Positions 1 through 64,000 of a stretch of DNA of 64,000 nucleotides are shown here, one piece after another. Source of the DNA: an uncultured bacterium (GTDB lineage: Bacteria > Patescibacteriota > Minisyncoccia > Moranbacterales > UBA2206). The translations under genes and the position numbers were made by a program. The notes under the pieces are model-generated. The model saw only the letters and a program-made list of their open reading frames with translations, was not told the DNA's origin and did not search any database. The number at the start of each line of letters is the position of its first letter. Within the stretch, counting starts at the first letter, position 1. The stretch is taken from positions 773 through 64,772 of the forward strand of contig CAIMIV010000003.1 of NCBI GenBank assembly GCA_903841185.1. The letters are read 5' to 3'.

Positions 1-308
1 ATTATTAGGCTACTACACCACAGCAACTTACTGTGTAATGGAAAACTACAAAATGCCATACATATACCAAATGTAAATATCATTGCTACAATAATATTCT
101 TTTTCATTACTTCTCTCCTTATTAGTTTTTTAACGAACTTAATTATTATTGTCTAAGATTTTGATTCCCCATTGGTTTCTCATCTTGACTATGTAGTATA
201 TCAGGTTTCGGCAGATTATGTGGAAGTAGGTGACAAAAAGATGGTTAAAATTGACAAATTATGGCTTATCTGATATACTAAAAGTGTTGAAATCTAATCC
301 ACAACAAT

Positions 309-1073
309 ATGATAAAAGACCTCTTAACGCAGCTCGATTTCTCTGAAAAGGAAACCCAAATCTATCTGGCGCTTTTAGAGATGGGTTCGACCAAGCCGAG
401 CGTGTTAGCCAAAAAAACCGGCCTTAATCGCACGACCGTCTATGATATCTGCGATCTTTTGATGCAAAAAGGACTAGTGAGTAAATATAAAAAAGGTGCT
501 GGTACGTTTTTCAATGCGCTGGACCCGAAGCAGTTGCTGAATTATTTGGATCGCGAGAAAGAAGAAAAAGCCAAGGCGATTGAAAAGCAAAAAGACAAAG
601 TGGCGGAACTTTTGCCCCAGCTTGTCTCGATGCAAGATATCTACGGTGCCAACAAGCCCAAGGTACAATTCTTTGAAGGGGAAAAGGGGATGCGCGAAGC
701 CTACGAAGACACGCTGACGAGCAAAGGTACTATTTTAGCCTACGCTAACGTGGAAACCGTGCACGAAGGTTTGCCCAACTTTTTCCCGGAATATTATAAA
801 CGCCGAGCAAAAAATAAGATTTTTATTCGGGCTATCTTTCCCGTAAATGCTCTTTCTATCGAGCGTTCCAAGCTCAATCAGGAAGAAATGCGGGACACGC
901 GCTTTTTGCCGGAAGGCAAGATGACTTTTTCTCCGGAAGTGAATATCTATAACAACAAAATGCTGGTTGCTTCCTGGAAAGAAAAAATCGCCATCATTAT
1001 CGAATCGAAAGAACTGGCGGATTTGCAAAAAATGACTTTCAACTTGTTATGGGACACCTTGCCGAAAAATTAA
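309..1073 (+). CDS. TrmB-family HTH transcriptional regulator, paralog P1
   Basis: N-terminal motif 'SEKETQIYLALLEMGSTKPSVLAKKTGLNRTTVYDICDLLMQKGLV' matches the TrmB winged-helix pattern. The C-terminal 'IAIIIESKELADLQKMTFNLLWDTL' box is shared with 4 other paralogs in this window. Confidence 0.7.
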   Translation: MIKDLLTQLDFSEKETQIYLALLEMGSTKPSVLAKKTGLNRTTVYDICDLLMQKGLVSKYKKGAGTFFNALDPKQLLNYLDREKEEKAKAIEKQKDKVAELLPQLVSMQDIYGANKPKVQFFEGEKGMREAYEDTLTSKGTILAYANVETVHEGLPNFFPEYYKRRAKNKIFIRAIFPVNALSIERSKLNQEEMRDTRFLPEGKMTFSPEVNIYNNKMLVASWKEKIAIIIESKELADLQKMTFNLLWDTLPKN

Positions 1074-1232
1074 TTTTTTTTATGCTAATTTCGGGAGAGG
1101 TCCTTACCGAAAGCGTTTATCTTCGCGTTGTTAGTTTTATGAAAAATGCTATAATATGATTGCACAGATAGCGATTGCTTTATTGAAAATTGCTAGAGTA
1201 TTAAGAGGCAATGACCGTGTAAGATAAAAATA

Positions 1233-2111
1233 ATGAGCATTTTTTTACAATTGTTGATCAACGGGGTAATCGCCGGAGCGATATATGCGTTGGTATCTTC
1301 CGGTTTTTCTTTAATTTATTCAACAAATAAGTTTGTTCATTTCGCCCACGGTGGTGTTATTGCGCTGTCGGCCTATTTCTTTTTTTGGACACTTTCCAAC
1401 TCAAGCTTAACTCCAGTCGTTGTCATCGCATTAACAATGTTGTTTTCAGCTCTCCTCGGTTATTTGTTGAATAAAGTTTTTTACAAACCCCTTCGTGCAA
1501 AAAAGTCCAGCTCTTTGATTTTGTTTGTTACCAGCATGGCCATTTTAATTTTATCAGAAGCGTTAGTATTACTTATTTTCGGAGCAAACGCAAAAACAAT
1601 CAATCTGATAAAAAATAATCATGGAATGGAAATAGCTGGTGCGATTATTACGCCTTTGCAGCTAGCTATAATAGGAACAGCTGTCTTGTTATTTTTAGGA
1701 TTGTATTTGTTTATGAAAAAAACCAAGATTGGAAAGGCGATGCGCGCGGTAGCTGATAACAAGGAGGTGGCGGAAATTGTTGGCATCTCCTCAGAAAAGA
1801 TTTATAGCTGGTCATTCGCTATCGGTTCGGCAATCGCAGGAATTGCTGCAATATTAATCTCCCTCGAGCAAAATATTGAACCGACGATGGGGACAAGTCT
1901 CATGGTCAAGGGATTTATCAGCGCGATAATCGGCGGAGTCGGCAGTGTGCCAGGCGCAATTTTGGGTTCTTTTTCTCTTGGTTTAACAGAAAATTTTGGC
2001 ACTTGGTTTTTACCCTCGGGCTACAAAGATGCCATCGCGTTCCTCCTGCTCTTCGTTTTTCTGCTTTTCAGACCCCAAGGAATTTTAGGAATTAAAAACA
2101 AACAAAGATGA
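1233..2111 (+). CDS. livH: Branched-chain amino acid ABC transporter permease (LivH-like)
   Basis: Polytopic membrane protein of LivH length and pattern. Overlaps the next permease gene by 4 nt; an ATPase gene follows. Confidence 0.75.
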   Translation: MSIFLQLLINGVIAGAIYALVSSGFSLIYSTNKFVHFAHGGVIALSAYFFFWTLSNSSLTPVVVIALTMLFSALLGYLLNKVFYKPLRAKKSSSLILFVTSMAILILSEALVLLIFGANAKTINLIKNNHGMEIAGAIITPLQLAIIGTAVLLFLGLYLFMKKTKIGKAMRAVADNKEVAEIVGISSEKIYSWSFAIGSAIAGIAAILISLEQNIEPTMGTSLMVKGFISAIIGGVGSVPGAILGSFSLGLTENFGTWFLPSGYKDAIAFLLLFVFLLFRPQGILGIKNKQR

Positions 2112-2980
2112 TAGATGCATATCTCACACACCTCGCAATTTTAATTGGAATTTATTCGATTCTGGCCATATCCCTCCAGCTTTCTTTGGGCTATGGTGGA
2201 TTATTGAATTTGGGGCACTTTTCCTTTTTTGGCATCGGGGCCTATGCTTCAGCTCTGCTTTCTGTGGAAGGCGTTCCCTTTGTAATTTGTCTGTTGTTTG
2301 CCGGAATGGTCGCTGCTTTTTTCGGATGGCTGTTGTCAATTGCGACAAATAAACTAAAGGGTGATTATTCCGCGTTGGTGACACTTGGTTTTTCATTTGT
2401 TGTCTATGCTGTTCTGCTAAACTGGGTTGCGTTGACCAATGGGTCATTGGGGATAGCGGGCATTCCTAGGCCAAATTTTTTAGGAATAGATTTTTCGAAT
2501 AATCTATATTTTTTGCTATTGGTAGTTTTTATCGCCCTCCTTTCCTATCTTTTTATACGGAAAATTTGTAGTTCATCATTCGGCAGGGCGCTAGAATCGA
2601 CAAGAGACGATGAGCTGGCGGCAAAATTGTTGGGGAAAAATACCACCAAGCTCAAGCGGGCGTCTCTTTTGATCGCCGCTTTTTTTGCCGGCATTTCCGG
2701 CAGTCTGTTCGCCGCATATATTACCTTCATTGATCCCTCATCTTTTACTTTTACGAATTTGATTCCTATCCTATCGATTGTAATAGTCGGGGGATTGGCG
2801 AGTTTACCGGGTACGATTGTAGCAACCGTCGTGGTAGTGCTGTTGCCGGAGCCCTTTCGTTTTATTGGCTTCCCGACATCCATTCTCGGTCCGATAAGAC
2901 AAATTATGTATGCAACGATTTTGCTTTTAATAATTTATCTTAAACCCCGGGGTTTTTATGGGAAAATTGATTTAGAATAA
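2108..2980 (+). CDS. livM: Branched-chain amino acid ABC transporter permease (LivM-like)
   Basis: Second permease of the operon. ATGA overlap with livH. Hydrophobic LivM-like profile. Confidence 0.75.
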   Translation: MIDAYLTHLAILIGIYSILAISLQLSLGYGGLLNLGHFSFFGIGAYASALLSVEGVPFVICLLFAGMVAAFFGWLLSIATNKLKGDYSALVTLGFSFVVYAVLLNWVALTNGSLGIAGIPRPNFLGIDFSNNLYFLLLVVFIALLSYLFIRKICSSSFGRALESTRDDELAAKLLGKNTTKLKRASLLIAAFFAGISGSLFAAYITFIDPSSFTFTNLIPILSIVIVGGLASLPGTIVATVVVVLLPEPFRFIGFPTSILGPIRQIMYATILLLIIYLKPRGFYGKIDLE

Positions 2981-2982
2981 CT

Positions 2983-3714
2983 ATGTTAAAAATACAGAAC
3001 TTATCGAAAAAATTTGGCGGAGTGATGGCGGTTGATAACTGCTCTTTTGAAATTGAAACGGGCAAGATCACAGCATTGATTGGCCCCAATGGCTCGGGCA
3101 AAACAACACTTTTCAATCTTATCTCTGGAATTGAAAAACCAGAAAAGGGAACCATCTTTTTCAATGGAGGTGATATAACAAGATGTTCAATCGAGCAAGT
3201 TTCAAATTTTGGAATTTCGCGAGTTTTTCAACAATCAAAATTATTTAAAAATCTTACCGTCAGGGAAAACCTGCTTTTAGCCATCGATAACGAGGACACA
3301 AAATTTTGGAAAAGCCTATTGGGGTCAAATAAGATCACTGAAGGAAAAGAGACAAAACTAAAAGAAGTATTGAATGAATTAGGAATTTCAAAAATTAAAG
3401 ACAAGCTGACGAGCGATTTGAGTTTTGGGCAAAAAAGATTAGTCGAATTGGCAAGGGCGCTGCTGAATTCGCATCATCTTTTGCTGCTTGATGAGCCAGT
3501 TGCCGGCGTGAATCCAAAAATCAAAAAAGATGTCGCTAAACTGCTGTTGGATTTAAAGAAGGGAGGACAAACCATATTGTTGATTGAGCATGACATGTCG
3601 TTTACAGCCAGTATCGCAGATCGCATAGTAGTTATGGATTCCGGCGGGGTAATCGCCCACGGTTCGCCTAGTGAGATAAAAAACAACAAGCAGGTCCTGG
3701 CGGCCTACTTGTGA
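2983..3714 (+). CDS. livG: Branched-chain amino acid ABC transporter ATP-binding protein (LivG-like)
   Basis: Walker A 'GPNGSGKTT', signature 'LSFGQKRLVELARAL', Walker B 'LLLLDEP'. Confidence 0.8.
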   Translation: MLKIQNLSKKFGGVMAVDNCSFEIETGKITALIGPNGSGKTTLFNLISGIEKPEKGTIFFNGGDITRCSIEQVSNFGISRVFQQSKLFKNLTVRENLLLAIDNEDTKFWKSLLGSNKITEGKETKLKEVLNELGISKIKDKLTSDLSFGQKRLVELARALLNSHHLLLLDEPVAGVNPKIKKDVAKLLLDLKKGGQTILLIEHDMSFTASIADRIVVMDSGGVIAHGSPSEIKNNKQVLAAYL

Positions 3715-3726
3715 TTGCAAAGACGG

Positions 3727-4440
3727 TTATACCGCAATATCTCCGCCGAAATAGATATCTTTAATTTTTGTATTTTCCAAAATTTCCTTGCCGCCCTCCA
3801 GGGCAACTTCTCCGCTTTCTAAAACATACGTCCTGTCCGCTATCTCGATAGCCTGTTTCGCATTTTGTTCGACCATAAGAATAGCGATGCCTTCATTTCT
3901 GATTTCTTCAATCTTTGCAAAGATCTCTTTCATGGTCTTCGGGTCTAATCCCAGAGAGGGTTCGTCCATGAGCAGCAGCTGTGGATTTTGAATCAAGGCT
4001 CTTGCGATAGCTAGTAACTGCTGTTGCCCCCCGGACAGATTTCCCGCGAGCTCCCCCTGTTTGCTCTTGAGTATGGGGAATTTTTTAAAAACGTCGTTTA
4101 TATTTATTTCCGCCACTTTTTGGTCTGTAATTACAAAAGTGCCCATCTGCAGATTTTCCAAAACGGTCATGCTCGCAAAAACTTGCCGTCCTTGCGGAAC
4201 AAAGCTGATTCCGAGCTCAATTAACTCATGCGTCTTCAATTTGGTTATATCCTTGTCTTTGAAAAATATCTTACCCTCAAAAATATCAGCCAAACTGAAA
4301 ATACTCTTAAGGACTGTCGACTTGCCAGCCCCATTGGGTCCGATCAAGGCGACTATCTCGCCAGCGCCAACATTCAAATTGAGCTTGTGCAAAACCTCAA
4401 TGCCATTATAGCCAGCTTTTAAATTTTGTATTCTAATCAT
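3727..4440 (-). CDS. livF: Branched-chain amino acid ABC transporter ATP-binding protein (LivF-like)
   Basis: Walker A 'GPNGAGKST', 'LSGGQQQLLAIARAL', 'LLLMDEP'. The track start at 4497 is a TTG; the ATG at 4440 ('MIRIQNLKAGY') is the more likely start. Confidence 0.8.
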   Translation of the reverse strand: MIRIQNLKAGYNGIEVLHKLNLNVGAGEIVALIGPNGAGKSTVLKSIFSLADIFEGKIFFKDKDITKLKTHELIELGISFVPQGRQVFASMTVLENLQMGTFVITDQKVAEININDVFKKFPILKSKQGELAGNLSGGQQQLLAIARALIQNPQLLLMDEPSLGLDPKTMKEIFAKIEEIRNEGIAILMVEQNAKQAIEIADRTYVLESGEVALEGGKEILENTKIKDIYFGGDIAV

Positions 4441-4543
4441 ATATGCATATTTTACCACTAAAAAATTGAAGCGCCCATAGTAATATGGACGCTTCAATAA
4501 CGGAAAGGCCTAGGTTTGCTGTAGGGCTAACGATTAGTTAACG

Positions 4544-5695
4544 CTATTTTCCAGCATAGACTGGTGCCATTTTTTCCAGTTTGAATAATCTAATCAATAT
4601 TCCGTCTATGTTTCCGTCCTCTTTCATAGAGAGGTTTCCGGTTACGCCCTTATAATCTTTAACTTTTTGCAATAGATCAATTTTTTGGGCAATCCGTTTT
4701 TCTTTGGTTGTTCCGTTGACTTCAGGCAAAACTTTATTGATCAGTATATTTGCTGAATCGTAGGCCTGATCGCTTGCAACAAAGACATAGGGAGTGCGAC
4801 CAAATTTAGTTTTGAAATCCTGATAAAATTTGGTTGCTACCGGGTTTGTTTCAAGTGGGGCATAGAAAGAGAAATGAATCCCATTAATTGCGCCCTTGGA
4901 TGCTTCCTGGATTGACGGAGTTGTCGCAACAGTAGGAATGGTCAAGTATGGCTGATTCATATTTAAATCTTTTGCCTGCTTGATAGCAACTCCAATCTCA
5001 TCATATCCCAGGAACACAATCGCATCCTTATCTTTGAGCTTTAGCAAGGTTGTCTTAAAGTCATTTGTTTGTGCCGGATAACTTTCAACTTGAACGCTTG
5101 CGTTATTTCCCATTCTGGCTACAAATTCATCTGAAACGCTTTGCATAAAATTATCAACGGTGGAATGTACGATTCCGATATTTTTGTATCCTTTTTCTGT
5201 GGCATAGTCAGCTATAACATCAGCCAAATCTTTTGTTTCTTTGGCTATACAAAAGATATTATTACCAGTGTCGGCAAGGTCCTTGTCGCAATCAAGAGGA
5301 TCGATGATTAAGACATTGTCTTTTTTCGCTTTCTCAGCTACCGCCATAACTCCGCCGTAGGTAGACATGATAATTGTCTCAACTCCATCTACGTTTACTA
5401 GTTTCTCGTATGCGGTGACTGCTTTCGCTGTATCGTATTGATCATCTTCGGTTATCAATTTAATTGTTCTTCCATTTACTCCTCCCTTGGCGTTTGCTTG
5501 TTCAATAGCAATTTCCATTGAGCTAACTGCTTCCGTTCCCAGCACTGCCACGCCACCAGAAAGGGGTCCGATATAGCCGATCTTGATGGGCTCACTGGCT
5601 ACGGACTGTTGTTTGTTTTCTTGCGAAAACCATGCGAGACTTGCGATTAGAAGTAGGACTACTATTCCAATACCAACTTTCGTTGTTTTGTTCAT
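4544..5695 (-). CDS. livK: Branched-chain amino acid ABC transporter substrate-binding protein (LivJ/LivK family, PBP type 1)
   Basis: Signal/TM N-terminus, then 'IKIGYIGPLSGGVAVLGTE...ANAKGGVNGRTIKLITEDDQYD', typical of Leu/Ile/Val-binding proteins. Convergent with livG/livF. Confidence 0.75.
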   Translation of the reverse strand: MNKTTKVGIGIVVLLLIASLAWFSQENKQQSVASEPIKIGYIGPLSGGVAVLGTEAVSSMEIAIEQANAKGGVNGRTIKLITEDDQYDTAKAVTAYEKLVNVDGVETIIMSTYGGVMAVAEKAKKDNVLIIDPLDCDKDLADTGNNIFCIAKETKDLADVIADYATEKGYKNIGIVHSTVDNFMQSVSDEFVARMGNNASVQVESYPAQTNDFKTTLLKLKDKDAIVFLGYDEIGVAIKQAKDLNMNQPYLTIPTVATTPSIQEASKGAINGIHFSFYAPLETNPVATKFYQDFKTKFGRTPYVFVASDQAYDSANILINKVLPEVNGTTKEKRIAQKIDLLQKVKDYKGVTGNLSMKEDGNIDGILIRLFKLEKMAPVYAGK

Positions 5696-6009
5696 ACGAT
5701 TATTGCTTAAAAATTATTAACTACCAACATTATGCCGCATTGATGTTGCGGCTATTAATCTCCCAAGAACGGCTAAATTTGTGAGATGTTTTTCAAAGAA
5801 CTGGTGTCAGATGTTTTATCTCCGCTCTCATCTAGACTACGAATTATAGCACTTTTTTGGCAACTAGTCCATAGTTGACGACTAGAGCGGAATTATCGGC
5901 CAGTGGGCTATGTGATGTTTTGGCTTGTTACTTGCAATATTTGCTATGATATGCTACAATTTAGTTGTTGTCATAATTGGTGACAGTAACTAATAATAAC
6001 CGTAATTTT

Positions 6010-6750
6010 ATGCATATAGAAGAATTGATCAATGCTGGACTCAGTGAACATGAGGCCAAAGTCTATTTGGCGGCGCTGGAGTTGGGCGAAACCAGTGTTT
6101 ATCGCTTGGCCAAGAAATCTGGTGTCAAAAGGACTACCACCTATTTGGCGGTGGAATCTTTGAAGGGGAAAGGCTTGATCAGCGCTTTTCAGCGCAACAA
6201 CGTCACGCTTTGCTATGCGGAAAGCCCAAAGAAGTTGGCGGTGGCGCTGGAGGAAAAGAAAAAATCCCTAGACCGGATTATGCCGGAACTGTTGGCGTTT
6301 AATAATCTGATGGATAAAAAGCCTAAGATCAAATATTTTGAAGGGCGAGAGTCCTATAAAGAGGTTTTCGACGATGTCTTGAAATATCCTGGCACGGAAA
6401 TGCTGGCAACTTTCAATGAAAAGTTTTGGAATCGAGACAATTATTTTGTCGGCTATTTTATGCCGAAACGCAAAGAAAAGAAGATTTGGGCACGAGAACT
6501 GTTTCAGGATAGTCCGGAATTGCGAAATCTGAAAAACGAGGAACGGCTGCATTTTTTCCAAAGCAAGCTGGTGCCGGGAGATAAATTCAAAATTGAGATT
6601 GAAATGGTCATCTACGGGAACAACAAGGTAGGATTTGTTTCCTATGATGAAGAGATTGCGATTATTATTGAAAGTCAAAAAATCCATGATACGCAAAAAA
6701 GTTTTTTTGAAACGATCTGGAGCTTGTTGCCAGAGCACAAGAGTAAATAA
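6010..6750 (+). CDS. TrmB-family HTH transcriptional regulator, paralog P2
   Basis: 'LSEHEAKVYLAALELGETSVYRLAKKSGVKRTTTYLAVESLKGKGLI' plus the C-terminal 'IAIIIESQKIHDTQKSFFETIWSLL' box. The track start 5977 is a TTG; the ATG at 6010 is preferred. Confidence 0.7.
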   Translation: MHIEELINAGLSEHEAKVYLAALELGETSVYRLAKKSGVKRTTTYLAVESLKGKGLISAFQRNNVTLCYAESPKKLAVALEEKKKSLDRIMPELLAFNNLMDKKPKIKYFEGRESYKEVFDDVLKYPGTEMLATFNEKFWNRDNYFVGYFMPKRKEKKIWARELFQDSPELRNLKNEERLHFFQSKLVPGDKFKIEIEMVIYGNNKVGFVSYDEEIAIIIESQKIHDTQKSFFETIWSLLPEHKSK

Positions 6751-6771
6751 TCAAGTAACTGTTACTTAGAA

Positions 6772-7116
6772 ATGGATTATTTAAAATGGTTAAAAGAATT
6801 AGACAAAGAATCCGAGGGTAAGTATGTGGAAGCAGCTTGCCCGTATTTTGCGAATGGCAAATGCACAATTTATGCAGAAAGATTTGCTTGTTGCCGGAAT
6901 GTTCCGCAAAAAGAAGGGTATTGCTCTAAAAATAAAACTTGTCAGCTTGTAAAAGATGCTATTGAAAATAACACGCCCGCATCCAGCGAGGCTTGCGGTC
7001 AGTGCCGGAAAACGTGTTGCGAAAAGATCCTCGTGCCAGCGCAAGTGGAAATCACAAAAGAATTCATAGAAAAGTGGATGGACATCTCATGTTCCGATTG
7101 TCGGAAGTTTTTCTAA
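6772..7116 (+). CDS. Cys-rich YkgJ/UPF0153-like putative Fe/Zn-binding protein
   Basis: 'CPYFANGKCTIYAERFACCRNVP' resembles the 'CP..x..C.IY..RP..CR.FP' box of the YkgJ family. A second 'CGQCRKTCCEKI' CxxCxxxCC cluster follows. 14 Cys in 114 aa. Confidence 0.45.
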   Translation: MDYLKWLKELDKESEGKYVEAACPYFANGKCTIYAERFACCRNVPQKEGYCSKNKTCQLVKDAIENNTPASSEACGQCRKTCCEKILVPAQVEITKEFIEKWMDISCSDCRKFF

Positions 7117-7141
7117 ATAAAGTTGGTGGAAAAATAAAAAA

Positions 7142-7173
7142 AGCCAGGAACCGCGAGGGGTTACTGGCTTTTT
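7142..7173 (+). terminator. Terminator after the P2/Cys-rich gene pair (duplicated sequence family)
   Basis: AAAAAGCCAGGAACCGCGAGGGGTTACTGGCTTTTT. About 90% identical to the terminator at 8942..8976. Confidence 0.6.
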
Positions 7174-7180
7174 GAACATA

Positions 7181-7555
7181 CTACTCACTATTCTTTCCCT
7201 CTACATGAAAATTCCATCTTCCATATTTGCCACTACACACAATGGAATCTCCGTGCCAATTTTCTGCTGCCCCCCTCTCTACAATAATTGTTTCTTCCTG
7301 CTTGAATCTATTGATGTAGGTTTTTGTTACAACACACACTCCGTCTTTTTTATCATCTCCCATGTAATAAACGATGAATGTGACTCCAGTGCATGGCAGC
7401 ATGTGGTTAAATTCGTTAAATCGTTGCTTGTGCCAGTATAACTCACTTGAGGCTGCAAACCCGATTTCTGACATCATACCCTCTAAATGCCGTGCCTCTA
7501 TAAAACCGTTTCCGTAATACGAAGCATTACTTAAAACATATTGTTTTGTTTCCAT
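7181..7555 (-). CDS. Hypothetical protein
   Basis: 124-aa ORF with no recognisable motif. Lies between two TrmB cassettes. Confidence 0.35.
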   Translation of the reverse strand: METKQYVLSNASYYGNGFIEARHLEGMMSEIGFAASSELYWHKQRFNEFNHMLPCTGVTFIVYYMGDDKKDGVCVVTKTYINRFKQEETIIVERGAAENWHGDSIVCSGKYGRWNFHVEGKNSE

Positions 7556-7614
7556 GGCACTTCTCCTATTTAGGGTTTACCCATTGGTGGGTGATTGGTT
7601 TTTTGAATTAATGA

Positions 7615-7947
7615 TTAGAACATTGCTGTTGCCGTACCGTTAAAAATCACACATGAGGTTGTTGCTGATTTTGGATCCATCATGGCAATCCCTGCTGAGA
7701 TCATTATGCCATCGACAGTCCAATAATCTCCATTCCAGATCATCTCACATTTTTCGAAAAATTTATGATGGACTCTTTTCAATGTGATACCTCTTCTCAA
7801 TTCATCCTCATCCATGAAAACGGGGCAATCGTCTTCCACCCTCATTCTTGTCAGGAGGAAGCCTGTGGAAGTGTATAAATCCATGGGCGAGTTACTATCA
7901 TCCCCAATAACCATTGGGTCTTTACAACATGAGCATGTTAATAACAT
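7615..7947 (-). CDS. Hypothetical Cys-containing protein
   Basis: 110-aa ORF with 'CSCC' near the N-terminus and no recognisable family. Confidence 0.35.
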   Translation of the reverse strand: MLLTCSCCKDPMVIGDDSNSPMDLYTSTGFLLTRMRVEDDCPVFMDEDELRRGITLKRVHHKFFEKCEMIWNGDYWTVDGIMISAGIAMMDPKSATTSCVIFNGTATAMF

Positions 7948-8175
7948 AGCAGGTCTCCTTGGTATAGTTTGATATTGAGTTTTTAAAGATCTGGTGTCAT
8001 GAATCTTCTACTGAACTTATCATGACTACGTAGTATACACCAAAAACAACAAAAAGTCAACGATTGTAGCAAAATAAACAAATAACTATGTTTTGTGCGA
8101 CCTAATATTGACTGATATAAGGGAAATATGCTATAATAAAAATGTTGTCAAGAAATATAACAAAATGTTAAATAT

Positions 8176-8919
8176 ATGTTAAAAAAGGACTTAGAAGTCA
8201 TCGGATTGGACGATAGCGAGGCTAGCGCCTATTTGGCTTTGCTGGAATTGGACGAAGCCTCCATCGCGCAAATTGCCGCCAAAGCCAAACTAAAGCGACC
8301 GACCACCTACCTGATTGTGGAATCTCTGAAAGAAAAAGGTTTAGTGGGTATGGTCAAAAGAAAGAAAAAGACTTTGTTTCTGGCGGAAGACCCCAGAAAA
8401 ATTCTGGATATGCTGGAAGAACGCAAACAAAAGATGAATCGCATCATGCCGGAGCTGCTGTCGTTTGCCAATGTGTTGGATAAAAAACCAGGTATTCGTT
8501 ATTTCGAAGGTTGGGAAGGCATCAAGGATGTCTATCGTGACACCTTGAATTATCCCGAGCAAGAATTTCAGGCTTTTTTCTCGGAAGTTTTTTTGACGCG
8601 CTTTGACGAGAAGTTTTTTACCGAATTTTATTATGATCAGCGTCTGCAAAAAAGAATTTTCGTGCGGGCGATTTTGCCCGACAATGCCGACACACGCGAA
8701 TTGGTTACGCATGACCAAGCGCAACTGCGCAAATCAAAATTGGCACCAGTCGGCATGTTTCATATGAATATTGAAATCAACACCTACGGCAAAGACAAGG
8801 TGGGGATTATTTCTTTCGAAGAAGATTTCGCCCTAATCATCGAAAGTAAAAAAATTCACGACAGCCTCAAAAGTCTGTTCGAACTAACTTGGAGCTTGTT
8901 GCCGGAGAATAAAGGATAG
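8176..8919 (+). CDS. TrmB-family HTH transcriptional regulator, paralog P3
   Basis: 'DSEASAYLALLELDEASIAQIAAKAKLKRPTTYLIVESLKEKGLV' plus C-terminal 'FALIIESKKIHDSLKSLFELTWSLL'. Confidence 0.7.
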   Translation: MLKKDLEVIGLDDSEASAYLALLELDEASIAQIAAKAKLKRPTTYLIVESLKEKGLVGMVKRKKKTLFLAEDPRKILDMLEERKQKMNRIMPELLSFANVLDKKPGIRYFEGWEGIKDVYRDTLNYPEQEFQAFFSEVFLTRFDEKFFTEFYYDQRLQKRIFVRAILPDNADTRELVTHDQAQLRKSKLAPVGMFHMNIEINTYGKDKVGIISFEEDFALIIESKKIHDSLKSLFELTWSLLPENKG

Positions 8920-8941
8920 TCATTAACAATTGGAAAAATAA

Positions 8942-8976
8942 AAAAGCCATGAACCGCGAAGGGTTGCTGGTTTTTT
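8942..8976. terminator. Terminator after P3 (also serves convergent rarA)
   Basis: AAAAAGCCATGAACCGCGAAGGGTTGCTGGTTTTTT. A paralog of 7142..7173. Confidence 0.6.
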
Positions 8977-8994
8977 ATTGAATAATAAATGGTT

Positions 8995-10173
8995 TTATAA
9001 GTATTTCTTATTATTGAGTTCGTCTGGCAGATAGGCTTGGTCTGCGCTATTTTCAATAGGCGTATATTTATAGCCCTTGCCATAGTCCAAAGCTTTCATC
9101 AGCTTGGTGGGGGCATTGCGCAAATGGAGAGGCACCGGCAAATTGCCGAATTTTTCCACATCTTGTTTAGCTTTGTTATAGACGCTGTAGGCCGTGATGT
9201 CCTTTTTGGATTTGGCCAGATAGATGACGCAGTGAGCCAGGTGGACATTGCATTCCGGGTAGCCGAGCTTGTGGCAGGCGTCAAAGGTGGCGTTGGCCAG
9301 GAGCAGGGCACTGTTATTGGCTAGACCGATGTCTTCGGAAGCGAAACGCACCAGGCGCCGCGCAATAAATAGCGGGTCCTCGCCGCCTTCCACCATCCGC
9401 GCCAGCCAATAGACAGCGGCATCCGGATTGCCGCCGCGCATGGACTTGTGGAGGGCGGAAATGATATTGTAATGTTCCTCACCGGACTTGTCATAGAGCA
9501 GATGCGATTTTTGCAACACCTCATGGATGAGTTCGGGCGTGATGGGGCGCGCTTGGTTGACGCAGGCTTCCAGGGTGTTGAGCGCCATACGCGCGTCACC
9601 ATTAGAGAGATTAGCCAGTAGCTTGATGGTGTCATCGGACAAAACTATTTTTTTGGAGGAGCTTATTTTGGAAACGGCGCGGCGGATAATTTTTTCCAAA
9701 TCAACGGCGGAAAGTTTTTGCAAAACAAAAACCCGGGTGCGGGAAACAAGCGCCGAATTGACTTCGAAACTGGGATTTTCCGTAGTGGCTCCGATGAGAA
9801 TAAGTGTCCCGTCTTCGACATAGGGCAGAAGGGCGTCTTGCTGGGCTTTGTTCCAGCGGTGGATTTCATCAATAAAAAGAATGGTTTTCAATTGCGTGAG
9901 TTGATTTTCTTTGGCTTGGGCAATAATTTCCAAAAGGATTTTTTTGCCGGAGGAGACGGCGCTGATTTTGAGGAAGGCCGAATGGGTGGTGCGAGCAATG
10001 ATATGAGCGAGAGTGGTTTTGCCGGAACCTGGCGGCCCCCACAAAATCATAGATGGCAACTGATCTTCTTGGATAGCGCGAAAAAGATAGGAATTTTTTC
10101 CAACTATTTTTTCTTGGCCAAAAAAATCGCTCAGATTTTCGGGGCGGATAAGTTCGGGGAGAGGTGTTGACAT
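8995..10173 (-). CDS. rarA: Replication-associated recombination protein A (AAA+ ATPase RarA/MgsA)
   Basis: 'ILWGPPGSGKTTLA' Walker A, 'ILFIDEIHRWNKAQQDALLPYVEDG', C-terminal MgsA helical domain. Confidence 0.85.
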   Translation of the reverse strand: MSTPLPELIRPENLSDFFGQEKIVGKNSYLFRAIQEDQLPSMILWGPPGSGKTTLAHIIARTTHSAFLKISAVSSGKKILLEIIAQAKENQLTQLKTILFIDEIHRWNKAQQDALLPYVEDGTLILIGATTENPSFEVNSALVSRTRVFVLQKLSAVDLEKIIRRAVSKISSSKKIVLSDDTIKLLANLSNGDARMALNTLEACVNQARPITPELIHEVLQKSHLLYDKSGEEHYNIISALHKSMRGGNPDAAVYWLARMVEGGEDPLFIARRLVRFASEDIGLANNSALLLANATFDACHKLGYPECNVHLAHCVIYLAKSKKDITAYSVYNKAKQDVEKFGNLPVPLHLRNAPTKLMKALDYGKGYKYTPIENSADQAYLPDELNNKKYL

Positions 10174-10288
10174 AAAGTTGGAAAATATTAGATATGCTGA
10201 TAGTATATCACTGAAATAAGATTTATGGCAAATGCCGATTTGTGTGATACAATAGGATTAAATAAATGCAAAAGTATAAGATACTAAA

Positions 10289-10951
10289 ATGGCTTCACAA
10301 ATTGCACATATTGTTTATGCCAAAAAATTTTTGGATAAGCTGGAAAAGGGCGAAATGCGAGAAGATTTTTTTGACAATGAAACAACTAAAAAAATTCTAA
10401 CTCATCGAGATGAGTTTCTATTAGGCTGTGTTTTTCCCGATGTGCGATTGGTGGCGGAGAATATAGCTAGAAAAGATACACATATGTTTTTCGCGCAAGT
10501 GGATTTGGATTTTCGAGACTTGACTGTCTTTCAGGCAGGTTGGAAATTTCATGTGTATTGCGATATGAAAAGAGAGGAAATCTTGAATCGCTATAATTTC
10601 TATGGAATAACGCAGGAGATTGAAAAATCCTGGACGGCCAACAAGCTGCTAGAAGACGAGCTAGTTTATGGAGTATATAACAATTGGGAAAAGCTGAAAC
10701 ATTATTTTAATAATATCCCCCAATTGGAATTGCCGGCCGGTCTTGCGCGAGAAACGGTAGAATTTTGGTATGCGATTGTGGCTAAATATATAGAAGGACA
10801 ACCAAATAACAGAACGATGCATATTTTTATTACTAAAAGCAAGCAACTGGATGTGCAAAAGACGGATCACATTATAGAAAAAGTGGATCGGTTGCGCAAA
10901 AATCCGGTGGTGCTAGAAATTTTGAAAAAAGTGTATTTGGAAATAGTTTAA
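10289..10951 (+). CDS. Hypothetical protein
   Basis: 220-aa ORF with no confident motif. Confidence 0.35.
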   Translation: MASQIAHIVYAKKFLDKLEKGEMREDFFDNETTKKILTHRDEFLLGCVFPDVRLVAENIARKDTHMFFAQVDLDFRDLTVFQAGWKFHVYCDMKREEILNRYNFYGITQEIEKSWTANKLLEDELVYGVYNNWEKLKHYFNNIPQLELPAGLARETVEFWYAIVAKYIEGQPNNRTMHIFITKSKQLDVQKTDHIIEKVDRLRKNPVVLEILKKVYLEIV

Positions 10952-10969
10952 TCTAAATAATTTAAATAT

Positions 10970-11272
10970 ATGAAAATAGTCATAAAAAATATCACCAGCA
11001 GCCCGGTGGTCATCTTGCGTAGAGCCGGCTATACTTTCCAGCGGAATGAAGGCGGGGAAATGAGCTTTGTGCGTCCTTTGGCCCGGGCGGGCTACCCGCG
11101 CTTTCATATGTATGTATTAGCGACGGGAACGGATATGGAGATTAATTTCCATTTGGATCAAAAAAAAGAAACCTATGGGACGGGGACGCGGCATCACGGG
11201 GAATATGAAAACGATGGGGCGTTGCGAGTTGAGGCGAAGCGCATCATGGAGATCTTGGCAAAAATGGGGTGA
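10970..11272 (+). CDS. Hypothetical small protein
   Basis: 100-aa ORF 19 nt downstream of the previous gene, probably co-transcribed. Confidence 0.35.
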   Translation: MKIVIKNITSSPVVILRRAGYTFQRNEGGEMSFVRPLARAGYPRFHMYVLATGTDMEINFHLDQKKETYGTGTRHHGEYENDGALRVEAKRIMEILAKMG

Positions 11273-11343
11273 TTTTCAGGGGCGCTGGCGAACCCTTGCC
11301 AAAAGAGGGAAATAGTACTACACTAGATTATGTATTTTAGAAT

Positions 11344-11389
11344 GCCGCGGTGGTCCTCCTTCGCTAAAGCTACGGATGGACAACGGGTG
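11344..11389 (+). ncRNA. Conserved tRNA-Leu-upstream element, copy 1 (unknown function)
   Basis: GCCGCGGTGGTCCTCCTTCGCTAAAGCTACGGATGGACAACGGGTG. The first 10 nt are identical to the 5' end of the tRNA-Leu 57 nt downstream. Homologous to copies at 21286 and 13175. Confidence 0.4.
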
Positions 11390-11446
11390 TTTTTGAAAAC
11401 TAATATTGTACAATAGAAAGGGCATTACGAAATTTTAATGCAGTAT

Positions 11447-11530
11447 GCCGCGGTGGTGAAATTGGTATACACGCCAGTCTTAGGAACTGGTAGGCTTACC
11501 CCTGTGGGAGTTCGAGTCTCCCCCGCGGCA
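11447..11530 (+). tRNA. tRNA-Leu (anticodon TAG)
   Basis: Cloverleaf with acceptor GCCGCGG/CCGCGGC, anticodon loop CTTAGGA, long variable arm, T-loop TTCGAGT. Confidence 0.85.
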
Positions 11531-11608
11531 CTTCGATTCATTCGCTGAAAGCGAATTCACTCAGTGTAAACACATTTAATGTTCAATGCTGAGGTATAGT
11601 ATAATAAT

Positions 11609-12556
11609 ATGCAAAAAATAGTAATCGATGAAGACGGCGCTGGTGAGCGTATTGATAAATTCCTGAAAGAGGGATTTTTTTTAAGTGAGGAGATCACCCG
11701 CGGGGATATCATCCGCAGTATTCGGGAAGGGGCGATTATGGTGAATGAAAAAGCTATTAAACCTAGCTATATCTTAAAAGAAGGAGATGTGGTTGTGATT
11801 GACATCATCAAAGAAAAAGAAGAATTGATTCCCAACACCAAAATCCAACTAACGCTTGTGTATCAAAATGAAGATTTTCTGATTATCAATAAGCAGGCTG
11901 GCTTGCAAGTGCATCCCAGTGACAGTGAAAAAGAGGCGACATTGGTAAATGCATTGATTGTGGCCTTCCCGGAGATCAAGAATATTAATGATGGCTCGCA
12001 AGACAGCTGGATGCGTCCTGGGATTGTGCATCGCTTGGACAAAGACACGAGTGGGATTATGGTAGTGGCTAGAAATAAAAAAACCTTCGATGAATTGAAG
12101 CGCCAATTTGCGGACAGGGAAATTACTAAAAATTATGTGGCTTTAGTATATGGTAATTTAGAAAACAAGACGGGGATAGTGGATCTGCCGATTGCCAGAG
12201 CGGCTAGTTTTAAGAAACAAAAAATTGCCCGCGGAAAAACCAAAGGCATCGCCAGGCAGGCCATCACGGAATATAGCGTATTGAAACGCTACGCGGAGTT
12301 TGATTTTGTGGAGGCGATCCCGAAAACTGGCCGGATGCATCAAATCCGAGTGCATTTGGCGTCGCTGGAGCATCCTATTGTGGGAGACTGGAAATATCGG
12401 CGGAAGAACATTGTTCAAGTTGACGCGGTGCGAAGGCACCTGTTGCACGCCCAAAAATTGAGTTTTACGTTGGCAGGGCAGCAATTTGATTTCATCGCCG
12501 AATTACCGGAGGATTTTAGAGGATTCCTGCAGGGGCTTGACGAAAAGCAGATATAA
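11609..12556 (+). CDS. rluD: RluA-family 23S rRNA pseudouridine synthase (RluD-like, with S4 domain)
   Basis: Catalytic 'HRLDKDTSGIMVVARN' motif; N-terminal S4-like region. Confidence 0.8.
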   Translation: MQKIVIDEDGAGERIDKFLKEGFFLSEEITRGDIIRSIREGAIMVNEKAIKPSYILKEGDVVVIDIIKEKEELIPNTKIQLTLVYQNEDFLIINKQAGLQVHPSDSEKEATLVNALIVAFPEIKNINDGSQDSWMRPGIVHRLDKDTSGIMVVARNKKTFDELKRQFADREITKNYVALVYGNLENKTGIVDLPIARAASFKKQKIARGKTKGIARQAITEYSVLKRYAEFDFVEAIPKTGRMHQIRVHLASLEHPIVGDWKYRRKNIVQVDAVRRHLLHAQKLSFTLAGQQFDFIAELPEDFRGFLQGLDEKQI

Positions 12557-12655
12557 CGGTAAGATAGAAAGGCTAAAAATCTAACCATAATTCCGTAATA
12601 TTACTCAGCGAGTGAGTATGTTTTATTTTAATAAAACTTCGGGTATAATAACTAT

Positions 12656-13165
12656 ATGCAAAAGAAAGTAATCGAATTCAACAATGCACTACGAGCGAAG
12701 GAAATGCCCGAATTTAACGCTGGGGATGTGGTGAAAGTTCACAGAAAAATCAAGGAAGGTGACAAAGAAAGAGTCCAGATTTTCGAGGGCTTGATTATCG
12801 CTGTCAAAGGCGGACAAAGTTCTTCTCCAACCATTACCGTGCGAAAAGTTTCCAGCGGGGTGGGTGTGGAGTTGATTGTACCTATCTTTTCTCCAAACAT
12901 CGAAAAGATTGAAATGGTGAAGAAAGCTAAGGTCAGAAGAGCTAAACTATATTATCTACGTGGACTGACAGCGAAGAAGAGTCGTATGAAGTATAAGAAT
13001 GTTCCTGTGATCGTGCCGGGAGAAAAAACAGTCGTGGAGGAAGCAGTAGTAGAAGAAGCTGTGGTGGTAGAAGAGAAAACAGCCAAAGTAGTGGAGAAAG
13101 CTGTGATTGAAAAAAAGGCAGTCGTAAAAAAAGTGACTGAGAAAAAAGTAGCGGAGAAAAAATAA
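12656..13165 (+). CDS. rplS: 50S ribosomal protein L19 with Lys/Glu/Val-rich C-terminal extension
   Basis: 'FNAGDVVKVHRKIKEGDKERVQIFEGLIIAVKG...TVRKVSSGVGVE...RRAKLYYLR' is a classic L19 core. A ~60-aa KE-rich tail follows. Confidence 0.85.
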   Translation: MQKKVIEFNNALRAKEMPEFNAGDVVKVHRKIKEGDKERVQIFEGLIIAVKGGQSSSPTITVRKVSSGVGVELIVPIFSPNIEKIEMVKKAKVRRAKLYYLRGLTAKKSRMKYKNVPVIVPGEKTVVEEAVVEEAVVVEEKTAKVVEKAVIEKKAVVKKVTEKKVAEKK

Positions 13166-13174
13166 TCCAACGAC

Positions 13175-13224
13175 GCCTTCGTGGCCCGTCTCGCCCGAGG
13201 CGTGCTCGCCGAGGCGGATGGAAT
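13175..13224 (+). ncRNA. Conserved tRNA-Leu-upstream element, copy 3 (diverged, with internal 14-nt tandem duplication)
   Basis: GCCTTCGTGGCCCGTCTCGCCCGAGGCGTGCTCGCCGAGGCGGATGGAATGG shares TGGCCC...CGCC..GAGGC..GGATGG with copies 1 and 2. Its first 7 nt complement the 3' acceptor CGAAGGC at 13442. Confidence 0.35.
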
Positions 13225-13285
13225 GGTATATTCACCCCGCACCATTTCACATTTCGCAGTAAACTGGTATGATATGTTTAGTTGG

Positions 13286-13367
13286 GGGAGTATGGTGGAA
13301 TGGTATACACACATGCTTGAGGTGCATGGGTCGTAAGACCGTGAGAGTTCGAGTCTCTCTATTCCCA
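13286..13367 (+). tRNA. tRNA-Leu (anticodon GAG)
   Basis: Acceptor GGGAGTA/TATTCCC (one G-U), anticodon loop TTGAGGT, long variable arm, T-loop TTCGAGT. Confidence 0.8.
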
Positions 13368-13384
13368 CGAGTGGAAAATGGTGC

Positions 13385-13449
13385 TGGGGCAAGCATGCAA
13401 GAGGCACATGGATTGTAAGGTCGTGCGAGTTCGAGTCTCGCCGAAGGCA
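13385..13449 (+). pseudogene. 5'-truncated/degenerate tRNA-Leu(GAG)-like copy
   Basis: Intact T-arm GCGAG-TTCGAGT-CTCGC and 3' acceptor CGAAGGC-A. The anticodon region 'CATGC AAGAGGC ACATG' is degenerate (no U33) and no 5' acceptor strand is present locally. Confidence 0.5.
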
Positions 13450-13536
13450 CCCAAAGCCTGCCCGATTTTCTTGCTTTGTTATTTATTTAAAGATAGTTAT
13501 CGGCATACTAGATAATAAAGGCAGAAGATGGGGCAG

Positions 13537-13608
13537 GCCAGACTAGCTCATCGGTAGAGCGAAGGACTGAAAATCCTTGCGTACCCAGTTCAACTCTGGG
13601 GTCTGGCA
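13537..13608 (+). tRNA. tRNA-Phe (anticodon GAA)
   Basis: Acceptor GCCAGAC/GTCTGGC, anticodon loop CTGAAAA, T-loop TTCAACT. Confidence 0.85.
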
Positions 13609-13659
13609 CAAAGTTGTGATAGAATAGAAACAGTAGAAATAGCCAATGGCATAGATTAT

Positions 13660-13732
13660 GGGCGATTAGCTCAATGGCTAGAGCACCTCGTTTACACCGA
13701 GGGGGTTATAGGTTCGAGTCCTATATCGCCCA
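13660..13732 (+). tRNA. tRNA-Val (anticodon TAC)
   Basis: Acceptor GGGCGAT/ATCGCCC, anticodon stem CCTCG/CGAGG with loop TTTACAC, T-loop TTCGAGT. Confidence 0.85.
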
Positions 13733-13744
13733 CACAATACATAA

Positions 13745-13770
13745 AAGCTAGTGGATAAAACTAGCTTTTA
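13745..13770 (+). terminator. Hairpin after the tRNA-Phe/Val pair
   Basis: AAGCTAGT-ggataaa-ACTAGCTT followed by TTTA. Confidence 0.5.
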
Positions 13771-13840
13771 TAATATTGAAGTTATCCACAAGATAATTAC
13801 GAACCAGTGTGCTATGATAAAAATGTAGTAACGCAGGTTT

Positions 13841-14503
13841 ATGAAAATAAAAGAGGAAAAAAATAAAGCATTTGATCTCCGGAGGGAGGGCAAGAGCTAC
13901 AGGCAAATAGCAGAGCTTTTGGATATAAGTAAAAGTACGTTATCTGGTTGGTTTAGGGATGTTGATTGGTCTCAAGATATCAAAAAACAGTTAATTGAAA
14001 AGTCAAAAGGGGCTAGTCGAAAAAGATTGCTTCAGCTAAATGATCTGAAAAAGAAAAGATGGAGCGAATGTTATGTAAGAGCAGAAAAAGAGGCAATTAC
14101 TGAATTTGAAAATTTAAAAAAAGACAAATTGTTTATAGCGGGCATGGCATTATATTGGGGAGAGGGAGATAAAATATGGAAGAATGGCATTATTAGAATA
14201 TCCAATACAGATGAAAAGATGTTGCGAGTGTTTAATGAATTTTTACAAAAAATTTGCAAGGTGGAGAGAGAAAAAATTAGAGCGGGAATTTTACTGTATC
14301 CAGACTTGGATTCGGAGGAGCGCTTGAAATTTTGGAGTGAAAGTATTAGAATATCTAAGGAGAGGTTTTTTAAATCGACTGTGATACAGGGAAGGCATAA
14401 AACTAAAAAAACAGGCAGCGGAGTGTGTATTGTTTCAGTAGGTGATAAATATTTGAAAAAGAAGTTATTGACTTGGCTAGATTTGTTCATTGGAGAATTT
14501 TAA
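13841..14503 (+). CDS. HTH-domain protein with LAGLIDADG-like core (possible free-standing homing-endonuclease-like gene)
   Basis: N-terminal 'GKSYRQIAELLDISKSTLSGW' HTH; central 'LFIAGMALYWGEGDK' resembles a LAGLIDADG motif. Sits between the tRNA-Phe/Val and tRNA-Gly genes. Confidence 0.4.
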   Translation: MKIKEEKNKAFDLRREGKSYRQIAELLDISKSTLSGWFRDVDWSQDIKKQLIEKSKGASRKRLLQLNDLKKKRWSECYVRAEKEAITEFENLKKDKLFIAGMALYWGEGDKIWKNGIIRISNTDEKMLRVFNEFLQKICKVEREKIRAGILLYPDLDSEERLKFWSESIRISKERFFKSTVIQGRHKTKKTGSGVCIVSVGDKYLKKKLLTWLDLFIGEF

Positions 14504-14506
14504 CAA

Positions 14507-14578
14507 GCGGGTATAGTATAATGGTTATTACATCAGGTTGCCAATCTGGATACGGGGGTTCGATTCCCCCTACCCGCT
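14507..14578 (+). tRNA. tRNA-Gly (anticodon GCC)
   Basis: Acceptor GCGGGTA/TACCCGC, anticodon loop TTGCCAA, T-arm GGGGG-TTCGATT-CCCCC. Confidence 0.85.
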
Positions 14579-14585
14579 CAAAGTT

Positions 14586-14616
14586 AAAAAGTTCTAGGTT
14601 TAGCCTAGAACTTTTT
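14586..14616 (+). terminator. Rho-independent terminator after tRNA-Gly(GCC)
   Basis: AAAAAGTTCTAGG-tttag-CCTAGAACTTTTT. Confidence 0.7.
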
Positions 14617-14625
14617 GATTTGCTA

Positions 14626-14667
14626 GCGGGATGGGGAATCGAACGGGTAGGAATGAGACAATCCCGC
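14626..14667 (-). pseudogene. Decayed antisense tRNA-like remnant
   Basis: Minus strand reads GCGGGAT...CCCG-TTCGATT-CCCC-ATCCCGC: paired 7-nt ends and a T-loop but a non-pairing T-stem. The same 20-nt core GGGATGGGGAATCGAACGGG recurs at 46641. Confidence 0.4.
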
Positions 14668-14750
14668 CCAAACGGGATTAGTCGAATGTCGATGAATGTG
14701 AATGAATGAATATTCAGCGCTACCCAGGGCAAGGATCCTCAGCGACGACG

Positions 14751-14770
14751 GAATTCCCCCTACCCGCTCA
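14751..14770 (+). repeat. Direct repeat of the tRNA-Gly 3' end (partial copy R2)
   Basis: GAATTCCCCCTACCCGCTCA equals the last 19 nt of tRNA-Gly(GCC) plus CA. Confidence 0.6.
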
Positions 14771-14876
14771 GAATCTAAAAAGCTCTCCCTCGTGGAAAGT
14801 TTTTTGTATGCTTAGAAGGCATGTTTGAGCTGGATGTGATATAATAAGACTATAAAAATAATAATAGACCCTTCTA

Positions 14877-15476
14877 TTGTTTATGAATATAATAAAAGAA
14901 GATTTTCTACGAAAAATTGGCGTCATACCAAGATATACTGAGATTAGATTATTTTTGATGTCGTTAACTTTTTTGCTGGTTTTCGCAACAAACTCAACAA
15001 TTCGAAATAAATATTTGACTGATATTGTTAATGAAGATGCGGGGCTTGTTCTCTTGGTTATTTTTCTTGGTATATGGTTATCGATTTATAACGCTTTCTC
15101 ACCTAAGAAGATTACAGAATTTTCAAAGATATTTTTATTGATTTATGCGATTGTTATTAATGTAATTATTAGTGCGGAGGCTTATAATTATATTTCAAAG
15201 AATGAGCACGGATTATATATCATTTTTCCAATTCTAAATGTTGTGAATGCCTTTGTATTATGTATGCTTTTTAAAAGGAATATAATGACTACTAATTCAA
15301 TTATTGAAAAACAAACAAAATATTCAGAGATAATAGTCGGTTCTATATTAGTTTCTGCGATTTTTTTTGTAAGTCAATATATTTTAGGTAATTATTGGGC
15401 GGTCACTTTTTCAATCTGCTTAGCCTACGCCTCTAATTTAAATGAGTTGATTAGTGATATTTTTAGCAAAAAATAA
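14877..15476 (+). CDS. Hypothetical polytopic membrane protein
   Basis: About 5 hydrophobic helices and no motif. Lies inside the segment bracketed by tRNA-Gly 3'-end repeats. Confidence 0.4.
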   Translation: MFMNIIKEDFLRKIGVIPRYTEIRLFLMSLTFLLVFATNSTIRNKYLTDIVNEDAGLVLLVIFLGIWLSIYNAFSPKKITEFSKIFLLIYAIVINVIISAEAYNYISKNEHGLYIIFPILNVVNAFVLCMLFKRNIMTTNSIIEKQTKYSEIIVGSILVSAIFFVSQYILGNYWAVTFSICLAYASNLNELISDIFSKK

Positions 15477-15544
15477 TTGGTCATGATAATGATTCAATAA
15501 AAAGTATGTTATAGTAAGTGTGTAAATAAATTAAAAATATATAA

Positions 15545-16162
15545 ATGGAAAATCAAATACAATTTACATCTCCGCAGCAAAGTGAGTCTAAATCAAATAA
15601 GAAATTATGGATTATTTTATTGATTTTAATTCCATTGATTTTTTTCATGGCTATCGGCACTAAGGTTTTTCTTGATTTGCGAGCCTCAAGAGAAAAAGCA
15701 AATCTTATTATGAATAAGCAAAAAAATATAACGCCCGAGAGTTTGCAAAGAGATCAGCAAGAATATATGAAGAATTATAACTCAACTGGTAAATCAGAGT
15801 TTTTTGATAAGTGTATAAAGGGATGTCAGTCGCCGGGAAGCAGTGGCTGTAATAATAATTGTCTCACAAGAGAGGCTGTAGAAAACAAGGATATGTCCGC
15901 ATGTTTTTTGATTGATAATTCTGGGGATGTTGATGGAAAAGATAGTGGTAAGGCGGGGTGTCAATCCAGCGTTGCCGCAGCTACGCTCGAATTAAATAAT
16001 TGTGAAAAAATAACCTATGGAAGCGACTCTATAAAAGAATATAATCGGTATGATTGCTATGAGAAAATTGCTAGGGCGAAAAAGGATGTATCAATTTGTG
16101 AAAAAATCTCGAAGAGCTATTTATTAGGAAATATGTACAAGAATTGCATAGCAATTAAATAG
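15545..16162 (+). CDS. Hypothetical secreted Cys-rich repeat protein
   Basis: N-terminal TM/signal, then recurring 'C(x)3-4I' units (SACFLI, NNCEKI, YDCYEKI, SICEKIS, KNCIAIK). 14 Cys. Confidence 0.4.
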   Translation: MENQIQFTSPQQSESKSNKKLWIILLILIPLIFFMAIGTKVFLDLRASREKANLIMNKQKNITPESLQRDQQEYMKNYNSTGKSEFFDKCIKGCQSPGSSGCNNNCLTREAVENKDMSACFLIDNSGDVDGKDSGKAGCQSSVAAATLELNNCEKITYGSDSIKEYNRYDCYEKIARAKKDVSICEKISKSYLLGNMYKNCIAIK

Positions 16163-16209
16163 GTTGAATTAACTACATTTTTCTTTAAGTCAAGCTTAAG
16201 CTACGGTTT

Positions 16210-16227
16210 CCCGCTCAAAGTTAAAAA
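16210..16227 (+). repeat. Direct repeat of tRNA-Gly 3' end plus downstream (copy R3)
   Basis: CCCGCTCAAAGTTAAAAA is identical to 14573..14590. A terminator hairpin follows. Confidence 0.6.
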
Positions 16228-16256
16228 AACAAAGCTCTTCCGAGCTTTGTTTTTTT
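16222..16256 (+). terminator. Rho-independent terminator
   Basis: ACAAAGCTC-ttcc-GAGCTTTGT followed by TTTTTTT. Confidence 0.7.
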
Positions 16257-16460
16257 GTTGTGTCTAAGTGTGCCTGTGGATAAGTTGATAATGGGCTTTA
16301 GATAAAGCATGTTGATAAGGCGGGGAAAATGAGGTATGATGGAGAAACCCTCAATTGGAGTAAAATACAAAAAATGAGGATTAATTAAAATAAATAATCT
16401 CAAAAATGCGCCTTAGTTAGGGATAAAATGACTATTGGCATTGGCGAATAAATAAAAAAT

Positions 16461-19076
16461 ATGCCCCTAAAAAAAATAAAATTGAGAAATGGCGACATCG
16501 TGGAATTTGAGCGAACTAAGATTGAAAAAGCGATTGAGGCGGCCTGCGACGCTGTGGGAGAGAACAATAAATCTTTCATAGGTAAGATGACGGATAATGT
16601 CCTGGTGGACCTGACGGTGCGTTGCAATGATAGATCGGGGGAATATATTTTGACCGTGGAGGATGTGCAAGACTGTGTGGAAAAGCAGTTGATGCGGGAG
16701 GAGCGCTATGAAATGGCCAAGGCCTTTATCCTCTATCGCAATAAACAAAGTGAGAAGAGAGAGGAGAAAAAAGAGCAGCTATTGGAACAATTTGAAAAAC
16801 ATTCCTTGCAGGTGATCAAATCTAGCGGGAAGAAAGAATTGTTTGATTTGAAAAAAATAAAAAAAGTTTTTGACATGGCGGTGGCTGGCTATGAACAATA
16901 TTGCACCTTCGAAGATTTGCTGAAAGCTTTTAAAAAAAATATTGTCGATGAAATCAAAACCTCGGATATCAATAAGTTACTGGTGAAAACTTGTATTGAT
17001 CTGGTGACGGTGGAAAATATCCATTGGCAGGAGGTAGCCGGTCGAGTGGCGCTTTTCAATATCTACAAAGAAGCACGGCGCAACCGAGAAATTCGGCATA
17101 CGGAGATTTATTCTCCCAAAGCCGTGTTGGCATTGTTTCACGAATATATCAAAAGTGGTTTATATGCTAAGGAGTTGCGCGAGACGTATAGCGATGCGGA
17201 GATTTTGCTGGCGGCCGAAAGCATTAACAAAGAGCTGGACCTGACCTATGGCTACACGACGGTATTGTCCTTACAAAAGCGGTATCTCCTGAATCCTAAT
17301 AAAATTATCAAGGAATTACCGCAGGAGATGTATTTTTTTGTCGGATTATTTATGGCTATCCCGGAGCCCCCAGAAACGCGGGTGGCTATGGCCATTGAAA
17401 TGTATTTAGCTTGTGCGGAACAGAAAATTTCCTTGGCTACGCCATCTCTCATGAATGCGCGCACCACCTTTCATCAGCTCTCTAGTTGTTTCAAGTTGAA
17501 CGTAGATGATGATTTGCGAGCCATCTATCATTCCATTGAAAACATCGCTCAAATTTCCAAATTCGGGGGCGGCGTGGGAGTGTATTTGGGGAATATTCGG
17601 GCGCGTGGGAGTGCCATTCGCGGCGTGATGGGGATGTCCGGCGGAGTGAATCCGTGGATCAAAGTCATTAATGACACCGCCATTGCAGTCAATCAACTAG
17701 GCTCGCGTCTAGGAGCCATTTCCGTGACATTGGATATTTGGCACCATGATATTTATGACTTTTTAGATTTGCAAACGGAAACCGGAGATATTCGTTCGAA
17801 AGCCTTTGATGTTTTTCCAGCCATTTCCATTCCGGATCTTTTTATGCGAAGATTGCAAAATAATGAAGAAATCACTCTGTTTGACCCGCACGAGATTCAG
17901 ACCTTCTATGGAAAATGCTTGCAAGATAGTTTCGGAGCAGATTTTGATGCATTCTATCAACTGGCGGAGCAAGACGAGCGCCTCACTATGAAGAAAAAAG
18001 TTTTCGCCAAGGAGTTATTTAAAAAATTTCTCAAGGTGGTGGTAGAGACCGGCATGCCCTATGTTTTTTTCCGCGATACCGTCAATCGCTTGAATCCCAA
18101 TCAACACGCGGGGAACATCTATTCCTCTCAGTTATGCACGGAAATTTGCCAAAACACCTCCGCTTCCAAGTTTGCGGAAGAGACGCTGGAAGATGGCAAA
18201 ATATTGATTAAGTATGAACCAGGCGACACCGTGGTATGCAACTTGGCTTCGATTAATGTGGCTAAGGTAAACGATGTGGAGACCATTGGAAAAATTATTC
18301 CCATCGCGATGCGCATCTTGGATAATGTCATTACGCTCAATTATTATCCGATTCAAGAAGCCAAACGGACAGCATTGCGTTATCGCAGCGTGGGCTTGGG
18401 CTATCTCGGCTTGGCGGAATATTTGGCGACGAAAAAAATTGCCTATGACAGTCCTGAAGCGAGGTTGGCAGCGGATGCGTTATTCTCTCGCTATGCCTAT
18501 GCGACTTATCGTGCCTCGGTAGATTTGGCTCGTGAGCGGGGAGCGTATCCACTCTATCCCGGCAGTGAATATTCCAAAGGGAAAATTTTAGGGAAAAACG
18601 CCGAGTGGTTTGCGGAAAACACCCCAGACGGCGACCTGTGGAAAAAGCTTTTTGCCGATATGAAAATTTCCGGCGTACGTTTTGGCTATACCACCGCTCC
18701 GGCACCCAATACTTCCACCGCGGGAGTAGTCGGCACCACTGCTGCATTGTTGCCGATTTATAAAAAATTCTTCGTGGAAACCAATCTTTCCGCGCCGACG
18801 GTGCGGGTAGCGCCGAAATTGAATAAGGAAAACTTCTGGTATTACAAGGAATATATCAATATGGATATGAACGAAGTGATTGATATGATGGCGGTGCTCT
18901 ATAAATGGATCGATCAATCGATTTCTTTCGAATGGATGATTGATCCGGCCAAGGTCAGTCCGGCTCAATTATATGAGTATTATATAAAGACCTGGGCGCA
19001 AGGCATCAAAACCGTCTATTATGTGCGCAGTCTTTCCGGAGAAGTGAAAGATGATTGCGTCAGCTGTAGTGGCTAA
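16461..19076 (+). CDS. nrdA: Ribonucleoside-diphosphate reductase alpha subunit (class I) with N-terminal ATP-cone
   Basis: ATP-cone 'KIKLRNGDIVEFERTKIEKAI'; RNR core 'SSCFKLN', 'NLCTEI'; C-terminal 'CVSCSG'. An R2 gene follows immediately. Confidence 0.85.
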   Translation: MPLKKIKLRNGDIVEFERTKIEKAIEAACDAVGENNKSFIGKMTDNVLVDLTVRCNDRSGEYILTVEDVQDCVEKQLMREERYEMAKAFILYRNKQSEKREEKKEQLLEQFEKHSLQVIKSSGKKELFDLKKIKKVFDMAVAGYEQYCTFEDLLKAFKKNIVDEIKTSDINKLLVKTCIDLVTVENIHWQEVAGRVALFNIYKEARRNREIRHTEIYSPKAVLALFHEYIKSGLYAKELRETYSDAEILLAAESINKELDLTYGYTTVLSLQKRYLLNPNKIIKELPQEMYFFVGLFMAIPEPPETRVAMAIEMYLACAEQKISLATPSLMNARTTFHQLSSCFKLNVDDDLRAIYHSIENIAQISKFGGGVGVYLGNIRARGSAIRGVMGMSGGVNPWIKVINDTAIAVNQLGSRLGAISVTLDIWHHDIYDFLDLQTETGDIRSKAFDVFPAISIPDLFMRRLQNNEEITLFDPHEIQTFYGKCLQDSFGADFDAFYQLAEQDERLTMKKKVFAKELFKKFLKVVVETGMPYVFFRDTVNRLNPNQHAGNIYSSQLCTEICQNTSASKFAEETLEDGKILIKYEPGDTVVCNLASINVAKVNDVETIGKIIPIAMRILDNVITLNYYPIQEAKRTALRYRSVGLGYLGLAEYLATKKIAYDSPEARLAADALFSRYAYATYRASVDLARERGAYPLYPGSEYSKGKILGKNAEWFAENTPDGDLWKKLFADMKISGVRFGYTTAPAPNTSTAGVVGTTAALLPIYKKFFVETNLSAPTVRVAPKLNKENFWYYKEYINMDMNEVIDMMAVLYKWIDQSISFEWMIDPAKVSPAQLYEYYIKTWAQGIKTVYYVRSLSGEVKDDCVSCSG

Positions 19077-19140
19077 TTCTAATTTACCAAGTAATAGACC
19101 TGTTGCGCAACTTATTACGCGACAGGTCTAATAAAAATAT

Positions 19141-20184
19141 ATGAGTGAAAAAATGAACATGAGTCCCATCTTCAATCCGGAGGGGGATGATAGCGTGGCA
19201 GCGCGACGTATCATCAAGGGCCATACTACCGGGTTATTTAATCTAAATATCACCAAATATTCTTGGGCCAAATCCCTCTATCAAGTGATGATTGGCAATT
19301 TTTGGGTGCCGGAAAAAGTTTCCGGCCTGAAGGATGACGCCCGGATGTTCCAGATGGAACTTTCGCCGGAGGAGCAACGAGCCTATAAAGGTATCTTGTC
19401 CTTTTTGATTTTTCTGGATTCCATTCAGACCGTTAATCTGCCGCATCTTTCGGATTACATCACTTCGCCGGAGGTGAATTTGATTTTGGCTATCCAAGCC
19501 TATCAAGAAGCTATTCACTCCCAGTCTTATGCCACGGTGTTGGAATCGGTGGTGGAAAGCAAGGAACGTGACGAAATTTATTATTTCTGGCGCACGGACA
19601 GCGTGCTTTTGGAACGCAATAAATATATCGGTCAAATCTATGAAAATTTTATCCAGGACAAGACGGATGAGAATTTTTTTCGCGCGATTGTAGCCAACTT
19701 TCTACTAGAGTCCATCTATTTTTATAATGGCTTCGCTTTTTTTGATACCCTGGTCGACAAAATGAAGATGTTGGCGACTGGTCGTGTGATTGCTTATATT
19801 CGGCGTGATGAGCTGACGCATGTCACCATTTTCGCCAACATTATCCGAGAGATTCATCTGGAATTCCCAGAGATTTATAACGAAGAAATTATCAAGGAGA
19901 TGATGGGCAAGGCTGTTGAACAGGAGATAGAATGGAGCACACACATTCTGGGAGAACGAATCCCGGGTATGAATGGCCAGACAACTCAGGACTATACGCA
20001 GTGGCTAGCTAATAATCGCTTAGCGATGCTGGGCATTAGTCCACTTTATCCAAGTGCTGTGACGAGTCCCTATAAACATTTAGAGCGATTACAAGATACC
20101 AATGGCGACAAGAGTAATTTTTTTGAGAGTACAGTGGTGAATTATACCCAGTCTAGTAGTATGAATGGCAGTTGGGATTTCTAA
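19141..20184 (+). CDS. nrdB: Ribonucleoside-diphosphate reductase beta subunit (class I R2)
   Basis: Di-iron ligand pattern 'FLDSIQ...EAIHSQSY...ESIYFYNGFAFF...RDELTHV'. Confidence 0.85.
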   Translation: MSEKMNMSPIFNPEGDDSVAARRIIKGHTTGLFNLNITKYSWAKSLYQVMIGNFWVPEKVSGLKDDARMFQMELSPEEQRAYKGILSFLIFLDSIQTVNLPHLSDYITSPEVNLILAIQAYQEAIHSQSYATVLESVVESKERDEIYYFWRTDSVLLERNKYIGQIYENFIQDKTDENFFRAIVANFLLESIYFYNGFAFFDTLVDKMKMLATGRVIAYIRRDELTHVTIFANIIREIHLEFPEIYNEEIIKEMMGKAVEQEIEWSTHILGERIPGMNGQTTQDYTQWLANNRLAMLGISPLYPSAVTSPYKHLERLQDTNGDKSNFFESTVVNYTQSSSMNGSWDF

Positions 20185-20223
20185 CGGCTTTCTATGACCA
20201 GAATAATAGCTGCTTTAGTAAGA

Positions 20224-20247
20224 ATAGCCCGAAAGGGCTATTTTTTA
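20224..20247 (+). terminator. Rho-independent terminator after nrdB
   Basis: ATAGCCC-gaaa-GGGCTAT followed by TTTTTT. Confidence 0.75.
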
Positions 20248-20291
20248 TTGGGGCAGATTGGCTTATTTGAGCCAATTTAGTGTATTTACGT

Positions 20292-20320
20292 TTGACAAGA
20301 TTGGCGTTTCTTGCTATACT
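20292..20320 (+). promoter_or_regulatory. Sigma70-like promoter of the 3D-domain gene
   Basis: TTGACA - 17 nt - TATACT. Confidence 0.5.
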
Positions 20321-20408
20321 CTTTGGTCATGCTGAAAACTTGTTTAGAACCAGTTTCGGCAGGGCTAACTAAGAATTAACAACCCCAGCACCATGGGCGA
20401 CTGCGCCC

Positions 20409-21044
20409 ATGACTACCAATTATCAAGAATTTGCGCCGTTGGCTCGATTCATGATGCGGGGTGAACAATTAATGCGTATCATTAGTCTATTTGTGGCCCT
20501 ACCGATACTGTGGGCAACCTTTATGCCTCAATATAAGGCATTGGCGTCAGAAGTAACAATTGCTGATGAAACAAAAATAAATTTTGAAATACAAGAGCAT
20601 ATGAGTATAGCTGATGGGATTATCCATCTAGCGCAACTCGACATCCCAATGATGGTTCCTGTTGATGAGCCAGTGAAAAGTGAAGAGGAGTTGAAAAGAG
20701 AAAAGGTGTTGGCTGTTTGGAAGACGAAGCAGTTGTCTAAATGGGAAAATCTTCCGAAAGGACAATTCACTATCAATGCCTCTGCCTATACGGCTGCTGC
20801 TGATGAATGCGGTTGGAATACCGGAATCACGGCTAGCGGTTTGCAGGTAAAAGAAAACAGAACCATCGCTTGTCCTCCCGAATATCCTTTTGGGGCCAAG
20901 ATAAAAATTGAGGGTTATGGATTGTTCGTTTGTGAAGATCGTGGAGGTGCTATCAAAAAAAATCATGTGGACATTTATATGAAAACCAAGCAAGAAGCCT
21001 TTGCTTTCGGTCGCAGAAATTTGTTGGCAGAAATTACTATCTAA
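20409..21044 (+). CDS. 3D-domain (MltA-like/RlpA-like) cell-wall-associated protein
   Basis: 'NASAYTAAADECGWNTGITASG...GGAIKKNHVDIY' matches the three-Asp 3D/DPBB domain. N-terminal TM. Confidence 0.65.
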   Translation: MTTNYQEFAPLARFMMRGEQLMRIISLFVALPILWATFMPQYKALASEVTIADETKINFEIQEHMSIADGIIHLAQLDIPMMVPVDEPVKSEEELKREKVLAVWKTKQLSKWENLPKGQFTINASAYTAAADECGWNTGITASGLQVKENRTIACPPEYPFGAKIKIEGYGLFVCEDRGGAIKKNHVDIYMKTKQEAFAFGRRNLLAEITI

Positions 21045-21051
21045 AGTTATA

Positions 21052-21093
21052 AAAAACGTCCCGTCCCGCTAAGTGGGAGTGGGACGTTTTTTT
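21052..21093 (+). terminator. Rho-independent terminator
   Basis: ACGTCCCGTCCCGC-taa-GTGGGAGTGGGACGT followed by TTTTTTT. Confidence 0.65.
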
Positions 21094-21186
21094 ATTGACC
21101 ACAGGGGATATTTTTGGTAAGCTGAAAGAGCTAGAATTTTAGTGAAAATCACAGTTTTTTGATTAAGTCCGTTAAGACGGACGAGA

Positions 21187-21257
21187 AAGTATGAATGGTC
21201 CGATGGCCGAGCGGTTAGGCAAGGGTCTGCAAAACCCTGTACAGCAGTTCAAATCTG
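21187..21257 (+). tRNA. tRNA-Cys (anticodon GCA)
   Basis: Acceptor GGTCCGA/TCGGACC, anticodon stem AGGGT/ACCCT with loop CTGCAAA, T-loop TTCAAAT. Confidence 0.85.
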
Positions 21258-21285
21258 CTTCGGACCTCATAGATGCATAAAATAG

Positions 21286-21330
21286 ACATAATCCTGCCCG
21301 GGTGGCCCTCCTGCGCCAAGGCTACGGATG
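21286..21330 (+). ncRNA. Conserved tRNA-Leu-upstream element, copy 2
   Basis: GCCCGGGTGGCCCTCCTGCGCCAAGGCTACGGATGGGCGAGGTTG. The first 10 nt are identical to the 5' end of tRNA-Leu(TAA) 58 nt downstream. Confidence 0.4.
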
Positions 21331-21387
21331 GGCGAGGTTGTAAATGCATTTCGAGCTAAATAGATATTAGGAGTAGTACGAAGTTTT

Positions 21388-21470
21388 AACGAAATATGCC
21401 CGGGTGGTGAAATGGTAGACACAAGGGACTTAAAATCCCTCGATCGAAAGGTCATGCGAGTTCGAGTCTC
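21388..21470 (+). tRNA. tRNA-Leu (anticodon TAA)
   Basis: Acceptor GCCCGGG/CCCGGGC, anticodon stem AGGGA/TCCCT with loop CTTAAAA, long variable arm, T-loop TTCGAGT. Confidence 0.85.
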
Positions 21471-21533
21471 GCCCCGGGCACCCCCGTAAAGTCGCTTTGC
21501 TCCCACGGGGCAAGCCGCATAAAGTAAATAAAA

Positions 21534-21560
21534 AAAGAATCATTATGATTCTTTTTTTAT
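21534..21560. terminator. Bidirectional hairpin plus A/T runs at the udg 3' end
   Basis: AAAAAAAGAATCA-tta-TGATTCTTTTTTT overlaps the stop codon of the minus-strand UDG gene. Confidence 0.55.
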
Positions 21561-22148
21561 TTTTTCTAAAAGTTGGGGAATTTTTTGGAAATCTGCTTCG
21601 AATAAGGCGCGTGTTTTCCTGTTTATGCGTGCGGCTGCCGGATGATGAAGCGGAAATAGATTTATTTTCCCGATTTTTTTAATATCTATGTTGATAAGCT
21701 GGCCGTGCACCTGCGAAATTTTTGCATCAGGTAAAAAAGAGTTAAGGGCATATTTTCCAAGCGTAACAATTATTTTTGGATCAATAATTTTAATTTGTTT
21801 TTCTAGCCATGGCCAGCACTGCGCAATTTCTTCCGGAAGAGGATCACGGTTTTCCGGTGGGCGACATTTGCAAACATTAGTAAGATAGACATCTTCGCGC
21901 GGGACGTTGATGCTGGCAAGCATTGCGTCTAATATTCTTCCACTACTGCCGACAAAGGGGATACCCAACTCATCTTCTTTTTTTCCGGGCGCTTCACCAA
22001 TAAACATAATCTTCGCTGTGGGATTGCCGGAACCAAAAACCACCCGCGAACAGCCGGAGCGCAGGGTGCACGCGGCGCAGGAAGACATTAACCTATTCAA
22101 AGCATTTAATTGTTGTAATTTACTTTTCATATAATTTCCAAGATACAA
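21543..22148 (-). CDS. Uracil-DNA glycosylase, family 4 (4Fe-4S type)
   Basis: 'GEAPGKKEDELGIPFVGSSG' motif A, Cys ligands (CAACT..C, CKCRPP), C-terminal 'HPAA' box. Confidence 0.8.
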   Translation of the reverse strand: MYLGNYMKSKLQQLNALNRLMSSCAACTLRSGCSRVVFGSGNPTAKIMFIGEAPGKKEDELGIPFVGSSGRILDAMLASINVPREDVYLTNVCKCRPPENRDPLPEEIAQCWPWLEKQIKIIDPKIIVTLGKYALNSFLPDAKISQVHGQLINIDIKKIGKINLFPLHHPAAARINRKTRALFEADFQKIPQLLEKIKKES

Positions 22149-22154
22149 GATACA

Positions 22155-22256
22155 ATAACCAAATAAATTTCAAATTCCAATCACTAAAAGTTTGAATATT
22201 GTAATTTGATAATTGGGCATTGTTTGATGTTTGTTTCTTGGTGATTGGTTATTTCA
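22155..22256 (+). repeat. Approximately 100-nt intergenic repeat, copy 1
   Basis: Starts ATAACCAAATAA and contains TTGAATATTGTAATTTG and TTGTTTGATGTTTGTTTCTTGGTGATTGGTTATTT. Near-identical to 41665..41775. Confidence 0.6.
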
Positions 22257-22794
22257 GACTGTGTATTCGAACTAGTTCAAATTTATCGCTCTCCGTGTGC
22301 CAGATGGCAAAGGTCGGGGGATAGAAATCCCCGGTGACGTTGCCCGGGTTAAGGAGCGTGCACTGGCCGACAACTTCGGTCCAAGGTTTGTGGGTATGGC
22401 CATAGAAAACAAAGTCATATTTCTCGGATTCGGCTAGTTGTTTCGCTTCTTGGGGAAAATGCACAAAAGCGACTTCCTTCTTGTCGATATTCGCTTCGCC
22501 ATGATTTTTGAAAAGGTGGGCATTTTTATACGTGGGCACAAACTCAAAATCTCTTAAGTGGTCGTTATCCATATTGCCAAAAGTATAGAAAATCTCTCCG
22601 GCAAAATGGTCGCACATAAAATCAAGCGTTTCAGCATCCGCCAAGTCACCGCAACAAATCAATGCCGCAATTTTTTCTCGCGCGCAAAAATCCAAAACTT
22701 TTTTCAAGTTCACTTCGTTATTGTGCACGTCGGAGATAATTGCTACTTTTCCGCCAGGGGCGGATACGCCTATGGCGGACATATTTTTTTTCAT
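22249..22794 (-). CDS. YfcE/MJ0936-family metallophosphoesterase
   Basis: 'IISDVHNN', 'CCGDL', 'GNMD', 'YGHTH' calcineurin-like phosphoesterase motifs. Confidence 0.75.
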   Translation of the reverse strand: MKKNMSAIGVSAPGGKVAIISDVHNNEVNLKKVLDFCAREKIAALICCGDLADAETLDFMCDHFAGEIFYTFGNMDNDHLRDFEFVPTYKNAHLFKNHGEANIDKKEVAFVHFPQEAKQLAESEKYDFVFYGHTHKPWTEVVGQCTLLNPGNVTGDFYPPTFAIWHTESDKFELVRIHSLK

Positions 22795-22895
22795 GATCTA
22801 ATTATAGCATGGAATGTTTTTGTCGTGCTATGCATAAAAAATGGCAACCATCGAGGGATGATTGCCAATAAAGGATAAGTTGAATGGGGTTATTT

Positions 22896-23228
22896 TTAAT
22901 TTAGGGAATGTAGGTATCCGGTGCTCACTTCGCCAGTGAGATTGTTGGTCTCGACATACATAATCAGTGGAACGTTTTCCCGGGTAACATTTCCTCCCTC
23001 TTGCTTGGATCTGGATTCAATAATGAAAATTTTGTAAAAACAAGTGGTTCTGTTGATTTCCGGATGAGCCCCCTTGAATTCCGGAATCCGGAAGTTCTGG
23101 CAGTCAATTGATTTTTCGACACGCTGAAAGTTTTCGCCTTCCACCTTGGGTGGCAGTTCAGCTTGAGCAAAATTGCTCAATGAGACCAGGGAAAAACAAA
23201 CTGACAATAGGGAAATAATTTTTTTCAT
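22896..23228 (-). CDS. Hypothetical secreted protein
   Basis: Signal peptide 'MKKIISLLSVCFSLVSLSNFAQA'. No motif. Confidence 0.4.
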   Translation of the reverse strand: MKKIISLLSVCFSLVSLSNFAQAELPPKVEGENFQRVEKSIDCQNFRIPEFKGAHPEINRTTCFYKIFIIESRSKQEGGNVTRENVPLIMYVETNNLTGEVSTGYLHSLN

Positions 23229-23476
23229 GATGCGCTCCTTGGAGTGATGGGTTAGTAGTTATTATTTTGCTAAAATAGGTGTAATTATCCAGCAATGATT
23301 AAAAGTACAATTCAAGAAACATTAACACCCAATTATCTAAAAGTCAAATCGTAAGCAGATCATAGTTGGCTCGGAATGGGTTGTTAAGCAAGTCAGGATA
23401 TTCAACGGCCATTTGGGGGAAGTTGTTTATTCGGTCACCTTTTTTGATTTGAGAGGTCTGTATTATATTTTGAAAT

Positions 23477-24223
23477 TTATTCCTTTGATTCGGACAAATT
23501 TTTCCAAAGAAGTTCAAAAATCATTTTCATTGTATTGTGAACTTCAGAACTTTCAATGATAGTTCCCATGATTTCCTTGCCGGATATCAGGGATACTTTA
23601 GAGCCGCCATAAATATCAATCCCGATTGAAAAAGGATACTCTTCTTGATTAATGAATTTCATTGATCGGAGTTCGGATGTATTTTTTTGGAAAAGTATTT
23701 TTTCGAAATATTGGGTGGTTGGTGTGATAGCACGAACATGAATATTTTTTTTAACCCTGCTTTGTATAAACTGTTCCATCCATTCGTAACCTAATGCACT
23801 AACAGTGTCCTCTGAGGCAAAAGTCGTATATTCTTCTCCTTCGTAGTTCAATTTATCGTTGTAGATCTCTTGTATCCCGGTAAGACCTTCATAGTAGGAA
23901 ACGCTAACTTTTCCGATATCTTTTTTTTGAATAGCCATCAATTCCGGGAGCATTTCCTTAGCTTCATTTAGTTTTTCTTGGAAAAGTTTGAGGCATTCGG
24001 TCGGTGATTTCGCAACATAGAGAGTTTTCTTGTTTTGAGGAATCTTCAAAACAAAACCTTTTTGTACAAGGTTTTCAAGAATCACATAGGCTGTGGCTTT
24101 TTTGAGGCCACTTTTTTGATGTATTAAATAGGCAGTAGCTTTTTTGAAAGAAAGAAGGCTGATGTAGACCGTGGCCTCTTTTTCAGTAAAACCAATGCCA
24201 ATAAGAGTGCTAATCATTTCCAT
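23477..24223 (-). CDS. TrmB-family HTH transcriptional regulator, paralog P4
   Basis: 'FTEKEATVYISLLSFKKATAYLIHQKSGLKKATAYVILENLVQKGFV' plus C-terminal 'GTIIESSEVHNTMKMIFELLW'. Start moved to the 'MEMISTLIG' ATG at 24223, which has a TTGACC-17-TATAAT promoter in front. Confidence 0.65.
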   Translation of the reverse strand: MEMISTLIGIGFTEKEATVYISLLSFKKATAYLIHQKSGLKKATAYVILENLVQKGFVLKIPQNKKTLYVAKSPTECLKLFQEKLNEAKEMLPELMAIQKKDIGKVSVSYYEGLTGIQEIYNDKLNYEGEEYTTFASEDTVSALGYEWMEQFIQSRVKKNIHVRAITPTTQYFEKILFQKNTSELRSMKFINQEEYPFSIGIDIYGGSKVSLISGKEIMGTIIESSEVHNTMKMIFELLWKNLSESKE

Positions 24224-24229
24224 GAACAC

Positions 24230-24258
24230 ATTATAGCACTGTATTGGTGTATGGTCAA
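24230..24258 (-). promoter_or_regulatory. Promoter of TrmB paralog P4
   Basis: Minus strand reads TTGACC - 17 nt - TATAAT - 6 nt - ATG. The -35 lies within TTGTTCGTCAtaaatatTGACCA, a degenerate version of the TTGTCA-N7-TGACAA inverted repeat seen at the other paralogs. Confidence 0.5.
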
Positions 24259-24428
24259 TATTTATGACGAACAATAGTTATTTTATATAAAAGACTTATA
24301 ATTAGCCAAGATATTGATATCACGGGGTATATTATAATTGACCTTTTTGCTAATTTGTGATAGGATTGTATGTTCAGATAGAAATAGGTCTATTTGAAAA
24401 GTACTTTAACAAAACAAGAGGTGAGATT

Positions 24429-25547
24429 ATGACGCAAGTCCCTTATCAACATGGTTTGCAGAGAATAAATACCGGTGGATTACAATCTCTTTGGATGGAG
24501 ACGCCAGGCTATTGCAATTTAGCTTGTCCTTATTGCTTCGCATGTGGCGGGGAGCCACTTCGGACGGAAGAGCTGCTTACTTTCGAGGACATTGAAAAAA
24601 TTCTGGTTGAGGCCAAAAAAATGGGAATGGACGTTTTCGGTATTCCCGGGGCTGGCGAGCCATTGCTTCCAATTAATAGAGAACTCACGATGCGAATTAT
24701 TCGTAAGTGCGCAGAGTTGCAAGTCTTTGTGGCATTGTTCACCACCGGAGAATTTATCACCCCTGATTTGGCGGCGGAGCTGTATGCACTGCCGGTAGAA
24801 ATTTTACTTAAATGCAATTCCTTTAATCCTGAGCTGCAAGATGCGTTTGTTTCTGATGCAAGTCGGGGGCGGATTATTCATGGTTTTGGAGATAAAAGGA
24901 ACAGAACATTGGAGCTACTTATGCAAGTCGGCTTTAATGATGAGACCGCTTGCATGAAAGATTTCGGGCGTAAATCTCGGCTGGCGCTTGTTACATCAAT
25001 AATGACCGATGAAAAGTGTTTATCTAACTTGGATGAGATCGTGAGTATTTTTCGTTTTTGTCGAGAGCATAATATTATTTTTGATTGTGACAGTGTCTTA
25101 AAAAGAGGTCGGGGAGCTTCTTGTAATCTGCACACACAAGATGAGCTTTACCGAGATAAGTTGCTTGAGCTACAAAAGATAGACCGGGAGGAATATGGCA
25201 ATGACTGGAATATAACGCAGTCATATGCGGGTGGCCCAGCTTGTGATCGATACGCGCATCATTTGTACGTTACGCAATATGGGGAAATTTTTCCTTGCAT
25301 TGGCGCGACAGGGGTAAAATTGGGGAATATTTGTGACGTTTCTTTGCAACAGGCCTGGGAAAGTAGGGAGATGCAGATTATACACGCTCGTCAATATGGC
25401 GGGAAATGTGGCAAAGAATGTGCCAATTTCGCTGAAGGCAAATGTAATCCATGTCTTGGGCGACGGACGGTGAATCTCACCAATGAGTTTTTACTTACTA
25501 ATGGTTATGTGGAAACGATTGGTTGTTGGAATTTTCGAAAAAAATAA
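24429..25547 (+). CDS. Radical SAM enzyme with C-terminal SPASM/twitch Cys-rich domain
   Basis: 'CNLACPYC' CxxxCxxC with a following GGE, a C-terminal cluster 'CIGATG...C...C..C..C..C', and RBS GAGGTGA 7 nt upstream of the ATG at 24429. Confidence 0.7.
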   Translation: MTQVPYQHGLQRINTGGLQSLWMETPGYCNLACPYCFACGGEPLRTEELLTFEDIEKILVEAKKMGMDVFGIPGAGEPLLPINRELTMRIIRKCAELQVFVALFTTGEFITPDLAAELYALPVEILLKCNSFNPELQDAFVSDASRGRIIHGFGDKRNRTLELLMQVGFNDETACMKDFGRKSRLALVTSIMTDEKCLSNLDEIVSIFRFCREHNIIFDCDSVLKRGRGASCNLHTQDELYRDKLLELQKIDREEYGNDWNITQSYAGGPACDRYAHHLYVTQYGEIFPCIGATGVKLGNICDVSLQQAWESREMQIIHARQYGGKCGKECANFAEGKCNPCLGRRTVNLTNEFLLTNGYVETIGCWNFRKK

Positions 25548-25601
25548 AAGAGAACCTAATGATGTAGATAAGAAGTAGCTAGGAACATTTAGCTGCTTTT
25601 T

Positions 25602-26426
25602 TTATTTCCCGCGAAAAGATCTGAGCAGTTCGATATCATCCATAACTTTTTCGTGTTCAGTTTCCAAAATCATATCGATATTATTTTTTTCTGCGAAAGC
25701 GACAATTTTTTGGAAAGCTTCGGCGCCGATGAGGCCTTCGCCGATGTGGGCATGACGGTCTTTTTTGGAACCACATTCAGTGAGAGAGTCGTTGGCGTGG
25801 ATGAGTTTGATTTTTTCCAAGCCAATTTCTTGGTCAATGCGTTTGAGCGTTTTGGCAAAATCCCGCCAATCATAACCGGAAGCAAAGGAATGCTGGGTAT
25901 CTAGGCAGATGCCGGCAATGTTTTCGTTGGCCACGCCTTTTAGAATATGCGCTAGCTCAGTCAGGTCGTCGCCGATGATGGCTCCCGCTCCGGCGCTGTT
26001 TTCCAGCAGCAGGCGGGCGGAGCCGGTATAGCCCTCCAGCATTTTCTTGAGCATCTCGATGGTTTTTTCCTGCCCTGCCTGTTCTCCCAGGTCTTTGGCA
26101 GAGCCCAGGTGGGTCATGACATACTTGGCGCCCAAGAGACTGGCGCGTTCTAGTTCATCACGCACCACGGAAACGGAGCCGTAGCGGATACGGTTATCGG
26201 CGGAGGCGAAATTGATATAATAGGGCGTATGAACATATACTGCAGAAATTTTGAATTTTGAATTTTGAATTTTGAAAGATTGTAAAATTTCTTTTGTGAG
26301 AGTGGGAGCCTTGCCGCCTTGCGGAGAACGGGTGAAGATTTGAAAACATTCCGCTCCCAAGTCGGCCGCTCTTTGTGGGGCATTAAAAACTCCTTGGGCA
26401 ATTGAGACATGGCAGCCGATGTTCAT
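25602..26426 (-). CDS. nfo: Endonuclease IV (AP endonuclease family 2)
   Basis: 'IGCHVS', 'YVMTHLGS', 'LENSAG', 'ICLDTQH', 'IHANDS...HAHIGEG' metal-ligand boxes. Carries an insert 'FKIQNSKFKIS' encoded by an (AATTTTG)4 repeat. Confidence 0.85.
   Translation of the reverse strand: MNIGCHVSIAQGVFNAPQRAADLGAECFQIFTRSPQGGKAPTLTKEILQSFKIQNSKFKISAVYVHTPYYINFASADNRIRYGSVSVVRDELERASLLGAKYVMTHLGSAKDLGEQAGQEKTIEMLKKMLEGYTGSARLLLENSAGAGAIIGDDLTELAHILKGVANENIAGICLDTQHSFASGYDWRDFAKTLKRIDQEIGLEKIKLIHANDSLTECGSKKDRHAHIGEGLIGAEAFQKIVAFAEKNNIDMILETEHEKVMDDIELLRSFRGK
26247..26274. repeat. Heptanucleotide microsatellite (AATTTTG)x4 inside the nfo ORF
   Basis: Four perfect tandem AATTTTG units on the plus strand. 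On the coding (minus) strand they encode KIQNSKFKIS. Confidence 0.9.
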
Positions 26427-26781
26427 AGTATTGTTATTATGTATGTAATACTATTATTCTAGCACAAAATTACAGCGCTAGTTTTTCTTTCTAGAAAAAC
26501 TCATTGTGCCATTTTCTTTGACAGCAAAGAAAGTGGCAAAAAGAAACTGCCGGCGCCGGCTTGTGCTGTCTAAATTCTCAGAGTATTTGCTAAAATTCCC
26601 GAAAGACGCTAAAAGGGATTGTTAGTAGGTAATTTCTTAACGCTCATAATCTGGAATTTAGAAACGCACTAACGCCAAGGCGCGGATTTTTTTAAAAACT
26701 TTAATTTTGCAGAATGGGAGCGTTTGAAAATTTATACATTGGGAATTCAATGGAAATTGGAAATTGTGAATTGAAAATTGC

Positions 26782-27762
26782 CTAGACTATTTCCCATCCA
26801 TCTTTAGTTTCAACTATTTTGCCTTTGATTTCAAAACCAGAAGCGAGTTTGTGGCCGCCTCCGCCGAACTGCGCGGCAATCTTAGAAACATCCACGCCCT
26901 TGTATTCTTCGCTCCGCAGACTACCTTTGATGATGCCGCCGTCTCTTTCGGACAGCACGAGGGCAAATTTGGTGCCAGGGACGGTGTTGAGGATGCCGGA
27001 GACCTGAGCAATGTCATCTGTGCCGGCTTGGCACTCGGCTAGGTCTTTTTGGGTCAAGACAGAGGTGATCATGCCATTGGCGGGATTGATTTTAGCTTTT
27101 TCGAAAGCCTTGCCCCAGAGTTTGAGAGTGGAGATGCTTTTGTTGGAAAAAGAGTGTTGCACAATCTTGGCTAGGGGGGCGCCTTTTTTCAAGAGTTGAG
27201 AAGCGATTTCCATCACTTTAGGAGTGGTGTTGGAATGTTGAAAAGAACCGGTATCAGACAAGATGCCCATGAGAATCGCAGTAGCGATGGTGCGGTTAAT
27301 AGGAATTTTATGGAAAAGAAAAAAGTCATACACGATTTCACAAACTGAAGAATAAGTGGCATCAATAATATTGATATCTCCTTGGAGCGTGATATCGGGG
27401 TGATGATCTAATAGGGCAATAACTTGATTTTCTTGAAAAGTGGAATGTATTTTATCAAAACCGCGCTCTACGCTGTCGGTGGCAATAACCAAATCATAGC
27501 TAGTCAATTGTAGGTCATCTGGATGGGTAAAATTGTCCTGAGTAAAAGATTCTAAATACGACGGGATGGGATCAAAACAAGCAATATCGACTGTTTTGCC
27601 TAAAGAACGAACATGTTCTTTGAGTGCCAGGACGGAGCCGGTCGTATCACCGTCTGGGCGGGAGTGGGCAAAAAGCAAAATCTTTTTGGATTCCTTGATG
27701 ACAAAATTGAGTGTATTAAATTCTTGCTTGAAGTTTTTCACTAGCGTAGGTGGTAGTAGCAT
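26782..27762 (-). CDS. nrnA: DHH/DHHA1 phosphoesterase (NrnA-like nanoRNase/pAp phosphatase)
   Basis: 'LLFAHSRPDGDTTGS', 'LLDHHPD', C-terminal 'GGGGHKLASG' DHHA1 box. Confidence 0.75.
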   Translation of the reverse strand: MLLPPTLVKNFKQEFNTLNFVIKESKKILLFAHSRPDGDTTGSVLALKEHVRSLGKTVDIACFDPIPSYLESFTQDNFTHPDDLQLTSYDLVIATDSVERGFDKIHSTFQENQVIALLDHHPDITLQGDINIIDATYSSVCEIVYDFFLFHKIPINRTIATAILMGILSDTGSFQHSNTTPKVMEIASQLLKKGAPLAKIVQHSFSNKSISTLKLWGKAFEKAKINPANGMITSVLTQKDLAECQAGTDDIAQVSGILNTVPGTKFALVLSERDGGIIKGSLRSEEYKGVDVSKIAAQFGGGGHKLASGFEIKGKIVETKDGWEIV

Positions 27763-27796
27763 TCAGTAAGAAAAAATCATGAGCTACTAAGCGTAG

Positions 27797-28135
27797 CTAC
27801 TGAGTGCTAATATCTTTAAGAAGTTTTTCAATAACATCTGCTTTGGACTCTGTCATATCTGTAATAAATTGCACTTTAGGCAAAGGGCGCATTTGTAGTT
27901 TTTTGTTCAAGGCGCCTTGGATGCGGTAGAGTTCTTTCGTAAGAGTTTTTTCAGCGTAGTTAATTTCCTTTTCAGGAAAAATACTTACGAATATACGAGT
28001 ATAGCGAAGATCGCGGGTGGTGTCAACCTTGGAGACGGTGACAAAGACACCATTCTTAAGCGAGAGTTCTTTGACAATAATCTCGTTGATGTGACTCTTG
28101 ATGAGTTCGTTTATTTTGGAAATTCGTAGGCTCAT
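27797..28135 (-). CDS. rbfA: Ribosome-binding factor A
   Basis: 112 aa, 'RISKINELIKSHINEII', KH-like RbfA pattern. Immediately downstream of infB. Confidence 0.8.
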   Translation of the reverse strand: MSLRISKINELIKSHINEIIVKELSLKNGVFVTVSKVDTTRDLRYTRIFVSIFPEKEINYAEKTLTKELYRIQGALNKKLQMRPLPKVQFITDMTESKADVIEKLLKDISTQ

Positions 28136-28254
28136 AGGAGTTTGAATAATAAGAGTTAATGTATGGAGGAAAAAGTGGATTTAAACAAAATAGTTTCTAG
28201 TTAGCGTATAAACAAGAAACCATTCCATTGGAGTAATAGTGATGAGAGAGAAGA

Positions 28255-30036
28255 TTAGAGAGTTTTCTTTTTGATTTCTTCATAAAAACCAATTAAGCGA
28301 TCACCTTCTTTTATTTTAGTTTCTCCGTCAAAGGTGACGCCGCATTCATGATTCTTGACCACCTCATCCACATCCACTTTGTTTTGTTGCAGATTTTGCA
28401 ACTTCCCTTTGCCGATAACGGTATCATTACGCATTACTTCGATAAGACAATTCTTGGCTATTTTTCCGGAGATAACTTTTCCTCCCACAATCATATCTTT
28501 CTTACCGGTCTTGAAGATAGCCAGCACCTCCATTTTTCCCAGATCAGTTCTTTCAATCGAGGGTGGCAGCATTTCCACGAGCCTGTTCTTGATATCATCA
28601 ATCAGTTCATAAATAATTTTGTAGCTTTTTATTTCCACTTGATTGGCTTCGGCCATTCTTTTGGCTACCGGGGTAGCATCAATATTAAAGCCAAAAATAA
28701 CGGAACTGGAATTTTTAGCCATGCGCACATCCGATTCGGTGATGTTTCCCACGCCAATAGAGATGTAGTTAACGGCGACTTCAGTGGACTTTATGTCAGA
28801 TAGAATCTGTTGAATAGCTTCTAGTGACCCTTGGACATCGGATTTTATAATGACATTGAGTTTTTGTATTTTTTCATCGGCAATCGTTTTATAAATTTTT
28901 TGTGCGGTGATTTCTCCGAATTTGGCACTCTGATTTTTTTCTCCAAAGCGAAGTGATTCCATTTTGGCCAGAGATTTGCCATCTACTACTTGCAAAATGT
29001 CATTAGTATTGGATGTGGTGTTGAGTCCGATAAGACTGATAGGGGTGGATGGTCCGGCTTCCAAGAGTCTTTTGCCGGAGAAATCTTCCATGCGGCGCAC
29101 TCGGCCATAGGCGGATCCGGCGATGATATCTTGACCTTCTTTGAGTGTTCCCGTTTTGATTAAGATGGTAGCGACTGGCCCTTTTTGCGGATCAAGATGG
29201 GATTCCAACACAACTCCCAATGCGTCTCGCTTGAATTCCGCCTTGAAATCTTCTACTTCAGAAAGAAGAATGATATTTTCTAATAATCCATCCACACCAA
29301 TATTTTGTTTGGCACTCACTTCCGAACAGAGAATTTGACCGCCCCAGTCTTCGACGAGGATGCCATTTTCCGCCAGCTCTTGCTTAACTCTTTGAATATT
29401 AGCTTCCGGCTTATCGACTTTATTAATGGCGACAATGGTGGGAATTTTTTTAGTGAGCAGATAGGTAATAACTTCTTTGGTTTGCGGTCGCACGCCATCG
29501 TCAGCGGCAACTACTAGAATTGCGATATCAGCAATAGAAACGCCGCGTTCTCGCATAGCACTAAAAGCGGCATGTCCTGGGGTGTCCACGAAAGTGATGA
29601 GTTGGCCTTTCTTTTTGGCTTGGTAGGCGCTGATGTGTTGCGTGATGCCGCCGGATTCTTTGGCAGCGACGCCGGATTTGCGGATAGTATCCAAAAGAGT
29701 GGTTTTTCCATGATCAACATGACCCAAAATAGTGACAATCGGCGGTCTTTTTTGCAGTTTTTCCCCAGTTTCAGCGTCTTTTTTGATTTGGTCAAGCATT
29801 TTTTCCAGTGTCATCGTCTCGCCGGATTCCACCACTTCTTCTTGGGATTCGAATCCCAAATCTTGAGCAATGATAGAAGCGGTTTCGAAATCAATTTTTT
29901 CGTTGATGGTGGCCAGAATGCCATTTTTCATCAGTTCGGTAATAACAGTTCCCAATGGGAGCTTGAGAATTTCACTGAATTTTCTTACGGTAATGGTGGC
30001 GGGAATAATAAGTGTCTTGTTTTTACTATCTATCAT
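28255..30036 (-). CDS. infB: Translation initiation factor IF-2
   Basis: G-domain 'GHVDHGKTTLLD', 'DTPGH', 'NKVDK', followed by the IF-2 beta-barrel domains. Confidence 0.9.
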   Translation of the reverse strand: MIDSKNKTLIIPATITVRKFSEILKLPLGTVITELMKNGILATINEKIDFETASIIAQDLGFESQEEVVESGETMTLEKMLDQIKKDAETGEKLQKRPPIVTILGHVDHGKTTLLDTIRKSGVAAKESGGITQHISAYQAKKKGQLITFVDTPGHAAFSAMRERGVSIADIAILVVAADDGVRPQTKEVITYLLTKKIPTIVAINKVDKPEANIQRVKQELAENGILVEDWGGQILCSEVSAKQNIGVDGLLENIILLSEVEDFKAEFKRDALGVVLESHLDPQKGPVATILIKTGTLKEGQDIIAGSAYGRVRRMEDFSGKRLLEAGPSTPISLIGLNTTSNTNDILQVVDGKSLAKMESLRFGEKNQSAKFGEITAQKIYKTIADEKIQKLNVIIKSDVQGSLEAIQQILSDIKSTEVAVNYISIGVGNITESDVRMAKNSSSVIFGFNIDATPVAKRMAEANQVEIKSYKIIYELIDDIKNRLVEMLPPSIERTDLGKMEVLAIFKTGKKDMIVGGKVISGKIAKNCLIEVMRNDTVIGKGKLQNLQQNKVDVDEVVKNHECGVTFDGETKIKEGDRLIGFYEEIKKKTL

Positions 30037-30588
30037 TTAGTTTATTTTTTTAGAGTCATTTAAATTAGCTAGTCGGATAACCTCTTTTTCCTCCTCGGTT
30101 AAGGGATATTTTTCCGATAGGCCGTTGATAAGGGTCTTGGCATAGATTCTGGTTCCTTCTCGCGTATACAAAGAAGAGAGAATTAAACCGGTATTTTTGC
30201 TGTTGAGTAAGGCTAGGGCAAAGCTTTGATCACCGCCCACCTCCTTAAAAGGATTGAATCGCAGCATAGCAAATTTATGTAGACCTTTATGAGAAAGGAT
30301 GTTTATTTGATTGGAGATATTATACAACTCCTGGATGTCTTTGTCTAGGGTTTTGAGCAATTTAGAATGATTAATAATGACATCCTCAATATTTTTTACT
30401 TCATTGCCACTGAAAAAATCAAGACTCCTTTGCTTCAGTTTACCCAGTTCTCTATGGAGAAAAATGGTCCAAATAAAAAGCAGCAAAATAAATACCAGTA
30501 GGATGGTATTAATTAAAACCAAGGATTGGGTAGTTAAGGTTGATATTATGGACATAAAAAAATAGTTAACTTTATTTAAGGCTAGCAT
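30037..30588 (-). CDS. Hypothetical membrane-anchored protein (possibly DUF4446-like)
   Basis: N-terminal TM followed by a soluble domain. Translationally coupled upstream of infB. Confidence 0.35.
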   Translation of the reverse strand: MLALNKVNYFFMSIISTLTTQSLVLINTILLVFILLLFIWTIFLHRELGKLKQRSLDFFSGNEVKNIEDVIINHSKLLKTLDKDIQELYNISNQINILSHKGLHKFAMLRFNPFKEVGGDQSFALALLNSKNTGLILSSLYTREGTRIYAKTLINGLSEKYPLTEEEKEVIRLANLNDSKKIN

Positions 30589-30617
30589 TAATAGGCTTTA
30601 GTGTAAAGAAGAATGGG

Positions 30618-30704
30618 CGGAGGGTACAGGATTTGAACTTGTGAGGGAATTTCTTCCCAACCGCATTTCGAGTGCGGCGCATTAGACCACTCTGCCAACC
30701 CTCC
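30618..30704 (-). tRNA. tRNA-Ser (anticodon CGA)
   Basis: Minus strand: acceptor GGAGGGT/ACCCTCC, anticodon stem CCGCA/TGCGG with loop CTCGAAA, long variable arm, T-loop TTCAAAT. Confidence 0.8.
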
Positions 30705-30842
30705 TAAAATATTAATACAAGAAACCTATTACGCGATAGGCCTCATATATAATTTACACTAGTGGGAAGATAATATCAACCAATTCAATTTGTGGAAAAG
30801 AAAAATTTGTTGTAAAATAAAGTTATAAAAAATAACCCCACT

Positions 30843-31433
30843 TTGGATATGTTAAAAATGGAAGATAATAGTGAAAAAGAGTTTCAAAAAAATCAAGCGT
30901 ACGCGGTTAAATTTATCAAACCGGAGATTATTATTGGAGAGATTGGAATAGCGGAAGGATCGGTGGTGGCGGACTTTGGTTGCGGGGGAGGATATTTTTC
31001 TTTGCCGGTTGCAAAAAAAATCGGAGAAAACGGATTGGTGCATGCGTTGGATATTTTGCCACAAAGCTTGGAGATGATTGCCGGCTATGCTAAAACAATG
31101 GGATTGACTAATATTGTTACCAAAAGAGTGAACTTGGAAAAAGAAGGCGGATCAACCTTGAAAGAGGGGAGTTGTGATTGGGTGATTATGAAAGGCATGC
31201 TTTTTCAAAACAAGGACAAGGGAATGATAGTCAGAGAGGCTCAGCGAGTGCTTAGAGTGGGAGGAAAGATTCTTGTTATCGAATGGGATAATAAGGACTT
31301 TTCCATTGGTCCGGATAGAAGTTTGCGCATACCCAAGGAAGCTTTGTTGGAGATAATTCAGGAAGCAGGCATGAGTGTTTTGAAAGAAATTGCCGTGAGC
31401 GATTTTCATTACGGCCTAGTACTGGTTAAATAG
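30843..31433 (+). CDS. Class I SAM-dependent methyltransferase
   Basis: 'VADFGCGGGYFS' motif I and 'ILVIEWD' motif-IV-like box. Confidence 0.65.
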   Translation: MDMLKMEDNSEKEFQKNQAYAVKFIKPEIIIGEIGIAEGSVVADFGCGGGYFSLPVAKKIGENGLVHALDILPQSLEMIAGYAKTMGLTNIVTKRVNLEKEGGSTLKEGSCDWVIMKGMLFQNKDKGMIVREAQRVLRVGGKILVIEWDNKDFSIGPDRSLRIPKEALLEIIQEAGMSVLKEIAVSDFHYGLVLVK

Positions 31434-31460
31434 AAAAAATTTATAAATGTATATCGAATT

Positions 31461-32873
31461 ATGAAAAATATAAAAAAAATATCAGTGTTGTTTTTTTTAG
31501 CAATGGCAGCAGTAAGCTTGTCTGGTTGCGGCTGCAAGCAAACAAACCCGAATCCTTATGCGATTAATCTAGAAATATGGGGTCTTTTTGAAAACGATGA
31601 TCCTTATGGAGCAATGTTTGAGGCGTATAAGAAAAAAAATCCGAATGTGCGCAATATCACCTACAAGAAAATGACCACGGATTCCTATCAGAAGGAATTG
31701 ATAGACGCGCTGGCTTCCGGGCAGGGTCCAGATATTTTTTTAGTGCATAATAATTGGATTCCGAGTTTCAAGGATAAGATTTATCCTGCCCCAGCGGACG
31801 TGGTAACGGAGCAAAAAGTGCGTAATGAATTTGTGGATGTGGTAGCAGATGATTTTGTTCTCGACGGAAATATTTATGCTCTGCCTTTGAGTGTGGATTC
31901 GTTAGGGTTGTATTATAATAAAGATCTTTTTAATGAAATTGGTATTACCACTCCGCCTAAGGATTGGGATGAGTTTGTTGCGGATGCCGGGAAATTGACG
32001 AAGTTGGATGTCCAAAGCCAAATCATTCAATCGGGGGCAGCCATGGGAACGTTTACTAATATAAACAGACCTACGGATGTGCTAAACCTGTTGATGCTAC
32101 AGCGTGGCACGGAGATGGTAGATGTGAAAAATCATAAAGCGACTTTTGCTGAATATGCGGGCAGTGGCGGAAAAAGCTCTTCTCCCGGGGAAAACGCTTT
32201 GACTTTCTATACGCAATTTGCGAATCGAAGTGCACAAACCGTGCCCTATACTTGGAACCCAAGATTGCATTATTCCATTGATGCTTTCAGTGAAGGAACA
32301 CTTGGGATGATGTTCAACTATTCTTGGCAAATTGATGTTTTGAACGGAAAAGCGCCGAAGTTGAATTATGCTGTAGCGCCCGTGCCTCAATTTCCTAACA
32401 CTAAACAAGTGAATTTTGCTAATTATTGGGGCTTTGCAGTGGCGAAAACCAGAACACCGGATACGGGAAACATGGATCCGGCTAAGCTGGTCACCAATGA
32501 TATCCGGGCGAAAGAGGCTTGGAAATTGCTGACTTATATGACTACTAAGCAGGACCCGGCACTGGATGCAGCCAATGCTGCCATAAGCAAGATGACAGCC
32601 GAACAGGCTAAATTGGATCCAGCGAAGGATTATATGGAAAAAACCAAGAAGCCGGCGGCCAGAAGAGATTTGTTGGAAACGCAGAAGACGGACGCCGTGT
32701 ATGGAGTTTTTGCATCCGGAAATTTGATCGCCAAAAATTGGTACCAGATTGCACCAGATGCTATTGAGGCTTTGTTTGCCCAGCTGATTACGCAAATAAA
32801 TAATGGCGAGGTGAGTGTGGCGGATGGTCTGCGTTCGGCAGCGGCGGCGGTGACGCAGATGATGGGCAGATAA
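31461..32873 (+). CDS. ABC transporter extracellular solute-binding lipoprotein (SBP family 1-like)
   Basis: Lipobox 'LSGCGC'. 470-aa periplasmic-binding-protein-like sequence. Confidence 0.6.
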   Translation: MKNIKKISVLFFLAMAAVSLSGCGCKQTNPNPYAINLEIWGLFENDDPYGAMFEAYKKKNPNVRNITYKKMTTDSYQKELIDALASGQGPDIFLVHNNWIPSFKDKIYPAPADVVTEQKVRNEFVDVVADDFVLDGNIYALPLSVDSLGLYYNKDLFNEIGITTPPKDWDEFVADAGKLTKLDVQSQIIQSGAAMGTFTNINRPTDVLNLLMLQRGTEMVDVKNHKATFAEYAGSGGKSSSPGENALTFYTQFANRSAQTVPYTWNPRLHYSIDAFSEGTLGMMFNYSWQIDVLNGKAPKLNYAVAPVPQFPNTKQVNFANYWGFAVAKTRTPDTGNMDPAKLVTNDIRAKEAWKLLTYMTTKQDPALDAANAAISKMTAEQAKLDPAKDYMEKTKKPAARRDLLETQKTDAVYGVFASGNLIAKNWYQIAPDAIEALFAQLITQINNGEVSVADGLRSAAAAVTQMMGR

Positions 32874-32877
32874 TTTT

Positions 32878-33462
32878 TTGAAAAATCAAAAGAATAATAT
32901 GAAAAAATGGATGGCAAAAGGATTATTATTAGTGGGGCTGGCTGTTATGGCCGTAGGAATGTTTCATTTCGCATCCAACAGCGCACTAGCTGCGGCAGGT
33001 GAGGCATGTACTATGCCTGATGGGAGCGCTGGCATGCGAAAGGCGGATGGAACGTGTATGGTTGGTGATGGAACAATAACTGGTCCCGTAACAATTGCAT
33101 CTGATTATTCAGGTGGTTTGGTGAAATGTGGAAAGAGCGGAGGTAGTGCCTGCACACTGTGTGATTTAGTGGTGGGCTTTCAGACATTAACCGGCTATCT
33201 GACATCGATTCTAATCGTCATCACTTTAGCAGGCTTGTTTCTCTCCGGGGTGATGTATATTATTTCGGCGGGAGATGAAAGCATGATGACATCGGCGAAG
33301 AACTTTGCCAAAGCCAGTGTGATTGGTTTTACAGTGGTGTTGGGAGCCTGGCTGATTGTGAATGTGACGATGATGTGGGTGATGTCAGCCAAGACTGATT
33401 TAGGGTTAGGATCAGATAAAAATGCGGGCTGGAGCGTGTTTAAATTCAAGTGCACCAAATAA
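32878..33462 (+). CDS. Pilin-like two-TM protein 1 (TrbC/VirB2-like, T4SS-pilin-like) with Cys-rich N-domain
   Basis: Module 'LTGYLTSILIVITLAGLFLSGVMYIISAGDESMMTSAKNFAKASVIGFTVVLGAWLIV': TM - GDE/KAK loop - TM. N-terminal CTMPDG...CMVGDG...CGKSGGSACTLC. Confidence 0.5.
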   Translation: MKNQKNNMKKWMAKGLLLVGLAVMAVGMFHFASNSALAAAGEACTMPDGSAGMRKADGTCMVGDGTITGPVTIASDYSGGLVKCGKSGGSACTLCDLVVGFQTLTGYLTSILIVITLAGLFLSGVMYIISAGDESMMTSAKNFAKASVIGFTVVLGAWLIVNVTMMWVMSAKTDLGLGSDKNAGWSVFKFKCTK

Positions 33463-33522
33463 CTAACATCTTAGACAATTTTTGATTAGGCGAGTAATAA
33501 TTTTTTTAAAAAATAAATTAAA

Positions 33523-34278
33523 ATGAAAAAGTATTTTATCAGTGCGAGTGTGGTATTTTTGGTATTAACTTTCAATCTTGTGATTAGTCAGCCGGCGCAG
33601 GCAACCATATGCTGTCAAAGTAGTGCTGGATGCGGCTCTGTTGAGGGCACAACGTGTTCCCCTGGATTTACAAAAGTGGACTGTGCGAGTGCAGGTTGCC
33701 CAGGAACAACTAGTGGTAGTGGCACTTCTGGAGAAGGAACAACTACTAGTAGTGGAGCTACCTTCGTCAACCCAATCAAATTCACCACTGTTTCTGCGGT
33801 AGTGAATGCTCTTATGACAAACTTGCGTGGAATTTTGGTGAGCGTGGCAGTGTTGTTTATTGTCATTGGAGCAATAATGTATATTTTGTCTGCCGGAGAC
33901 GAAAAGAAAATGACCACTGCCAAAGGGACGATTACCGCCGCCATGATTGGCTTGGCGATTGCTTTGGCAGCGCCGTCATTTTTGAGCGAAATTATCACCA
34001 TTCTGGGTGGGAAGAAGGATGGCTTGGATACGACTACTATTTCTGGTGCGATCACATTGAGAGCTATTATTTTGAATACTTTGAATTTTTTGTTGAGCGT
34101 GGTGGGAATATTAAGTCTGATTGGAATGGTTGTGGGCGGTTCGTTCTATCTTACGGCCTATGGAGATGATAAAAAAGCAGAGAATGGTAAGAAGATAATC
34201 ACTGCTTCGGTGATTGGCATTGTGGTGGCTCTAGGAGCCTTGACGATTGTTACTCAAATCGCCAAATTTTTTAAGTAG
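33523..34278 (+). CDS. Pilin-like protein 2 (two tandem TM-GDE/GDD-TM modules, Cys/Gly/Thr-rich N-domain)
   Basis: 'ILSAGDEKKMTTAKGTITAAMIGLAIALAA' and 'YGDDKKAENGKKIITASVIGIVVALGA' modules, each flanked by hydrophobic helices. Confidence 0.5.
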   Translation: MKKYFISASVVFLVLTFNLVISQPAQATICCQSSAGCGSVEGTTCSPGFTKVDCASAGCPGTTSGSGTSGEGTTTSSGATFVNPIKFTTVSAVVNALMTNLRGILVSVAVLFIVIGAIMYILSAGDEKKMTTAKGTITAAMIGLAIALAAPSFLSEIITILGGKKDGLDTTTISGAITLRAIILNTLNFLLSVVGILSLIGMVVGGSFYLTAYGDDKKAENGKKIITASVIGIVVALGALTIVTQIAKFFK

Positions 34279-34425
34279 AACTCTTGCGTAATAAGTTGCG
34301 TAACCAAAATATGGAAATTGCAGTAGGGAATTATTATGCAAGAGATCTAATAGTGCCAAAAAGAGAAAAGTAGTATATACTGTAAATAGAAGAAAATAAA
34401 AATAAATCTAGATGGGAGGTGCAAT

Positions 34426-34788
34426 ATGAAAAATAAAATTAAAGCTTCTCTGTCTGTAGCGATAGCTGCCTTGATGGCCATTCCAGCGACGGTTTCTTTG
34501 GCTGCCGGTTTTACGCCGCCTACCGGCACGTTGTTACCGGAAGGAACTATTACACAGATTGTTACCGGCATCATGAATTGGCTATTAGTGTTGGTGGGAA
34601 TTTTTGGCGTAATTGGTTTTGCGATTGCTGGTATCCTGTATTTGATTTCCGCCGGTGACGAAACCAAGGCGGAAAAGGCGAAAAATGCTATGCTCTATTC
34701 TATTATTGGTGTGATTGTGGCTATTCTGGGTATGGTAGTGATCAAGGCGGCTCAAACAATGTTGGGCGGACAAGTCACAACCTACTAG
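34426..34788 (+). CDS. Pilin-like protein 3
   Basis: Signal peptide, then 'IMNWLLVLVGIFGVIGFAIAGILYLISAGDETKAEKAKNAMLYSIIGVIVAILG'. RBS GGGAGGTG upstream. Confidence 0.5.
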   Translation: MKNKIKASLSVAIAALMAIPATVSLAAGFTPPTGTLLPEGTITQIVTGIMNWLLVLVGIFGVIGFAIAGILYLISAGDETKAEKAKNAMLYSIIGVIVAILGMVVIKAAQTMLGGQVTTY

Positions 34789-34851
34789 TTTTAGATACAA
34801 AAAAAGAAACAGTCAGTTATCCACAGGCTGTTTTTTTTTGCTTAAAAAAAT

Positions 34852-34865
34852 AATTGTGGTATAAT
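34852..34865 (+). promoter_or_regulatory. Extended -10 promoter (TGTGGTATAAT) upstream of pilin-like gene 4
   Basis: TGnTATAAT extended -10. A hairpin plus T-run at 34806..34845 terminates the previous gene. Confidence 0.45.
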
Positions 34866-34896
34866 AAAAACAAGTTTAAATAAATATAAAAAAAAT

Positions 34897-35256
34897 ATGC
34901 AAAGAAAAACCCTGCAGAAAAATATACTAATTTTCCTTACCATTATGGCTATAGGTTATCCCGTGACTTCTTTTGGCGCATGGGCGCTTCCGGGTAATTA
35001 TGGTCTTCCTGTAGGGCATATCACAGATATTATTGAAGGTATATTAAATTGGCTTTTAGTTATCATTGGCCTAGTTTCTATTATTGGATTCGTGATTGCC
35101 GGCGCTAAATATATTTTGGCCATGGGCGATGACAAGGCCGTGGAGTCTGCCAAGAATGCTATGAAAAATTCTATCATCGGAGTAGTAGTAGCTTTATCTG
35201 GCTATGTAATTATTCAAGCAGTGGTATATATGTTAAATGGTTACTCCACGTTCTAA
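34897..35256 (+). CDS. Pilin-like protein 4
   Basis: 'ILNWLLVIIGLVSIIGFVIAGAKYILAMGDDKAVESAKNAMKNSIIGVVVAL'. Confidence 0.5.
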   Translation: MQRKTLQKNILIFLTIMAIGYPVTSFGAWALPGNYGLPVGHITDIIEGILNWLLVIIGLVSIIGFVIAGAKYILAMGDDKAVESAKNAMKNSIIGVVVALSGYVIIQAVVYMLNGYSTF

Positions 35257-35272
35257 TTTTTTAATAAAAGTA

Positions 35273-35632
35273 ATGTTACAGAAAAATAAATTTTGGCTAG
35301 CTTCTTTTGCTATCTTCATAATGACTCTTCCTGTGATGGTGTGGGGAGCTGACGCAGTCACTGGTATTGATATTCCTACTACAGCTGAAACTGGCTTAAC
35401 TAGTCAATTGATCTACCCTATTGTAGATAAATTCTTTAGCTGGTTATTGAGTGTGATTGGGATTGTGGCATTGATTAGTTTTGTGATTTCCGGAGCCATC
35501 TATATTATGTCTTCAGGTGATGATAAAACTGTGGAAAAAGCTAAGAATGCTATGAAAAATTCCATCATTGGTATAATAATAGTGTTAGGATCGTTCGTAA
35601 TTCTCCAATTCATCGACACGATGTTGCGGTAG
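35273..35632 (+). CDS. Pilin-like protein 5
   Basis: 'FFSWLLSVIGIVALISFVISGAIYIMSSGDDKTVEKAKNAMKNSIIGIIIVL'. Start set at the ATG after the gene-4 stop. Confidence 0.5.
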   Translation: MLQKNKFWLASFAIFIMTLPVMVWGADAVTGIDIPTTAETGLTSQLIYPIVDKFFSWLLSVIGIVALISFVISGAIYIMSSGDDKTVEKAKNAMKNSIIGIIIVLGSFVILQFIDTMLR

Positions 35633-35661
35633 TTGGTTATTCTGATATTTTTGGAAAAATA

Positions 35662-35703
35662 TAAAAGGCGTTTCTCGAGAATCTCGAGGAACGCCTTTTT
35701 TTT
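35662..35703. terminator. Bidirectional terminator between the pilin array and the convergent membrane-protein gene
   Basis: GGCGTT-tctcgagaatctcgagg-AACGCC followed by TTTTTTTTT. Contains a nested CTCGAG-aat-CTCGAG. Confidence 0.65.
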
Positions 35704-35708
35704 TGCGG

Positions 35709-36761
35709 CTATAGCGGGTATAACTCCAGGAGATTGTCTCCCTCTTTTTGGCCAATGGTGCCTCCTGGCGCACTATTGGCATCAATGAACTTCAGGGTAA
35801 AGTGGCCAGAGTTATTATTGCCCTGAGTCCACCTGCCTGCATATTGCTGGTCTCCGAATCCTGTGCCAGTCAATTGGAGACCATCCTCGCATTCAATAGA
35901 GAGTGTCTCTTTAGTTCTGTGAATGCTTTTCACCAGGAAATAAACATTCTCTCCAGATCTTCTGGTTTGTTTGAACTGAAGTCTGGCGGTTGGAACAAAC
36001 ACAGTTTCGGCTGGAGACGGGTCGAGTTTTTTCGGCTCAACCTTTTTCGCAGCCTCTTTCTTATTGGGCTCCCACTTAATCTTGCGAATGGGCACCAGGG
36101 CCGACCGACTTTTCACGAAATCGCCGTGTTCATTGGCGATGAGGACGTAGGCCATTCCTTCGGTTCCGCTCCCAGCTGGGTCTTCCGACTGAGCTTTGCT
36201 CTGAAGACCAAGAGACATAATGCATTGTCCCTTGAGGAGCTGGAGATTGTCGATGGTGGTACCGGTCTCGTCGTAAGCGAGAGAGGATTCGGTTAATGTT
36301 CCGAACGTTCCCTTGCTTACTTCTGAGCTGAGCAACTCCTTTTTGATAGAGATACTCCTTTCCTCCAACTTATTGTTGACGAGCTTCTTCTCATTATTCC
36401 GCCACTCTGTGTAGGCGGGGAAGTTTGTTGTGATGTAATTTTCCATAGGGGGGAAAACTTTTCCGCCTAGGTAGATAACCACACCAAGAATTAATATTGT
36501 ACTGAAGACCCATCTCAATGGTGTGATCCAGATGGAGAGTGTCCCAATAACAAACAGGGTAGAAATCATCCCACCGTAGACTGTCCAAAATGGAATTCCC
36601 AATAGGAATAGCGTAAGCGCTAGAATTCCTACAAGGGCGATTACAACTCCCACGCCAGGAGCATGATCCAGAAAAAAAATGTACACCTCGCCGATCAAAT
36701 TTTGAACGGGGCGCAGACACAGGAGTACGATTATCCCGATTACAATAGCTGCTATTTGCAT
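35709..36761 (-). CDS. Hypothetical membrane protein (4 N-terminal TM helices plus soluble C-domain)
   Basis: Hydrophobic N-terminal ~130 aa. No motif. Confidence 0.4.
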   Translation of the reverse strand: MQIAAIVIGIIVLLCLRPVQNLIGEVYIFFLDHAPGVGVVIALVGILALTLFLLGIPFWTVYGGMISTLFVIGTLSIWITPLRWVFSTILILGVVIYLGGKVFPPMENYITTNFPAYTEWRNNEKKLVNNKLEERSISIKKELLSSEVSKGTFGTLTESSLAYDETGTTIDNLQLLKGQCIMSLGLQSKAQSEDPAGSGTEGMAYVLIANEHGDFVKSRSALVPIRKIKWEPNKKEAAKKVEPKKLDPSPAETVFVPTARLQFKQTRRSGENVYFLVKSIHRTKETLSIECEDGLQLTGTGFGDQQYAGRWTQGNNNSGHFTLKFIDANSAPGGTIGQKEGDNLLELYPL

Positions 36762-36764
36762 AAC

Positions 36765-37478
36765 TTATCTCCTTGCTTTTCTTCGTAGTTTGGCTTCTCG
36801 GATTCGACGAGCGACATCATTAGACGTCTCTTCGCTGAATAAATTTTTCACAAAACCAACAACTGGCTTTGCAGCTTCCCCAAGAGTGATGTTTTCTTGG
36901 TTGTTTTTTCCGAAATGGATAATTCTTTCTTCGAGCAAGTCCATTTTGGAATTTTCATCAGGGCACTTTGTTATTCCAAGGAAGATTCCATACCAGAGTT
37001 GGTTAGCGAAAATAAAACGTTCATTTGGGTTTTTTTCATTCGCAGTTTTATCTTCCGCCATGAGAAATACGAGACCTTTGGCTCTATCATAGAGTAGCTT
37101 TAGTCTTTGCGTTTCCTCAGGGCTTTTTCCTGCAAAATCTGGATTGTTCATTTCATAGTGCTTTTTAAGAAAAAGTAATTTATCATCAAGGGATATGCCC
37201 GTTAGGCTAACCAGAGAAGTAAAAAAAACTGATTCATCACCTCTTCCTCTCCCGCCTTTAAGGATCTCAACCAGCTTTTCCTTGACAGCTTCGTGAATAT
37301 CCGGATGGGACATAAGGTTTTTAATAAGACTCATAACTCCCCCTGCGAACACGCCTGTTGCGGCAGCTTCTGCCACCTCTCCTATGATTTTCTTCACAAC
37401 ACCGCTTTTCTTGTCAGTTGCAGGGTTAGCACTCTTATCCTCGTTTTTTCCCGTGGCATTATTCCTTGTATCAGCCAT
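36765..37478 (-). CDS. Hypothetical protein
   Basis: 237 aa, Lys/Arg-rich C-terminus. Its stop lies 4 nt before the next gene's start, so the two are probably co-transcribed. Confidence 0.4.
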   Translation of the reverse strand: MADTRNNATGKNEDKSANPATDKKSGVVKKIIGEVAEAAATGVFAGGVMSLIKNLMSHPDIHEAVKEKLVEILKGGRGRGDESVFFTSLVSLTGISLDDKLLFLKKHYEMNNPDFAGKSPEETQRLKLLYDRAKGLVFLMAEDKTANEKNPNERFIFANQLWYGIFLGITKCPDENSKMDLLEERIIHFGKNNQENITLGEAAKPVVGFVKNLFSEETSNDVARRIREAKLRRKARR

Positions 37479-37759
37479 AATTTTCTCCTTGTGGGTATTT
37501 AATTTTTAAGGTACGAGTCGGTTATCGGCTCGGTACCGGTAGATTCCTGATAACTTATAATACTAGCACATTTTTGGAAGAAAGTCAATGGCAGTGCAGT
37601 TTTTGGCTAATTTGAGGGATGAAATGGGAGTGGGATTTTTGGAATCTTCAAAACAACCAATGGTCAGTGCTGGAGTGGTTATTAAAGCTCGGCTTTTCGA
37701 GTGTGAAAAAAAGTGTTCCTAAAGCCAAGCTTTTTGAGGCCTGGCAAATTGTGCGATTG

Positions 37760-37790
37760 ACAAAAACCGAGATTCTGCTATACTGAAGAT
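37760..37790 (+). promoter_or_regulatory. Sigma70-like promoter upstream of the nusA leader
   Basis: TTGACA - 17 nt - TATACT. A GC hairpin plus T-run (CCGC-gcga-GCGG GCTTTATTTTTT, ~37810..37838) follows within 30 nt. Confidence 0.45.
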
Positions 37791-37844
37791 ACAGTTTTGA
37801 TGAGGTGATGGTCCGCGCGAGCGGGCTTTATTTTTTGAAAACTC

Positions 37845-38027
37845 AGAGCTTGTTCATAATCTCAACGCTAAATTAAAACTAAAAAAAGCTTGCCTGCTAA
37901 AATATCCTAATTTAGGCTGCAAACCGCTTAAAGCTCGTCGGGTTATCTCGATAGCCCTTCTCACTTTTCACGGTTTTCGCTCTAAATTAGAATATTTTAT
38001 CAAGGCATGAGATTACGAGCAAGCTCT
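37845..38027. mobile_element. MITE-like element copy A (19-bp terminal inverted repeats)
   Basis: Left end AGAGCTTGTTCATAATCTC, right end GAGATTACGAGCAAGCTCT. The interior is homologous to copy B (GGCTGCAAA..CTCGTCG..TTTTCACRRTTTTCGCTC.AAATT). Confidence 0.65.
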
Positions 38028-38058
38028 AAATAAGAAATTAAATAAATAACACAACAGT

Positions 38059-39396
38059 ATGGTAAGAAAAAAAACAACCGTTGCCGAAGATACTCAAGCC
38101 AATCGCATGGGGGATTTTGGCAGTGCAATCGCAGCTTTGTGTGAGGAAAAAGGTATCTCTCAAGAGAAAGTCATTGAAACCATCGAAGCGGCTTTAGCGG
38201 CTGCTTATAAAAAAGATTATGGGAAAAAAGGCCAAAACATCAAGGCAGTGTTTGATGAAAAAACCGGTAACAGTAAATTTTTCTTAGTAAAGGAAGTGGT
38301 GGATGAAACCATGCGCGAATTTGTGGAAGAAAAGGAAGAAGGAGAGGAGAATGAAAAAGAAATCAATAAGTCAAAAAAAGTGGAAGAAGTTGTTGTTGTC
38401 TCTGATGAAGAGAAGCTACCCCGCTATAATTTCGAACGAGATTTACTGCTCGCTGAAGCGAAAGCCATCAAGAAAGATGCGCAGTTGGGCGAAATCATTG
38501 AAATTGAATTGGAGCAGCACCAAGACTACGGTCGCGTGGCGGCGCAAACGGCCAAGCAAGTAATCATTCAAAGAATTCGAGAAGCGGAAAGAGATTCGAT
38601 GTTTGAGGAGTATAAAAACAGAGAAGGCGAAATCATTGCCGGCATCGTGCAACGCATTGAGGGTCGCAATGTCTTCATTGACTTGGGAAAATCAGTAGGC
38701 ATTCTTTTTCCCTCTGAACAAGTGCAACGAGAAAATTATCGCATCGGACAACGCTTGAAAGTCTATTTAGCCAAAGTGGAAGAGGGTTCCAAAGGCCCAG
38801 GCATCACCTTGAGTCGCATTCACGCTGAGATGGTGCGCAAGCTGTTTGAATTGGAAGTGCCAGAGATTTTTGCCGGCACGGTGGAAATCAAATCGATTGC
38901 TCGAGAAGCGGGGGACCGCACCAAGATGGCGGTATTTTCAGCGGAGCCCGGTATTGATCCAATCGGTTCTTGCGTCGGACAAAAAGGCACCCGCGTGCAA
39001 GCTATTATTGATGAATTGGGAGGGGAAAAAATTGATATTATTTTATGGAATGAAGATGTGGCAAAATTCATCGGTGCAGCGCTGGCTCCGGCCAAAGTGC
39101 TGAAAGTGGAGATTCGCGAAGAGAGCAAGGAGGCTACTGTTTCCGTGCCGGAAGACCAGTTGTCTTTGGCGATTGGCAAGAGAGGGCAGAATGTGCGCTT
39201 GGCAGCCAAGCTAACCGGTTGGAAGATTGATATTGTGGGAGTCAAACCTGTTGCAGAAGCTCCGCTTGAAAATGAAAAAGAAAATGAGAAAGAAGAATTG
39301 GTAATTGTGGAGGTGGAAACGGAAGTTAAAAAGAAAAAAGCCGCTCCTGTTAAGAAAACAAAAAAGGTTGCCGAAGAAGTTCCGAGTGAAGAATAG
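38059..39396 (+). CDS. nusA: Transcription termination/antitermination factor NusA
   Basis: S1 domain 'GEIIAGIVQRIEGRNVFIDLG', two KH domains '...GIDPIGSCVGQKGTRVQAI...', 'LAIGKRGQNVRLAAKLTGWKIDI'. KE-rich C-terminal tail. Confidence 0.85.
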   Translation: MVRKKTTVAEDTQANRMGDFGSAIAALCEEKGISQEKVIETIEAALAAAYKKDYGKKGQNIKAVFDEKTGNSKFFLVKEVVDETMREFVEEKEEGEENEKEINKSKKVEEVVVVSDEEKLPRYNFERDLLLAEAKAIKKDAQLGEIIEIELEQHQDYGRVAAQTAKQVIIQRIREAERDSMFEEYKNREGEIIAGIVQRIEGRNVFIDLGKSVGILFPSEQVQRENYRIGQRLKVYLAKVEEGSKGPGITLSRIHAEMVRKLFELEVPEIFAGTVEIKSIAREAGDRTKMAVFSAEPGIDPIGSCVGQKGTRVQAIIDELGGEKIDIILWNEDVAKFIGAALAPAKVLKVEIREESKEATVSVPEDQLSLAIGKRGQNVRLAAKLTGWKIDIVGVKPVAEAPLENEKENEKEELVIVEVETEVKKKKAAPVKKTKKVAEEVPSEE

Positions 39397-39431
39397 GTCT
39401 AATAAATAATTATTAACAGCATTATCAAAAA

Positions 39432-40358
39432 ATGAAAAAAGTAATTATTGTAGGGCACAAAAATCCAGATACAGACTCTGTTATTTCCGCTATCGCAGCG
39501 CAAGAATTGTTCTCGAAGCTTGGTTTTGAAACAGTGGCCAAGCGAGCCGGCGAAGCGAATAATGAGACAAAATTTATTCTCAAAAAACTGGGCATTGCCA
39601 TGCCAGAATTGGTGACGGCACTTCAGGAGGATGAAACAGTTATGTTGGTGGATCATAATGAAGAATCACAGAGCTTTGATCAATTGGATTATGCTAAGGT
39701 GAGTCACATCATCGATCATCACAAGCTGTCTCTCAAGACGGAAGCCCCAATTTTTTGTCGAGTAGAACCGGTTGGGAGCACCGCTTCTTTGCTGGCCAAG
39801 ATGTTTTTTGAGAACGGGGTAGTGCTTTCACAGAAAATAGCTCAGCTGTTGATGGCGGGTATCTTATCAGATACATTGAATCTGACTTCACCGACAACGA
39901 CCATTGAAGACAAAGATTTATTGGAAAAACTCAACGGAATAGCCAAGATGGATGTGAATGGTTTTGTGGTAGAAATGTTTGCGGCAAAATCAAGTTTGGA
40001 TGGAATTTCCGTGGAGGATATTATTCGCATTGATTATAAGACCTTTGAAATGGGGAAATATAATGTTGGCGTCGGGACATGGGAGACGACATTACCAGAA
40101 AGTGTTTCTGCAAAGAAAACTGAAATTATGCAAGCGCTCCGTCATGAGAAGGAGGCAGTCAAGCTAGATTACATTTTCTTTATGGTTGTGGATATTCTCA
40201 AGCAGAATTGCCAGTTATATTTGGTGGGAGAAAAAGAGCAGACATTGGCAGTGAAAATTTTCGCTGGGAAAATAACGAATAATGAAATGTTTTTGCCTGG
40301 CGTGGTTTCTCGAAAAAAACAAATCGTGCCGCAACTGACGGAAGCATTGAATAATTAA
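39432..40358 (+). CDS. ppaC: Manganese-dependent inorganic pyrophosphatase (family II, DHH/DHHA2)
   Basis: 'IVGHKNPDTDSVISAIA', 'VDHNE', 'IIDHHK', DHHA2 'LGVGTWET'. About 308 aa, typical family II PPase length. Confidence 0.7.
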   Translation: MKKVIIVGHKNPDTDSVISAIAAQELFSKLGFETVAKRAGEANNETKFILKKLGIAMPELVTALQEDETVMLVDHNEESQSFDQLDYAKVSHIIDHHKLSLKTEAPIFCRVEPVGSTASLLAKMFFENGVVLSQKIAQLLMAGILSDTLNLTSPTTTIEDKDLLEKLNGIAKMDVNGFVVEMFAAKSSLDGISVEDIIRIDYKTFEMGKYNVGVGTWETTLPESVSAKKTEIMQALRHEKEAVKLDYIFFMVVDILKQNCQLYLVGEKEQTLAVKIFAGKITNNEMFLPGVVSRKKQIVPQLTEALNN

Positions 40359-40379
40359 TTTAAATTTCTAGATAAAATA

Positions 40380-41663
40380 ATGATAAAGAAATTACCAAAA
40401 TCAACAGTGGAATTTGAGGTGATCATCGAATGGAAGGAATGGGAAAAATATTTGGATTTGGCGGCTAGCGAAATTTCGCAAGAAATCAAGATTCCGGGTT
40501 TTCGTCCCGGAAAAGCTCCTCGCCATATGGTGGCGCAAAAAGTGGGAGAAGAGATGATTTTGAGCAACGCAGCGGAAAAAGCCGTGCAAAAAAGTTATGT
40601 GAACTTCATTGTTAAGGAAAAAATCGATGTGATTGGTAGTCCTAAAGTGGAAATTGAAAAAATAGAAACCGGAAAAGACTTGGTTTATAAAGTGGTGGTA
40701 GCGGTGATGCCGAGCGCCACAGTGAAAGATGCCTATAAGAAGGCGGTCAAGAAAGTGAATGAGGAAATGGCTGCCAAATCACTAGAAGTGACAGAGGAAG
40801 AAATTACTCAGGAGTTACAAAATTTGGCCAATGGCCGAGTGAAGTTGGTCACCGTTAGTCGGGCTATCGGCAAGGATGATAGCGTGGAAATTGATTTTGT
40901 CGTGCTGGTGGATAATGTGCCGATTGAAAATGGCACCAGTAAAAATCATCCCTTGGTGATTGGCAAGGGAGTTTTCATTCCGGGCTTTGAAGAAAATCTT
41001 ATCGGCATGCGAGAAGGAGAAGAGAAAGAATTTGAATTGACCTTTCCGGAAAAATATCACAAAAAAGATTTAGCCGGCAAATTAGCCAAGTTCAGAGTGA
41101 CAGTAAAATTGGTGCAAGAAAGACAGACGCCAGAAATCGGAGATGACTTTGCTAAATCACTGGGAGACTTCGCGGACTTGGCAGCGCTCAAGACAAATAT
41201 TGAAAAAGGGATTAAGGAAGAAAAAGAAGAAAAGCATAAGGAAGAAAGAAGAACTAAAATATTGGATAAAATTGTTGAGTATGTGGAGGTGGATTTACCG
41301 GAGGTGATAGTTAAGGAAGAAGTGAATAAAATGATGCTCGAGTTTGAACAGCAAATTCAATCCATGGGTATGAACCTGGAACAATATTTAGGCCAACTGA
41401 AAAAAGAGAAAAAGGATCTGGAAAAAGATTGGGAACCGCAAGCGGAAAAAAGAGTACAATCCGCCCTAGCTTTGCGCGAGATTGTGAAGATGGAAGAAAT
41501 TTCCATTGACGCGGCCGAAGTGGAAGTGGAGATGAATAAAACTTTGCAATATTATAAAAATGTGAAGGATTTCGAAAAGAATGTTGATATGGAAAGGCTA
41601 TACGCGCATACCAAAAGCATTTTGGAAAATGAGGAAGTATTCCAAATGCTCGAAAAGATTTAA
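40380..41663 (+). CDS. tig: Trigger factor
   Basis: N-terminal ribosome-binding 'GFRPGKAPRHMV'; central FKBP-like 'GDSVEIDFVVLVD...ENLIGMREGEEKEF'; C-terminal arm domain. Confidence 0.85.
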   Translation: MIKKLPKSTVEFEVIIEWKEWEKYLDLAASEISQEIKIPGFRPGKAPRHMVAQKVGEEMILSNAAEKAVQKSYVNFIVKEKIDVIGSPKVEIEKIETGKDLVYKVVVAVMPSATVKDAYKKAVKKVNEEMAAKSLEVTEEEITQELQNLANGRVKLVTVSRAIGKDDSVEIDFVVLVDNVPIENGTSKNHPLVIGKGVFIPGFEENLIGMREGEEKEFELTFPEKYHKKDLAGKLAKFRVTVKLVQERQTPEIGDDFAKSLGDFADLAALKTNIEKGIKEEKEEKHKEERRTKILDKIVEYVEVDLPEVIVKEEVNKMMLEFEQQIQSMGMNLEQYLGQLKKEKKDLEKDWEPQAEKRVQSALALREIVKMEEISIDAAEVEVEMNKTLQYYKNVKDFEKNVDMERLYAHTKSILENEEVFQMLEKI

Positions 41664-41664
41664 A

Positions 41665-41775
41665 ATAACCAAATAATATACAATGACTAAAATTCAAATT
41701 ACAAACAATTGATTATTGAAAGATTGAATATTGGAATTTGTTTGATGTTTGTTTCTTGGTTATTGGTGATTTAAT
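41665..41775 (+). repeat. Approximately 100-nt intergenic repeat, copy 2 (directly upstream of clpP)
   Basis: ATAACCAAATAA...TTGAATATTGGAATTTGTTTGATGTTTGTTTCTTGGTTATTGGTGATTT. Matches 22155..22256 over ~90 nt. Confidence 0.6.
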
Positions 41776-41779
41776 TATT

Positions 41780-42376
41780 ATGGAAAATACAACTAACAAT
41801 CAGTACTTAATTCCGACAGTAATTGAGAAAACCAGCTATGGTGAACGAGCGTATGATATCTACTCCCGACTACTCAAAGACAGGATTATCTTTTTGAGCG
41901 GTCCGATTGATGACGGAGTGGCTAATAGCATTATTGCGCAACTGCTTTTTCTGGATTCACAATCGAATAAAGAAGATATCAAAATCTATATTAATTCACC
42001 AGGTGGTCAGGTGACGGCTGCTTTGGCCATTTACGATACGATGCAATATGTGAAAGCTGATGTTTCCACAATTTGCATCGGGCTAGCGGCTTCTGCAGCT
42101 GCCTTGCTGCTAACTGGCGGAGTCAATGGCAAACGGATGATTTTGCCTAATGGGGAAGTGTTGATTCATCAAGTTATGGGCGGTGCTCAGGGCCAGGCTA
42201 CTGACATGATGATTCATACGGAACATATTCTGCGCACGAAAAAAAGACTGAATGAGATTATGGCCAAGCACACCGGGCAACTCGTAACCAAAATTGCTCA
42301 AGACACCGACCGGGATTATTTTATGACAGGGGAGGAAGCGAAAAAGTATGGCATTGTGGATAAAATTATCAAATAG
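41780..42376 (+). CDS. clpP: ATP-dependent Clp protease proteolytic subunit
   Basis: '[11 protein letters not shown]', catalytic '[11 protein letters not shown]' Ser box, 'HQVMGG' His box. Start set at MENTTNN (in frame with the 41738 track ORF). Confidence 0.9.
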
Positions 42377-42432
42377 TGTAGAAAACATAATAAAAAAACC
42401 TATCTGCTCAAAAGATAGGTTTTTTTGTGGTT

Positions 42433-43989
42433 TTATTGCAGTAAGGGAAGGAGACTTTCTCCGGTCATATCTTCTGGTTGAGGAAGGCCCATTAGCTCCA
42501 AAATAGTGGGGGCGATGTCTCCCAATAATCCTTGCGGAGCCATATCGGCGATGTCCTTTTCCGGATGATGATTTTCTCCCGTAACCAACCACACCGGCAC
42601 CGGATTAACGGAGTGCTCCGTATTGATTTCACCAGTCAGGCTGTTGGAAATTTCTTCCGCATTACCATGGTCGGCGGTAATTAGCAGGCAACCATTTTTG
42701 ACCAGCACAGCGGGAATGAGTCTTTCCAAGCATCGATCAATAGCTTCCACGGCTTTGATAGTAGCTTCCATTTTTCCGGTGTGGCCGACGATATCCGCAT
42801 TGGCGTAATTGATTAGAATAAAATCATACTTTTCTTTTTCTACATTCTCAATAACAGTATCTGTTACCTCCAGGGCGCTCATCTCCGGAGCGAGATCAAA
42901 GCTCACCACATTTTTAGAGGGAATAATAACACGATCTTCTTTGGGAAAAGCTTCTTCTTGTCCACCATTGAAAAAGTAGGTCACATGGGCAAATTTTTCA
43001 GTCTCGGCAATGCGTAGCTGAGTTTTTTTGTTGCGGCTAATGATATTTCCCAGGCAATCAGTGAGTTTTAGGGGAGGGAAGGCCACGTTAACCGGGAGAC
43101 CTTCTTCGTATTGGGTCATGGTTACAAAATTGATGTTTTTGAGTTCAGTTCTTTTAAATTTCATGAAGCCGGGCAGGGTAAAGGCTTTGGTGATTTCGCG
43201 CGCGCGATCCTCCCGGAAATTAAAAAAGATCACGGAATCCCCGTCTTGAATGGTGGCGACCGGGTGACCTTCCTGCATCACTACTGCCGGTTCGATGTAT
43301 TCATCATAGACGCCTTTGGTGTAAGAATCTTCCAGGTAAGCGACGACGTCGGTAATGGCCACATCCTCTCCTTGTGTCATGGTGCGGTAAGCCTTTTCAA
43401 CTTTATCCCAACTGTTATTTCTATCCATGCCAAAATAGCGGCCTCCAATGGTAGCGATTTTTCCGATGCCGATAGCCGCCATTCTCTTTTGTAGATCACG
43501 AATAGCTTGAGCGCCGGAGTCTTGAGCGCAATCCCGTCCGTCAGAGAAAATATGTAGAAAAACATTGGCTACTCCCTGGCTCTTGGCCATTTCCAGCAGG
43601 GCATGGAGGTGATCAGTGTGCGAATGCACTGCTCCTGTGCCCACTAGCCCCATCAAATGCAAGGAAGTTTTATGTTTATTGGCATCCGCCATGGCCTGGA
43701 GAAAGGCCGGGTTTTTATAAAAAGTACCATTTTGAATGCTCATCGATATTCGGGGCAGACTTTGATAGATTATTTTCCCTGTGCCAATTGTGATGTGTCC
43801 TACCTCGGAATTGCCGCATTCTCCCCAGGGCAATCCAACCGAAATGCCTGAAGCTTGAATGCTTATATTGGGGTAGCGATGATTAAGTTTATCGATGGTA
43901 GGAAGATTAGCTTCAGCGATGGCATTGCCTCGGGGACTAGTTCCGATTCCCCAGCCATCCAAAATGATTAAAACGACGGGCTTAAACAT
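42433..43989 (-). CDS. gpmI: 2,3-bisphosphoglycerate-independent phosphoglycerate mutase
   Basis: 'VLIILDGWG', 'GNSEVGH', 'HLMGLVGTGAVHSH', 'ITADHGNAE' are iPGM signature boxes. Confidence 0.9.
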   Translation of the reverse strand: MFKPVVLIILDGWGIGTSPRGNAIAEANLPTIDKLNHRYPNISIQASGISVGLPWGECGNSEVGHITIGTGKIIYQSLPRISMSIQNGTFYKNPAFLQAMADANKHKTSLHLMGLVGTGAVHSHTDHLHALLEMAKSQGVANVFLHIFSDGRDCAQDSGAQAIRDLQKRMAAIGIGKIATIGGRYFGMDRNNSWDKVEKAYRTMTQGEDVAITDVVAYLEDSYTKGVYDEYIEPAVVMQEGHPVATIQDGDSVIFFNFREDRAREITKAFTLPGFMKFKRTELKNINFVTMTQYEEGLPVNVAFPPLKLTDCLGNIISRNKKTQLRIAETEKFAHVTYFFNGGQEEAFPKEDRVIIPSKNVVSFDLAPEMSALEVTDTVIENVEKEKYDFILINYANADIVGHTGKMEATIKAVEAIDRCLERLIPAVLVKNGCLLITADHGNAEEISNSLTGEINTEHSVNPVPVWLVTGENHHPEKDIADMAPQGLLGDIAPTILELMGLPQPEDMTGESLLPLLQ

Positions 43990-44293
43990 AAAATAATTTT
44001 TTAGAGGATTTATGTATGAATAATACCATTTTACGTTATCTTTGACAAAAAGCCTTCTATGTAATAAGATTTCAATAGGCTATTATATTTATTTATGAAA
44101 GGCACGAGCCTTCTAATGGAAGGAAAATACGTGTTTTGAATGATATAAAGCACAGAACATAATAATTTGTTTAAACTGATTTATTTATTGATAAATTTTT
44201 GGTGCAGTAACTATGGTAAAATTATTGCAAATTAGTAAAAAAGAAGCATGAGCATAGCTAATATTATTTATCAACTGAATAGAAGAAATCACC

Positions 44294-45811
44294 ATGGAAA
44301 TCATAATTGGCGCTTTAAGCTTGCTTTTAGGCGCATCTTTTGGCTATTATGCCAGACAATCAATTGCCAAAAAGCAGTTGAATACAGCAGAAAGTAACGC
44401 GGCAAAAGCTTTAGAAGAGGCAGAAAAAAAGGTCAAAGAAATCGTTATTGAGGCTAAGGGCAAGGCTGTGGATATCTTGGAAGAAGCCAAGAAGAAGGAG
44501 CAAGAGCGAGAACAAAAAATAGCCCGTTCCGAGGAACGGCTGGAAAAAAGAGAAGTGACCTTAGAAGGAAAAATAGAGGAAATTGAGCGGGGGCGGGAGC
44601 TGCTGGAAAAAAAGGCTGGGGAAATCCGTCAAATTAGAAAAGAAGTGGATGAAACGAGAGCACAAGAACTGAAAAGATTGGAGAAGATAGCCGGACTGTC
44701 CAAGGAAGATGCCAAGAACGTTTTATTGCAACTAACAGAGGAGGAAAATCGTGATCTTATTGCGAAAAGAATCAAGAGTCTGGAAGCTACCGGGCAAGAG
44801 GAATTGAATAAAAAAGCGAAAGACATCATGACTTCCGCTATTCAAAAATATGCCGGTTCCCATTCGGCTGATGTGACCACAAGTACTGTTAATATTCCTT
44901 CGGATGAAGTGAAAGGTAGAATTATTGGGAGAGAGGGAAGGAACATCAAAACGTTAGAGCGATTAACCGGGATTGAAATTATCGTAGATGACACGCCGGA
45001 GGCGATTGTGATTTCCGGTTTTGATCCTATTCGAAGAGAAATCGCCAAAATTGCTATTGAAAAATTATTGGGAGACGGCAGAATTCATCCGACAAAAATT
45101 GAGGAAGCAGTGGAATTTGCCAAGCAAGAAATTAATAACAAAATTCGGGAGGCAGGAGAGGCGGCGGTGTATGATGTGGGCGTGGCCGGACTGGATCCCA
45201 AACTGGTGCAGATCATTGGCAGACTGCGTTATCGCACCAGTTATGGACAAAACGCGTTGTTACACTCACTAGAAGTAGCGCATCTTTCAGGCGCGCTGGC
45301 TTCGGAGTTGGGAGCGGATGTGGCGATTGCAAAAAAAGCGGGATTGCTGCATGACATCGGAAAAGCAATCGATCATGAAGTGGAAGGAACGCACGTGGAG
45401 ATTGGCATCAAGATTTTACAAAAGTTCAATATTGGAAAAGAAATTATTGATGCGATGAAATCACATCATGAGGATTATCCATTTGATAGTCCGGAATCGA
45501 TGATTATTGCGGCTGCTGATGCCATTTCGGCCAGTCGTCCAGGAGCTAGAAAAGATACCTTGGAAAATTATTTAAAGCGCTTAGGAGAATTGGAAGACGT
45601 TGTGAATTCTTTTGAAGAAGTGGAGAAGAGTTATGCCATCCAAGCCGGAAGAGAAATTCGGGTATTTGTGAAGCCGGATAAAACCGATGATTTAGGCGCC
45701 ATCAAGCTAGCGCGTTCCATCGCGGATAAGATCGAGGCGGAACTGAAATATCCGGGAGAGATCAAGGTGAATGTTATTCGGGAGACCAGAGCGACAGAAG
45801 TGGCTCGATAA
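44294..45811 (+). CDS. rny: Ribonuclease Y
   Basis: N-terminal TM, long coiled coil, KH 'GRIIGREGRNIKTLE', HD domain 'LLHDIGKAIDHE'. Confidence 0.85.
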   Translation: MEIIIGALSLLLGASFGYYARQSIAKKQLNTAESNAAKALEEAEKKVKEIVIEAKGKAVDILEEAKKKEQEREQKIARSEERLEKREVTLEGKIEEIERGRELLEKKAGEIRQIRKEVDETRAQELKRLEKIAGLSKEDAKNVLLQLTEEENRDLIAKRIKSLEATGQEELNKKAKDIMTSAIQKYAGSHSADVTTSTVNIPSDEVKGRIIGREGRNIKTLERLTGIEIIVDDTPEAIVISGFDPIRREIAKIAIEKLLGDGRIHPTKIEEAVEFAKQEINNKIREAGEAAVYDVGVAGLDPKLVQIIGRLRYRTSYGQNALLHSLEVAHLSGALASELGADVAIAKKAGLLHDIGKAIDHEVEGTHVEIGIKILQKFNIGKEIIDAMKSHHEDYPFDSPESMIIAAADAISASRPGARKDTLENYLKRLGELEDVVNSFEEVEKSYAIQAGREIRVFVKPDKTDDLGAIKLARSIADKIEAELKYPGEIKVNVIRETRATEVAR

Positions 45812-45923
45812 GCGTGGTGGGCTGTGGATAACTAATTTGACTTATTTCAGGCAAAAGAAGCATAATAGAGGAGCAGTAATAATTCTGTGGATTTAAAATA
45901 AAACTAGAAAGGCGGGTGAAATT

Positions 45924-46205
45924 ATGATAAATGTAAATAAAGATGCTTTGGTTAGCGCCATCGCCACAAAAACTGAACAATCAAAGAAAGACGTGGAATT
46001 AGTGATTGATACTTTGATTGAAGAAATTACCAAGGGTATGCAAGCTGGTAATAAAGTAGCTTTAACCGGTTTCGGAACATTTAAGGTTTCTGCAAGAGCA
46101 GCTCGAATGGGGATCAATCCTCAGACCAAGGCCAAGATAGAAATTCCCGCTATGCGAGTGCCCAAGTTTACCGCTGGAAAAACATTAAAAGAAGCTGTTA
46201 AATAG
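45924..46205 (+). CDS. hup: HU-family DNA-binding protein
   Basis: 'GFGTFKVSARAARMGINPQTKAKIEIPA' arm region. 93 aa. Confidence 0.85.
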   Translation: MINVNKDALVSAIATKTEQSKKDVELVIDTLIEEITKGMQAGNKVALTGFGTFKVSARAARMGINPQTKAKIEIPAMRVPKFTAGKTLKEAVK

Positions 46206-46341
46206 ACAGAATCTTTTTAGCAAGAATCCTCTCGCGCATTGAGAGGATTTTTGCTTCCAGACTTGGGTTGCCAATAGGAAGTTACTTGTTGACGAAAGCG
46301 GGAAATGAATGTAATATCTATAAGTAGCTAATATAGAAAGA

Positions 46342-46412
46342 CGGGGCGTTGTGTAATGGTAGCGCGCTTGGTTTGGGACCAAGTAGTCCGAGTTCGAGTC
46401 TCGGCGCCCCGA
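46342..46412 (+). tRNA. tRNA-Pro (anticodon TGG)
   Basis: Acceptor CGGGGCG/CGCCCCG, anticodon stem CTTGG/CCAAG with loop TTTGGGA, T-arm CCGAG-TTCGAGT-CTCGG. Confidence 0.8.
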
Positions 46413-46518
46413 CAAATGGACAATTTTGAATTTATAATTTTGAAGGAATTTCGAAATTAAAAATTATAGCATTAGGATTTGATTTAAAATTCGAAATTGG
46501 AAATTTAAAATTGAAACA

Positions 46519-46590
46519 AGCGGGTGTCGTATAGTGGCTATTATATCAGCCTTCCAAGCTGAGGAGGGGGGTTCGATTCCCCCTACCCGC
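46519..46590 (+). tRNA. tRNA-Gly (anticodon TCC)
   Basis: Acceptor GCGGGTG/TACCCGC (G-U), anticodon loop CTTCCAA, T-arm GGGGG-TTCGATT-CCCCC. Confidence 0.85.
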
Positions 46591-46596
46591 TCAAAA

Positions 46597-46628
46597 TTTA
46601 AAAATCCCTAGGTTTATCCTAGGGATTT
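46597..46628 (+). terminator. Rho-independent terminator after tRNA-Gly(TCC)
   Basis: AAAAATCCCTAGG-tttat-CCTAGGGATTTTT. Same architecture as the terminator at 14586. Confidence 0.7.
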
Positions 46629-46640
46629 TTATTTTATTAG

Positions 46641-46660
46641 AGGGATGGGGAATCGAACGG
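46641..46660 (-). pseudogene. Decayed antisense tRNA-like remnant (paralog of 14626..14667)
   Basis: GGGATGGGGAATCGAACGGG is identical to the core at 14631. No intact acceptor partner. Confidence 0.35.
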
Positions 46661-46751
46661 GCCACGTCGCTCGCGAGTAATGCCAAGTCCTCGCTTGAGT
46701 TTATGGATAAATTACGTTAGAATAGTAAAATAAATAAGGAATATTTTTCAC

Positions 46752-47096
46752 ATGACATACCTACTTAGACTTGCGTTAATAATTATTTCAGCAACAACTA
46801 TCATTATTGCTGATTCATTGATAAAAAAAATTAGCGCGGGTCAATCTTTTTTCAATATTATCAAGGACCCATGGATGATCTTGGTCTACGGCCTGTATTT
46901 AATCGGAATATTCATTGCGATATTTATTTTCATATCCAAAGGCGAATTGGCTATCTATGCCAATCTATTTATTATTTTCTACGGAATATTTGGCGCGATC
47001 ATCGGGATGATATTTTTCAAAGAAACTATCTCTACGATACAAATGGCGGGAATCGGTTTTGGCCTGCTTGGCGCAATTCTAATGAATTTAAAATAA
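46752..47096 (+). CDS. Small 4-TM membrane protein (SMR/EamA-like)
   Basis: 114 aa, four hydrophobic segments. Confidence 0.4.
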   Translation: MTYLLRLALIIISATTIIIADSLIKKISAGQSFFNIIKDPWMILVYGLYLIGIFIAIFIFISKGELAIYANLFIIFYGIFGAIIGMIFFKETISTIQMAGIGFGLLGAILMNLK

Positions 47097-47262
47097 AAAA
47101 CTTCTTATTCGGGCTCATTTTGTATTGGAATGGGTATCCCGTTCAGGCTTATCTTGTATTGGACTAGACTCGCACTAGCTATTAAAACAGAATAGGTGTA
47201 TAATTTAAATAGAGTTCAAAGAGCAATTTTTTTTTGAATTATAATTTATAAAAAATAAATAT

Positions 47263-48417
47263 ATGCAAAAGCTCAATCGGTTTTTAATAGTCACCGTAGC
47301 TATGGTACTTATGTTTGGCTTAACTGAATCAGTTAAGGCTGCAACTCAGGTACCTCTTTTGACTGCAGGTAACTTTGCTGTTCTGGGTGGTTCCACAGTT
47401 ACCAACACTGGCTCGAGTGTGTTAACCGGCGATTTGGGTGTATCAGCCGGCTCTGCAATTACGGGTTTTCCACCAGGCACAACTAGTGGGACAACACATT
47501 CAAATGACGCAGTAGCAATTCAGGCTCAAGTTGATTTAACAGCGGCTTATATCAATGCTAGTGGCCAAGCATGTGATCACAATTTGACTGGACAAGATTT
47601 GGGAGGAAAAATTCTTACGCCGGGTGTCTATTGTTTTGATTCTTCCGCACAATTAACCGGAACATTAACACTTGATGGCGGGGGAGATCTTAATGCTGTT
47701 TTTATTTTTAAAATGGGCTCTACTCTCACCACAGCTTCGGGCAGTAAAGTTAGTTTGATTAATAGCGCTCAGTCTTGTCATGTCTTTTGGCAAGTTGGCA
47801 GCTCAGCAACACTGGGAACGACTACAAAATTCAAGGGAAATATTCTAGCTTTGACATCTATTACATTGAATACAGGTGCAACTATAAATAACGGTAGAGC
47901 GTTAGCGCGAAACGGTGCTGTTACATTGGATTCAAATACAATTACCAAGTCAACCTGTGCAACCTCTTCAGACGAGTTGACGAATGGATCTGTGAACGAA
48001 ACTGAAGTTACGAGCTCTGATATTAAAGTTAAAAAAACAGCCAGTGATTATAAATTAAATTCTGGGCCAAAGAAAGTCACTTTCACCTATAAGGTTACTA
48101 ATGAAGGGGATGTTGCGTTGAGTGACATCTCAGTCAAAGACGATAAATGTGATGACGTAAAATATGATTCTGGTGATAGTAATAATGATAATCTTCTAGA
48201 TGTAACTGAAGAATGGAAATATGAGTGTACTAAAAAAGTTAAGAAAACTGAGACTAATACTGTCACTGCCAAAGGAACGGCTAATGGAGAGAGAATAAAA
48301 GATACTGATACAGCTAAGGTTACCGTTTCAACTCCTGGTCTCCCTAACGCGGGATCTAATCCTGATGAAGCGGATAGCAGCTTGTGGATGCAGATAATGA
48401 GCTGGTTCTCATTCTAA
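47263..48417 (+). CDS. DUF3494 (ice-binding-like) family secreted protein with LPNAG sorting-like motif
   Basis: 'LTAGNFAVLGGSTVTNTGSSVLTGDLGVSAGSAITGFPPGTT' is the characteristic DUF3494 N-terminal box. C-terminal 'LPNAGSNPDEADSSLWMQIMSWFSF'. Confidence 0.55.
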   Translation: MQKLNRFLIVTVAMVLMFGLTESVKAATQVPLLTAGNFAVLGGSTVTNTGSSVLTGDLGVSAGSAITGFPPGTTSGTTHSNDAVAIQAQVDLTAAYINASGQACDHNLTGQDLGGKILTPGVYCFDSSAQLTGTLTLDGGGDLNAVFIFKMGSTLTTASGSKVSLINSAQSCHVFWQVGSSATLGTTTKFKGNILALTSITLNTGATINNGRALARNGAVTLDSNTITKSTCATSSDELTNGSVNETEVTSSDIKVKKTASDYKLNSGPKKVTFTYKVTNEGDVALSDISVKDDKCDDVKYDSGDSNNDNLLDVTEEWKYECTKKVKKTETNTVTAKGTANGERIKDTDTAKVTVSTPGLPNAGSNPDEADSSLWMQIMSWFSF

Positions 48418-48423
48418 AGGGTT

Positions 48424-48583
48424 AGAGCCTGTTCATAATCTCCGTATTCTGCTGCGAAATTGAAATTCCGGCTGCAAATTGTTCAAAACTCGTCGAAATA
48501 TCCAGATATTCCTCCTCATTTTTCACAATTTTCGCTCGAAATTACAATCTCTCGCGACGAAAGAGAGATTATGAACAGGCTCT
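48424..48583. mobile_element. MITE-like element copy B
   Basis: Left end AGAGCCTGTTCATAATCTC, right end GAGATTATGAACAGGCTCT. Internal hairpin ATCTCTC-gcgacgaa-GAGAGAT. Confidence 0.65.
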
Positions 48584-48656
48584 TAGTGAAAATATCCCCT
48601 GTCGATTAAAAGTCAGGAAAGTCAAACCAGCATTGGTTTGACTTTTCCATTTATAT

Positions 48657-49271
48657 ATGAAGATTTTAAAAAGAATATCGCTCCGAATACTACTAATAGC
48701 CATCCTTGGTGGAGCAATATTTGTGCTGGCACTGATGGTTTATTTTAATTTTAAACAGCCAGTGCAAAATATTGCGGAGCCGCCGGCAGATACCGCTAGT
48801 TTGGTTGATAAGGAAGTGGAAAATATCAATTTGCCGGTGCGGCTCAAGATTCCCGGGATTGGGGTGGATGCTGCCATTGAGTCGCTAGGACTTACGGCTG
48901 CCGGATCGATGGACACGCCGAAAGGCCCGGACAATGTGGCTTGGTATGCGCTCGGAACTCGCCCTGGAGAGCAAGGTAGTGCGGTTATCGCAGGGCATTA
49001 TGGAAAATGGAAAAACGGGCAGGGGTCAGTATTTGATGACCTGCATAAATTAAATAAAGGCGATAAATTGTATATTGAGGATGATAAAGGAATGATAATT
49101 ACCTTTGTGGTGCGCGAAAGCCGCAATTATGACCCAAACGCGGACGCCATAGAGGTATTTAGCTCAGACGACGAGCGGGCTCATCTCAATTTGATTACCT
49201 GTGAAGGAATTTGGAATAAAGCCGAAAAGAGTTTTTCTCAGCGGTTAGTGATATTTGCGGATAAAGAATGA
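48657..49271 (+). CDS. Sortase-family transpeptidase
   Basis: N-terminal TM, catalytic 'VIAGHYG' His and 'LNLITCEG' TLxTC Cys box, Arg downstream. Confidence 0.65.
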   Translation: MKILKRISLRILLIAILGGAIFVLALMVYFNFKQPVQNIAEPPADTASLVDKEVENINLPVRLKIPGIGVDAAIESLGLTAAGSMDTPKGPDNVAWYALGTRPGEQGSAVIAGHYGKWKNGQGSVFDDLHKLNKGDKLYIEDDKGMIITFVVRESRNYDPNADAIEVFSSDDERAHLNLITCEGIWNKAEKSFSQRLVIFADKE

Positions 49272-49382
49272 TTTTTGCCCGGATAGTTCCTTGCTGCGAG
49301 GAAATAGGAAAAAATAAATTGCTTAGTTGGTATTTAGAAATTTCCCTGACAAGGGATTTTTTTATGGGGACAAGAATAAAGC

Positions 49383-50645
49383 GTGTCAAAAGTTGTATTT
49401 ACCTGTATACTAGATACGCTTATGTATATATTTAGAAATAATCAAAAAGAAATTTCCATTTGGAAAAAGCCAGTGCCTTTTGCGGGAGTAGTTTTGTTGT
49501 TGCTTGTTTTGAGTGGTGGCTTTGCTTGGTATGCTCTCAGTTTTTCGAGCAAAATTGTTTTTGATAGTGTCCAACCGAAATTAATTTCTCCAAAAAGGAA
49601 TCTTCCGGAAGCAACCGATTTTTTTCCGGGAGAAAAGGATGGCCAAGTGTGGCATTTTGCTCCCGGGCCAATTTCCATGCGAAAAATCCGAAGTAATGGT
49701 TGTGTGGCGGATGGCTTGTTATCGGGTTATGGAGAAAAAACTAAAGAAATAACCGCTATGTTTAATCGTTCAAATTGCATTTATCTGCATCGTGCTTTGG
49801 AAACGTGGTTGCGCGTGCCTGACTTCAAGGAAGCAGAAAGTATTATGGAAAATGTTAAATTGCAACCGGTAGTGTATGGGATGTTTATTGCGGAAGCAAT
49901 TTCCACGCGAAAAAAATATGAGGATGCAGTAGATGGAAAAAAATATCATTATGAAAAAATGTGTCGGGAAGGAACGGAAGGCCGATGGGGAGCGGACACC
50001 TGCATTCCGAGTGTAGGGAATGTAGAGTATCGGCGCTATCTCAAAGTGATTACTCAGCGAGCGATGGATATTGGGATCCAAAGTTTTCTGTTCGGCCAGA
50101 TCCAACTGCAAGATGAAAAGCATAACTTCCAAGAAACGGAGATGAAAAATATCCTGGCGGATATGCGGCAATATGCCCAGGAGAAAAACATGCAAATTAT
50201 CGTGGGGGCACAGACAGATGATATTGTGGATGAGCCCTATCTGCGGATGTTTGATTATATCGAGGGAGGGGTGGGCATAGATGTGGCCGGTCAGGTGGAG
50301 GATCAGCCCTGCTCCAGTAATTTTGCCAGTTGTTGGGCTTTGCTGTGGGACAAGCGCTATAGCGCCAAGGCGAATAATGTTTTCCTGCATCTGGATTGGA
50401 GCGGTCTGGTCTGGGATGATATGGGAAAATTTGCCAGAATGACTCAAGAAATACGAATGCAGACTCTGCAAAATTTATATGCTAAATTTAATACGGGCAA
50501 TACCGGGTTCATGCTGCCCTATTTAGCTGTGCTTAATCATCAAAATGAGGGTTGTTACGGTCCTAATAAAGATTTTTATACCCCGAGTAATAAGTATAAA
50601 TGCAAGGATGAGGACGCCATGAATCAAATATTGCCTAAATTATAA
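49383..50645 (+). CDS. Hypothetical membrane-anchored protein
   Basis: 420 aa, one N-terminal TM, no motif. Confidence 0.35.
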   Translation: MSKVVFTCILDTLMYIFRNNQKEISIWKKPVPFAGVVLLLLVLSGGFAWYALSFSSKIVFDSVQPKLISPKRNLPEATDFFPGEKDGQVWHFAPGPISMRKIRSNGCVADGLLSGYGEKTKEITAMFNRSNCIYLHRALETWLRVPDFKEAESIMENVKLQPVVYGMFIAEAISTRKKYEDAVDGKKYHYEKMCREGTEGRWGADTCIPSVGNVEYRRYLKVITQRAMDIGIQSFLFGQIQLQDEKHNFQETEMKNILADMRQYAQEKNMQIIVGAQTDDIVDEPYLRMFDYIEGGVGIDVAGQVEDQPCSSNFASCWALLWDKRYSAKANNVFLHLDWSGLVWDDMGKFARMTQEIRMQTLQNLYAKFNTGNTGFMLPYLAVLNHQNEGCYGPNKDFYTPSNKYKCKDEDAMNQILPKL

Positions 50646-50699
50646 AAAGATAGGCGGATTGGAAAGGTGTGGTATAATAGGAAGATAAAAAAATAAGCT

Positions 50700-51155
50700 A
50701 TGCGCATGAATAAAAAAATAGTGGGACTGCTGGTGGCAATTATTCTTTTGGGAGGAATAATATTCTTTTTCAATCATCCGATAGATAAAGTTAATCAAGA
50801 TAAGCAATTAATTAAAAATAATAAACCTATGGAATTGGAAATTAAAACTACCGCTGCCGGGTCCGGGGAGCGGAAGACTAAAAATGGCGACAAGATTGCA
50901 GTGCATTACACTGGGAAATTGACTGACGGGACAAAATTTGACTCTAGTCTTGACCGCGGAACGCCGTTTGAATTTCAAATTGGCCAAGGGATGGTGATTG
51001 CCGGTTGGGATAAGGGATTATTGGATATGCAGGTGGGAGAAAAAAGAACTCTGACGATTCCGGCCGATATGGGCTATGGTGCGCAAGGAGCCGGGGGTAT
51101 TATCCCGCCGAACGCGACTTTGATTTTTGACGTAGAACTGATGGCCATAAAATAA
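50700..51155 (+). CDS. FKBP-type peptidyl-prolyl cis-trans isomerase
   Basis: '[65 protein letters not shown]...ATLIFDVEL'. Confidence 0.8.
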
Positions 51156-51172
51156 GCGAGAAACTGAAGTGA

Positions 51173-51214
51173 AAAAACATCCCGTCCCGCTAAGCGGAAT
51201 AGGATGTTTTTTTG
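51173..51214 (+). terminator. Rho-independent terminator
   Basis: ACATCCCGTCCCGC-taag-CGG..GGATGT followed by TTTTTTT. Shares the 14-nt CCCGTCCCGCTAAG with the terminator at 21052. Confidence 0.6.
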
Positions 51215-51241
51215 TTGCGGGAAATATGCTAGAATGTCTGT

Positions 51242-52012
51242 ATGCAGAAAATAAAGGTCAGCAGCAAAATAGTGATAATAGGCGGTCTTGTTATTGGCGG
51301 GTGCATTTTATTGGCAGTCTTTTTTCACGGAACATTTTTCAAGGAGAGTCGGGTGGTGATTGAAAATAAGGAGATAGAGGAAGGAAAAGAAAGTGCGCCA
51401 TTGTCGCAAGAGGGTAATAGCATGCACGAACAGGCGGACTCGGCAGAGAATGGCCAGCTGGAAATGGTTCCAAATACGCCGAAAGAAACTAAGGTAGTCG
51501 ATAAGAGTCAAAGTGCTTCTATCGCGCAGGATAAAAATAAAAAAGAAGGAGATTTGATAATCGTGAATAGGCTAGTCAATTTTGGGCAAGAAAAAAGAAA
51601 CTCCCGGTTGATTGACACAATTGTGATTCATTCTTCCTATAACGCTCTAGGCGCTGATCCTTTTAGTGTGAGTGGCATCATCAAGGAATATCAGGAATAT
51701 GGCGTGGCAGCGCATTATTTGATTGACAGGGAGGGTATGATATATCAATTAGTGGAAGACAAAAACGTCGCTTATCATGCGGGACTGAGCAGCGTGCCGG
51801 ATGGTCGGAAGGGAGTGAATGAATTTTCCTTAGGCATTGAATTGGTGAATACTAAAACAGAGCAATTCACTGACAAACAATATAGCGCCTTGAATAGCTT
51901 GTTGCAGTCGCTGAAAAGCAAATATCCGATAAAGTATGTTCTGGGGCACAACCAAATCGCTCCAGGAAGAAAGGATGATCCTTGGAATTTTCAATGGGAT
52001 AGATTAAAATAG
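51242..52012 (+). CDS. N-acetylmuramoyl-L-alanine amidase (Amidase_2/PGRP domain)
   Basis: N-terminal TM; 'IVIHSS', 'AAHYLIDREG', 'VAYHAG', 'NEFSLGIEL', 'GHNQIAPGRKDDP' boxes. Confidence 0.7.
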   Translation: MQKIKVSSKIVIIGGLVIGGCILLAVFFHGTFFKESRVVIENKEIEEGKESAPLSQEGNSMHEQADSAENGQLEMVPNTPKETKVVDKSQSASIAQDKNKKEGDLIIVNRLVNFGQEKRNSRLIDTIVIHSSYNALGADPFSVSGIIKEYQEYGVAAHYLIDREGMIYQLVEDKNVAYHAGLSSVPDGRKGVNEFSLGIELVNTKTEQFTDKQYSALNSLLQSLKSKYPIKYVLGHNQIAPGRKDDPWNFQWDRLK

Positions 52013-52036
52013 CTAAGAGGAATAAGATGCAAAAGT

Positions 52037-52309
52037 ATGCAAATTGAAATTAGCATTAAAAATAAGGTAGTAGAAATTTTTCTCCTGAATAAAGGAGCTG
52101 TTTTAACTAAGACTGCGATAACAGAGGAGTATCAGTTGTCAGAAAAATTATTACCAGCGATTGATGCATTGCTTGCAGAAAAGGGGTTGTCCTCTAAAGA
52201 TATTGCGAAAATGACGTTGCAATCGGATATGGGTGACAACTTTACTACGCACCGCATCGCCTTGACAGTAGTGAACGCCTTTAACTGGAGTAAGGCTGTG
52301 GATAACTAG
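52037..52309 (+). CDS. TsaB/YeaZ-like N-terminal domain fragment
   Basis: 90 aa. 'SSKDIAKMTLQSDMGDNFTTHRIALTVVNAFNW' resembles the TsaB 'D.IAV..GPGSFTG.RIG..A..LA' region, but the protein is less than half the normal length. Confidence 0.35.
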   Translation: MQIEISIKNKVVEIFLLNKGAVLTKTAITEEYQLSEKLLPAIDALLAEKGLSSKDIAKMTLQSDMGDNFTTHRIALTVVNAFNWSKAVDN

Positions 52310-52403
52310 TGGAGGGTAATATAGGATAAGAAAAGATAACAACCTATAATAGCTAGAATAAGCCATTATATCCTTGGATAGATTATTAATAAGAGGAAAA
52401 GAG

Positions 52404-52440
52404 TTTTTCTTCTTGACAAGATTAAAAAAACGTTTATAAT
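52404..52440 (+). promoter_or_regulatory. Candidate rpoB promoter followed by a ~200-nt leader
   Basis: TTGACA-agattaaaaaaacgtt-TATAAT. The leader contains the hairpin GGCTCGC-attaa-GCGAGC. Confidence 0.4.
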
Positions 52441-52651
52441 TAGTATTATATTTGTCAAGTTCTGCTAAGTCTTGACTGGCTCGCATTAAGCGAGCAAACC
52501 TTCTTCACGAAATAGGTCCGGGGGTGATGTTTTCTCAAATAGTAGGGAAAATAAACTAAGAAAAAAGCTTGCAAAAAAACAACCAAATAATTTAATATTT
52601 AACTGTAAGATCTCATTCATTTTACTCGCTTTTAGAAAATAAAAGGGAGTA

Positions 52652-55600
52652 ATGGATAATGAGAGTATTTTTATGCTTAAAGTCGAAAAAACATTGCAGG
52701 TAAAAAAGACCTTCGGTTCCGGATCTTCCTTATCGAAGAGAAAGTTTTTTAAACAAATGTCGGTTGTGTCATTGCCCAACTTGATTGAAGCGCAATTAAA
52801 CTCCTATGATTGGCTGTTGGAAAAGGGACTGAAGGAGCTGTTATTGGAAATTAATCCGATTACTGATTTTACCAGCAAGGATCTGGAACTATCTTTCGAG
52901 GATTATTATTTGGACGAACCAAAATATGACGAAGTGACTGCCAAGAATAAGAATATTTCTTATGAAGCGCCTTTGCGTTGCAAAGTCCGCTTGATTATCA
53001 AAAGCACGGGAGAAATCAAGGAGCAAGAAATCTATTTGGGAGATTTTCCGATCATGACGGAGCGAGGAACGTTCATTATCAATGGTGTGGAAAGAGTGGT
53101 AGTGAGTCAGTTGATTCGCAGCCCGGGCGTTTTCTTTACCATGGATTACCAAAAGGGCAGACGACTTTTTGGCGCTAAAATTATTCCTAATCGAGGAGCG
53201 TGGCTGGAAATCGAAACTGATTACGCCGGCGTGTTGTATGTAAAAATTGACAGAAAAAGAAAAGTTTCCCTAACTTCATTGTTGAGGGCTTTTGGCTATG
53301 CTACGGAAAAAGAATTACTCGGTCTGTTTTCGGATATTGATAAGGGTGAAATCAGCTATATTGCAGAGTCTATTCGAAAGGATGCTGCCAAAGATCAGGC
53401 GGAGGGTTATAAAGAAGTGTATAAAAGAATCAGACCAGGTGATTTAGCGACAGCGGAAAACGCTAAGCAAATGATTGACTCGATGTTTTTTGATTTTGAA
53501 AAATATGACTTCGGCAGCGTGGGAAGATATCGATTGAATCAAAGATTGGAAACGGAATTGGCTAACACTGAAGAAAATAGAGTGCTGTTGCGGGACGATT
53601 TTATTGCCATTGTAAAAGAAATTATTCGCTTAAATAATGATCCGACTGCACAAGCTGATGATATTGATCATCTTGGAAACCGACGCGTGCGAGCCGTGGG
53701 TGAATTGGTGCAAAACAAATTGCGAGTCGGTTTTGCCAGAATGAGCAGAAACATCAAGGACCGAATGAGTACTTGTGATATTGAAACAGTGGTTCCCGGA
53801 CAATTGATCAATTCCCGACCGATTGCGGCTGCCATTAAGGAATTTTTTGCTAGTTCGCAATTGTCTCAATTTATGGACCAGGTGAATCCTTTGGCTGAGT
53901 TGGAACACAAGCGCAGACTTTCTGCGATGGGACCAGGAGGCCTCACTCGGGAACGCGCTGGATTTGAAGTGCGAGATGTGCATCATTCTCATTATGGCAG
54001 AATTTGCCCGGTAGAAACTCCGGAAGGTCCGAATATTGGACTAGTGGGTCATTTGGCGACTTATGCCAAGATTAATGAATATGGTTTTCTTGAAACACCT
54101 TATTTGAAAATTTATACCGAAATTGAAAATAACAGCGAAAAAACCGTAGGAAGAATTTTACGGGAAGATGTGACTGGTTTTAAAGCGGGGACTTTGGTGG
54201 ATGAAAAAATGGCTAAGGAGATAGAAAAGGATAAAAAGCATGCGGTTATTCAAATTCTACCTTGGATCAGTAAAGAGATTGAATATCTCAATGCTACTAA
54301 GGAAGATCGCAAGACGATTGCGCATGCCAATATTGGTGCTGATGAGTATGGCAATATCACTGATGAGATTGTTGGGGCTCGAGTGAAAGGACACGCCACG
54401 GAAATTGAGGCGATGAAAATTGATTTTATTGATGTCTCCGCCAAGCAGATGATCTCCGTAGCGACATCTCTCATTCCTTTCTTGGAACATGATGATGCCA
54501 ACCGAGCTTTGATGGGTTCCAATATGCAACGACAAGCGGTGTCTTGCGTGAAACCGCAGGCTCCATTAGTAGGAACCGGCATCGAGGACAAGGCGGCGGC
54601 TGATTCTGGACAAGTAGTGATTGCCAAACAACCAGGAGAGGTGATTGAAGTGGATGCGGATCACGTGATTGTGAAAGAAGAAGCTCCGGCTGCTTCTAAA
54701 AAACCGTTTATTAAAAGAGAATATAAATTGCAGAGCTTTGTAAAATCCAATGCTTTTACTTCGATGAATCAGGTGCCTCGCGTAGAGAAAGGGCAGATGG
54801 TGCGAAAGGGAGAAATGTTGGCGGATGGTGCTTCCACTGATCATGGTGAATTGGCATTGGGACAAAATATCGTCGTAGCTTTCATCCCATGGGAAGGATC
54901 CAATTATGAAGATGCGATTATTATTTCCCAGAAACTAGTGGAAGATGATCGGTATAGTTCGATTCATATTGAGGATTTCTCCATTGATGTGCGAGATACA
55001 AAGCTGGGACCCGAAGTGATTACCCGAGACATCCCTAATATTGGAGAGGAAAGATTGAAGAATTTGGATGAAACCGGTATCATCAGAATCGGGGCGGAAG
55101 TTTCTTCCGGGGATATTCTGATTGGAAAAATTTCTCCTAAGGGAGAAGGAGATTTGACCTCAGAAGAACGTTTGTTGCGAGCTATTTTTGGAGAGAAATC
55201 TCGAGACGTCAAGGACAGCTCCTTATATTTGCCTCATGGAGAATATGGCAAGGTAGTGGACATTAAAATCTTTTCTAGAGAACAAGGCGATAAATTGCCA
55301 ACCGGCGTGATTCAGCAAATTCAAGTTTCTGTCGCACAACTGAAAAAGATTTCCGTAGGAGATAAATTAGCGGGGCGCCATGGTAACAAGGGTGTTATTT
55401 CTCGAGTGGCTCCAGTAGAAGATATGCCTTATTTGCCGGATGGAACTCCGGTAGATATGATTTTGAATCCACTGGGTGTAGCCAGTCGTATGAATATCGG
55501 TCAGATTTTGGAAACTCATCTTGGTTGGGCTGCTCTAAAACTTGGTTATAAAGTAGCTACCCCAGCACTGGAGGGAGTGACGGAAGTGCAAATCAAGGGT

Positions 55601-56092
55601 GAACTAGAAAAAGCTGGATTACCGGTAACGGGGAAAATCAAATTAGTAAATGGTAGAACCGGTGAGAAATTTGATAATGAATCTACGGTAGGAGTGATGT
55701 ATGTGATGAAGCTGCATCATTTAGTGGATGATAAAATCCATATGCGTTCTATCGGACCATACTCCTTGATTACGCAGCAACCTTTGGGTGGAAAGGCGCA
55801 ATTTGGAGGACAGAGATTTGGAGAAATGGAAGTGTGGGCTTTGGAAGGATATGGTGCTGCTTATACTTTGCAAGAAATGCTTACGATTAAATCAGACGAT
55901 GTAATGGGAAGAAGCAAGGCTTACGAATCAATTATTAAAGGTGAAATGATAAAGAGTCCCAATCTGCCGACTTCTTTCAATGTCTTGATAAATGAGTTGA
56001 AGGGATTAGCGTTAAATGTGGAGCTGATCGGAGTGAAGAAAGAAGCGGATGATGAAGATGACGCTCGCGATTATGGCTCATCACAAAATTAA
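52652..56092 (+). CDS. rpoB: DNA-directed RNA polymerase subunit beta
   Basis: 1146 aa with canonical RpoB blocks ('GVERVVVSQLIRSPGVFF', 'NRRVRAVGEL', 'MGSNMQRQAV', 'GRHGNKGVIS'). Confidence 0.95.
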   Translation: MDNESIFMLKVEKTLQVKKTFGSGSSLSKRKFFKQMSVVSLPNLIEAQLNSYDWLLEKGLKELLLEINPITDFTSKDLELSFEDYYLDEPKYDEVTAKNKNISYEAPLRCKVRLIIKSTGEIKEQEIYLGDFPIMTERGTFIINGVERVVVSQLIRSPGVFFTMDYQKGRRLFGAKIIPNRGAWLEIETDYAGVLYVKIDRKRKVSLTSLLRAFGYATEKELLGLFSDIDKGEISYIAESIRKDAAKDQAEGYKEVYKRIRPGDLATAENAKQMIDSMFFDFEKYDFGSVGRYRLNQRLETELANTEENRVLLRDDFIAIVKEIIRLNNDPTAQADDIDHLGNRRVRAVGELVQNKLRVGFARMSRNIKDRMSTCDIETVVPGQLINSRPIAAAIKEFFASSQLSQFMDQVNPLAELEHKRRLSAMGPGGLTRERAGFEVRDVHHSHYGRICPVETPEGPNIGLVGHLATYAKINEYGFLETPYLKIYTEIENNSEKTVGRILREDVTGFKAGTLVDEKMAKEIEKDKKHAVIQILPWISKEIEYLNATKEDRKTIAHANIGADEYGNITDEIVGARVKGHATEIEAMKIDFIDVSAKQMISVATSLIPFLEHDDANRALMGSNMQRQAVSCVKPQAPLVGTGIEDKAAADSGQVVIAKQPGEVIEVDADHVIVKEEAPAASKKPFIKREYKLQSFVKSNAFTSMNQVPRVEKGQMVRKGEMLADGASTDHGELALGQNIVVAFIPWEGSNYEDAIIISQKLVEDDRYSSIHIEDFSIDVRDTKLGPEVITRDIPNIGEERLKNLDETGIIRIGAEVSSGDILIGKISPKGEGDLTSEERLLRAIFGEKSRDVKDSSLYLPHGEYGKVVDIKIFSREQGDKLPTGVIQQIQVSVAQLKKISVGDKLAGRHGNKGVISRVAPVEDMPYLPDGTPVDMILNPLGVASRMNIGQILETHLGWAALKLGYKVATPALEGVTEVQIKGELEKAGLPVTGKIKLVNGRTGEKFDNESTVGVMYVMKLHHLVDDKIHMRSIGPYSLITQQPLGGKAQFGGQRFGEMEVWALEGYGAAYTLQEMLTIKSDDVMGRSKAYESIIKGEMIKSPNLPTSFNVLINELKGLALNVELIGVKKEADDEDDARDYGSSQN

Positions 56093-56189
56093 ACTTTTGG
56101 TTTAAAAATTAATTTCTAATTTCTAATTTCAAATCTCTAAATAATTTATTATTGAAAAATTTTAAATTTAGACTTGAAAATTCACATTT

Positions 56190-59100
56190 ATGGATTCCAT
56201 TACAAAAGTAAGTGATTTCAATAGCGTACGACTAAAGCTCGCCGGTCCAGCTCAAATATTGGAGTGGTCAAACGGTGAAATTACCAAACCAGAAACAATT
56301 AATTATCGTACCCAACGTTATGAGAAGGATGGTCTTTTCTGTGAAAAGATTTTCGGACCATCGCGTGACTGGGAGTGTTATTGCGGAAAGTATAAAAGAA
56401 TCAGGTATAAAGGGATTGTTTGCGATAAGTGTGGAGTGGAAGTCACTCGTTCCAGTGTGCGAAGAGAACGCATGGGACACATCCAGTTAGCAGTGCCAGT
56501 TTCTCATATTTGGTTTTTGCGAGGGGTGCCTAGTAAGATCGGTCTAGCTTTAGGGATGAGTCCTCAAGAATTGGAAAAAGTTATTTATTTCTCCAATTAT
56601 ATTATATTAGAAGTTAATAATGAGGCGCGCGATAAGTCATTGGCGCAATTAGAGCAGGAATTCAAATCCAAGCAAAAGGAGATTGCCAAGCTAGATGCGG
56701 ATGCTAAGGAGGCTAAGACGGATGAGTTAAAAGGCATTTACCGGACATCCAAGGAGGAATTGAAGGGCTTACAAAGATTTCAAATCATTACTGAAGTGGA
56801 ATATTTCAACCTGTCCACCAAATATGGGCAAGTCTTTTCCGCGGGTATTGGCGCTGAAGCTATCCGGACCATTTTAGAGAATTTGGATATGAAAGCGGAG
56901 ATTGAACTGCTGAAAAAAGATTTAGTAAAAGATGATACAATTGATACTAAAAAAATTCTCAAGAGAATCAAGCTCTTTCAAGGGTTGATCAACGCAGAGT
57001 TGCAACCGGAATGGATGTTGCCGACAGTGATCCCGGTAATCCCGCCAGATTTGCGCCCGATGGTAGCCTTGGATGGTGGTCGGTTTGCCACCTCTGACTT
57101 GAATGATCTATACCGCCGAATTATCAACAGAAATAATCGCTTGAAGAAACTGATTGAAATTGGCGCTCCGGAAGTGATTACCCGCAATGAAAAGAGAATG
57201 CTGCAAGAAGCAGTGGATGCTTTATTTGACAACAGCGCTAGACGGGGTCAGGTGAGTGTGACGGCTTCGACTGGACAAAGAAGAGCTTTGCGATCGTTAG
57301 CAGACACCCTTAAGGGAAAACAAGGTCGTTTCAGACAAAATTTGTTAGGAAAGCGCGTGGATTATTCTGGACGTTCGGTTATTGTGGTCGGACCAAAATT
57401 GAAGCTACATCAGTGTGGATTGCCTAAGAAAATGGCTTTGGAATTGTTTAAGCCTTTTATTATCAACAAGCTTATCGAAAGAGAGTTAGCGTATAACGTG
57501 CGAAGTGCCGGTAAGATGGTGGAGGGTGAAAGTGAGGAAGCATATGAAATTTTGGACGAGATTATTTCTCACCACTATGTAATGCTTAATCGTGCTCCAA
57601 CCTTGCATAGACTTTCCATTCAATCTTTTCAACCCGTGCTGATTGAAGGCAAGGCGATTCAATTGCATCCGATGGTGTGTTCCGCTTTCAATGCTGATTT
57701 CGATGGAGACCAGATGGCGGTGCATGTTCCGCTAACAGACAAAGCTCGCTGGGAAAGTGAGAACTTGATGTTGTCTAAACGCAATTTGCTAAAGCCAGCT
57801 AGTGGAGAGCCGATTATCAGTCCAACTTTGGATATGGTATTGGGATGTTATTATCTCACCCACATTTTGAAAGGCGCTAAAGGCGAGGGAAGGATTTTCT
57901 CCTCCTTTGATGAGGTGATTATGGCCTATGAATTGCGTCAGATTGATGTCCGCGCCGAAATAAAAGTTTTATTTGAGGGGAAAATTCTAGAAACTTCTGC
58001 CGGTAGAATCAAATTGAATGAAATTATTCCGGAGGGAGTCGAATATCTGAACTACGAGATGACCAAAAAGGAATTGAAATTGTTAGTGGCCAAGGTGTTG
58101 GAGACTTGCGGACCGGAAGAAACTGCGATATTTGCCGATAAGATTAAGGATTTAGGGTTTAACTCAGTAACTAAATCGGGAATTTCTTGGGGCATGGCGG
58201 ATTTAACTGTCCCCTTGGTGAAAAAAGAAATCATTAACAATGCCGAAGAGAAAGTAGAAGTGATTAAGCAGCAGTTTAATATGGGTCTTTTGACAGAAGG
58301 TGAGCGAAAAAGCCAGGTAATTGAGATTTGGAACAGCGCTAAAAATAAAATTACCGATGCAGTGCGAGAAGGCATTGATAAAGAAGGGCCAGTCTATTCC
58401 ATGGTCTATTCTAAAGCTCGAGGTTCGGAATCGGTTGTAGTACAGATGGCGGGAATGAAAGGTTTGATGGCTGGTCCAACCGGAGAGACTATCGAACTGC
58501 CGATTAAGAGTTGTTTCAAAGAAGGTTTGAATGTATTGGAATATTTCATTTCTACTCATGGAGCTAGAAAAGGTATGGCCGACACCGCCCTGCGAACCGC
58601 GACCGCTGGTTACCTGACTAGAAGATTAGTAGATGTTTCCCAAGATATCATTATTCGGGAAGAAGATTGCAAAGACCAAGAAGGTGCTTATTTATACAAA
58701 GAAGATTCTGATAGAATTGGTCAAAGCTTCGCTAGTCGCATCATTGGGCGCGTGACTCTGGAGGATATTGTTCATCCGAAGACCGGCGAGGTTATTGTGG
58801 AAGAGGGTATTCTGATTAGCAAGGAGCAAGGAGAAGCGATAGAAACTGCTAATGTTGTCAAGATTAAAATCCGTTCACTCGTTACCTGTAAAACTCCTCG
58901 AGGAGTGTGTCAGAAATGCTATGGCTTGGATCTCGGTAGAGGACATTTGGTGCAACTAGGTCAAGCGGTTGGAGTAGTGGCGGCGCAAGCTATTGGCGAG
59001 CCAGGAACCCAGCTAACCATGCGTACCTTCCATATCGGAGGTGTGGCGGGAACTGACATTACCCAAGGTTTGCCTCGAGTAGAAGAAATTTTTGAAGCTC

Positions 59101-59765
59101 GTCCTCCGAAGGGAGAGGCGGTAATTTCAGAAGTGGACGGTAAGGTAGTGGAAATTTCCACCGGAGACAAAACCACGGATATTAAAGTGGAGATCGCTGG
59201 CAAAACTAAGGTGGTGAAGGAATATCAAGTCTTGATGGGCAGTACAGTGTGTGTGGCCGAGGGTGATTTGGTTGGCAAAGGTTCGAAACTATCTGAAGGA
59301 AATGTGGATTTGAAGAAACTATATAAAGTCATGGGCTCAGAAGCCGTGCATAGATACATTGTGAAAGAAATTCAAGAAATCTACGCTTCGCAAGGTGAAG
59401 GAATCAACGACAAGCATATTGAAGTGATCATCAAGCAGATGTTTGGTCGGGTGCAGATTATCGACTCTGGCACTACCAGTTTGATGGGCGGAGATATTGT
59501 GGAAAAAGAACAGTTCAAGGAAATGAATAGACGAGTGGATGAAAACGGCGGTGAGAAAGCCACAGCAGAAGAACTGCTGATGGGTATCACCAAAGTAGCA
59601 CTTTCCACGGAAAGTTTCTTGTCTGCTGCTTCTTTCCAGGAAACAGCCAAGGTCCTGATCAACGCCGCTGTAGAAGGCAAAGAAGATCAGTTGCGTGGAC
59701 TGAAAGAAAACGTGATTATCGGAAAATTGATTCCAGCCGGAACTGGCTACCGAGAGGGTAAGTAA
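56190..59765 (+). CDS. rpoC: DNA-directed RNA polymerase subunit beta'
   Basis: 1191 aa with a Zn-finger '[23 protein letters not shown]', '[12 protein letters not shown]' catalytic Mg box, and the trigger-loop region. Confidence 0.95.
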
Positions 59766-59780
59766 AGACTACCCAAGAAA

Positions 59781-59808
59781 AAAACCGCTCCGAAAAGGGC
59801 GGTTTTTT
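59781..59808 (+). terminator. Rho-independent terminator after rpoC
   Basis: AACCGCTC-cgaaaag-GGCGGTT followed by TTTTTT. Confidence 0.7.
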
Positions 59809-59910
59809 GGTGGTTGAAAAAATAAAAAAGATGCAATTGGTATTTTGGGATAAAAAAAGAGGCAAGAGAAATAGGATTATTTCTCTTGCCTCAATATGTA
59901 TCTACAACCT

Positions 59911-60258
59911 TTATTTACAGGGATTAGATAGCTTTCTTCTAATTATCCCATGTGATTTTTCAGTACTTGTCTCAAAATTCCTTTTGCTTATATAGCAAGC
60001 TGGATTCGAGATGGTTTTATTAGAAATTTCAGTAGTAAATCCGACTACGTTCGAATAATTGCACCACCCCTCATCCCATTCACGCATACCTACGTCATCT
60101 ATATCGATAATAAGCATATGTGGATTAAAGGATTCTAAGTGTATCTGTAATGGAGCTTGGCAAGAATAATTTTTAATTATTCTGATTTCATCATGCGTTG
60201 GATTAAAGACGCTTGATATATAAGCGGAGCGGGGGCTTTTTAAGATTGAAATTCTCAT
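59911..60258 (-). CDS. Hypothetical protein
   Basis: 115-aa ORF divergent from TrmB paralog P5. No motif. Confidence 0.3.
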   Translation of the reverse strand: MRISILKSPRSAYISSVFNPTHDEIRIIKNYSCQAPLQIHLESFNPHMLIIDIDDVGMREWDEGWCNYSNVVGFTTEISNKTISNPACYISKRNFETSTEKSHGIIRRKLSNPCK

Positions 60259-60423
60259 GACAATTCTCCTTGAATAGTGTTTTTTAAAGGACTGTTGTTA
60301 AGTGAATAAATCAGCTTAACAACGTAGTATATCAGAAAATAGAGGTCTTGTCACGCTAGGACAACTAATATGTTGGGATGCGCGTAAAGTTGCTAAATAT
60401 TTGCTTTATCCTAGCCACCGTGC

Positions 60424-60455
60424 TATAATAAAAGTGTTGTCATTTACAATGACAA
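60424..60455 (+). promoter_or_regulatory. -10 box plus operator-like inverted repeat upstream of TrmB paralog P5
   Basis: TATAAT (60424) followed by AAAAGTGTTGTCA-tttacaa-TGACAA (inverted repeat 60437..60455). Near-identical GCTATAATAAAARTGTTGTCA occurs at 8130..8150 (P3). GTTGTCA-taattgg-TGACAG at 5967..5986 (P2). Confidence 0.5.
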
Positions 60456-60467
60456 GAATGAAAGTGT

Positions 60468-61199
60468 ATGTTACATAGGCAATTACAAGACGCTGGATTG
60501 AACGAAACTGAGGCGAAAATCTATCTCGCTTCTTTGGAGTTGGGGCAGACTTCCGTCAGTCGCATTGCCAAAAAAGCTGGCATTAAGCGCACAACGGTTT
60601 ATTTGTCACTGGAAAACTTAATGCAAAAAGGTTTGGTGAGTGCTATTAAAAAAGAGGGCAAAAGTCACTATTATGCTGAAGATCCACGGAATTTGGAGCG
60701 AATAATGGTGGAAAAGAAAGAACGAATTAGTAAAGTGATTCCGGAATTGTTGGCCTTTACTAATTTAATTGATAGAAAGCCTGAAATTCGTTATTTTGAA
60801 GGTGACGAAGGCATTAAGGAAGTTTTAATGAATGCGCTGATTAATGCTGATGGGGAAATTTTGACAATGTATTCTGAATCTTATATAAATGATTTTGATG
60901 AGAAATTTTTTTCTGAATATTATGTTCCTGAGAGAATCAGGCGAAGAATCTCTGCTCGAGCACTTCTACCAGACAATAATCAGATGAGAGAACTCGCAAT
61001 GACTAATGAGATATCTTTGCGTAAAACACGATTTGTATTCGCAGACTTGTTCAAAATCAAGATCGAAGTAATGATATACGATAGAGACAAACTGAGCATT
61101 ATTTCATATAAGGAAAAATTCGCCCTAATTATAGAAAGCCCGGCCATTCATGACAGTTTCAAGAGTATTTTTGAAACGATGTGGGCTGGGGCGAAGTAA
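60468..61199 (+). CDS. TrmB-family HTH transcriptional regulator, paralog P5
   Basis: 'LNETEAKIYLASLELGQTSVSRIAKKAGIKRTTVYLSLENLMQKGLV' plus C-terminal 'FALIIESPAIHDSFKSIFETMWAGA'. Confidence 0.7.
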   Translation: MLHRQLQDAGLNETEAKIYLASLELGQTSVSRIAKKAGIKRTTVYLSLENLMQKGLVSAIKKEGKSHYYAEDPRNLERIMVEKKERISKVIPELLAFTNLIDRKPEIRYFEGDEGIKEVLMNALINADGEILTMYSESYINDFDEKFFSEYYVPERIRRRISARALLPDNNQMRELAMTNEISLRKTRFVFADLFKIKIEVMIYDRDKLSIISYKEKFALIIESPAIHDSFKSIFETMWAGAK

Positions 61200-61237
61200 T
61201 GTTTTTTTTTGGAAAAAGGAGGCGGACAAGTCGGGGC

Positions 61238-61804
61238 TTATTTTTGGCATGTGCATTCCCAAGCGGTTTCAAATAAAATTTTTAGAAAGTTGGCAAAGCT
61301 TTCGGATTTTATTTCAAAAGAAATATTGTCACTGGTTTTAGATAAGATGCCTATTACCTTATCATCAAAGATTATAATTTCACCAGTAGTAAAATATTTG
61401 TCATCGGCCTTAAGCCAGCGATACTCAGTATTTTTCTGTCGTTTTTTATTGTTACCATAAACCTTGTCATACCATGCACGAGCATAGTTACTATCTATGG
61501 ATAGACATTTTTCTTGCACGCCGTTCCTATACCGAGCTAATGATCTTTGTTCGCCCATTTCATCAAACACCTCGGCGTAATTTTTCAAATTTGCAAATGA
61601 ATATACCGTGCTCTTAGAATCAAGCTCTTGATGAGCCATTTGTTTCATCGCTTCCACTCCTTCCACAATTTTTATAACTGGCTTTAGTTTGGTATCTTTA
61701 TAAAGTAGTTGTAATTTTGGAATAGTTTTTTCCAATTTTTGCAATCTTTTTTCATATAAGTTTTTTTTACCTTCAAGATATTGCTTTAGTCTGCTGGGAG
61801 GCAT
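61238..61804 (-). CDS. HTH-less paralog of the TrmB-family C-terminal domain
   Basis: Contains the coiled-coil linker and the conserved C-terminal box ('GEIIIFDDKVIGILS...ISFEIKSESFANFLKILFETAWEC') but no N-terminal winged helix. Starts MPPSRLKQ directly. Confidence 0.5.
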   Translation of the reverse strand: MPPSRLKQYLEGKKNLYEKRLQKLEKTIPKLQLLYKDTKLKPVIKIVEGVEAMKQMAHQELDSKSTVYSFANLKNYAEVFDEMGEQRSLARYRNGVQEKCLSIDSNYARAWYDKVYGNNKKRQKNTEYRWLKADDKYFTTGEIIIFDDKVIGILSKTSDNISFEIKSESFANFLKILFETAWECTCQK

Positions 61805-61862
61805 GGCTGAAAAAAATTTCTTATTGCCTTTTTTATGTCTAAGTTGACAGTATAATTTTATA

Positions 61863-62426
61863 GTGTCATTATATCATCATGAAATGATAATAAAATTATT
61901 GATATACAAAATGAAACAAAAAGAGAAAAATTATGCATTCATAGATGGGCAAAATCTACATATGGGCACAACAAATATTGAAAACACATGGAAGATTGAC
62001 TTTAGAAAGTTTAGAATTTTTTTAAAAGATAAATATCGTGTTGAAATAGCTTACTATTTTCTGGGTTATGTTATTGAAGAGAAAAGAGATTTGTACACAA
62101 AAATTCAAGAATCTGGGTTTGTTCTTGTTTTTAGAGAGCATAACGCTGCGATGGTTGGTAAGAAAAAAGGAAATGTGGATGCAGACATAGTTTTCTCAGT
62201 TATGAAAAAGTTATACAACGAGGAAGAGTTTGATAGGATTGTATTAGTTTCTGGGGATGGAGATTATAAGAGAATGGTTGATTTTTTAATTGAAGAAAAG
62301 AGATTTAAAAAAGTATTATTTCCAAATAAGAAGTTCGCATCTTCATTGTATAAAAAGCTAGGATCAGAATATTTTGATTATTTAGACAGTAAGCATATTA
62401 AAACGAAAATTATCAAAAATGAGTAA
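61863..62426 (+). CDS. NYN-domain (LabA-like) predicted ribonuclease
   Basis: 'YAFIDGQNLH', 'DADIVFSVM', 'IVLVSGDGDY' are the NYN/PIN-like acidic boxes. Likely true start at MKQKEKNYAF (61911). Confidence 0.55.
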   Translation: MSLYHHEMIIKLLIYKMKQKEKNYAFIDGQNLHMGTTNIENTWKIDFRKFRIFLKDKYRVEIAYYFLGYVIEEKRDLYTKIQESGFVLVFREHNAAMVGKKKGNVDADIVFSVMKKLYNEEEFDRIVLVSGDGDYKRMVDFLIEEKRFKKVLFPNKKFASSLYKKLGSEYFDYLDSKHIKTKIIKNE

Positions 62427-62653
62427 TAAAAAAGGCTCCTTAGGCACTAACACCGCTCGGATCCTTTTTCGTCTTGATACAATTATATTAGCATATGATT
62501 TGTATGAAGTCAAGGGGTGATTAGGTTGGTGTGATTAGATTAGGTATTTATGTTGCGTAAGTTCCATATAATAGGCTTTTTCAGCTTATTGGAGGATCAT
62601 TTTTCGTTTATTGGGATTTGTGCTAAAATAAAAGAGTTAATGAAGTTTTAACT

Positions 62654-64000
62654 ATGGGCAGAAAAAAGAAAATAGATAAAGAGAAAGAAGAGGCGGAACT
62701 AGAAGAGAATAATAGGTTCGAGTTTGATATCGCCGGGGATGCCAAGCGCAGTATTGTAGCGGTTTTTTTGTTTGCCTTGGCGCTGGTGATTTTTCTGGGA
62801 TTTTTAGGTAAATCCGGACCAGCCGGGGTGTATTTGGGAAGCTTGGTGGGGATGGCTATCGGGTGGGCAAAATGGGTCTTTCCTATCTTTTTGATTATCG
62901 GGGGAATAATTTTATTGTTGCGCAAAGAAACGTCTTTTTATATTGCAAAACTCACCGGTCTCAGTGTGACGTTTATCAGTCTAACCGGTATTTTTCATTG
63001 GATAATTTATTTATCTGTAGGTCTGGAAAAAATGAGCTCAGTAGCAGATGAAGGTTCGGGCGGCGGATATTTGGGTTATGCCGTAGCGTATTTGGCTATC
63101 AAATTTCTGGGGTCAGCGGGTGGAATAGTGGTGATTAGTACTTTGTTTTTGATAGGGATTATTGTGGCCTTTAATTTTTCCATTGTGCATTTTCTCGAAA
63201 AAATATTAAAAAGAAAAGAAGCGGGGGGTGAAATTGCGCAAGATGAAGCGGAAGTAGAAATAGAAGAGAATATAGTTGTGGAAGAGGAACAACCGGAAAT
63301 GGATGACGAGATGCTTGAGGAAAGACAATCGGAGACGAAAAATAAGAAGGCTGCTAAAATTAATAAAGAGGATAGCAATATCGGCAAAATAGAATTTGTA
63401 GAAGGACCGGATCAATACGTGGATGAAGATTTTTTTACTAAAATTGCTAAGGATGATTCAAAAGCGAAAAAAGTTTCAGCACGCGATAAACAAGTGCAAG
63501 ATAGTTGGAAACTGCCTCCGCTGGATTTGTTAGAAAAAAATTCCAGCGTAGCCAAGGGCGGAGATGTAGAAAAAAACGCTGAAATTATTGAAAGGACTTT
63601 GCGTCAGTTCGGTATCGAGGTAGAGCTGGGCGGTATTCAAACTGGTCCGGCAGTTACGCAATACAGTTTCCGTCCAGCAGTGGGAGTGAAGATTTCCAAA
63701 ATCATGGCTCTGCAGGATGACTTAGCTTTAGCTTTGGCTAAACACCCGATCAGAATTGAAGCGCCGATTCCCGGTCAATCCTTGATTGGTATTGAGGTGC
63801 CGAATAAGGATGCTGCTATTGTGCGAATGCGTAGTGTGCTGGAGAGTGATAAATTTAAGCATAGAAAATCTAATCTTACCCTAGCCTTAGGTGAGGATGT
63901 GCGAGGGGAGTATATCTTCGGTGATTTAGATAAGATGCCTCACTTGATGGTAGCAGGCGCCACTGGTACTGGAAAATCAGTCGGCATCAATGCTATTATT
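62654..64000 (+). CDS. ftsK: DNA translocase FtsK/SpoIIIE (5' partial, runs off the window end)
   Basis: N-terminal 4-TM region, acidic linker, then 'LMVAGATGTGKSVGINAII' Walker A at the window edge. Open frame from the ATG at 62654 to position 64000. It overlaps the track's spurious minus-strand ORFs at 62623-62925 and 63076-63387. Confidence 0.8.
   Translation, partial: MGRKKKIDKEKEEAELEENNRFEFDIAGDAKRSIVAVFLFALALVIFLGFLGKSGPAGVYLGSLVGMAIGWAKWVFPIFLIIGGIILLLRKETSFYIAKLTGLSVTFISLTGIFHWIIYLSVGLEKMSSVADEGSGGGYLGYAVAYLAIKFLGSAGGIVVISTLFLIGIIVAFNFSIVHFLEKILKRKEAGGEIAQDEAEVEIEENIVVEEEQPEMDDEMLEERQSETKNKKAAKINKEDSNIGKIEFVEGPDQYVDEDFFTKIAKDDSKAKKVSARDKQVQDSWKLPPLDLLEKNSSVAKGGDVEKNAEIIERTLRQFGIEVELGGIQTGPAVTQYSFRPAVGVKISKIMALQDDLALALAKHPIRIEAPIPGQSLIGIEVPNKDAAIVRMRSVLESDKFKHRKSNLTLALGEDVRGEYIFGDLDKMPHLMVAGATGTGKSVGINAII

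Follow-up and report, generated by a model that had tools for sequence, protein, structure and literature searches.

A tRNA-Gly locus with repeated tRNA 3' ends, a structured tRNA-trailer element and a two-gene insert in an uncultured Patescibacteriota bacterium

The 3' ends of tRNA genes are classic att sites, and the islands and prophages that integrate into tRNA genes use tyrosine integrases, with att sublocations at the T-loop or at the 3' end. Group I introns also occur in tRNA anticodon loops, IS200/IS605-type elements have an omega-RNA whose guide is read from the flanking target, and tRNA minihelices and the tRNA-like domain of tmRNA are examples of tRNA-like RNAs. In addition, group I introns occur in the T-loops of tmRNA genes (PMC11915505), and the tRNA-like RNAs include the bacterial Y-RNA-like YrlA (PMC4201824). 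In phage T4, the free-standing GIY-YIG endonuclease SegB is encoded within a tRNA cluster; it recognises the T-loop motif GGTTCRANTCC and causes neighbouring tRNA genes to be co-converted (PMC2330249).

Islands are commonplace behind tRNA genes; the locus analysed in the present study departs from the usual pattern. It lies in a 64,000-nt stretch of DNA (the window) from an uncultured bacterium of the Patescibacteriota, and its anatomy is well supported. Herein, we propose, with a probability of roughly 0.6, that the last tRNA of a cluster is here the site of layered insertions, a hot spot with repeats of two origins and with the enzymes likely acting in trans.

Anatomy of the tRNA-Gly locus

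The gene for tRNA-Gly(GCC), on which ARAGORN and Rfam agree, occupies 14507-14579 of the forward strand, as do all features described below. The original prediction that its 3' end is repeated was borne out by a repeat finder, which returned a single direct-repeat family with three same-strand copies (14563-14590, 14753-14780 and 16210-16227). First, the reference copy (14563-14590, ATTCCCCCTACCCGCTCAAAGTTAAAAA) consists of the tRNA from A58 to its end plus a 12-nt trailer, CAAAGTTAAAAA. Second, the copy at 14753-14780 is 86% identical to it; the first 18 nt, from A58 to the tRNA end, are exact, so that the sequence GAATTCCCCCTACCCGCTCA previously placed at 14751 is right, and a differing trailer, CAGAATCTAAAA, follows. 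The repeat shared with this copy begins exactly at T-loop position A58. Third, 16200-16227 is 75% identical to the reference, and its last 18 nt (CCCGCTCAAAGTTAAAAA, 16210-16227) are exact; this copy comprises tRNA positions 68-73 and the resident trailer, and is the original end of the locus, displaced. The 18-mer common to copies 1 and 3 (14573-14590 and 16210-16227) occurs exactly twice, against a chance expectation of 0.01 (100 shuffles), and once more with 2 mismatches at 46586, behind tRNA-Gly(TCC). Besides the direct copies, an inverted (antisense) copy of tRNA-Gly positions ~72 to 53, termed t' (GCGGGATGGGGAATCGAAC, 14626-14644), is contained in an inverted repeat of 41 nt (76%), at the centre of which stands the first hairpin. 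The inverted copy, the A58 start and the ORF 5' of the tRNA that is missing in the closest relative were not among the features first noticed, and a spurious 62-aa ORF call spans 14521-14709.

Each copy is followed by a hairpin with a T-run, also as predicted. Hairpin H1 (14586-14616, AAAAAGTTCTAGG / CCTAGAACTTTTT) is terminator-like, and its core, CTAGGTTTAnCCTAG, recurs ahead of Gly-linked elements at 46600-46625 of the window and in loci L007, L040 and L190. Hairpin H2 (~14775-14805), terminator-like in its fold, matches in placement the terminator behind tRNA-Gly(TCC) in L065. Hairpin H3 (16222-16257) is the resident tRNA-Gly terminator, with its orthologue at 8780-8818 of L001. Behind tRNA-Gly(TCC) of the window, a paralogous trailer (46593-46665) shows the same hairpin type and then GGGATGGGGAATCGAACGGG, after which the similarity ends; this is a truncated element with no tRNA-end copy downstream.

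The closest genome found, L001, shares 92% amino acid identity in RNR and has the order Leu-Phe-Val-(29 bp)-Gly-trailer-terminator-RNR. Since its tRNA-Gly runs straight into the trailer of copy 3, the terminator and RNR, the segment 14591-16227 of the window (1,637 bp; equivalently 14573-16209) is extra DNA, AT-rich and bounded by the 18-bp duplication. The presence/absence comparison that had been suggested is accordingly positive, L001 8769-8785 aligning to both 14573-14590 and 16210-16227. Of the 73 positions of tRNA-Gly, 12 differ between the two genomes, and all of these fall between positions 9 and 54; the adjoining tRNA-Val and tRNA-Phe show no differences. In L007 and L044, other elements or ORFs separate tRNA-Gly from the conserved TGTGGATAAGT block that lies upstream of RNR. 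The insert had no match to phage or plasmid DNA.

Two ORFs are bracketed by the outer copies, as had been described. The first, memb199 (14883-15476, with an alternative TTG start at 14877), encodes a protein with four hydrophobic segments, and the second, cys205 (15545-16162), a protein with a single hydrophobic segment near its N-terminus and 10 Cys within its C-terminal 115 residues. The suspected deviation in composition is present, with GC contents of 27.6% (memb199) and 34.1% (cys205) compared with 42.5 +/- 3.4% for 39 long ORFs. Two overlapping promoter-like sites (14836-14893), recognised by consensus matches, precede memb199, and a motif in this region, TGTGATATAAT, aligns with TGTGGTAAAAT in L065. 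Neither protein belongs to a Pfam or PHROG family, in line with the earlier statement that the cargo has no known function. Both are near-orphans of patchy distribution, only three homologue clusters besides its own being found for memb199 and one for cys205, and these homologues occur in unrelated contexts. In L065, tRNA-Gly(TCC) and a terminator are followed by homologues of memb199 (70%) and cys205 (67%), in that order, and the spacer there aligns with the window spacer between copy 2 and memb199. The predicted lack of an integrase was confirmed: no integrase or integrase fragment was found by Pfam, PHROGs or the neighbouring gene lists (within ~10 kb), and no recombinase family is present among the called genes within +/-10 kb.

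On the other side of the tRNA, a 220-aa ORF (HTH220, 13841-14503), which ends 3 nt before tRNA-Gly and is missing in L001, is a third insertion at this locus. Its N-terminal transposase-type HTH is followed by a long helix and by a C-terminal alpha/beta domain with an invariant G107-E108-G109. At least 482 homologues exist, and every one of them in the fetched loci adjoins a same-strand tRNA; they abut tRNAs in 9 loci besides the window, a count that leaves out two secondary partial hits in L260 and L040, and again in L280-L285, where L280 and L284 carry different genes behind HTH220 and tRNA-Gly. Searches of Pfam, PHROGs, PDB sequences and PDB profiles returned the HTH domain or non-significant matches only. 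The AlphaFold model (pLDDT 91.8) had no significant nuclease or recombinase match by Foldseek against PDB and BFVD, and matches to DOD or intein proteins appeared at E 0.1-1 only. There was no sign of a LAGLIDADG homing endonuclease: only HTH families were among the 25 most-matched in Pfam over 41 members, and a comparison by hhalign with I-CreI, using an I-CreI sequence that may be inexact, was negative.

A structured element behind many tRNA genes

The inverted copy and copy 2 mark the ends of an element of ~125 nt (14626-14752), a class A tRNA-trailer element recognised by covariance model, covariation and relatives. The inverted copy t' forms the 5' strand of helix P1, followed by UCGAAC, P2 (GGGUAG/CUACCC) around a junction with P3 and P4, AGGGCAA, P5 and GCGGA. 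The covariance model matched 14629-14769 with 108.6 bits, the window sequence having been in the training set, and revealed 6 further elements in related genomes, behind tRNA-Gly in L040, L045 (twice) and L007, and also in L006 and L026. In a metagenome search with a 22-base gapped pattern, 95 loci were obtained, and 91 of the 97 hits were clear members. A same-strand tRNA, belonging to at least 14 tRNA species overall, ended 18-178 nt upstream of 60 hits (within 75 nt in 59 of them), and its own tail was copied behind the element in 50 of these 60. In 32 of 41 distinct elements, A58 is the exact starting point of the identity to the local tRNA. The 5' strand of the element is antisense to tRNA positions 53-65. 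The tail copy is 91-96% identical over positions 58-73, a figure partly inflated by case selection, and going into the trailer the identity drops from 96% to 57%, 43% and ~35%; positions 52-57 show 28% identity between the two copies, and the T-loop itself is not common to both. The duplication from A58 varies in length (7-83 nt), and the paired ends follow the local tRNA. A terminator-like hairpin stands between tRNA and element in most cases, tandem and truncated copies (e.g. window 46593-46665) occur, and nine members have no upstream tRNA or repeat.

The fold of the element is conserved. Pairing was observed in 89.5% of cells, compared with 34-42% when the partners were slid, and 182 cells were changed on both sides, compared with 66 +/- 7 in shuffles. 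The covariation score of 0.442 (vs 0.179) was reached by none of 500 shuffles, and changes on both sides occurred in 21 of 32 pairs. The element thereby shows compensatory changes beyond the controls, the generic mark of a conserved structured RNA. The strand signal (31 G.U vs 18 A.C) gives weak support for the tRNA strand, on which GNRA-type loops are also found, and the junction strands UCGAAC, AGGGCAA and GCGGA are invariant.

No Rfam 15 family matched the element at gathering or permissive thresholds (E up to 10), which yielded terminator-like noise only, as did Rfam searches with class B and C examples. The specific pattern of the element is absent from IMG/VR, in which the 14-mer GGGAATCGAACGGG gave 118 hits, a number estimated to be near the chance level. 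The element is described nowhere in the literature searched, a search of incomplete coverage, and an earlier description may exist. Other readings were considered and rejected. A retroviral-type primer-binding site does not fit, as the antisense strand corresponds to positions 53-65, not to the 3' 18 nt, and contains no CCA complement; copying from mature tRNA does not fit either, as CCA is present in the copy only where the gene has CCA and the identity extends into the trailer; and hammerhead, HDV, twister and RNase P-like motifs were visual likenesses with no model support.

Of the 60 element loci linked to a tRNA, 9 have a GIY-YIG-only ORF abutting that tRNA. The domain assignment (PF01541) has E values of 5e-15 and 3e-12 in sister-locus ORFs, and the proteins, of 70-103 aa, consist of the catalytic domain only. 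In about half of the element loci, the tRNA has no neighbouring ORF. The HTH220 family and the GIY-YIG-only proteins, located a few to ~150 nt upstream of tRNA genes, are candidate tRNA-gene endonucleases.

These properties also bear on the rival that survives best, although we regard it as unlikely: the element might be a host non-coding RNA gene that is not mobile, a tRNA-like "T-arm with giant loop plus acceptor 3' strand" matured by tRNA-processing enzymes, with a functional tail copy, the difference from L001 being ordinary indel turnover. The strong covariation, the invariant junction strands, the conservation of the tail copy at positions 58-73 while the trailer decays, the GNRA-type loops and the G.U excess on the tRNA strand would all suit such a gene. 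However, presence differs at the same tRNA between close relatives (window vs L001), at least 14 tRNA species are involved, each with locally matching ends, tandem and truncated copies exist, and a terminator-like hairpin usually separates tRNA and element. Function is compatible with mobility, and this reading is therefore only partly a rival.

Possible origins of the insert

The original prediction had read the three copies as nested att scars of successive integrations and decay. This reading is not supported in that form, since copy 2 together with the inverted copy makes up the ends of the structured element; because that element is conserved and found behind many tRNA species, the repeats record at least two kinds of events. 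Unrelated terminator paralogs are no explanation either, because the repeats derive from the tRNA. Nothing at this locus ties the repeats to a tyrosine integrase.

In the proposed layered insertion hot spot, copy 1, the inverted copy and copy 2 would belong to a small element made of a hairpin and a ~125-nt folded core (14591-14752), whose 5' strand is antisense to the T-loop and T-stem of the tRNA. Since its 3' end is joined to a second tRNA copy from A58, the real tRNA gene stays intact, with the displaced tail behind the element. Copy 3 would represent the tail of the resident tRNA-Gly(GCC) with its trailer and terminator, moved 1.6 kb downstream. The cargo block would comprise a tRNA-Gly trailer, a terminator, a promoter, the membrane protein and the Cys-rich protein, an arrangement placed directly behind tRNA-Gly(TCC) in L065. 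Two histories both fit the sequence. In history A, a single mosaic of 1,637 bp, derived from a locus of the tRNA-Gly(TCC) type, would have entered with an 18-bp duplication. In history B, the 162-nt element would first have entered with a 28-nt duplication (A58 to trailer end, the rule of the family), and a 1,447-bp gene block would then have entered the downstream repeat at CCCGCTCA. Removing 14771-16217 in silico restores a perfect 28-nt repeat of 14563-14590, in agreement with history B. The intermediate of history B, the element without genes, would read ...GCGGAATTCCCCCTACCCGCTCAAAGTTAAAAAAACAAAG, the empty-site junction ...CCCCCTACCCGCTCAAAGTTAAAAAAACAAAGCTC and a circle junction ...ACGGTTTCCCGCTCAAAGTTAAAAAGTTCTAGG.

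As to mechanism, we infer either a recombinase in trans or a homing-type repair of a T-loop break. Most likely, enzymes supplied in trans would act on the T-loop or the 3' half of tRNA genes by cutting or recombination, and the duplicated tRNA tail might both provide the homology for copying the insert in and keep the tRNA functional. The candidate enzymes would be the products of genes abutting tRNAs, HTH220 here and GIY-YIG-only proteins elsewhere. Several observations speak against this explanation. HTH220 has no significant nuclease or recombinase match in sequence or fold. A sharp-edged 18-bp (or 8-bp) duplication is expected of a conservative site-specific recombinase, and break repair is not its obvious source. 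The direction of the change is unpolarised; recombination between the repeats could have removed the segment from L001. Finally, the strong covariation indicates selection on an RNA (or single-strand) fold, which a passive scar or DNA parasite does not need.

Two further rivals appear about equally improbable, each slightly more so than an immobile host RNA gene. The first keeps all three copies as att scars of successive tyrosine-integrase integrations into tRNA-Gly, the integrase genes having since been lost, and would give a GGTTT-CCCGCTCAAAGTTAAAAA-GTTCTAGG circle as excision junction. In its favour, the foreign AT-rich DNA lies between direct repeats of the tRNA 3' end, the 18-bp identity is exact and sharp-edged like an att core, and tRNA 3' ends are classical att sites. 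However, no integrase or fragment exists in the insert or within ~10 kb, copy 2 and the inverted copy are explained by a 91-member family of ~125-nt structured elements that leave no room for a gene, and the T-loop overlap region, which would need to be shared, is not shared between the copies of the family (28%, positions 52-57). The second takes the window arrangement as ancestral, L001 having lost 14591-16227 by recombination at the 18-bp repeat, with no recent insertion. A comparison of two genomes gives no direction, and L007 and L044 also carry elements between tRNA-Gly and RNR; the composition of the segment is deviant, however, its cargo genes are near-orphans from unrelated contexts, and the origin of the repeats would still have to be explained, so that a loss in L001 would change the timing but not the nature of the event.

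A more speculative idea, to which we give still less weight, is that of a new homing system directed at the tRNA T-loop, with the element as its RNA component. The ends of the element might act as a guide or splint for cutting or joining at G57/A58, and the element might work either as a ribozyme built on the three-way junction (UCGAAC / AGGGCAA / GCGGA) or as a targeting RNA for the abutting domain-only nucleases (85-aa GIY-YIG, HTH220 family). If so, the element could move between tRNA species, re-acquiring matching ends. A chimeric contig or collapsed repeat can practically be dismissed, for although the source is metagenomic and repeats can mislead assemblers, the same gene order was found on 13 contigs from different samples (ENA, NCBI and Logan assemblies) with proteins 100% identical, and the element family in ~100 unrelated contigs.

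Beyond this locus, a large RNA-like family with no Rfam 15 match, protein-less and covariation-supported, was found in ~100 copies by one narrow pattern. It may represent either a new route by which DNA colonises tRNA genes and leaves them unbroken, or a new RNA of the Candidate Phyla Radiation that mimics tRNA. When metagenome-assembled genomes are annotated, such elements give rise to partial tRNAs that are false, to spurious ORFs and to "att sites" that mislead.

Comparison with described systems

Compared with tRNA-integrating islands, the locus is alike in the foreign DNA behind a tRNA gene, in the empty site of a relative and in the duplicated 3' end, by which the tRNA gene stays intact in both cases. 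Of the features that mark a tyrosine-integrase island, flanking tRNA repeats and an empty attB (L001) are present, whereas an integrase or remnant near att is absent. The insert is also only 1.6 kb, its inner unit is ~160 nt with a conserved fold, the duplication of the element family starts at A58 and omits the rest of the T-loop, and the 5' end of the element carries an antisense copy of the target. The likeness to SegB lies in a small nuclease-type gene wedged between tRNA genes, in the T-loop motif as the site that SegB recognises and in the co-conversion of flanking tRNAs, the 5' part of tRNA-Gly differing here from L001 while tRNA-Val and tRNA-Phe are identical. In contrast to SegB, HTH220 is not recognisable as GIY-YIG, LAGLIDADG or HNH, the sister-locus GIY-YIG proteins, candidate endonucleases, are catalytic domains only, and SegB loci have no structured element or tRNA-tail duplication.

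A group I intron is likewise a structured RNA at a precise T-loop position, and the 5' segment of the element, complementary to both sides of the insertion point, recalls an internal guide sequence. One such intron (RF00028) does occur in a cluster of this kind, in L016, and the element itself did not match RF00028. Unlike an intron, the element has a core of ~100 nt without the P3-P9 architecture, its 3' terminal nucleotide is A (...GCGGA), not G, and its 5' side ends in G57 instead of the intron U at -1; the tRNA upstream is intact, and splicing is therefore unnecessary. With MITEs and IS200/IS605 elements it shares the protein-less, short and multicopy nature, the paired ends and the flank-derived sequence beside a conserved scaffold. 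However, its terminal pairing is target-specific, the element-specific terminal inverted repeats with a fixed short target-site duplication that define a MITE are not seen, no TnpA or TnpB lies near it, and it bears a signature of selection on the RNA fold. Finally, like the tRNA-like RNAs, the element combines helix P1, which resembles a T-stem, with an acceptor 3' strand that is the same as in the real tRNA. Unlike them, most members have no acceptor 5' strand, because t' has a median length of 13 nt, a 100-nt domain takes the place of the T-loop, and the tRNA identity follows that of the neighbour.

The extra segment behind tRNA-Gly(GCC)

In this Moranbacteria-type genome of the Patescibacteria, tRNA-Gly(GCC) (14507-14579, plus strand; ARAGORN, and 66.9 bits in Rfam) is the last gene of a tRNA cluster with the order Leu(GAG), Phe, Val, Gly. 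Direct repeats of its end were recovered by a repeat finder as a single family (D2), with copy 1 at 14563-14590 (ATTCCCCCTACCCGCTCAAAGTTAAAAA), copy 2 at 14753-14780 (86% identity, exact over the first 18 nt) and copy 3 at 16200-16227 (exact over the last 18 nt). The 18-mer CCCGCTCAAAGTTAAAAA occurs exactly twice, compared with 0.01 occurrences expected from shuffled sequence, and a third time with two mismatches at 46586, behind tRNA-Gly(TCC). A hairpin and a T-run lie 3' of every copy (14586-14616, ~14775-14805 and 16222-16257). With the repeat finder, ARAGORN and Rfam, the repeats of the original prediction are real, and their coordinates and sequences are right. The tRNA-Gly end also occurs in inverted orientation at 14626-14644, a copy that had been overlooked; it belongs to a 41-nt inverted repeat (I1; 76%) centred on the first hairpin.

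The ribonucleotide reductase (RNR) encoded downstream has relatives in 52 loci that were fetched (L-numbers denote fetched loci); the closest, L001 (92% at the amino acid level), has the gene order RluD-L19-Leu-Phe-Val-Gly(GCC)-RNR in common with the window genome. Directly 3' of tRNA-Gly, L001 carries CAAATTAAAAA, a terminator and then a conserved TGTGGATAAGT block 5' of RNR. L001 8769-8785 matches both 14573-14590 and 16210-16227 of the window (blastn); therefore, 14591-16227 is extra DNA of 1,637 bp, flanked by an 18-bp target duplication. The arrangement recurs on 13 contigs from several samples and is therefore no assembly artefact. The segment is missing from L001, and no integrase is present at the insertion locus, which supports the predicted integrase-less insertion at a tRNA-Gly hot spot. 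The GC content of the segment is 32.6%, and the two cargo genes, memb199 (14883-15476; 27.6%) and cys205 (15545-16162; 34.1%), deviate from the reference of 42.5 +/- 3.4% (39 long ORFs). Neither gene has a match in Pfam or PHROGs, no phage or plasmid sequence matches the inserted DNA, and among 5.8 billion proteins the homologue clusters beyond their own number three for memb199 and one for cys205. Because of the segment composition and the patchy distribution, a gain in the window genome appears favoured over a loss in L001. A two-gene orphan island behind a tRNA is the ordinary part of this locus; the unusual part is a family of tRNA-trailer elements, termed class A, together with the ORFs that abut tRNA genes. 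No description of either was found in Rfam 15 or in the literature searched, the coverage of which is incomplete.

The class A element family

Of 124 tRNAs scanned in the window and the fetched loci, 13 have a copy of their own 3' end 70-190 nt downstream, the instances listed being tRNA-Gly, Leu, Phe and Val, and at least three types of conserved core occur in the stretch from the tRNA to its end copy. For class A, the search pattern TCGAACGGG-N55-85-CGCTNCCCNGGGCAA, derived from the window and L045 elements, was found at 95 loci in metagenome contigs and was absent from 2.9 million viral contigs; 91 of 97 pattern matches are clear members. A same-strand tRNA ends 18-178 nt 5' of the element in 60 matches (within 75 nt in 59), the host tRNAs including Glu, Gln, Tyr, Trp, Gly, Leu, Ser, Ala, Arg, His, Asp, Asn, Met and Lys, and 50 of these 60 elements carry the local tRNA's own tail 19-66 nt past the GGGCAA motif. 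The layout is tRNA, trailer, usually a terminator-like hairpin, an antisense strand complementing tRNA positions 53-65 (median length 13 nt, longest 18 nt), the core, and the tRNA again from A58. The core order is UCGAAC, P2 (GGGCAG...CUGCCC) around P3 and P4, AGGGCAA, P5 and GCGGA. In 32 of 41 distinct elements, A58 is the exact point at which identity of the tail copy begins; identity amounts to 28% at positions 52-57 and 91-96% at positions 58-73, the latter partly determined by the choice of cases. Trailer identity is 57% and then 43% in the first 16 nucleotides and ~35% further on, and some copy pairs are fully identical over more than 50 nt.

Several variants were also observed. Tandem or partial second units are present in L211, L230 and L040, and the elements of L186, L195, L197, L215, L249, L263, L274 and L276 have no detectable upstream tRNA or upstream tail copy; these may be decayed loci or another arrangement. 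In L276 the antisense strand is fused directly to the T-arm. In L254 (tRNA-Tyr), a long direct repeat contains two copies of the terminator hairpin, and an inverted loop (gtcctgg versus aggacgg) is their only difference, a signature of intra-hairpin template switching.

The fold was tested by specifying five helices on an alignment (A2) of 33 diverse members. Standard pairs occupied 89.5% of cells, compared with 34-42% when partners were slid by 1-3 columns; both sides changed in 21 of 32 pairs, with 182 double-change cells versus 66 +/- 7 in shuffles, and the covariation score of 0.442 versus 0.179 was reached by 0 of 500 shuffles. P1 pairs the antisense strand with tail-copy positions 58-65, and its covariation is not independent evidence because both strands derive from the same tRNA. 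The excess of G.U (31) over A.C (18) on the tRNA strand is a weak indication that this strand is the one transcribed. A covariance model (R1) scored the window element, which belonged to its training set, at 108.6 bits and recovered six independent copies in relatives' genome loci, four of them behind tRNA-Gly (one each in L040 and L007 and two in L045). No Rfam 15 family, group I introns included, matches the element. The strong RNA-level conservation means that the core would also have a role as RNA, for which a guide or splint, a tRNA mimic or a processing signal are candidates.

The other core types are as follows. Class B (...AAAGGGGTCGGGAAAACGGGAGTTTTCCCG...CTAGAGGGCGGAAGTCCTATAGAGCGCAGG...) lies behind tRNA-Gly(GCC) and tRNA-Phe with the end logic of class A (L020 6424-6612; L042 4095-4278 and 5217-5401; L049 1897-2081; L021 6829-7003; all minus strand), and shows a faint visual likeness to RNase P CR-I, without model support. 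Class C (...GAGAAAGCCGGAG...CGAGGCGGGGTCGAGA...GTGAC) lies behind tRNA-Leu GAG (L015 401-564; L016 ~6400-6710, two in tandem; L018, L024, L025 and L049) and tRNA-Val (L041 6492-6613); its tail copy seems to begin at C56 rather than A58, and many compensatory changes are visible by eye in its 9-bp hairpin with a CTGC loop. In L016, a relative, RF00028 also marks a pair of group I introns within the tRNA cluster (63 and 57 bits; 5278-5485 and 5997-6242, minus strand), which probably interrupt the tRNA genes for Met and Phe that are absent from the ARAGORN calls at that site.

Possible histories of the insert and rewriting of the cluster

The stretch 14591-14752 is a single class A unit, composed of the hairpin 14586-14616, the antisense strand 14626-14644 and the core, and the tRNA-tail copy that such a unit always carries is copy 2; the original reading of three nested att scars is thus unsupported. 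A 62-aa ORF in public gene calls that extends over the 3' half of tRNA-Gly and the element (14521-14709; L053 8977-9165) is almost certainly spurious. Behind tRNA-Gly(TCC), 46593-46665 is a truncated class A element, a paralogue with the same hairpin type followed by GGGATGGGGAATCGAACGGG, after which similarity is lost; no tail copy follows it within 46593-46700.

From copy 2 onward, the window reads trailer, hairpin, T-run, TGTGATATAAT, memb199 and cys205. In L065 the same series follows tRNA-Gly(TCC), with memb and cys homologues of 70% and 67%, and the window spacer from copy 2 to memb199 aligns with that of L065. The trailer and terminator at copy 3 are the resident ones, matching L001. 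Two histories fit. In the first, a single mosaic derived from a locus of the tRNA-Gly(TCC) type was inserted behind tRNA-Gly(GCC) with the 18-bp duplication. In the second, the 162-nt unit came first with a 28-nt duplication, followed by a 1,447-bp gene block that inserted into the downstream repeat at CCCGCTCA; this 28-nt duplication runs from A58 to the trailer, the rule of the class A family, and removal of 14771-16217 gives back a perfect 28-nt repeat.

The tRNA-Gly to RNR interval is generally variable among relatives: L007 has one element and one partial element, the L044 interval holds a small membrane ORF together with a partial class A unit and an element of another type, and in L280 and L284 the genes that follow tRNA-Gly and a homologue of HTH220, the 220-aa ORF 5' of tRNA-Gly in the window, are unrelated. 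The cluster itself is under rewriting around its tRNA genes. HTH220 (13841-14503) ends 3 nt 5' of tRNA-Gly, where L001 has a 29-bp spacer instead, and tRNA-Gly differs from that of L001 at 12 of 73 positions, all within positions 9-54; tRNA-Val and tRNA-Phe are identical. tRNA-Leu(GAG) (13286-13368) has an acceptor stem unlike that of its L001 orthologue, and the 3' half of an L001-type tRNA-Leu lies behind it at 13394-13450 (80% direct repeat, D3). It looks from these sequences as if a new tRNA-Leu gene had been dropped inside the old one at 13185-13450, a region that also holds a tRNA-Leu 5'-like fragment, GCCGAGGCGGATGGAATGGTATATTCAC, at ~13209-13237. A perfect DnaA-box-like 9-mer, TTATCCACA, lies 5' of HTH220 (13783-13791), and its complement TGTGGATAA (16276-16284) opens the conserved block 5' of RNR in 4 of 4 genomes (window, L001, L007 and L044).

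Candidate enzymes and a possible mechanism

The HTH220 family comprises at least 482 proteins, whose sources, where given, are Moranbacteria, Parcubacteria, Paceibacterota or Patescibacteria. In nine further fetched loci, a count that leaves out two secondary partial matches (L260 and L040), a homologue directly adjoins a tRNA on the same strand (Gly, Met or Trp), and homologues of 78% and 70% lie 3-5 nt 5' of tRNA-Gly(GCC) at the same cluster position. L284 has two paralogues in one tRNA cluster (4149-4808 and 5001-5663), one 5' of tRNA-Phe and the other 5' of tRNA-Gly(GCC). The structural model is confident (pLDDT 91.8), a transposase-type HTH is the only recognisable part, and similarity of the fold to DOD or intein endonucleases is weak (E 0.1-1). 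Among the 60 tRNA-linked class A loci, an ORF of 82-103 aa with only a GIY-YIG catalytic domain abuts the tRNA in nine, 5' of it. ORFs restricted to this domain (L198, L204, L233, L234, L236, L246, L271, L279 and others) measure 70-103 aa overall, and most end between 14 nt inside and 18 nt before a tRNA gene with a class A element (77 nt before in L236). A 23S-rRNA-IVP (four-helix-bundle) protein takes that position before tRNA-Trp in three of the 60 loci (L194, L231 and L242), and about half have no ORF abutting the tRNA.

Herein, we propose that enzymes encoded elsewhere or next door may break or exchange strands in the tRNA T-loop or 3' half. Element-bearing templates would serve the repair of these breaks, and the tail copy would provide the right-hand homology and keep the tRNA intact. 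Group I introns sit in the T-loops of tmRNA genes (PMC11915505). T4 SegB is the closest precedent: this free-standing endonuclease of the GIY-YIG type lies in a tRNA cluster, its recognition site is the T-loop motif GGTTCRANTCC, and it brings about the co-conversion of tRNA genes next to it (PMC2330249).

Follow-up and report, generated by a model that had tools for sequence, protein, structure and literature searches.

Two tRNA-Leu genes of a Moranbacteria genome are preceded by what is probably a small mobile element with a conserved palindromic core

Two tRNA-Leu genes of an uncultured bacterium are each preceded by a short sequence that opens with a copy of the tRNA's own 5' end, which raises the question of whether this arrangement serves the tRNA genes or was left there by something that moves. 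The window considered here is the whole stretch of DNA that was analyzed, 64,000 nucleotides long (GenBank assembly GCA_903841185.1, contig CAIMIV010000003.1, positions 773 to 64,772 of the forward strand). Homologs of its UDG gene assign it to Candidatus Moranbacteria, within the Parcubacteria/CPR, and ARAGORN finds ten tRNA genes in it. The genes around the two loci are common housekeeping genes, encoding an rluA-like protein, L19, ribonucleotide reductase, a 3D-domain protein and a family-4 UDG.

The two loci, at 11342-11457 and 21295-21407, have a common layout: a copy of the tRNA-Leu 5' end (11-13 nt), an imperfect palindrome of 27 nt with a 5-nt tail, a spacer with a shared box, and the intact tRNA gene. 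Their features are the following.

11296..11324, + strand: promoter-like site of locus 1, TTGCCA-17-TACACT, identified by eye, 19 nt upstream of the tRNA-derived fragment and conserved in the related contig L046.
11342..11354, + strand: left copy of the target duplication at locus 1, ATGCCGCGGTGGT, occupying the position at which the tRNA starts in the relatives L194 and L195.
11355..11444, + strand: inserted unit of locus 1, 90 nt, with the core at 11354-11380 and its tail to 11385, the spacer, and the box TACGAAATTTTAATG (11426-11440); present in L046, absent from L194 and L195.
11445..11531, + strand: right copy of the duplication and intact tRNA-Leu(tag) (11447-11531), from ARAGORN and Rfam.
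21197..21268, + strand: tRNA-Cys(gca), from ARAGORN, the ancestral neighbor; in relatives, tRNA-Leu(taa) follows 10-11 nt downstream.
21295..21305, + strand: left copy of the target duplication at locus 2, TGCCCGGGTGG, made of 1 flank nt and positions 1-10 of tRNA-Leu(taa); it is the "decamer" of the earlier note and does not occur in the tRNA-Cys/tRNA-Leu junction of relatives.
21306..21337, + strand: core of locus 2, found by pattern match, with the 27-nt imperfect palindrome CCCTCCTGCGCCAAGGCTACGGATGGG (21306-21332) and the tail CGAGG.
21338..21396, + strand: spacer of locus 2, the remainder of the 91-nt unit, ending in the box TACGAAGTTTTAACGAAATA (21377-21396), which is similar to the box of locus 1.
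21397..21483, + strand: right copy of the duplication (21397-21407) and intact tRNA-Leu(taa) (21398-21483), from ARAGORN; Rfam tRNA score 59.4 bits.

The repeats that flank each unit are exact, with 13 nt at locus 1 (11342-11354 and 11445-11457) and 11 nt at locus 2 (21295-21305 and 21397-21407), and they enclose 90 and 91 nt, respectively. Each upstream copy agrees with its own tRNA (GCCGCGG vs GCCCGGG), as an earlier note on this DNA had seen when it described an element that starts with the 5' end of the downstream tRNA; the order tRNA-Cys, element, tRNA-Leu(taa) was also given correctly there. Both tRNA-Leu genes are called intact by ARAGORN, and the gene of locus 1 has an Rfam tRNA score of 57.9 bits. 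A third tRNA-Leu gene of the window, tRNA-Leu(gag), is without the element. The 29-nt pattern TGGNCCTCCTNCGCNAANGCTACGGATGG matches the window only at 11351-11379 and 21303-21331, with 0 matches expected from 100 shuffles, and an nhmmer profile found no further diverged copies in the window.

When the two units are aligned, 65 of 99 columns are identical, mostly at both ends. In the last 24 nt before the tRNA, 18 positions agree in a fixed register, a value that none of 1000 shuffles reached, and the interiors have drifted apart to about 50% although neither pair of repeats has a mismatch. The similarity thus extends well beyond the decamer, so that the shared order, spacing and sequence reported earlier stand, as does the view that a discrete unit with common end sequences is something other than a random partial duplication. 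Judged from these alignments, the unit copied in the lineage of the window is about 90 nt long and consists of a core, a drifting interior and a conserved right-end box. No homolog of this box was found among 180 other loci. Its origin as a duplicated native tRNA leader was considered and rejected (14 of 15 comparisons were not significant, and locus 2 against L195 alone gave p = 0.007). A small peptide gene at locus 1 (MPRWSSFAKATDGQ...) was likewise discarded, as its ATG is missing in locus 2 and in L046 and the downstream frames differ.

What these positions looked like before can be read from relatives, whose contigs were chosen by the UDG homologs they encode, a selection that is independent of the element. 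In L184, which belongs to the same species (UDG 99% identical), locus 2 is filled and identical to the window. In L189/L190, L191, L192 and L193 (UDG 76-78% identical), the order is 3D-domain gene, tRNA-Cys, 10-11 nt, tRNA-Leu(taa) and UDG, without the element; L189 and L190 are the same sequence, so that these five empty loci count as four distinct ones. Similarly, for locus 1, L194 and L195 have a small ORF, a promoter-like site (TTGTCT...TATACT and TTGCCA...TATGAT, respectively), the tRNA-Leu(tag) gene itself starting 18-19 nt later, and the rluA-like gene, again without the element, and no core-like sequence occurs anywhere in 20 kb of either contig. In-silico removal of the 90-nt unit and one repeat makes the window co-linear with L195 and L194, including the spacing from promoter to tRNA. 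In L046, a Parcubacteria genome whose flanking coding sequence is about 84% identical, the insertion at locus 1 is also present, and this is the only locus of all to which the spacers of the window units were matched by BLAST. Between the window and L046, 57 nt including the fragment and the core are identical; identity is 100% from the fragment through the core and for 17 nt beyond it, and the middle of the spacer has 5 changes in 30 nt. This identity of fragment and core hints at constraint, as seen in one genome pair whose second member was found via its core. Finally, in L016, the core stands in reverse orientation between the same two tRNA genes, tRNA-Cys and tRNA-Leu(taa).

The empty sites in relatives and the co-linearity after excision therefore establish that both loci are insertions into a tRNA gene whose 5' end was rebuilt by a duplication, the decamer being its outer copy. 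This does not agree with the earlier proposal of a functional tRNA-Leu module: four distinct related Moranbacteria loci keep the neighborhood and an intact tRNA-Leu without the element, and the conserved core occurs in at least 140 unrelated contexts, in either orientation and also in protein genes. The earlier note had further seen a -10-like CATAAT just 5' of the element at locus 2 and suggested that the element may be the 5' end of the primary transcript. This finds no support either. A promoter scan called no sigma-70 site at CATAAT, and ancestral locus 2 is a tRNA-Cys/tRNA-Leu(taa) pair, 10-11 nt apart and presumably co-transcribed. Taken with the promoter-like site that lies upstream of the element at locus 1, this pair indicates that the element is probably situated inside the precursor and not at its 5' end.

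A role in cis could still be imagined, in which the sequence is a tRNA-Leu leader, possibly a domesticated insertion, whose fragment and hairpin pair with the 3' acceptor strand or bind a factor and so control processing or expression. The one architecture at two tRNA-Leu genes, the location downstream of a conserved promoter-like site, and the 57 nt identical to L046 despite about 84% coding identity would be in keeping with this, and the fragment, being the 5' end of its own tRNA, is a potential competitor for the 3' acceptor strand, with which it pairs in the centroid fold of locus 1. However, such pairing is an automatic result of duplication and not evidence of design, and the fragments contain flank bases that are not tRNA, as expected of a duplication of DNA. 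In addition, the element is absent at both genes in four or more syntenic relatives and from tRNA-Leu(gag) of the window; the core is reversed between the same tRNAs in L016, lies beside many other tRNAs on either strand, and occurs within ORFs; and the sequence has no Rfam match and folds no better than shuffles. We therefore regard a leader function as very improbable.

The likeness of the two loci could also go back to a single insertion that was later transferred between the paralogous tRNA-Leu genes by copy-choice or gene conversion, through GGTGG/TGCC microhomology, a history that would be compatible with a mobile element. The insertion point, the length (90 vs 91 nt) and both ends are common to the two loci, the spacer is found at no other locus, and both targets are tRNA-Leu genes with similar 5' ends. 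However, the homology available amounts to about 10 nt with 2 mismatches, the interiors are about 50% diverged while both repeat pairs are perfect, and the right repeat of locus 2 is of its own type, which needs a very specific switch-back point. Such a transfer is rather unlikely, although it deserves some weight.

The nature of the inserted unit becomes clearer beyond the window. A scan of a genome collection with CCTCCNNCGCNNNNGCTACGGATGG gave 62 stretches, against about 4 expected by chance (an estimate from 19 fixed bases and about 1.2e12 positions). The canonical core is present in 52 of the 62; about three quarters of these are labeled CPR (Saccharibacteria, Parcubacteria groups, Microgenomates, Peregrinibacteria), and the non-CPR labels are Bacteroidota, Neomarinimicrobiota, Phycisphaerae and proteobacterial MAGs. 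At least 120 matches came from a metagenome scan. In all, at least 142 distinct copies of the core were collected, mostly from CPR/Patescibacteria and some under other phylum labels. A scan of the viral collection IMG/VR gave one match, on which ground a phage origin of the core was rejected. In BLAST comparisons, the homology of the window units to 180 other loci is restricted to the 25-32 nt of the core. No known RNA family applies, as Rfam at its gathering score returns only tRNAs and at E<=10 gives no match that covers the element. The core family is not described in the literature that was searched.

Across loci, where conservation is partly built in by a search pattern that fixed 19-20 of 25 bases, the family core comprises about 32 nt, namely the 27-nt imperfect palindrome YCCTCCTNCGCYAARGCTACGGATGGR and a CAAGC-like tail, with CA(A/C)G(G/C) after position 26. 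The palindrome ends in YCCTCC and GGATGGR, and a GTAG occurs only internally, on the minus strand. Among the matches listed, and at sites that the search pattern did not fix, positions 0 and 26 pair in 104 of 128 copies (C:G 61, T:A 34) and positions 11 and 14 in 125 of 128 (T:A 90, C:G 34); for either pair, 0 of 2000 permutations reach that number. Pairing of the palindrome ends at position 0. The hairpin conserves a bulged T and two pyrimidine-pyrimidine mismatches, and pair 11:14 would close a loop of only two bases. Its stability is ordinary, with z-scores from +0.4 to -2.0, and a stable RNA or DNA hairpin or leader fold was set aside as an explanation, as energies were no better than those of shuffles save for one strand of locus 1 (z = -2). 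The bulged base, the conserved mismatches and the ordinary fold stability together suggest that the core is a symmetric DNA site recognized by a protein, and that it was not selected as a stable RNA hairpin.

The contexts of the core are diverse. Copies are intergenic, lie in the loops of terminator-like hairpins (L053/L105, L124/L083/L128, L037, L120), or are nested or in tandem with variant copies (L118, L106, L103, L082). Within long ORFs, cores occur in both orientations, and the commonest frame reads PSFAKATDG; hosts of in-frame cores confirmed by Pfam are LeuRS (at two different positions), AlaRS, MnmA, a radical-SAM MiaB-like protein and RNase J. No linked transposase, integrase or reverse transcriptase emerged from all-against-all clustering of 2053 ORFs from 62 loci, in which the most widely shared neighbor protein cluster spanned 4 loci. 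In six loci (L062, L075, L119, L126, L173, L174), the core forms part of a longer conserved unit, about 110 nt in length, with the structure aaaattaaaatatggttc / core / gcaagcgagccgatgtttt...gggttcttttgcggttttgagcgg, which in L062, L119 and L126 lies 84-85 nt from different reverse-strand tRNAs; in a six-locus group, the common sequence extends about 25 nt leftward and about 55 nt rightward from the core.

Proximity to tRNA genes is a feature of the family. Among the matches listed, a tRNA lies within 200 nt of the core in 35 of 142 copies, against an estimated 2% or so by chance. In these 35 copies, the association is polar, with the tRNA on the 3' (GGATGG) side in 28 and on the 5' side in 7, and the tRNA may be on either strand. 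A direct repeat that abuts the 5' edge of the core (score >=10) is present in 17 of 128 copies among the matches listed, compared with 1 of 128 in the control, and about 15 of the 17 repeats correspond to the proximal 10-18 nt of the adjacent tRNA, that is, its 5' end if co-oriented or its reverse-complemented 3' end if opposed. In every duplicated case, the dead fragment adjoins the 5' edge of the core, and tRNAs on the core's other side bear none. Aminoacyl-tRNA synthetase genes show the same layout at their 5' coding ends, where L104 has a 34-nt repeat and L040 a diverged one of about 34 nt, seen by eye; in L009 it recurs with a diverged 26-nt copy of a tRNA-Arg. Flanking repeats across the family measure 8-34 bp, many copies have none, and the spacers from core to right repeat range from 6 to 192 nt and are unrelated between lineages. 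Sharing after the core is a matter of subfamilies: L070, L157 and L045 have a CACTTYGYT-like stretch, and L070 and L157 also a GCGCAAA lead-in. Units made of a tRNA-Gln end, core and spacer can be repeated in tandem, with three in L167 vs one at the same tRNA-Gln in the closely related L157. In L167, L157 and L070, the sequence after the core holds 5-6 nt complementary to the duplicated tRNA fragment.

At some of these loci, tRNA sequence is found on both sides of the core, which leads to the idea that a whole tRNA-Leu was duplicated in tandem, decayed, and later received a core insertion, the spacer being the remains of a pseudo-tRNA. Indeed, the tRNA sequence resumes after the core, for 6-11 nt, in L050, L054, L161, L133 and L010, which is easier to reconcile with a core that interrupts an extended pseudo-tRNA than with simple duplication of the target, and in L009 a diverged 26-nt copy of a tRNA-Arg 5' end precedes the core. 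For the window itself, however, local alignments of the two spacers with the remaining tRNA score 12 and 16, values equaled by 272 and 148 of 300 shuffles, respectively, and the right ends of the two spacers resemble each other more than either resembles a tRNA T-arm. As an account of the window loci, a decayed duplicate is thus extremely improbable. Among the loci just named, L010, L133 and L161 have a conserved tRNA-Tyr-like 3' portion in which the core stands exactly between the T-stem and the acceptor strand; two of the three carry an insertion of about 100 nt in the T-loop region, and the copy of L161 adjoins an intact tRNA-Tyr.

From these observations, namely filled as opposed to empty sites, flanking repeats, homology confined to the core, the distribution of the family and its polarity, we consider it likely that each window locus is a lineage-specific insertion of 90-91 nt, a small non-coding mobile element that is presumably non-autonomous and whose left end is a member of the dispersed family of about 32 nt. 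On the other hand, the 90-nt unit has no terminal inverted repeats, and repeats of 8-34 bp differ from the fixed lengths of typical DDE transposition. On this reading, the element entered the tRNA-Leu gene after about position 10-11 and duplicated 11-13 bp, a segment that begins 1-2 nt outside the gene and ends at position 10-11. Of the two copies, the left one is a dead 5' fragment, still next to its native upstream neighbor (at locus 1 the promoter, at locus 2 tRNA-Cys), and the right one completes an intact tRNA gene. The repeats may result from staggered cleavage and fill-in, and an enzyme acting in trans would move the element. The tRNA would most likely be expressed by read-through from the old promoter at locus 1, or with tRNA-Cys at locus 2, followed by trimming by RNase P, the element traveling as a passenger within the tRNA precursor.

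Several other features of the window and of its relatives resemble small insertions at tRNA genes. The last 17 nt of tRNA-Gly(gcc), ATTCCCCCTACCCGCTC, in the region 14507-14769, recur at 14753-14769 with 173 nt between the copies. Within the 173-nt insert lie a terminator-like hairpin and, at 14604-14644, a pseudo-copy of the T-arm and acceptor of tRNA-Gly in inverted orientation, so that intact tRNA, insert and terminal fragment follow each other in a layout like that at tRNA-Leu, without the core. Directly 3' of tRNA-Leu(tag), a 77-nt stretch with the palindrome TTCGCTGAAAGCGAA (11532-11608) is absent from L046, L194 and L195, in which the rluA-like start codon comes 0-14 nt after the tRNA; this stretch is probably another small insertion. 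Directly 3' of tRNA-Leu(taa), at 21484-21525, there is a hairpin CCCCGTAAAGTCGCTTTGCTCCCACGGGGCAAGCC that is absent from L189, L192 and L193 and whose tail, GGGGCAAGC, is like the tail of the core. In L189 and L191, about 100-210 nt into the reverse-complemented intergenic region from UDG to the 3D-domain gene, the intact tRNA-Cys is preceded by an insert of about 113 nt that opens with another hairpin, GCTTGATGC...GCATTAAGC, and the insert in turn by 20 nt that repeat the tRNA-Cys 5' end, aaGGTCCGTTGGCCGAGTGG. The corresponding site of L193 is empty, and the insertion point is again after ...GTGG.

Coding sequences are also found at such positions. At 13841-14503 (+), within the tRNA cluster, an ORF of 220 aa stops 4 nt before tRNA-Gly, at a place where the relatives' sequence consists of tRNA genes alone. 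Its product has an HTH of the transposase/resolvase type (HTH_23/HTH_38) at the N-terminus and a motif, LYWGEGDK, resembling LAGLIDADG nucleases, and may be a homing-type nuclease that stands free. Positions 14877-20184, which separate tRNA-Gly from the 3D-domain gene, contain two ORFs without family match and the genes for ribonucleotide reductase alpha and beta. In L194 and L195, the interval from that tRNA cluster to the 3D-domain gene is free of called genes, and the segment may be an island beside the tRNA. In L188, a related Moranbacteria contig, a 96-aa HNH endonuclease gene (3219-3509) lies in the spacer between tRNA-Cys and tRNA-Leu(taa), the same junction as that of the element in the window.

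Integration that targets tRNA genes has a classic signature, in which direct repeats of a tRNA end surround the insert and the tRNA is regenerated. The loci could accordingly be remnants of site-specific integration of the integrase type, the repeats being att identity and the interior mostly deleted, as in cis-mobilizable elements. In addition to this signature, the tRNA flanks of the region are hot spots: the HNH gene of L188 lies between the same tRNAs, a 17-nt repeat surrounds the 173-nt insert at the 3' end of tRNA-Gly, and the ribonucleotide reductase genes adjoin that tRNA in the window and not in relatives. However, no integrase is nearby or recurrently linked, and the unit has only about 90 nt. 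The repeats differ between the two loci, each matching its own tRNA on both sides, where a shared attP would leave hybrid sites. Moreover, cores with flanking repeats occur inside protein genes too, and many copies have no repeats. Integration of this kind is an unlikely source of the two loci. The corresponding known systems, tRNA-targeted integrative elements and CIMEs, are like the window loci in that the insert sits in a tRNA gene end, is bordered by direct repeats of it, and the tRNA stays intact. They are unlike them in being kilobase-sized, in encoding or borrowing a tyrosine integrase and in usually occupying the 3' end; the unit of the window is about 90 nt long, sits at the 5' end, has repeats that match each target, and has no integrase among its neighbors (rluA-like, L19, ribonucleotide reductase, 3D-domain and UDG genes).

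A mobile element of this kind can be compared with the small repeats of bacteria. Rickettsia palindromic elements (RPE) are short palindromic selfish repeats that persist in frame in essential protein genes, in RNA genes and in intergenic regions. The core persists in the same manner, in frame within LeuRS, AlaRS, MnmA and RNase J; however, RPE have about 100-150 bp and are confined to Rickettsia, whereas the core has 27-32 nt, hardly varies among many CPR lineages and some other phyla, and comes with duplicated gene ends. Likewise, REP/REPIN sequences, which are mobilized by RAYT (IS200/IS605-like Y1 transposases), are scattered imperfect palindromes of 20-40 nt, a range that includes the 27-nt core, and share with it a bulged base and conserved mismatches that suggest protein recognition over folding stability. 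In REPs, however, one end of the palindrome is headed by GTAG or CGTC (PMC3733652), and the core has its GTAG internally and on the minus strand. REPs are also species-specific and free of target duplication, in contrast to a family that spans many lineages and has 8-34 bp repeats. They are high-copy and extragenic, with a RAYT gene in the genome; the 64-kb window has 2 copies of the core, many copies of the family lie in ORFs, and no neighbor gene recurs.

MITEs (Correia/NEMIS, RUP, Nezha) are similar in being small, non-coding and non-autonomous, in their presence or absence between relatives (here filled in the window, L184 and L046, and empty in L189-L195), and in having flanking direct repeats and conserved ends around a drifting interior. 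The element differs from them in that terminal inverted repeats are lacking, as the unit ends CCTCCTTCGC... and ...TTTTAATGCAGT, judged by eye, are not complementary; in that its duplications are not of fixed, short length (13 and 11 nt in the window, 8-34 nt in the family); and in that one end only, the core, is common across lineages. In yeast mitochondria, GC clusters are short G+C-rich palindromes that spread in a compact, A+T-rich genome, sometimes nested or in genes. The nested cores of L118, L106 and L103 recall them; nevertheless, host system and sequence are different, and tRNA-end duplication is not reported for GC clusters. Structured RNA leaders, such as the T-box or any other Rfam family, gave no covariance-model match.

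The element lacks defining features of REPs (the GTAG/CGTC head), MITEs (terminal inverted repeats and a fixed duplication) and tRNA-targeted integrative elements (the integrase), and is best read as a REP/RPE/MITE-like selfish element, hitherto undescribed, with unusual target duplications that vary from 8 to 34 bp. More tentatively, and with doubt outweighing confidence, the window and the family might be joined in a single reading: a cross-phylum, CPR-centered mobile family with a palindrome of about 32 nt, polar in its insertion, with a precise junction at the 5' edge and a variable one on the other side, where 6-192 nt are co-inserted, which makes duplications of 8-34 bp, prefers tRNA genes, in their outer 10-13 bp, and aminoacyl-tRNA synthetase genes, at their 5' ends, and regenerates the gene. 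One precise and one variable junction, together with variable duplications, are unlike ordinary DDE, Y1 or integrase reactions and would resemble target-primed or one-ended copying.

For annotation, look-alikes of tRNA 5' ends and odd PSFAKATDG-type peptide insertions in CPR genomes can be explained as footprints of one selfish element, and its recognition should keep them from being mistaken for protein motifs or regulatory leaders. The genomes of CPR bacteria are small, and mobile DNA is considered scarce in them. That very distant lineages have a 27-nt palindrome in common, with hardly any variation, implies a conserved recognizing enzyme or frequent horizontal spread. More generally, entry into essential tRNA and synthetase genes without killing them, by means of long, variable duplications that rebuild the gene end, is unlike known bacterial small repeats, and such gene-regenerating insertion could point to an unrecognized insertion mechanism.

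What the first reader, a model, noticed from the sequence alone, without database searches (positions are those of the whole stretch)
32878..35632. Tandem array of five paralogous pilin-like two-TM proteins without any adjacent secretion machinery
Five consecutive same-strand genes encode proteins built on one module: hydrophobic helix - short acidic/basic loop (SAGDE/MGDD/SGDD…KAEKAKNAM) - hydrophobic helix, preceded by a signal/TM segment. This matches the TrbC/VirB2-like T4SS-pilin type that has been described in CPR bacteria. Gene 2 contains two modules in tandem. Genes 1 and 2 carry extra Cys- or Gly/Thr/Ser-rich N-terminal domains. Each gene has its own promoter-like and terminator-like signals, which suggests independent or variable expression (antigenic or functional pilin variants?). 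No VirB4/VirD4/VirB6, pilus ATPase or prepilin peptidase is present within the window. What assembles or uses five paralogous pilins is unclear.
Basis: partly seen in the sequence, partly recalled or inferred. Interest (0 to 1): 0.65.

Follow-up and report, generated by a model that had tools for sequence, protein, structure and literature searches.

The report
VirB2-like pilin gene array, Moranbacteria
Five neighbouring genes in an uncultured ultra-small (Patescibacteria) bacterium encode type IV secretion pilin-like membrane proteins, a kind of gene array already described for this phylum, and in sister genomes the secretion motor sits directly beside the same array, so the finding is real but mostly ordinary.

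Summary
Five same-strand genes (32911-35632) all pass the Pfam PF18895 T4SS_pilin cut-off. Gene 2 carries two modules. The 64-kb window, and the scaffold out to about 72 kb, hold no VirB4, VirD4 or VirB6.

The organism is a Candidatus Moranbacteria (Patescibacteria) metagenome bacterium. Tandem arrays of 2-11 divergent VirB2-like pilins, often far from virB4, are already published for this phylum (PMC12102498; essential in Southlakia epibionticum, PMC10633639). So this is a new member of a known kind.

"What assembles them" is answered by comparison, not directly:
- In at least five related Moranbacteria lineages the same upstream synteny (IF-2, DUF4446, methyltransferase, solute-binding lipoprotein, pilins) runs straight into prgI, traC-like and virB4.
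- In the window's lineage that core is missing after a strong terminator and is presumably elsewhere. I could not test this.

Additions beyond the literature I read:
- The array holds three anciently diverged, orthologously conserved classes: a Cys-motif single (g1), a fused double module (g2, exactly one per array in 31 of 33 arrays) and short singles (g3-g5).
- An orphan SBP_bac_1 lipoprotein gene is conserved immediately upstream.
- One strain variant swaps only g5.

Pilus formation itself is unproven.

The parts
31461..32873 (+). Orphan SBP_bac_1 solute-binding lipoprotein (lipobox LSGC). It is a conserved immediate upstream neighbour of the array and is probably co-transcribed with it.
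   Evidence: Pfam PF01547 at 105.7 bits. Orthologues (39-71% identity) occur in 45 related metagenome loci, and the next gene is a pilin in 36 of 43 scorable loci. The same order is seen in VirB4-anchored loci.
32911..33462 (+). g1: class C pilin. It has a signal peptide, a Cys-containing N-terminal extension with the GLVxCG...CTLC[DH]L motif directly before TM1, one PF18895 module and a C-terminal tail. Alternative starts are 32878 and 32899.
   Evidence: PF18895 at 28.7 bits against a cut-off of 26.6. The gene call of 183 aa is. The motif class has 38 members across related loci. g1 is a singleton in module clustering.
33472..33501 (+). Promoter-like site ahead of g2 (TAGACA, 18 nt spacer, AATAAT).
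   Evidence: Consensus scan only, 10 of 12 matches.
33523..34278 (+). g2: class D pilin. It has a signal peptide, a Cys-rich and G/T/S-rich low-confidence region, and two fused PF18895 modules (four TM helices). It is the most conserved member of the array.
   Evidence: PF18895 at 55.6 bits in two stretches. The AF2 model has helices at 90-122, 127-160, 179-211 and 216-249 with pLDDT about 90. It is 40-60% identical to 50 homologues. The a and b modules each cluster with their orthologues in all related loci. There is exactly one class D gene per array in 31 of 33 arrays.
34281..34344 (+). Stable hairpin after g2 with no U-run. Possibly a processing or stabilising element; its function is unknown.
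   Evidence: MFE -20.9 kcal/mol, z -4.9, and 0 of 200 shuffles fold as well.
34353..34381 (+). Promoter-like site ahead of g3 (GTGCCA, 17 nt spacer, TATACT). A GGGAGG ribosome-binding site precedes the g3 ATG.
   Evidence: Consensus scan, 9 of 12 matches. The RBS is read from the sequence.
34426..34788 (+). g3: class s short pilin, with a signal peptide and one module.
   Evidence: PF18895 at 38.6 bits. Its module is 76% identical to the orthologue L010:917-1279.
34801..34839 (+). A/U-rich hairpin followed by a U-run after g3 (terminator-like).
   Evidence: MFE -14 kcal/mol, z -2.9.
34857..34865 (+). Extended -10 element TGGTATAAT ahead of g4.
   Evidence: Read from the sequence. It is a consensus match only.
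34897..35256 (+). g4: class s short pilin.
   Evidence: PF18895 at 43.6 bits. The AF2 model has a signal helix plus a hairpin at 42-74 and 79-118, mean pLDDT 72.
35273..35632 (+). g5: class s short pilin (alternative start 35237). This is the one member replaced by a 75%-identical allele in a co-occurring strain.
   Evidence: PF18895 at 44.6 bits. NCBIfam NF045849 at 43.9 bits against a cut-off of 40. In the L005 variant, 56 of 58 differences fall in g5.
35663..35699 (.). Strong bidirectional intrinsic terminator that closes the array. It marks the point where sister genomes continue into prgI, traC-like and virB4.
   Evidence: 17-bp stem with a T-run. MFE -31.4 kcal/mol, z -5.9.

Best explanation
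The five genes are a chromosomal array of VirB2/TrbC-type type IV secretion (T4SS) pilin-family proteins in a Candidatus Moranbacteria (Patescibacteria/CPR) bacterium.

Shown:
- All five belong to PF18895.
- Each has a Sec-type signal peptide and one helix-loop-helix membrane hairpin. g2 has two.
- There are three anciently diverged classes, each with orthologues in related genomes: a Cys-motif single (g1), a fused double module (g2) and short singles (g3-g5, expanded by duplication).
- The orthologous array in sister lineages is contiguous with prgI (VirB3-like), traC-like (probably the TrsD of the literature) and virB4.

Inferred:
- The precursors are inserted by Sec and cleaved by signal peptidase I. 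They sit in the membrane with the charged loop towards the cytoplasm.
- A VirB4-powered, monoderm-type (MPF-FATA-like) T4SS extracts or organises them into a heteromeric pilus or channel extension.
- g1 and g2 are single-copy structural parts. Their extra N-terminal domains would face outwards, possibly as base, tip or adaptor.
- g3-g5 are the bulk or variable subunits.
- In this lineage a rearrangement just after the array removed the ATPase core from the locus. That core is expected elsewhere in the genome.
- By analogy with Southlakia epibionticum, where the pilin array and T4SS are essential for epibiotic growth and no relaxase is present, the apparatus most likely serves host-cell interaction rather than conjugation.
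For: Family:
- PF18895 is above cut-off for all five proteins.
- NF045849, the pilin-like conjugal transfer protein family, is above cut-off for g5.
- 20 of 51 g2 homologues also match PF04956 TrbC/VirB2.
- A full HMMER search found 55,788 relatives, many with several modules.

Topology.

Lineage: the RpoB 90% cluster consists of Moranbacteria/Parcubacteria MAGs. Related loci come from Moraniibacteriota MAGs.

Classes and orthology.

Linkage to T4SS:
- L053 and L054 carry SBP, pilins, PrgI (PF12666, 36.6 bits against 27), a 228-aa protein, and VirB4 (PF19044 at 95.6 bits; PF12846).
- The same order, with identical upstream synteny (DHH, RbfA, IF-2, DUF4446, MTase, SBP), occurs in GCA_035325685.1, GCA_029560755.1, GCA_002306085.1, GCA_964484505.1 and others.
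- VirB4 is widespread and 72-82% conserved in Moranbacteria.
- It is marked present in 4 of the 6 Moranbacteria rows I read in Table S1 of PMC12102498.

Literature: arrays of 2-11 VirB2-like genes are published. The array and T4SS are essential and a relaxase is absent in S. epibionticum.
Against: - No T4SS core gene lies on this scaffold out to about 72 kb. I could not locate virB4 in the same genome, so loss of the core in this lineage is not excluded.
- The window proteins do not themselves hit PF04956.
- A profile comparison with A. tumefaciens VirB2 was not significant.
- Foldseek against the PDB was uninformative for both models.
- No pilus has yet been seen in any Patescibacterium (PMC12857230).
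- The roles assigned to the three classes are inference only.
Confidence: 0.75

Rival explanations
1. Variation cassette. The paralogues are interchangeable major pilins kept to vary the exposed surface, for antigenic, phage or host-range variation, and are expressed independently or alternately.
For: - A strain variant differs almost only in g5, with 56 of 58 differences and 75% nt identity, changing sharply at the g5 start.
- The number of short class s genes varies from 0 to 6 between related arrays.
- There are promoter-like sites before g2, g3 and g4, and hairpins after g2, g3 and g5.
- PMC12102498 suggests the same idea.
Against: - g1, g2a and g2b are ancient classes with orthologues in every related locus, and there is exactly one double-module gene per array.
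- Ortholog identities (45-68%) match those of housekeeping neighbours (42-67%), so there is no accelerated evolution overall.
- There are no long identical repeats, invertible segments or recombinase nearby.
- All genes are complete and carry signal peptides.
- The L005 variant contig ends inside g5 and could be an assembly chimera of two strains.
Confidence: 0.2
2. Channel parts, not a pilus. The proteins are membrane-embedded or wall-spanning structural parts of the T4SS translocation channel and never form an extended filament. This would fit monoderm T4SSs, which otherwise lack pili.
For: - Monoderm MPF-FATA systems have no pilus, and none has been observed in Patescibacteria.
- Fused multi-module forms with 2-8 modules per polypeptide are common. 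These would be awkward as helical pilus subunits but natural as polytopic membrane components.
- VirB6 homologues are scarce in some classes.
Against: - Homology is to pilus-forming VirB2/TrbC.
- The short singles have the size and topology of canonical mature pilins.
- There is no direct evidence either way.
Confidence: 0.3
3. T4SS-independent surface or membrane module working with the adjacent orphan solute-binding lipoprotein, for example a nutrient-capture or uptake structure. This would explain why the SBP and pilins stayed together when the ATPase core left the locus.
For: - SBP-pilin adjacency on the same strand with short gaps is conserved in 36 of 43 related loci and in all contiguous-type T4SS loci.
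- No permease lies next to the SBP in the window.
- No T4SS core is on the scaffold.
Against: - The whole block from IF-2 to iPGM is syntenic in this clade, so adjacency may be inherited order.
- In several loci 1-3 genes separate the SBP from the pilins.
- Where the core is present it is contiguous with the pilins.
- There is no precedent for VirB2-family function without VirB4.
Confidence: 0.1
4. Unrelated small two-TM proteins (holin, bacteriocin or immunity type) misassigned by a low-complexity hydrophobic match.
For: Weak sub-threshold hits to other TM families such as Cyt_bd_oxida_II, TctB and Saf_2TM.
Against: - All five are above the curated PF18895 cut-off with near full-length profile coverage.
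- The loop motif G-D-[DE]...K...[SI]-[VI]-I-G is conserved.
- There is genomic linkage to PrgI, TraC-like and VirB4 in relatives.
- No lysis or toxin genes are nearby.
Confidence: 0.02

Closest known systems
VirB2-like pilin arrays of Patescibacteria (Quinonero-Coronel et al. 2025, PMC12102498), including the essential six-gene pilin cluster of Southlakia epibionticum ML1 (Wang et al. 2023, PMC10633639) and the 'Sec-secreted array' of Nanosynbacter lyticus TM7x
   Same: - Same Pfam family (PF18895).
- Tandem same-strand genes.
- Low paralogue identity: 23-53% here, against a published mean of 25% and maximum of 54%.
- Chromosomal, and no relaxase context.
- Pilins are often not next to virB4 (near it in only 1135 of 1948 assemblies).
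   Different: - In S. epibionticum the array lies inside the T4SS cluster. Here the core is absent from the 80-kb scaffold.
- The paper reports arrays as most abundant in Microgenomatia and Saccharimonadia. This one is in Moranbacteria (class Paceibacteria).
- The three-class composition, the fused double module and the conserved upstream SBP are not described in the texts I read.
Canonical TrbC/VirB2 pilins of diderm T4SS (Pfam PF04956; A. tumefaciens VirB2, RP4 TrbC)
   Same: - Signal peptide followed by two hydrophobic helices around a short charged loop.
- Size of the mature short members is about 90 aa.
- Homologues of g2 hit PF04956, 20 of 51 with best E 8.7e-17.
   Different: - The window proteins do not reach PF04956.
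- hhalign against VirB2 was not significant.
- The host is a monoderm.
- Cyclisation and TraF-type processing are unknown.
- Fused double modules and Cys-motif N-domains are not features of the canonical pilins.
Mbov_0395 / MMCAP2_0565 pilin-like conjugal transfer protein of Mycoplasma ICEs (NCBIfam NF045849)
   Same: A small two-TM pilin-like protein of a wall-less or monoderm T4SS. g5 passes the curated cut-off (43.9 against 40) and g3 and g4 fall just below.
   Different: The ICE protein is a single-copy gene within a mobile conjugative element. Here there is a multi-gene chromosomal array with no ICE features.
Tandem VirB2 paralogues in Bartonella and Anaplasma T4SS loci (as cited in PMC12102498)
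   Same: Multiple divergent VirB2 copies in tandem, and a proposed role in surface variation.
   Different: Those are recent variants of one pilin type in pathogens of animals. Here the classes are ancient, architecturally distinct and individually conserved.

Membership tests
Pfam PF18895 T4SS_pilin (CPR/monoderm VirB2-like pilins) | Profile HMM match at or above the gathering score (26.6 bits) | tested here: met
   g1 28.7, g2 55.6 (two stretches), g3 38.6, g4 43.6 and g5 44.6 bits. g1 passes only narrowly.
Pfam PF18895 T4SS_pilin (CPR/monoderm VirB2-like pilins) | N-terminal Sec-type signal peptide followed by a helix, charged loop, helix hairpin | tested here: met
   Hydropathy segments and AxA-type sites come from the sequence. 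No dedicated SignalP or TMHMM tool was available, so cleavage is inferred.
VirB2/TrbC pilin superfamily as functional T4SS component | Encoded with, or in the same genome as, a VirB4 ATPase and other T4SS core genes | tested here: inconclusive
   Not met within the window or scaffold. Met in orthologous loci of sister Moranbacteria, where the pilins are followed by PrgI, TraC-like and VirB4. The rest of this genome could not be searched.
VirB2/TrbC pilin superfamily as functional T4SS component | Polymerises into an extracellular pilus, or is required for substrate transfer | not testable with these tools
   No experimental data exist for this organism. A pilus has not yet been observed in any Patescibacterium (PMC12857230).
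Pfam PF04956 TrbC/VirB2 (canonical diderm pilins) | Profile HMM match | tested here: not met
   None of the five window proteins hit at E up to 1. 20 of 51 g2 homologues do. hhalign against A. tumefaciens VirB2 gave probability 0.4%.
NCBIfam NF045849 Mbov_0395 family pilin-like conjugal transfer protein | Score at or above the 40-bit curated cut-off | tested here: inconclusive
   g5 43.9 (met), g3 36.5, g4 32.8, g2 21.3 and g1 12.9 (not met).
Published Patescibacteria 'VirB2 array' (PMC12102498 definition: 2-11 pilin genes in tandem or separated by one non-pilin gene) | At least two adjacent PF18895/PF04956 genes in a Patescibacteria genome | tested here: met
   Five adjacent PF18895 genes.
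Type IV pilus (T4P) pilins | Class III prepilin signal (G/FTLIE) and a PilD/PilB/PilC context | tested here: not met
   There is no prepilin motif in the five N-termini (sequence) and no T4P Pfam hits. This family is not applicable.

The most novel reading that the evidence does not exclude
The conserved unit is not 'pilins plus ATPase'. It is 'orphan solute-binding lipoprotein, one Cys-motif pilin, one fused double pilin, and n short pilins'. This unit stayed intact when the VirB4 core left the locus.

If it is a functional module, the SBP may dock on or feed a VirB2-type filament or channel used to take up host-derived molecules. The idea that the T4SS and pilus could act as a conduit for uptake from the host was raised for Patescibacteria T4SS in PMC12857230. 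The fused double pilin would then be an obligatory single-copy nucleator or adaptor of a heteromeric assembly.

A loose precedent, from my own knowledge and not tested here, is the orphan SBP lipoproteins PrgZ and TraC encoded with enterococcal MPF-FATA conjugation systems.
Probability: 0.12. Interest if true: 0.75.

Novelty: new member of a known kind. Interest (0 to 1): 0.3.

Why it matters
Patescibacteria make up a large share of bacterial diversity and depend on host cells. Their T4SS and its pilin array are among the few systems shown to be essential for the epibiotic lifestyle, and nobody yet knows what the apparatus moves or whether it builds a pilus.

This locus adds no new kind of system. 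The comparative picture does give testable structure to the problem:
- There are three conserved pilin classes, with exactly one fused double pilin per array.
- Expansion is confined to the short class.
- An upstream solute-binding lipoprotein is conserved next to the array.
- Sister lineages carry the same locus with and without the VirB4 core attached.

Tried and rejected
1. A single-sequence homologue search with g4 returned only itself. Profile searches were needed.
2. A first genome scan with the six-module alignment failed for lack of conserved stretches. It was redone with g3-g5.
4. A PDB sequence profile search gave nothing significant. hhalign against A. tumefaciens VirB2 was not significant. 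The VirB2 sequence was recalled from memory and verified against 8cue.
5. I tried to find virB4 of the same organism.
   - The scaffold beyond the window has none.
   - Six VirB4 homologues were looked up. None came from the window's samples.
   - The same-metagenome pairing of a split-type array contig (L036) with a VirB4 contig (L113) was rejected: GC 54% against 42%, tetranucleotide r 0.30.
6. The large ORFs next to the arrays in the GTDB loci are TPR proteins and glycosyltransferases, not VirB4.
7. The phase-variation idea found no support. There are no long repeats or invertible segments, only the 60-72% identical coding motif.
8. The two convergent unknown genes downstream (35709-37478) have no Pfam hit and no counterpart in related loci. 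I treat them as unrelated.
Full report
WHAT IS THERE

Five + strand ORFs occupy 32878-35632. Public gene calls on identical metagenome contigs start g1 at 32911 (183 aa) and g5 at 35273 (119 aa).

All five exceed the curated cut-off of Pfam PF18895 T4SS_pilin, with 28.7, 55.6, 38.6, 43.6 and 44.6 bits against 26.6. g2 has two matched stretches. g5 also passes NCBIfam NF045849, the Mycoplasma ICE pilin-like conjugal transfer protein. g3 and g4 fall just short.

Each protein begins with a K/R-rich, hydrophobic, AxA-terminated signal-like segment. One hairpin of two hydrophobic helices follows, around a G-D-[DE]...K loop. g2 has two hairpins.
- The AlphaFold2 model of g4 gives a signal helix plus a hairpin at 42-74 and 79-118 (pLDDT 72).
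- The model of g2 gives four helices at pLDDT about 90 and a low-confidence Cys- and G/T/S-rich N-region.
- Module identities are 23-53%.

EXPRESSION SIGNALS

Only the site after g5 is a strong intrinsic terminator (35663-35699, -31.4 kcal/mol, z -5.9). g3 is followed by a weaker A/U hairpin with a U-run. g2 is followed by a stable hairpin without a U-run. g1 is followed by nothing. g4 and g5 are about 16 nt apart.

Promoter-like hexamers precede g2 and g3. An extended -10 precedes g4 (sequence). g1 abuts the upstream SBP gene.

CONTEXT

The neighbours are housekeeping genes:
- Upstream: RbfA, IF-2, DUF4446, tRNA-Ser, a methyltransferase and an SBP_bac_1 lipoprotein.
- Downstream: two convergent unknowns, then NusA, a DHH pyrophosphatase, trigger factor, ClpP and iPGM.

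Every ORF of 500 aa or more in the window is identified, and none is a T4SS ATPase. The scaffold beyond the window, to about 72 kb, carries FtsK, RodZ, RecA, EF-P, S18, SSB, S6 and YchF. So 'no machinery nearby' is correct.

Prepilin peptidase and PilB-type ATPases are irrelevant to VirB2-type pilins (established knowledge).

WHO

The window is identical to an 80-kb ENA metagenome scaffold and to contigs in several other samples. Its RpoB clusters at 90% or more with Candidatus Moranbacteria and Parcubacteria MAG proteins. Related pilin loci come from Moraniibacteriota MAGs.

WHAT IS KNOWN

- PMC12102498 searched 3,035 Patescibacteria genomes with PF18895 and PF04956. It reports 441 arrays of 2-11 VirB2-like genes in 383 assemblies, with mean intra-array identity 25% (maximum 54%). 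Pilins were near virB4 in only 1135 of 1948 assemblies.
- In Southlakia epibionticum the pilin series and the T4SS are essential for epibiotic growth, and no relaxase or coupling protein is recognisable (PMC10633639).
- A 2025 review calls these the only monoderm T4SSs with potential pili and notes that no pilus has yet been shown (PMC12857230).

The finding is therefore a new example of a published kind.

LINK TO THE CANONICAL FAMILY

The window proteins do not hit PF04956. However, 20 of 51 close homologues of g2 do, with best E 8.7e-17. Direct hhalign against A. tumefaciens VirB2 and fold searches were uninformative.

WHAT ASSEMBLES THEM

Seven GTDB loci and 80 metagenome loci with relatives show the same block. 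A methyltransferase and the SBP lipoprotein are followed by an array of 1-8 pilin genes.

In L053 and L054 the array runs straight into PrgI (PF12666), a 228-aa protein and a 605-610-aa VirB4 (PF19044, PF12846).

Looking up Moranbacteria VirB4 homologues gave four more lineages (five look-ups: P0390, P0381, P0347, P0405, P0409). In each, the upstream synteny is the same as the window's (DHH-DHHA1, RbfA, IF-2, DUF4446, MTase, SBP), in whole or in part. It is followed by one or two pilins, PrgI, TraC-like (PF26593), VirB4, a small unknown, a ComM-like Mg-chelatase, a G5-DPBB protein, KsgA, UvrD, XerC and LysM-CHAP.

One lineage (L113) has PrgI, TraC-like and VirB4 in a different place, beside LysM-CHAP and large unknowns, with no SBP or array.

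VirB4 is 72-82% conserved across many Moranbacteria MAGs. It is marked present in 4 of the 6 Moranbacteria rows I read in Table S1 of PMC12102498.

The simplest reading is that the window's lineage inherited the contiguous locus. A rearrangement just past the array then removed the ATPase core, which now lies elsewhere. I could not verify this for this genome. An attempted same-sample pairing (L036 with L113) was refuted by composition.

ANATOMY OF THE ARRAY (my addition)

Module clustering across the window and the seven GTDB loci gives three groups:
- The short singles (g3, g4, g5).
- The first modules of double proteins (g2a).
- The second modules of double proteins (g2b).

g1 is an outlier in that clustering. 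It belongs to a class of 38 single-module proteins with a G[LI]VPCG...CTLCH[LF] motif directly before TM1.

Among 33 non-redundant, fully internal arrays, 31 have exactly one double-module gene. The window's order C-D-s-s-s recurs in two others. Arrays next to VirB4 are minimal, either C+D or s+D. These loci were fetched with g2 or VirB4 as bait, so presence of a D gene is biased. 'Exactly one' is not.

g2 is 40-60% identical to 50 homologues. Ortholog identities of the pilins (45-68%) are similar to those of SBP, trigger factor, iPGM and NusA (42-67%). The paralogues are therefore old and individually retained. This argues for distinct structural roles rather than interchangeable variants.

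Proteins with 3-8 fused modules exist elsewhere. The papers I read do not mention fused modules.

VARIATION

One contig from another sample (L005) is essentially identical over 3.4 kb but carries 56 of its 58 differences in g5, starting at the g5 start codon. This fits allele replacement of a short pilin. Because the contig ends inside g5, an assembly chimera cannot be excluded. No long repeats or invertible elements are present.

SBP LINKAGE (noticed)

An orthologue of the SBP lipoprotein lies on the same strand upstream in 45 of the 80 metagenome loci. The next gene is a pilin in 36 of 43 scorable cases, mostly 1-70 nt away. The same holds in all contiguous-type T4SS loci.

No permease is adjacent in the window. 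The published text and held supplements do not mention it. It may be inherited gene order, since the whole block is syntenic, or real coupling.

VERDICT

- The family assignment is right.
- 'Unclear what assembles them' is largely resolved by comparison with sister genomes and the literature.
- The antigenic-variation idea is only weakly supported.
- This is a new member of a known kind, of modest interest.
- The residual novelty lies in the three-class architecture, the fused double pilin, and the SBP association.

Noticed in passing
window 31461-32873 (+), and loci L019-L116: An orphan SBP_bac_1 solute-binding lipoprotein gene sits directly upstream of the pilin array. The adjacency is conserved across related Moranbacteria-like loci: the next gene is a pilin in 36 of 43 scorable loci, and in all VirB4-contiguous loci. 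No ABC permease is adjacent in the window. It is not mentioned in the T4SS survey paper.
   Followed up: partly
L005:3424-3651 versus window 35273-35500: A strain variant from another sample is about 100% identical over SBP, g1, g2, g3 and g4. It is only 75% identical in g5 from its start codon onward, with 56 of 58 differences there. This is either allele replacement of one short pilin or an assembly chimera, since the contig ends inside g5.
   Followed up: partly
L015:3422-4909: A 495-aa protein in a related Moraniibacteriota MAG combines a pilin module (PF18895, 24.7 bits) with a C-terminal lysozyme-like SLT_3 domain (PF18896, 25.5 bits). Both are just under the cut-off. It looks like a possible pilin and VirB1-like hydrolase fusion at the head of the array.
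   Followed up: no
proteins P0026-P0042 and others: Public metagenomes hold proteins with 3-8 tandem PF18895 modules in one polypeptide, up to 820 aa. This architecture is not discussed in the papers I read.
   Followed up: partly
window 47263-52012 (+): A cluster of envelope genes: an Ice_binding plus DUF11/DUF7507 surface protein, a sortase, a 420-aa protein with no Pfam hit, an FKBP isomerase and an Amidase_2. It is probably a sortase-anchored surface protein locus.
   Followed up: no
window 35709-36761 (-) and 36765-37478 (-): Two convergent genes sit right after the array: a 350-aa protein with N-terminal TM helices and a 237-aa soluble protein. Neither has a Pfam hit or a homologue in the related loci. 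They occupy the position where sister genomes carry prgI, traC-like and virB4.
   Followed up: partly
window 34281-34344 (+): A very stable hairpin (-20.9 kcal/mol, z -4.9) lies in the g2-g3 spacer without a U-run. Several metagenome contigs break at about 34233, within g2 just upstream of this hairpin.
   Followed up: no
window 309-1073, 5977-6750, 8176-8919, 23477-24274 (-), 60468-61199: Five paralogous genes with similar N-termini resembling TrmB-family regulators (...E.E..IYLALLELG...) are scattered through the window. Only 60468-61199 was confirmed as PF01978 TrmB, from precomputed annotation.
   Followed up: no
L009, L010, L012, L014 record titles: Several GTDB-representative MAGs carrying these Moranbacteria-type arrays are titled 'uncultured Bdellovibrionales bacterium' in their public records. 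This is probably a taxonomy mislabel in the TPA assemblies.
   Followed up: no
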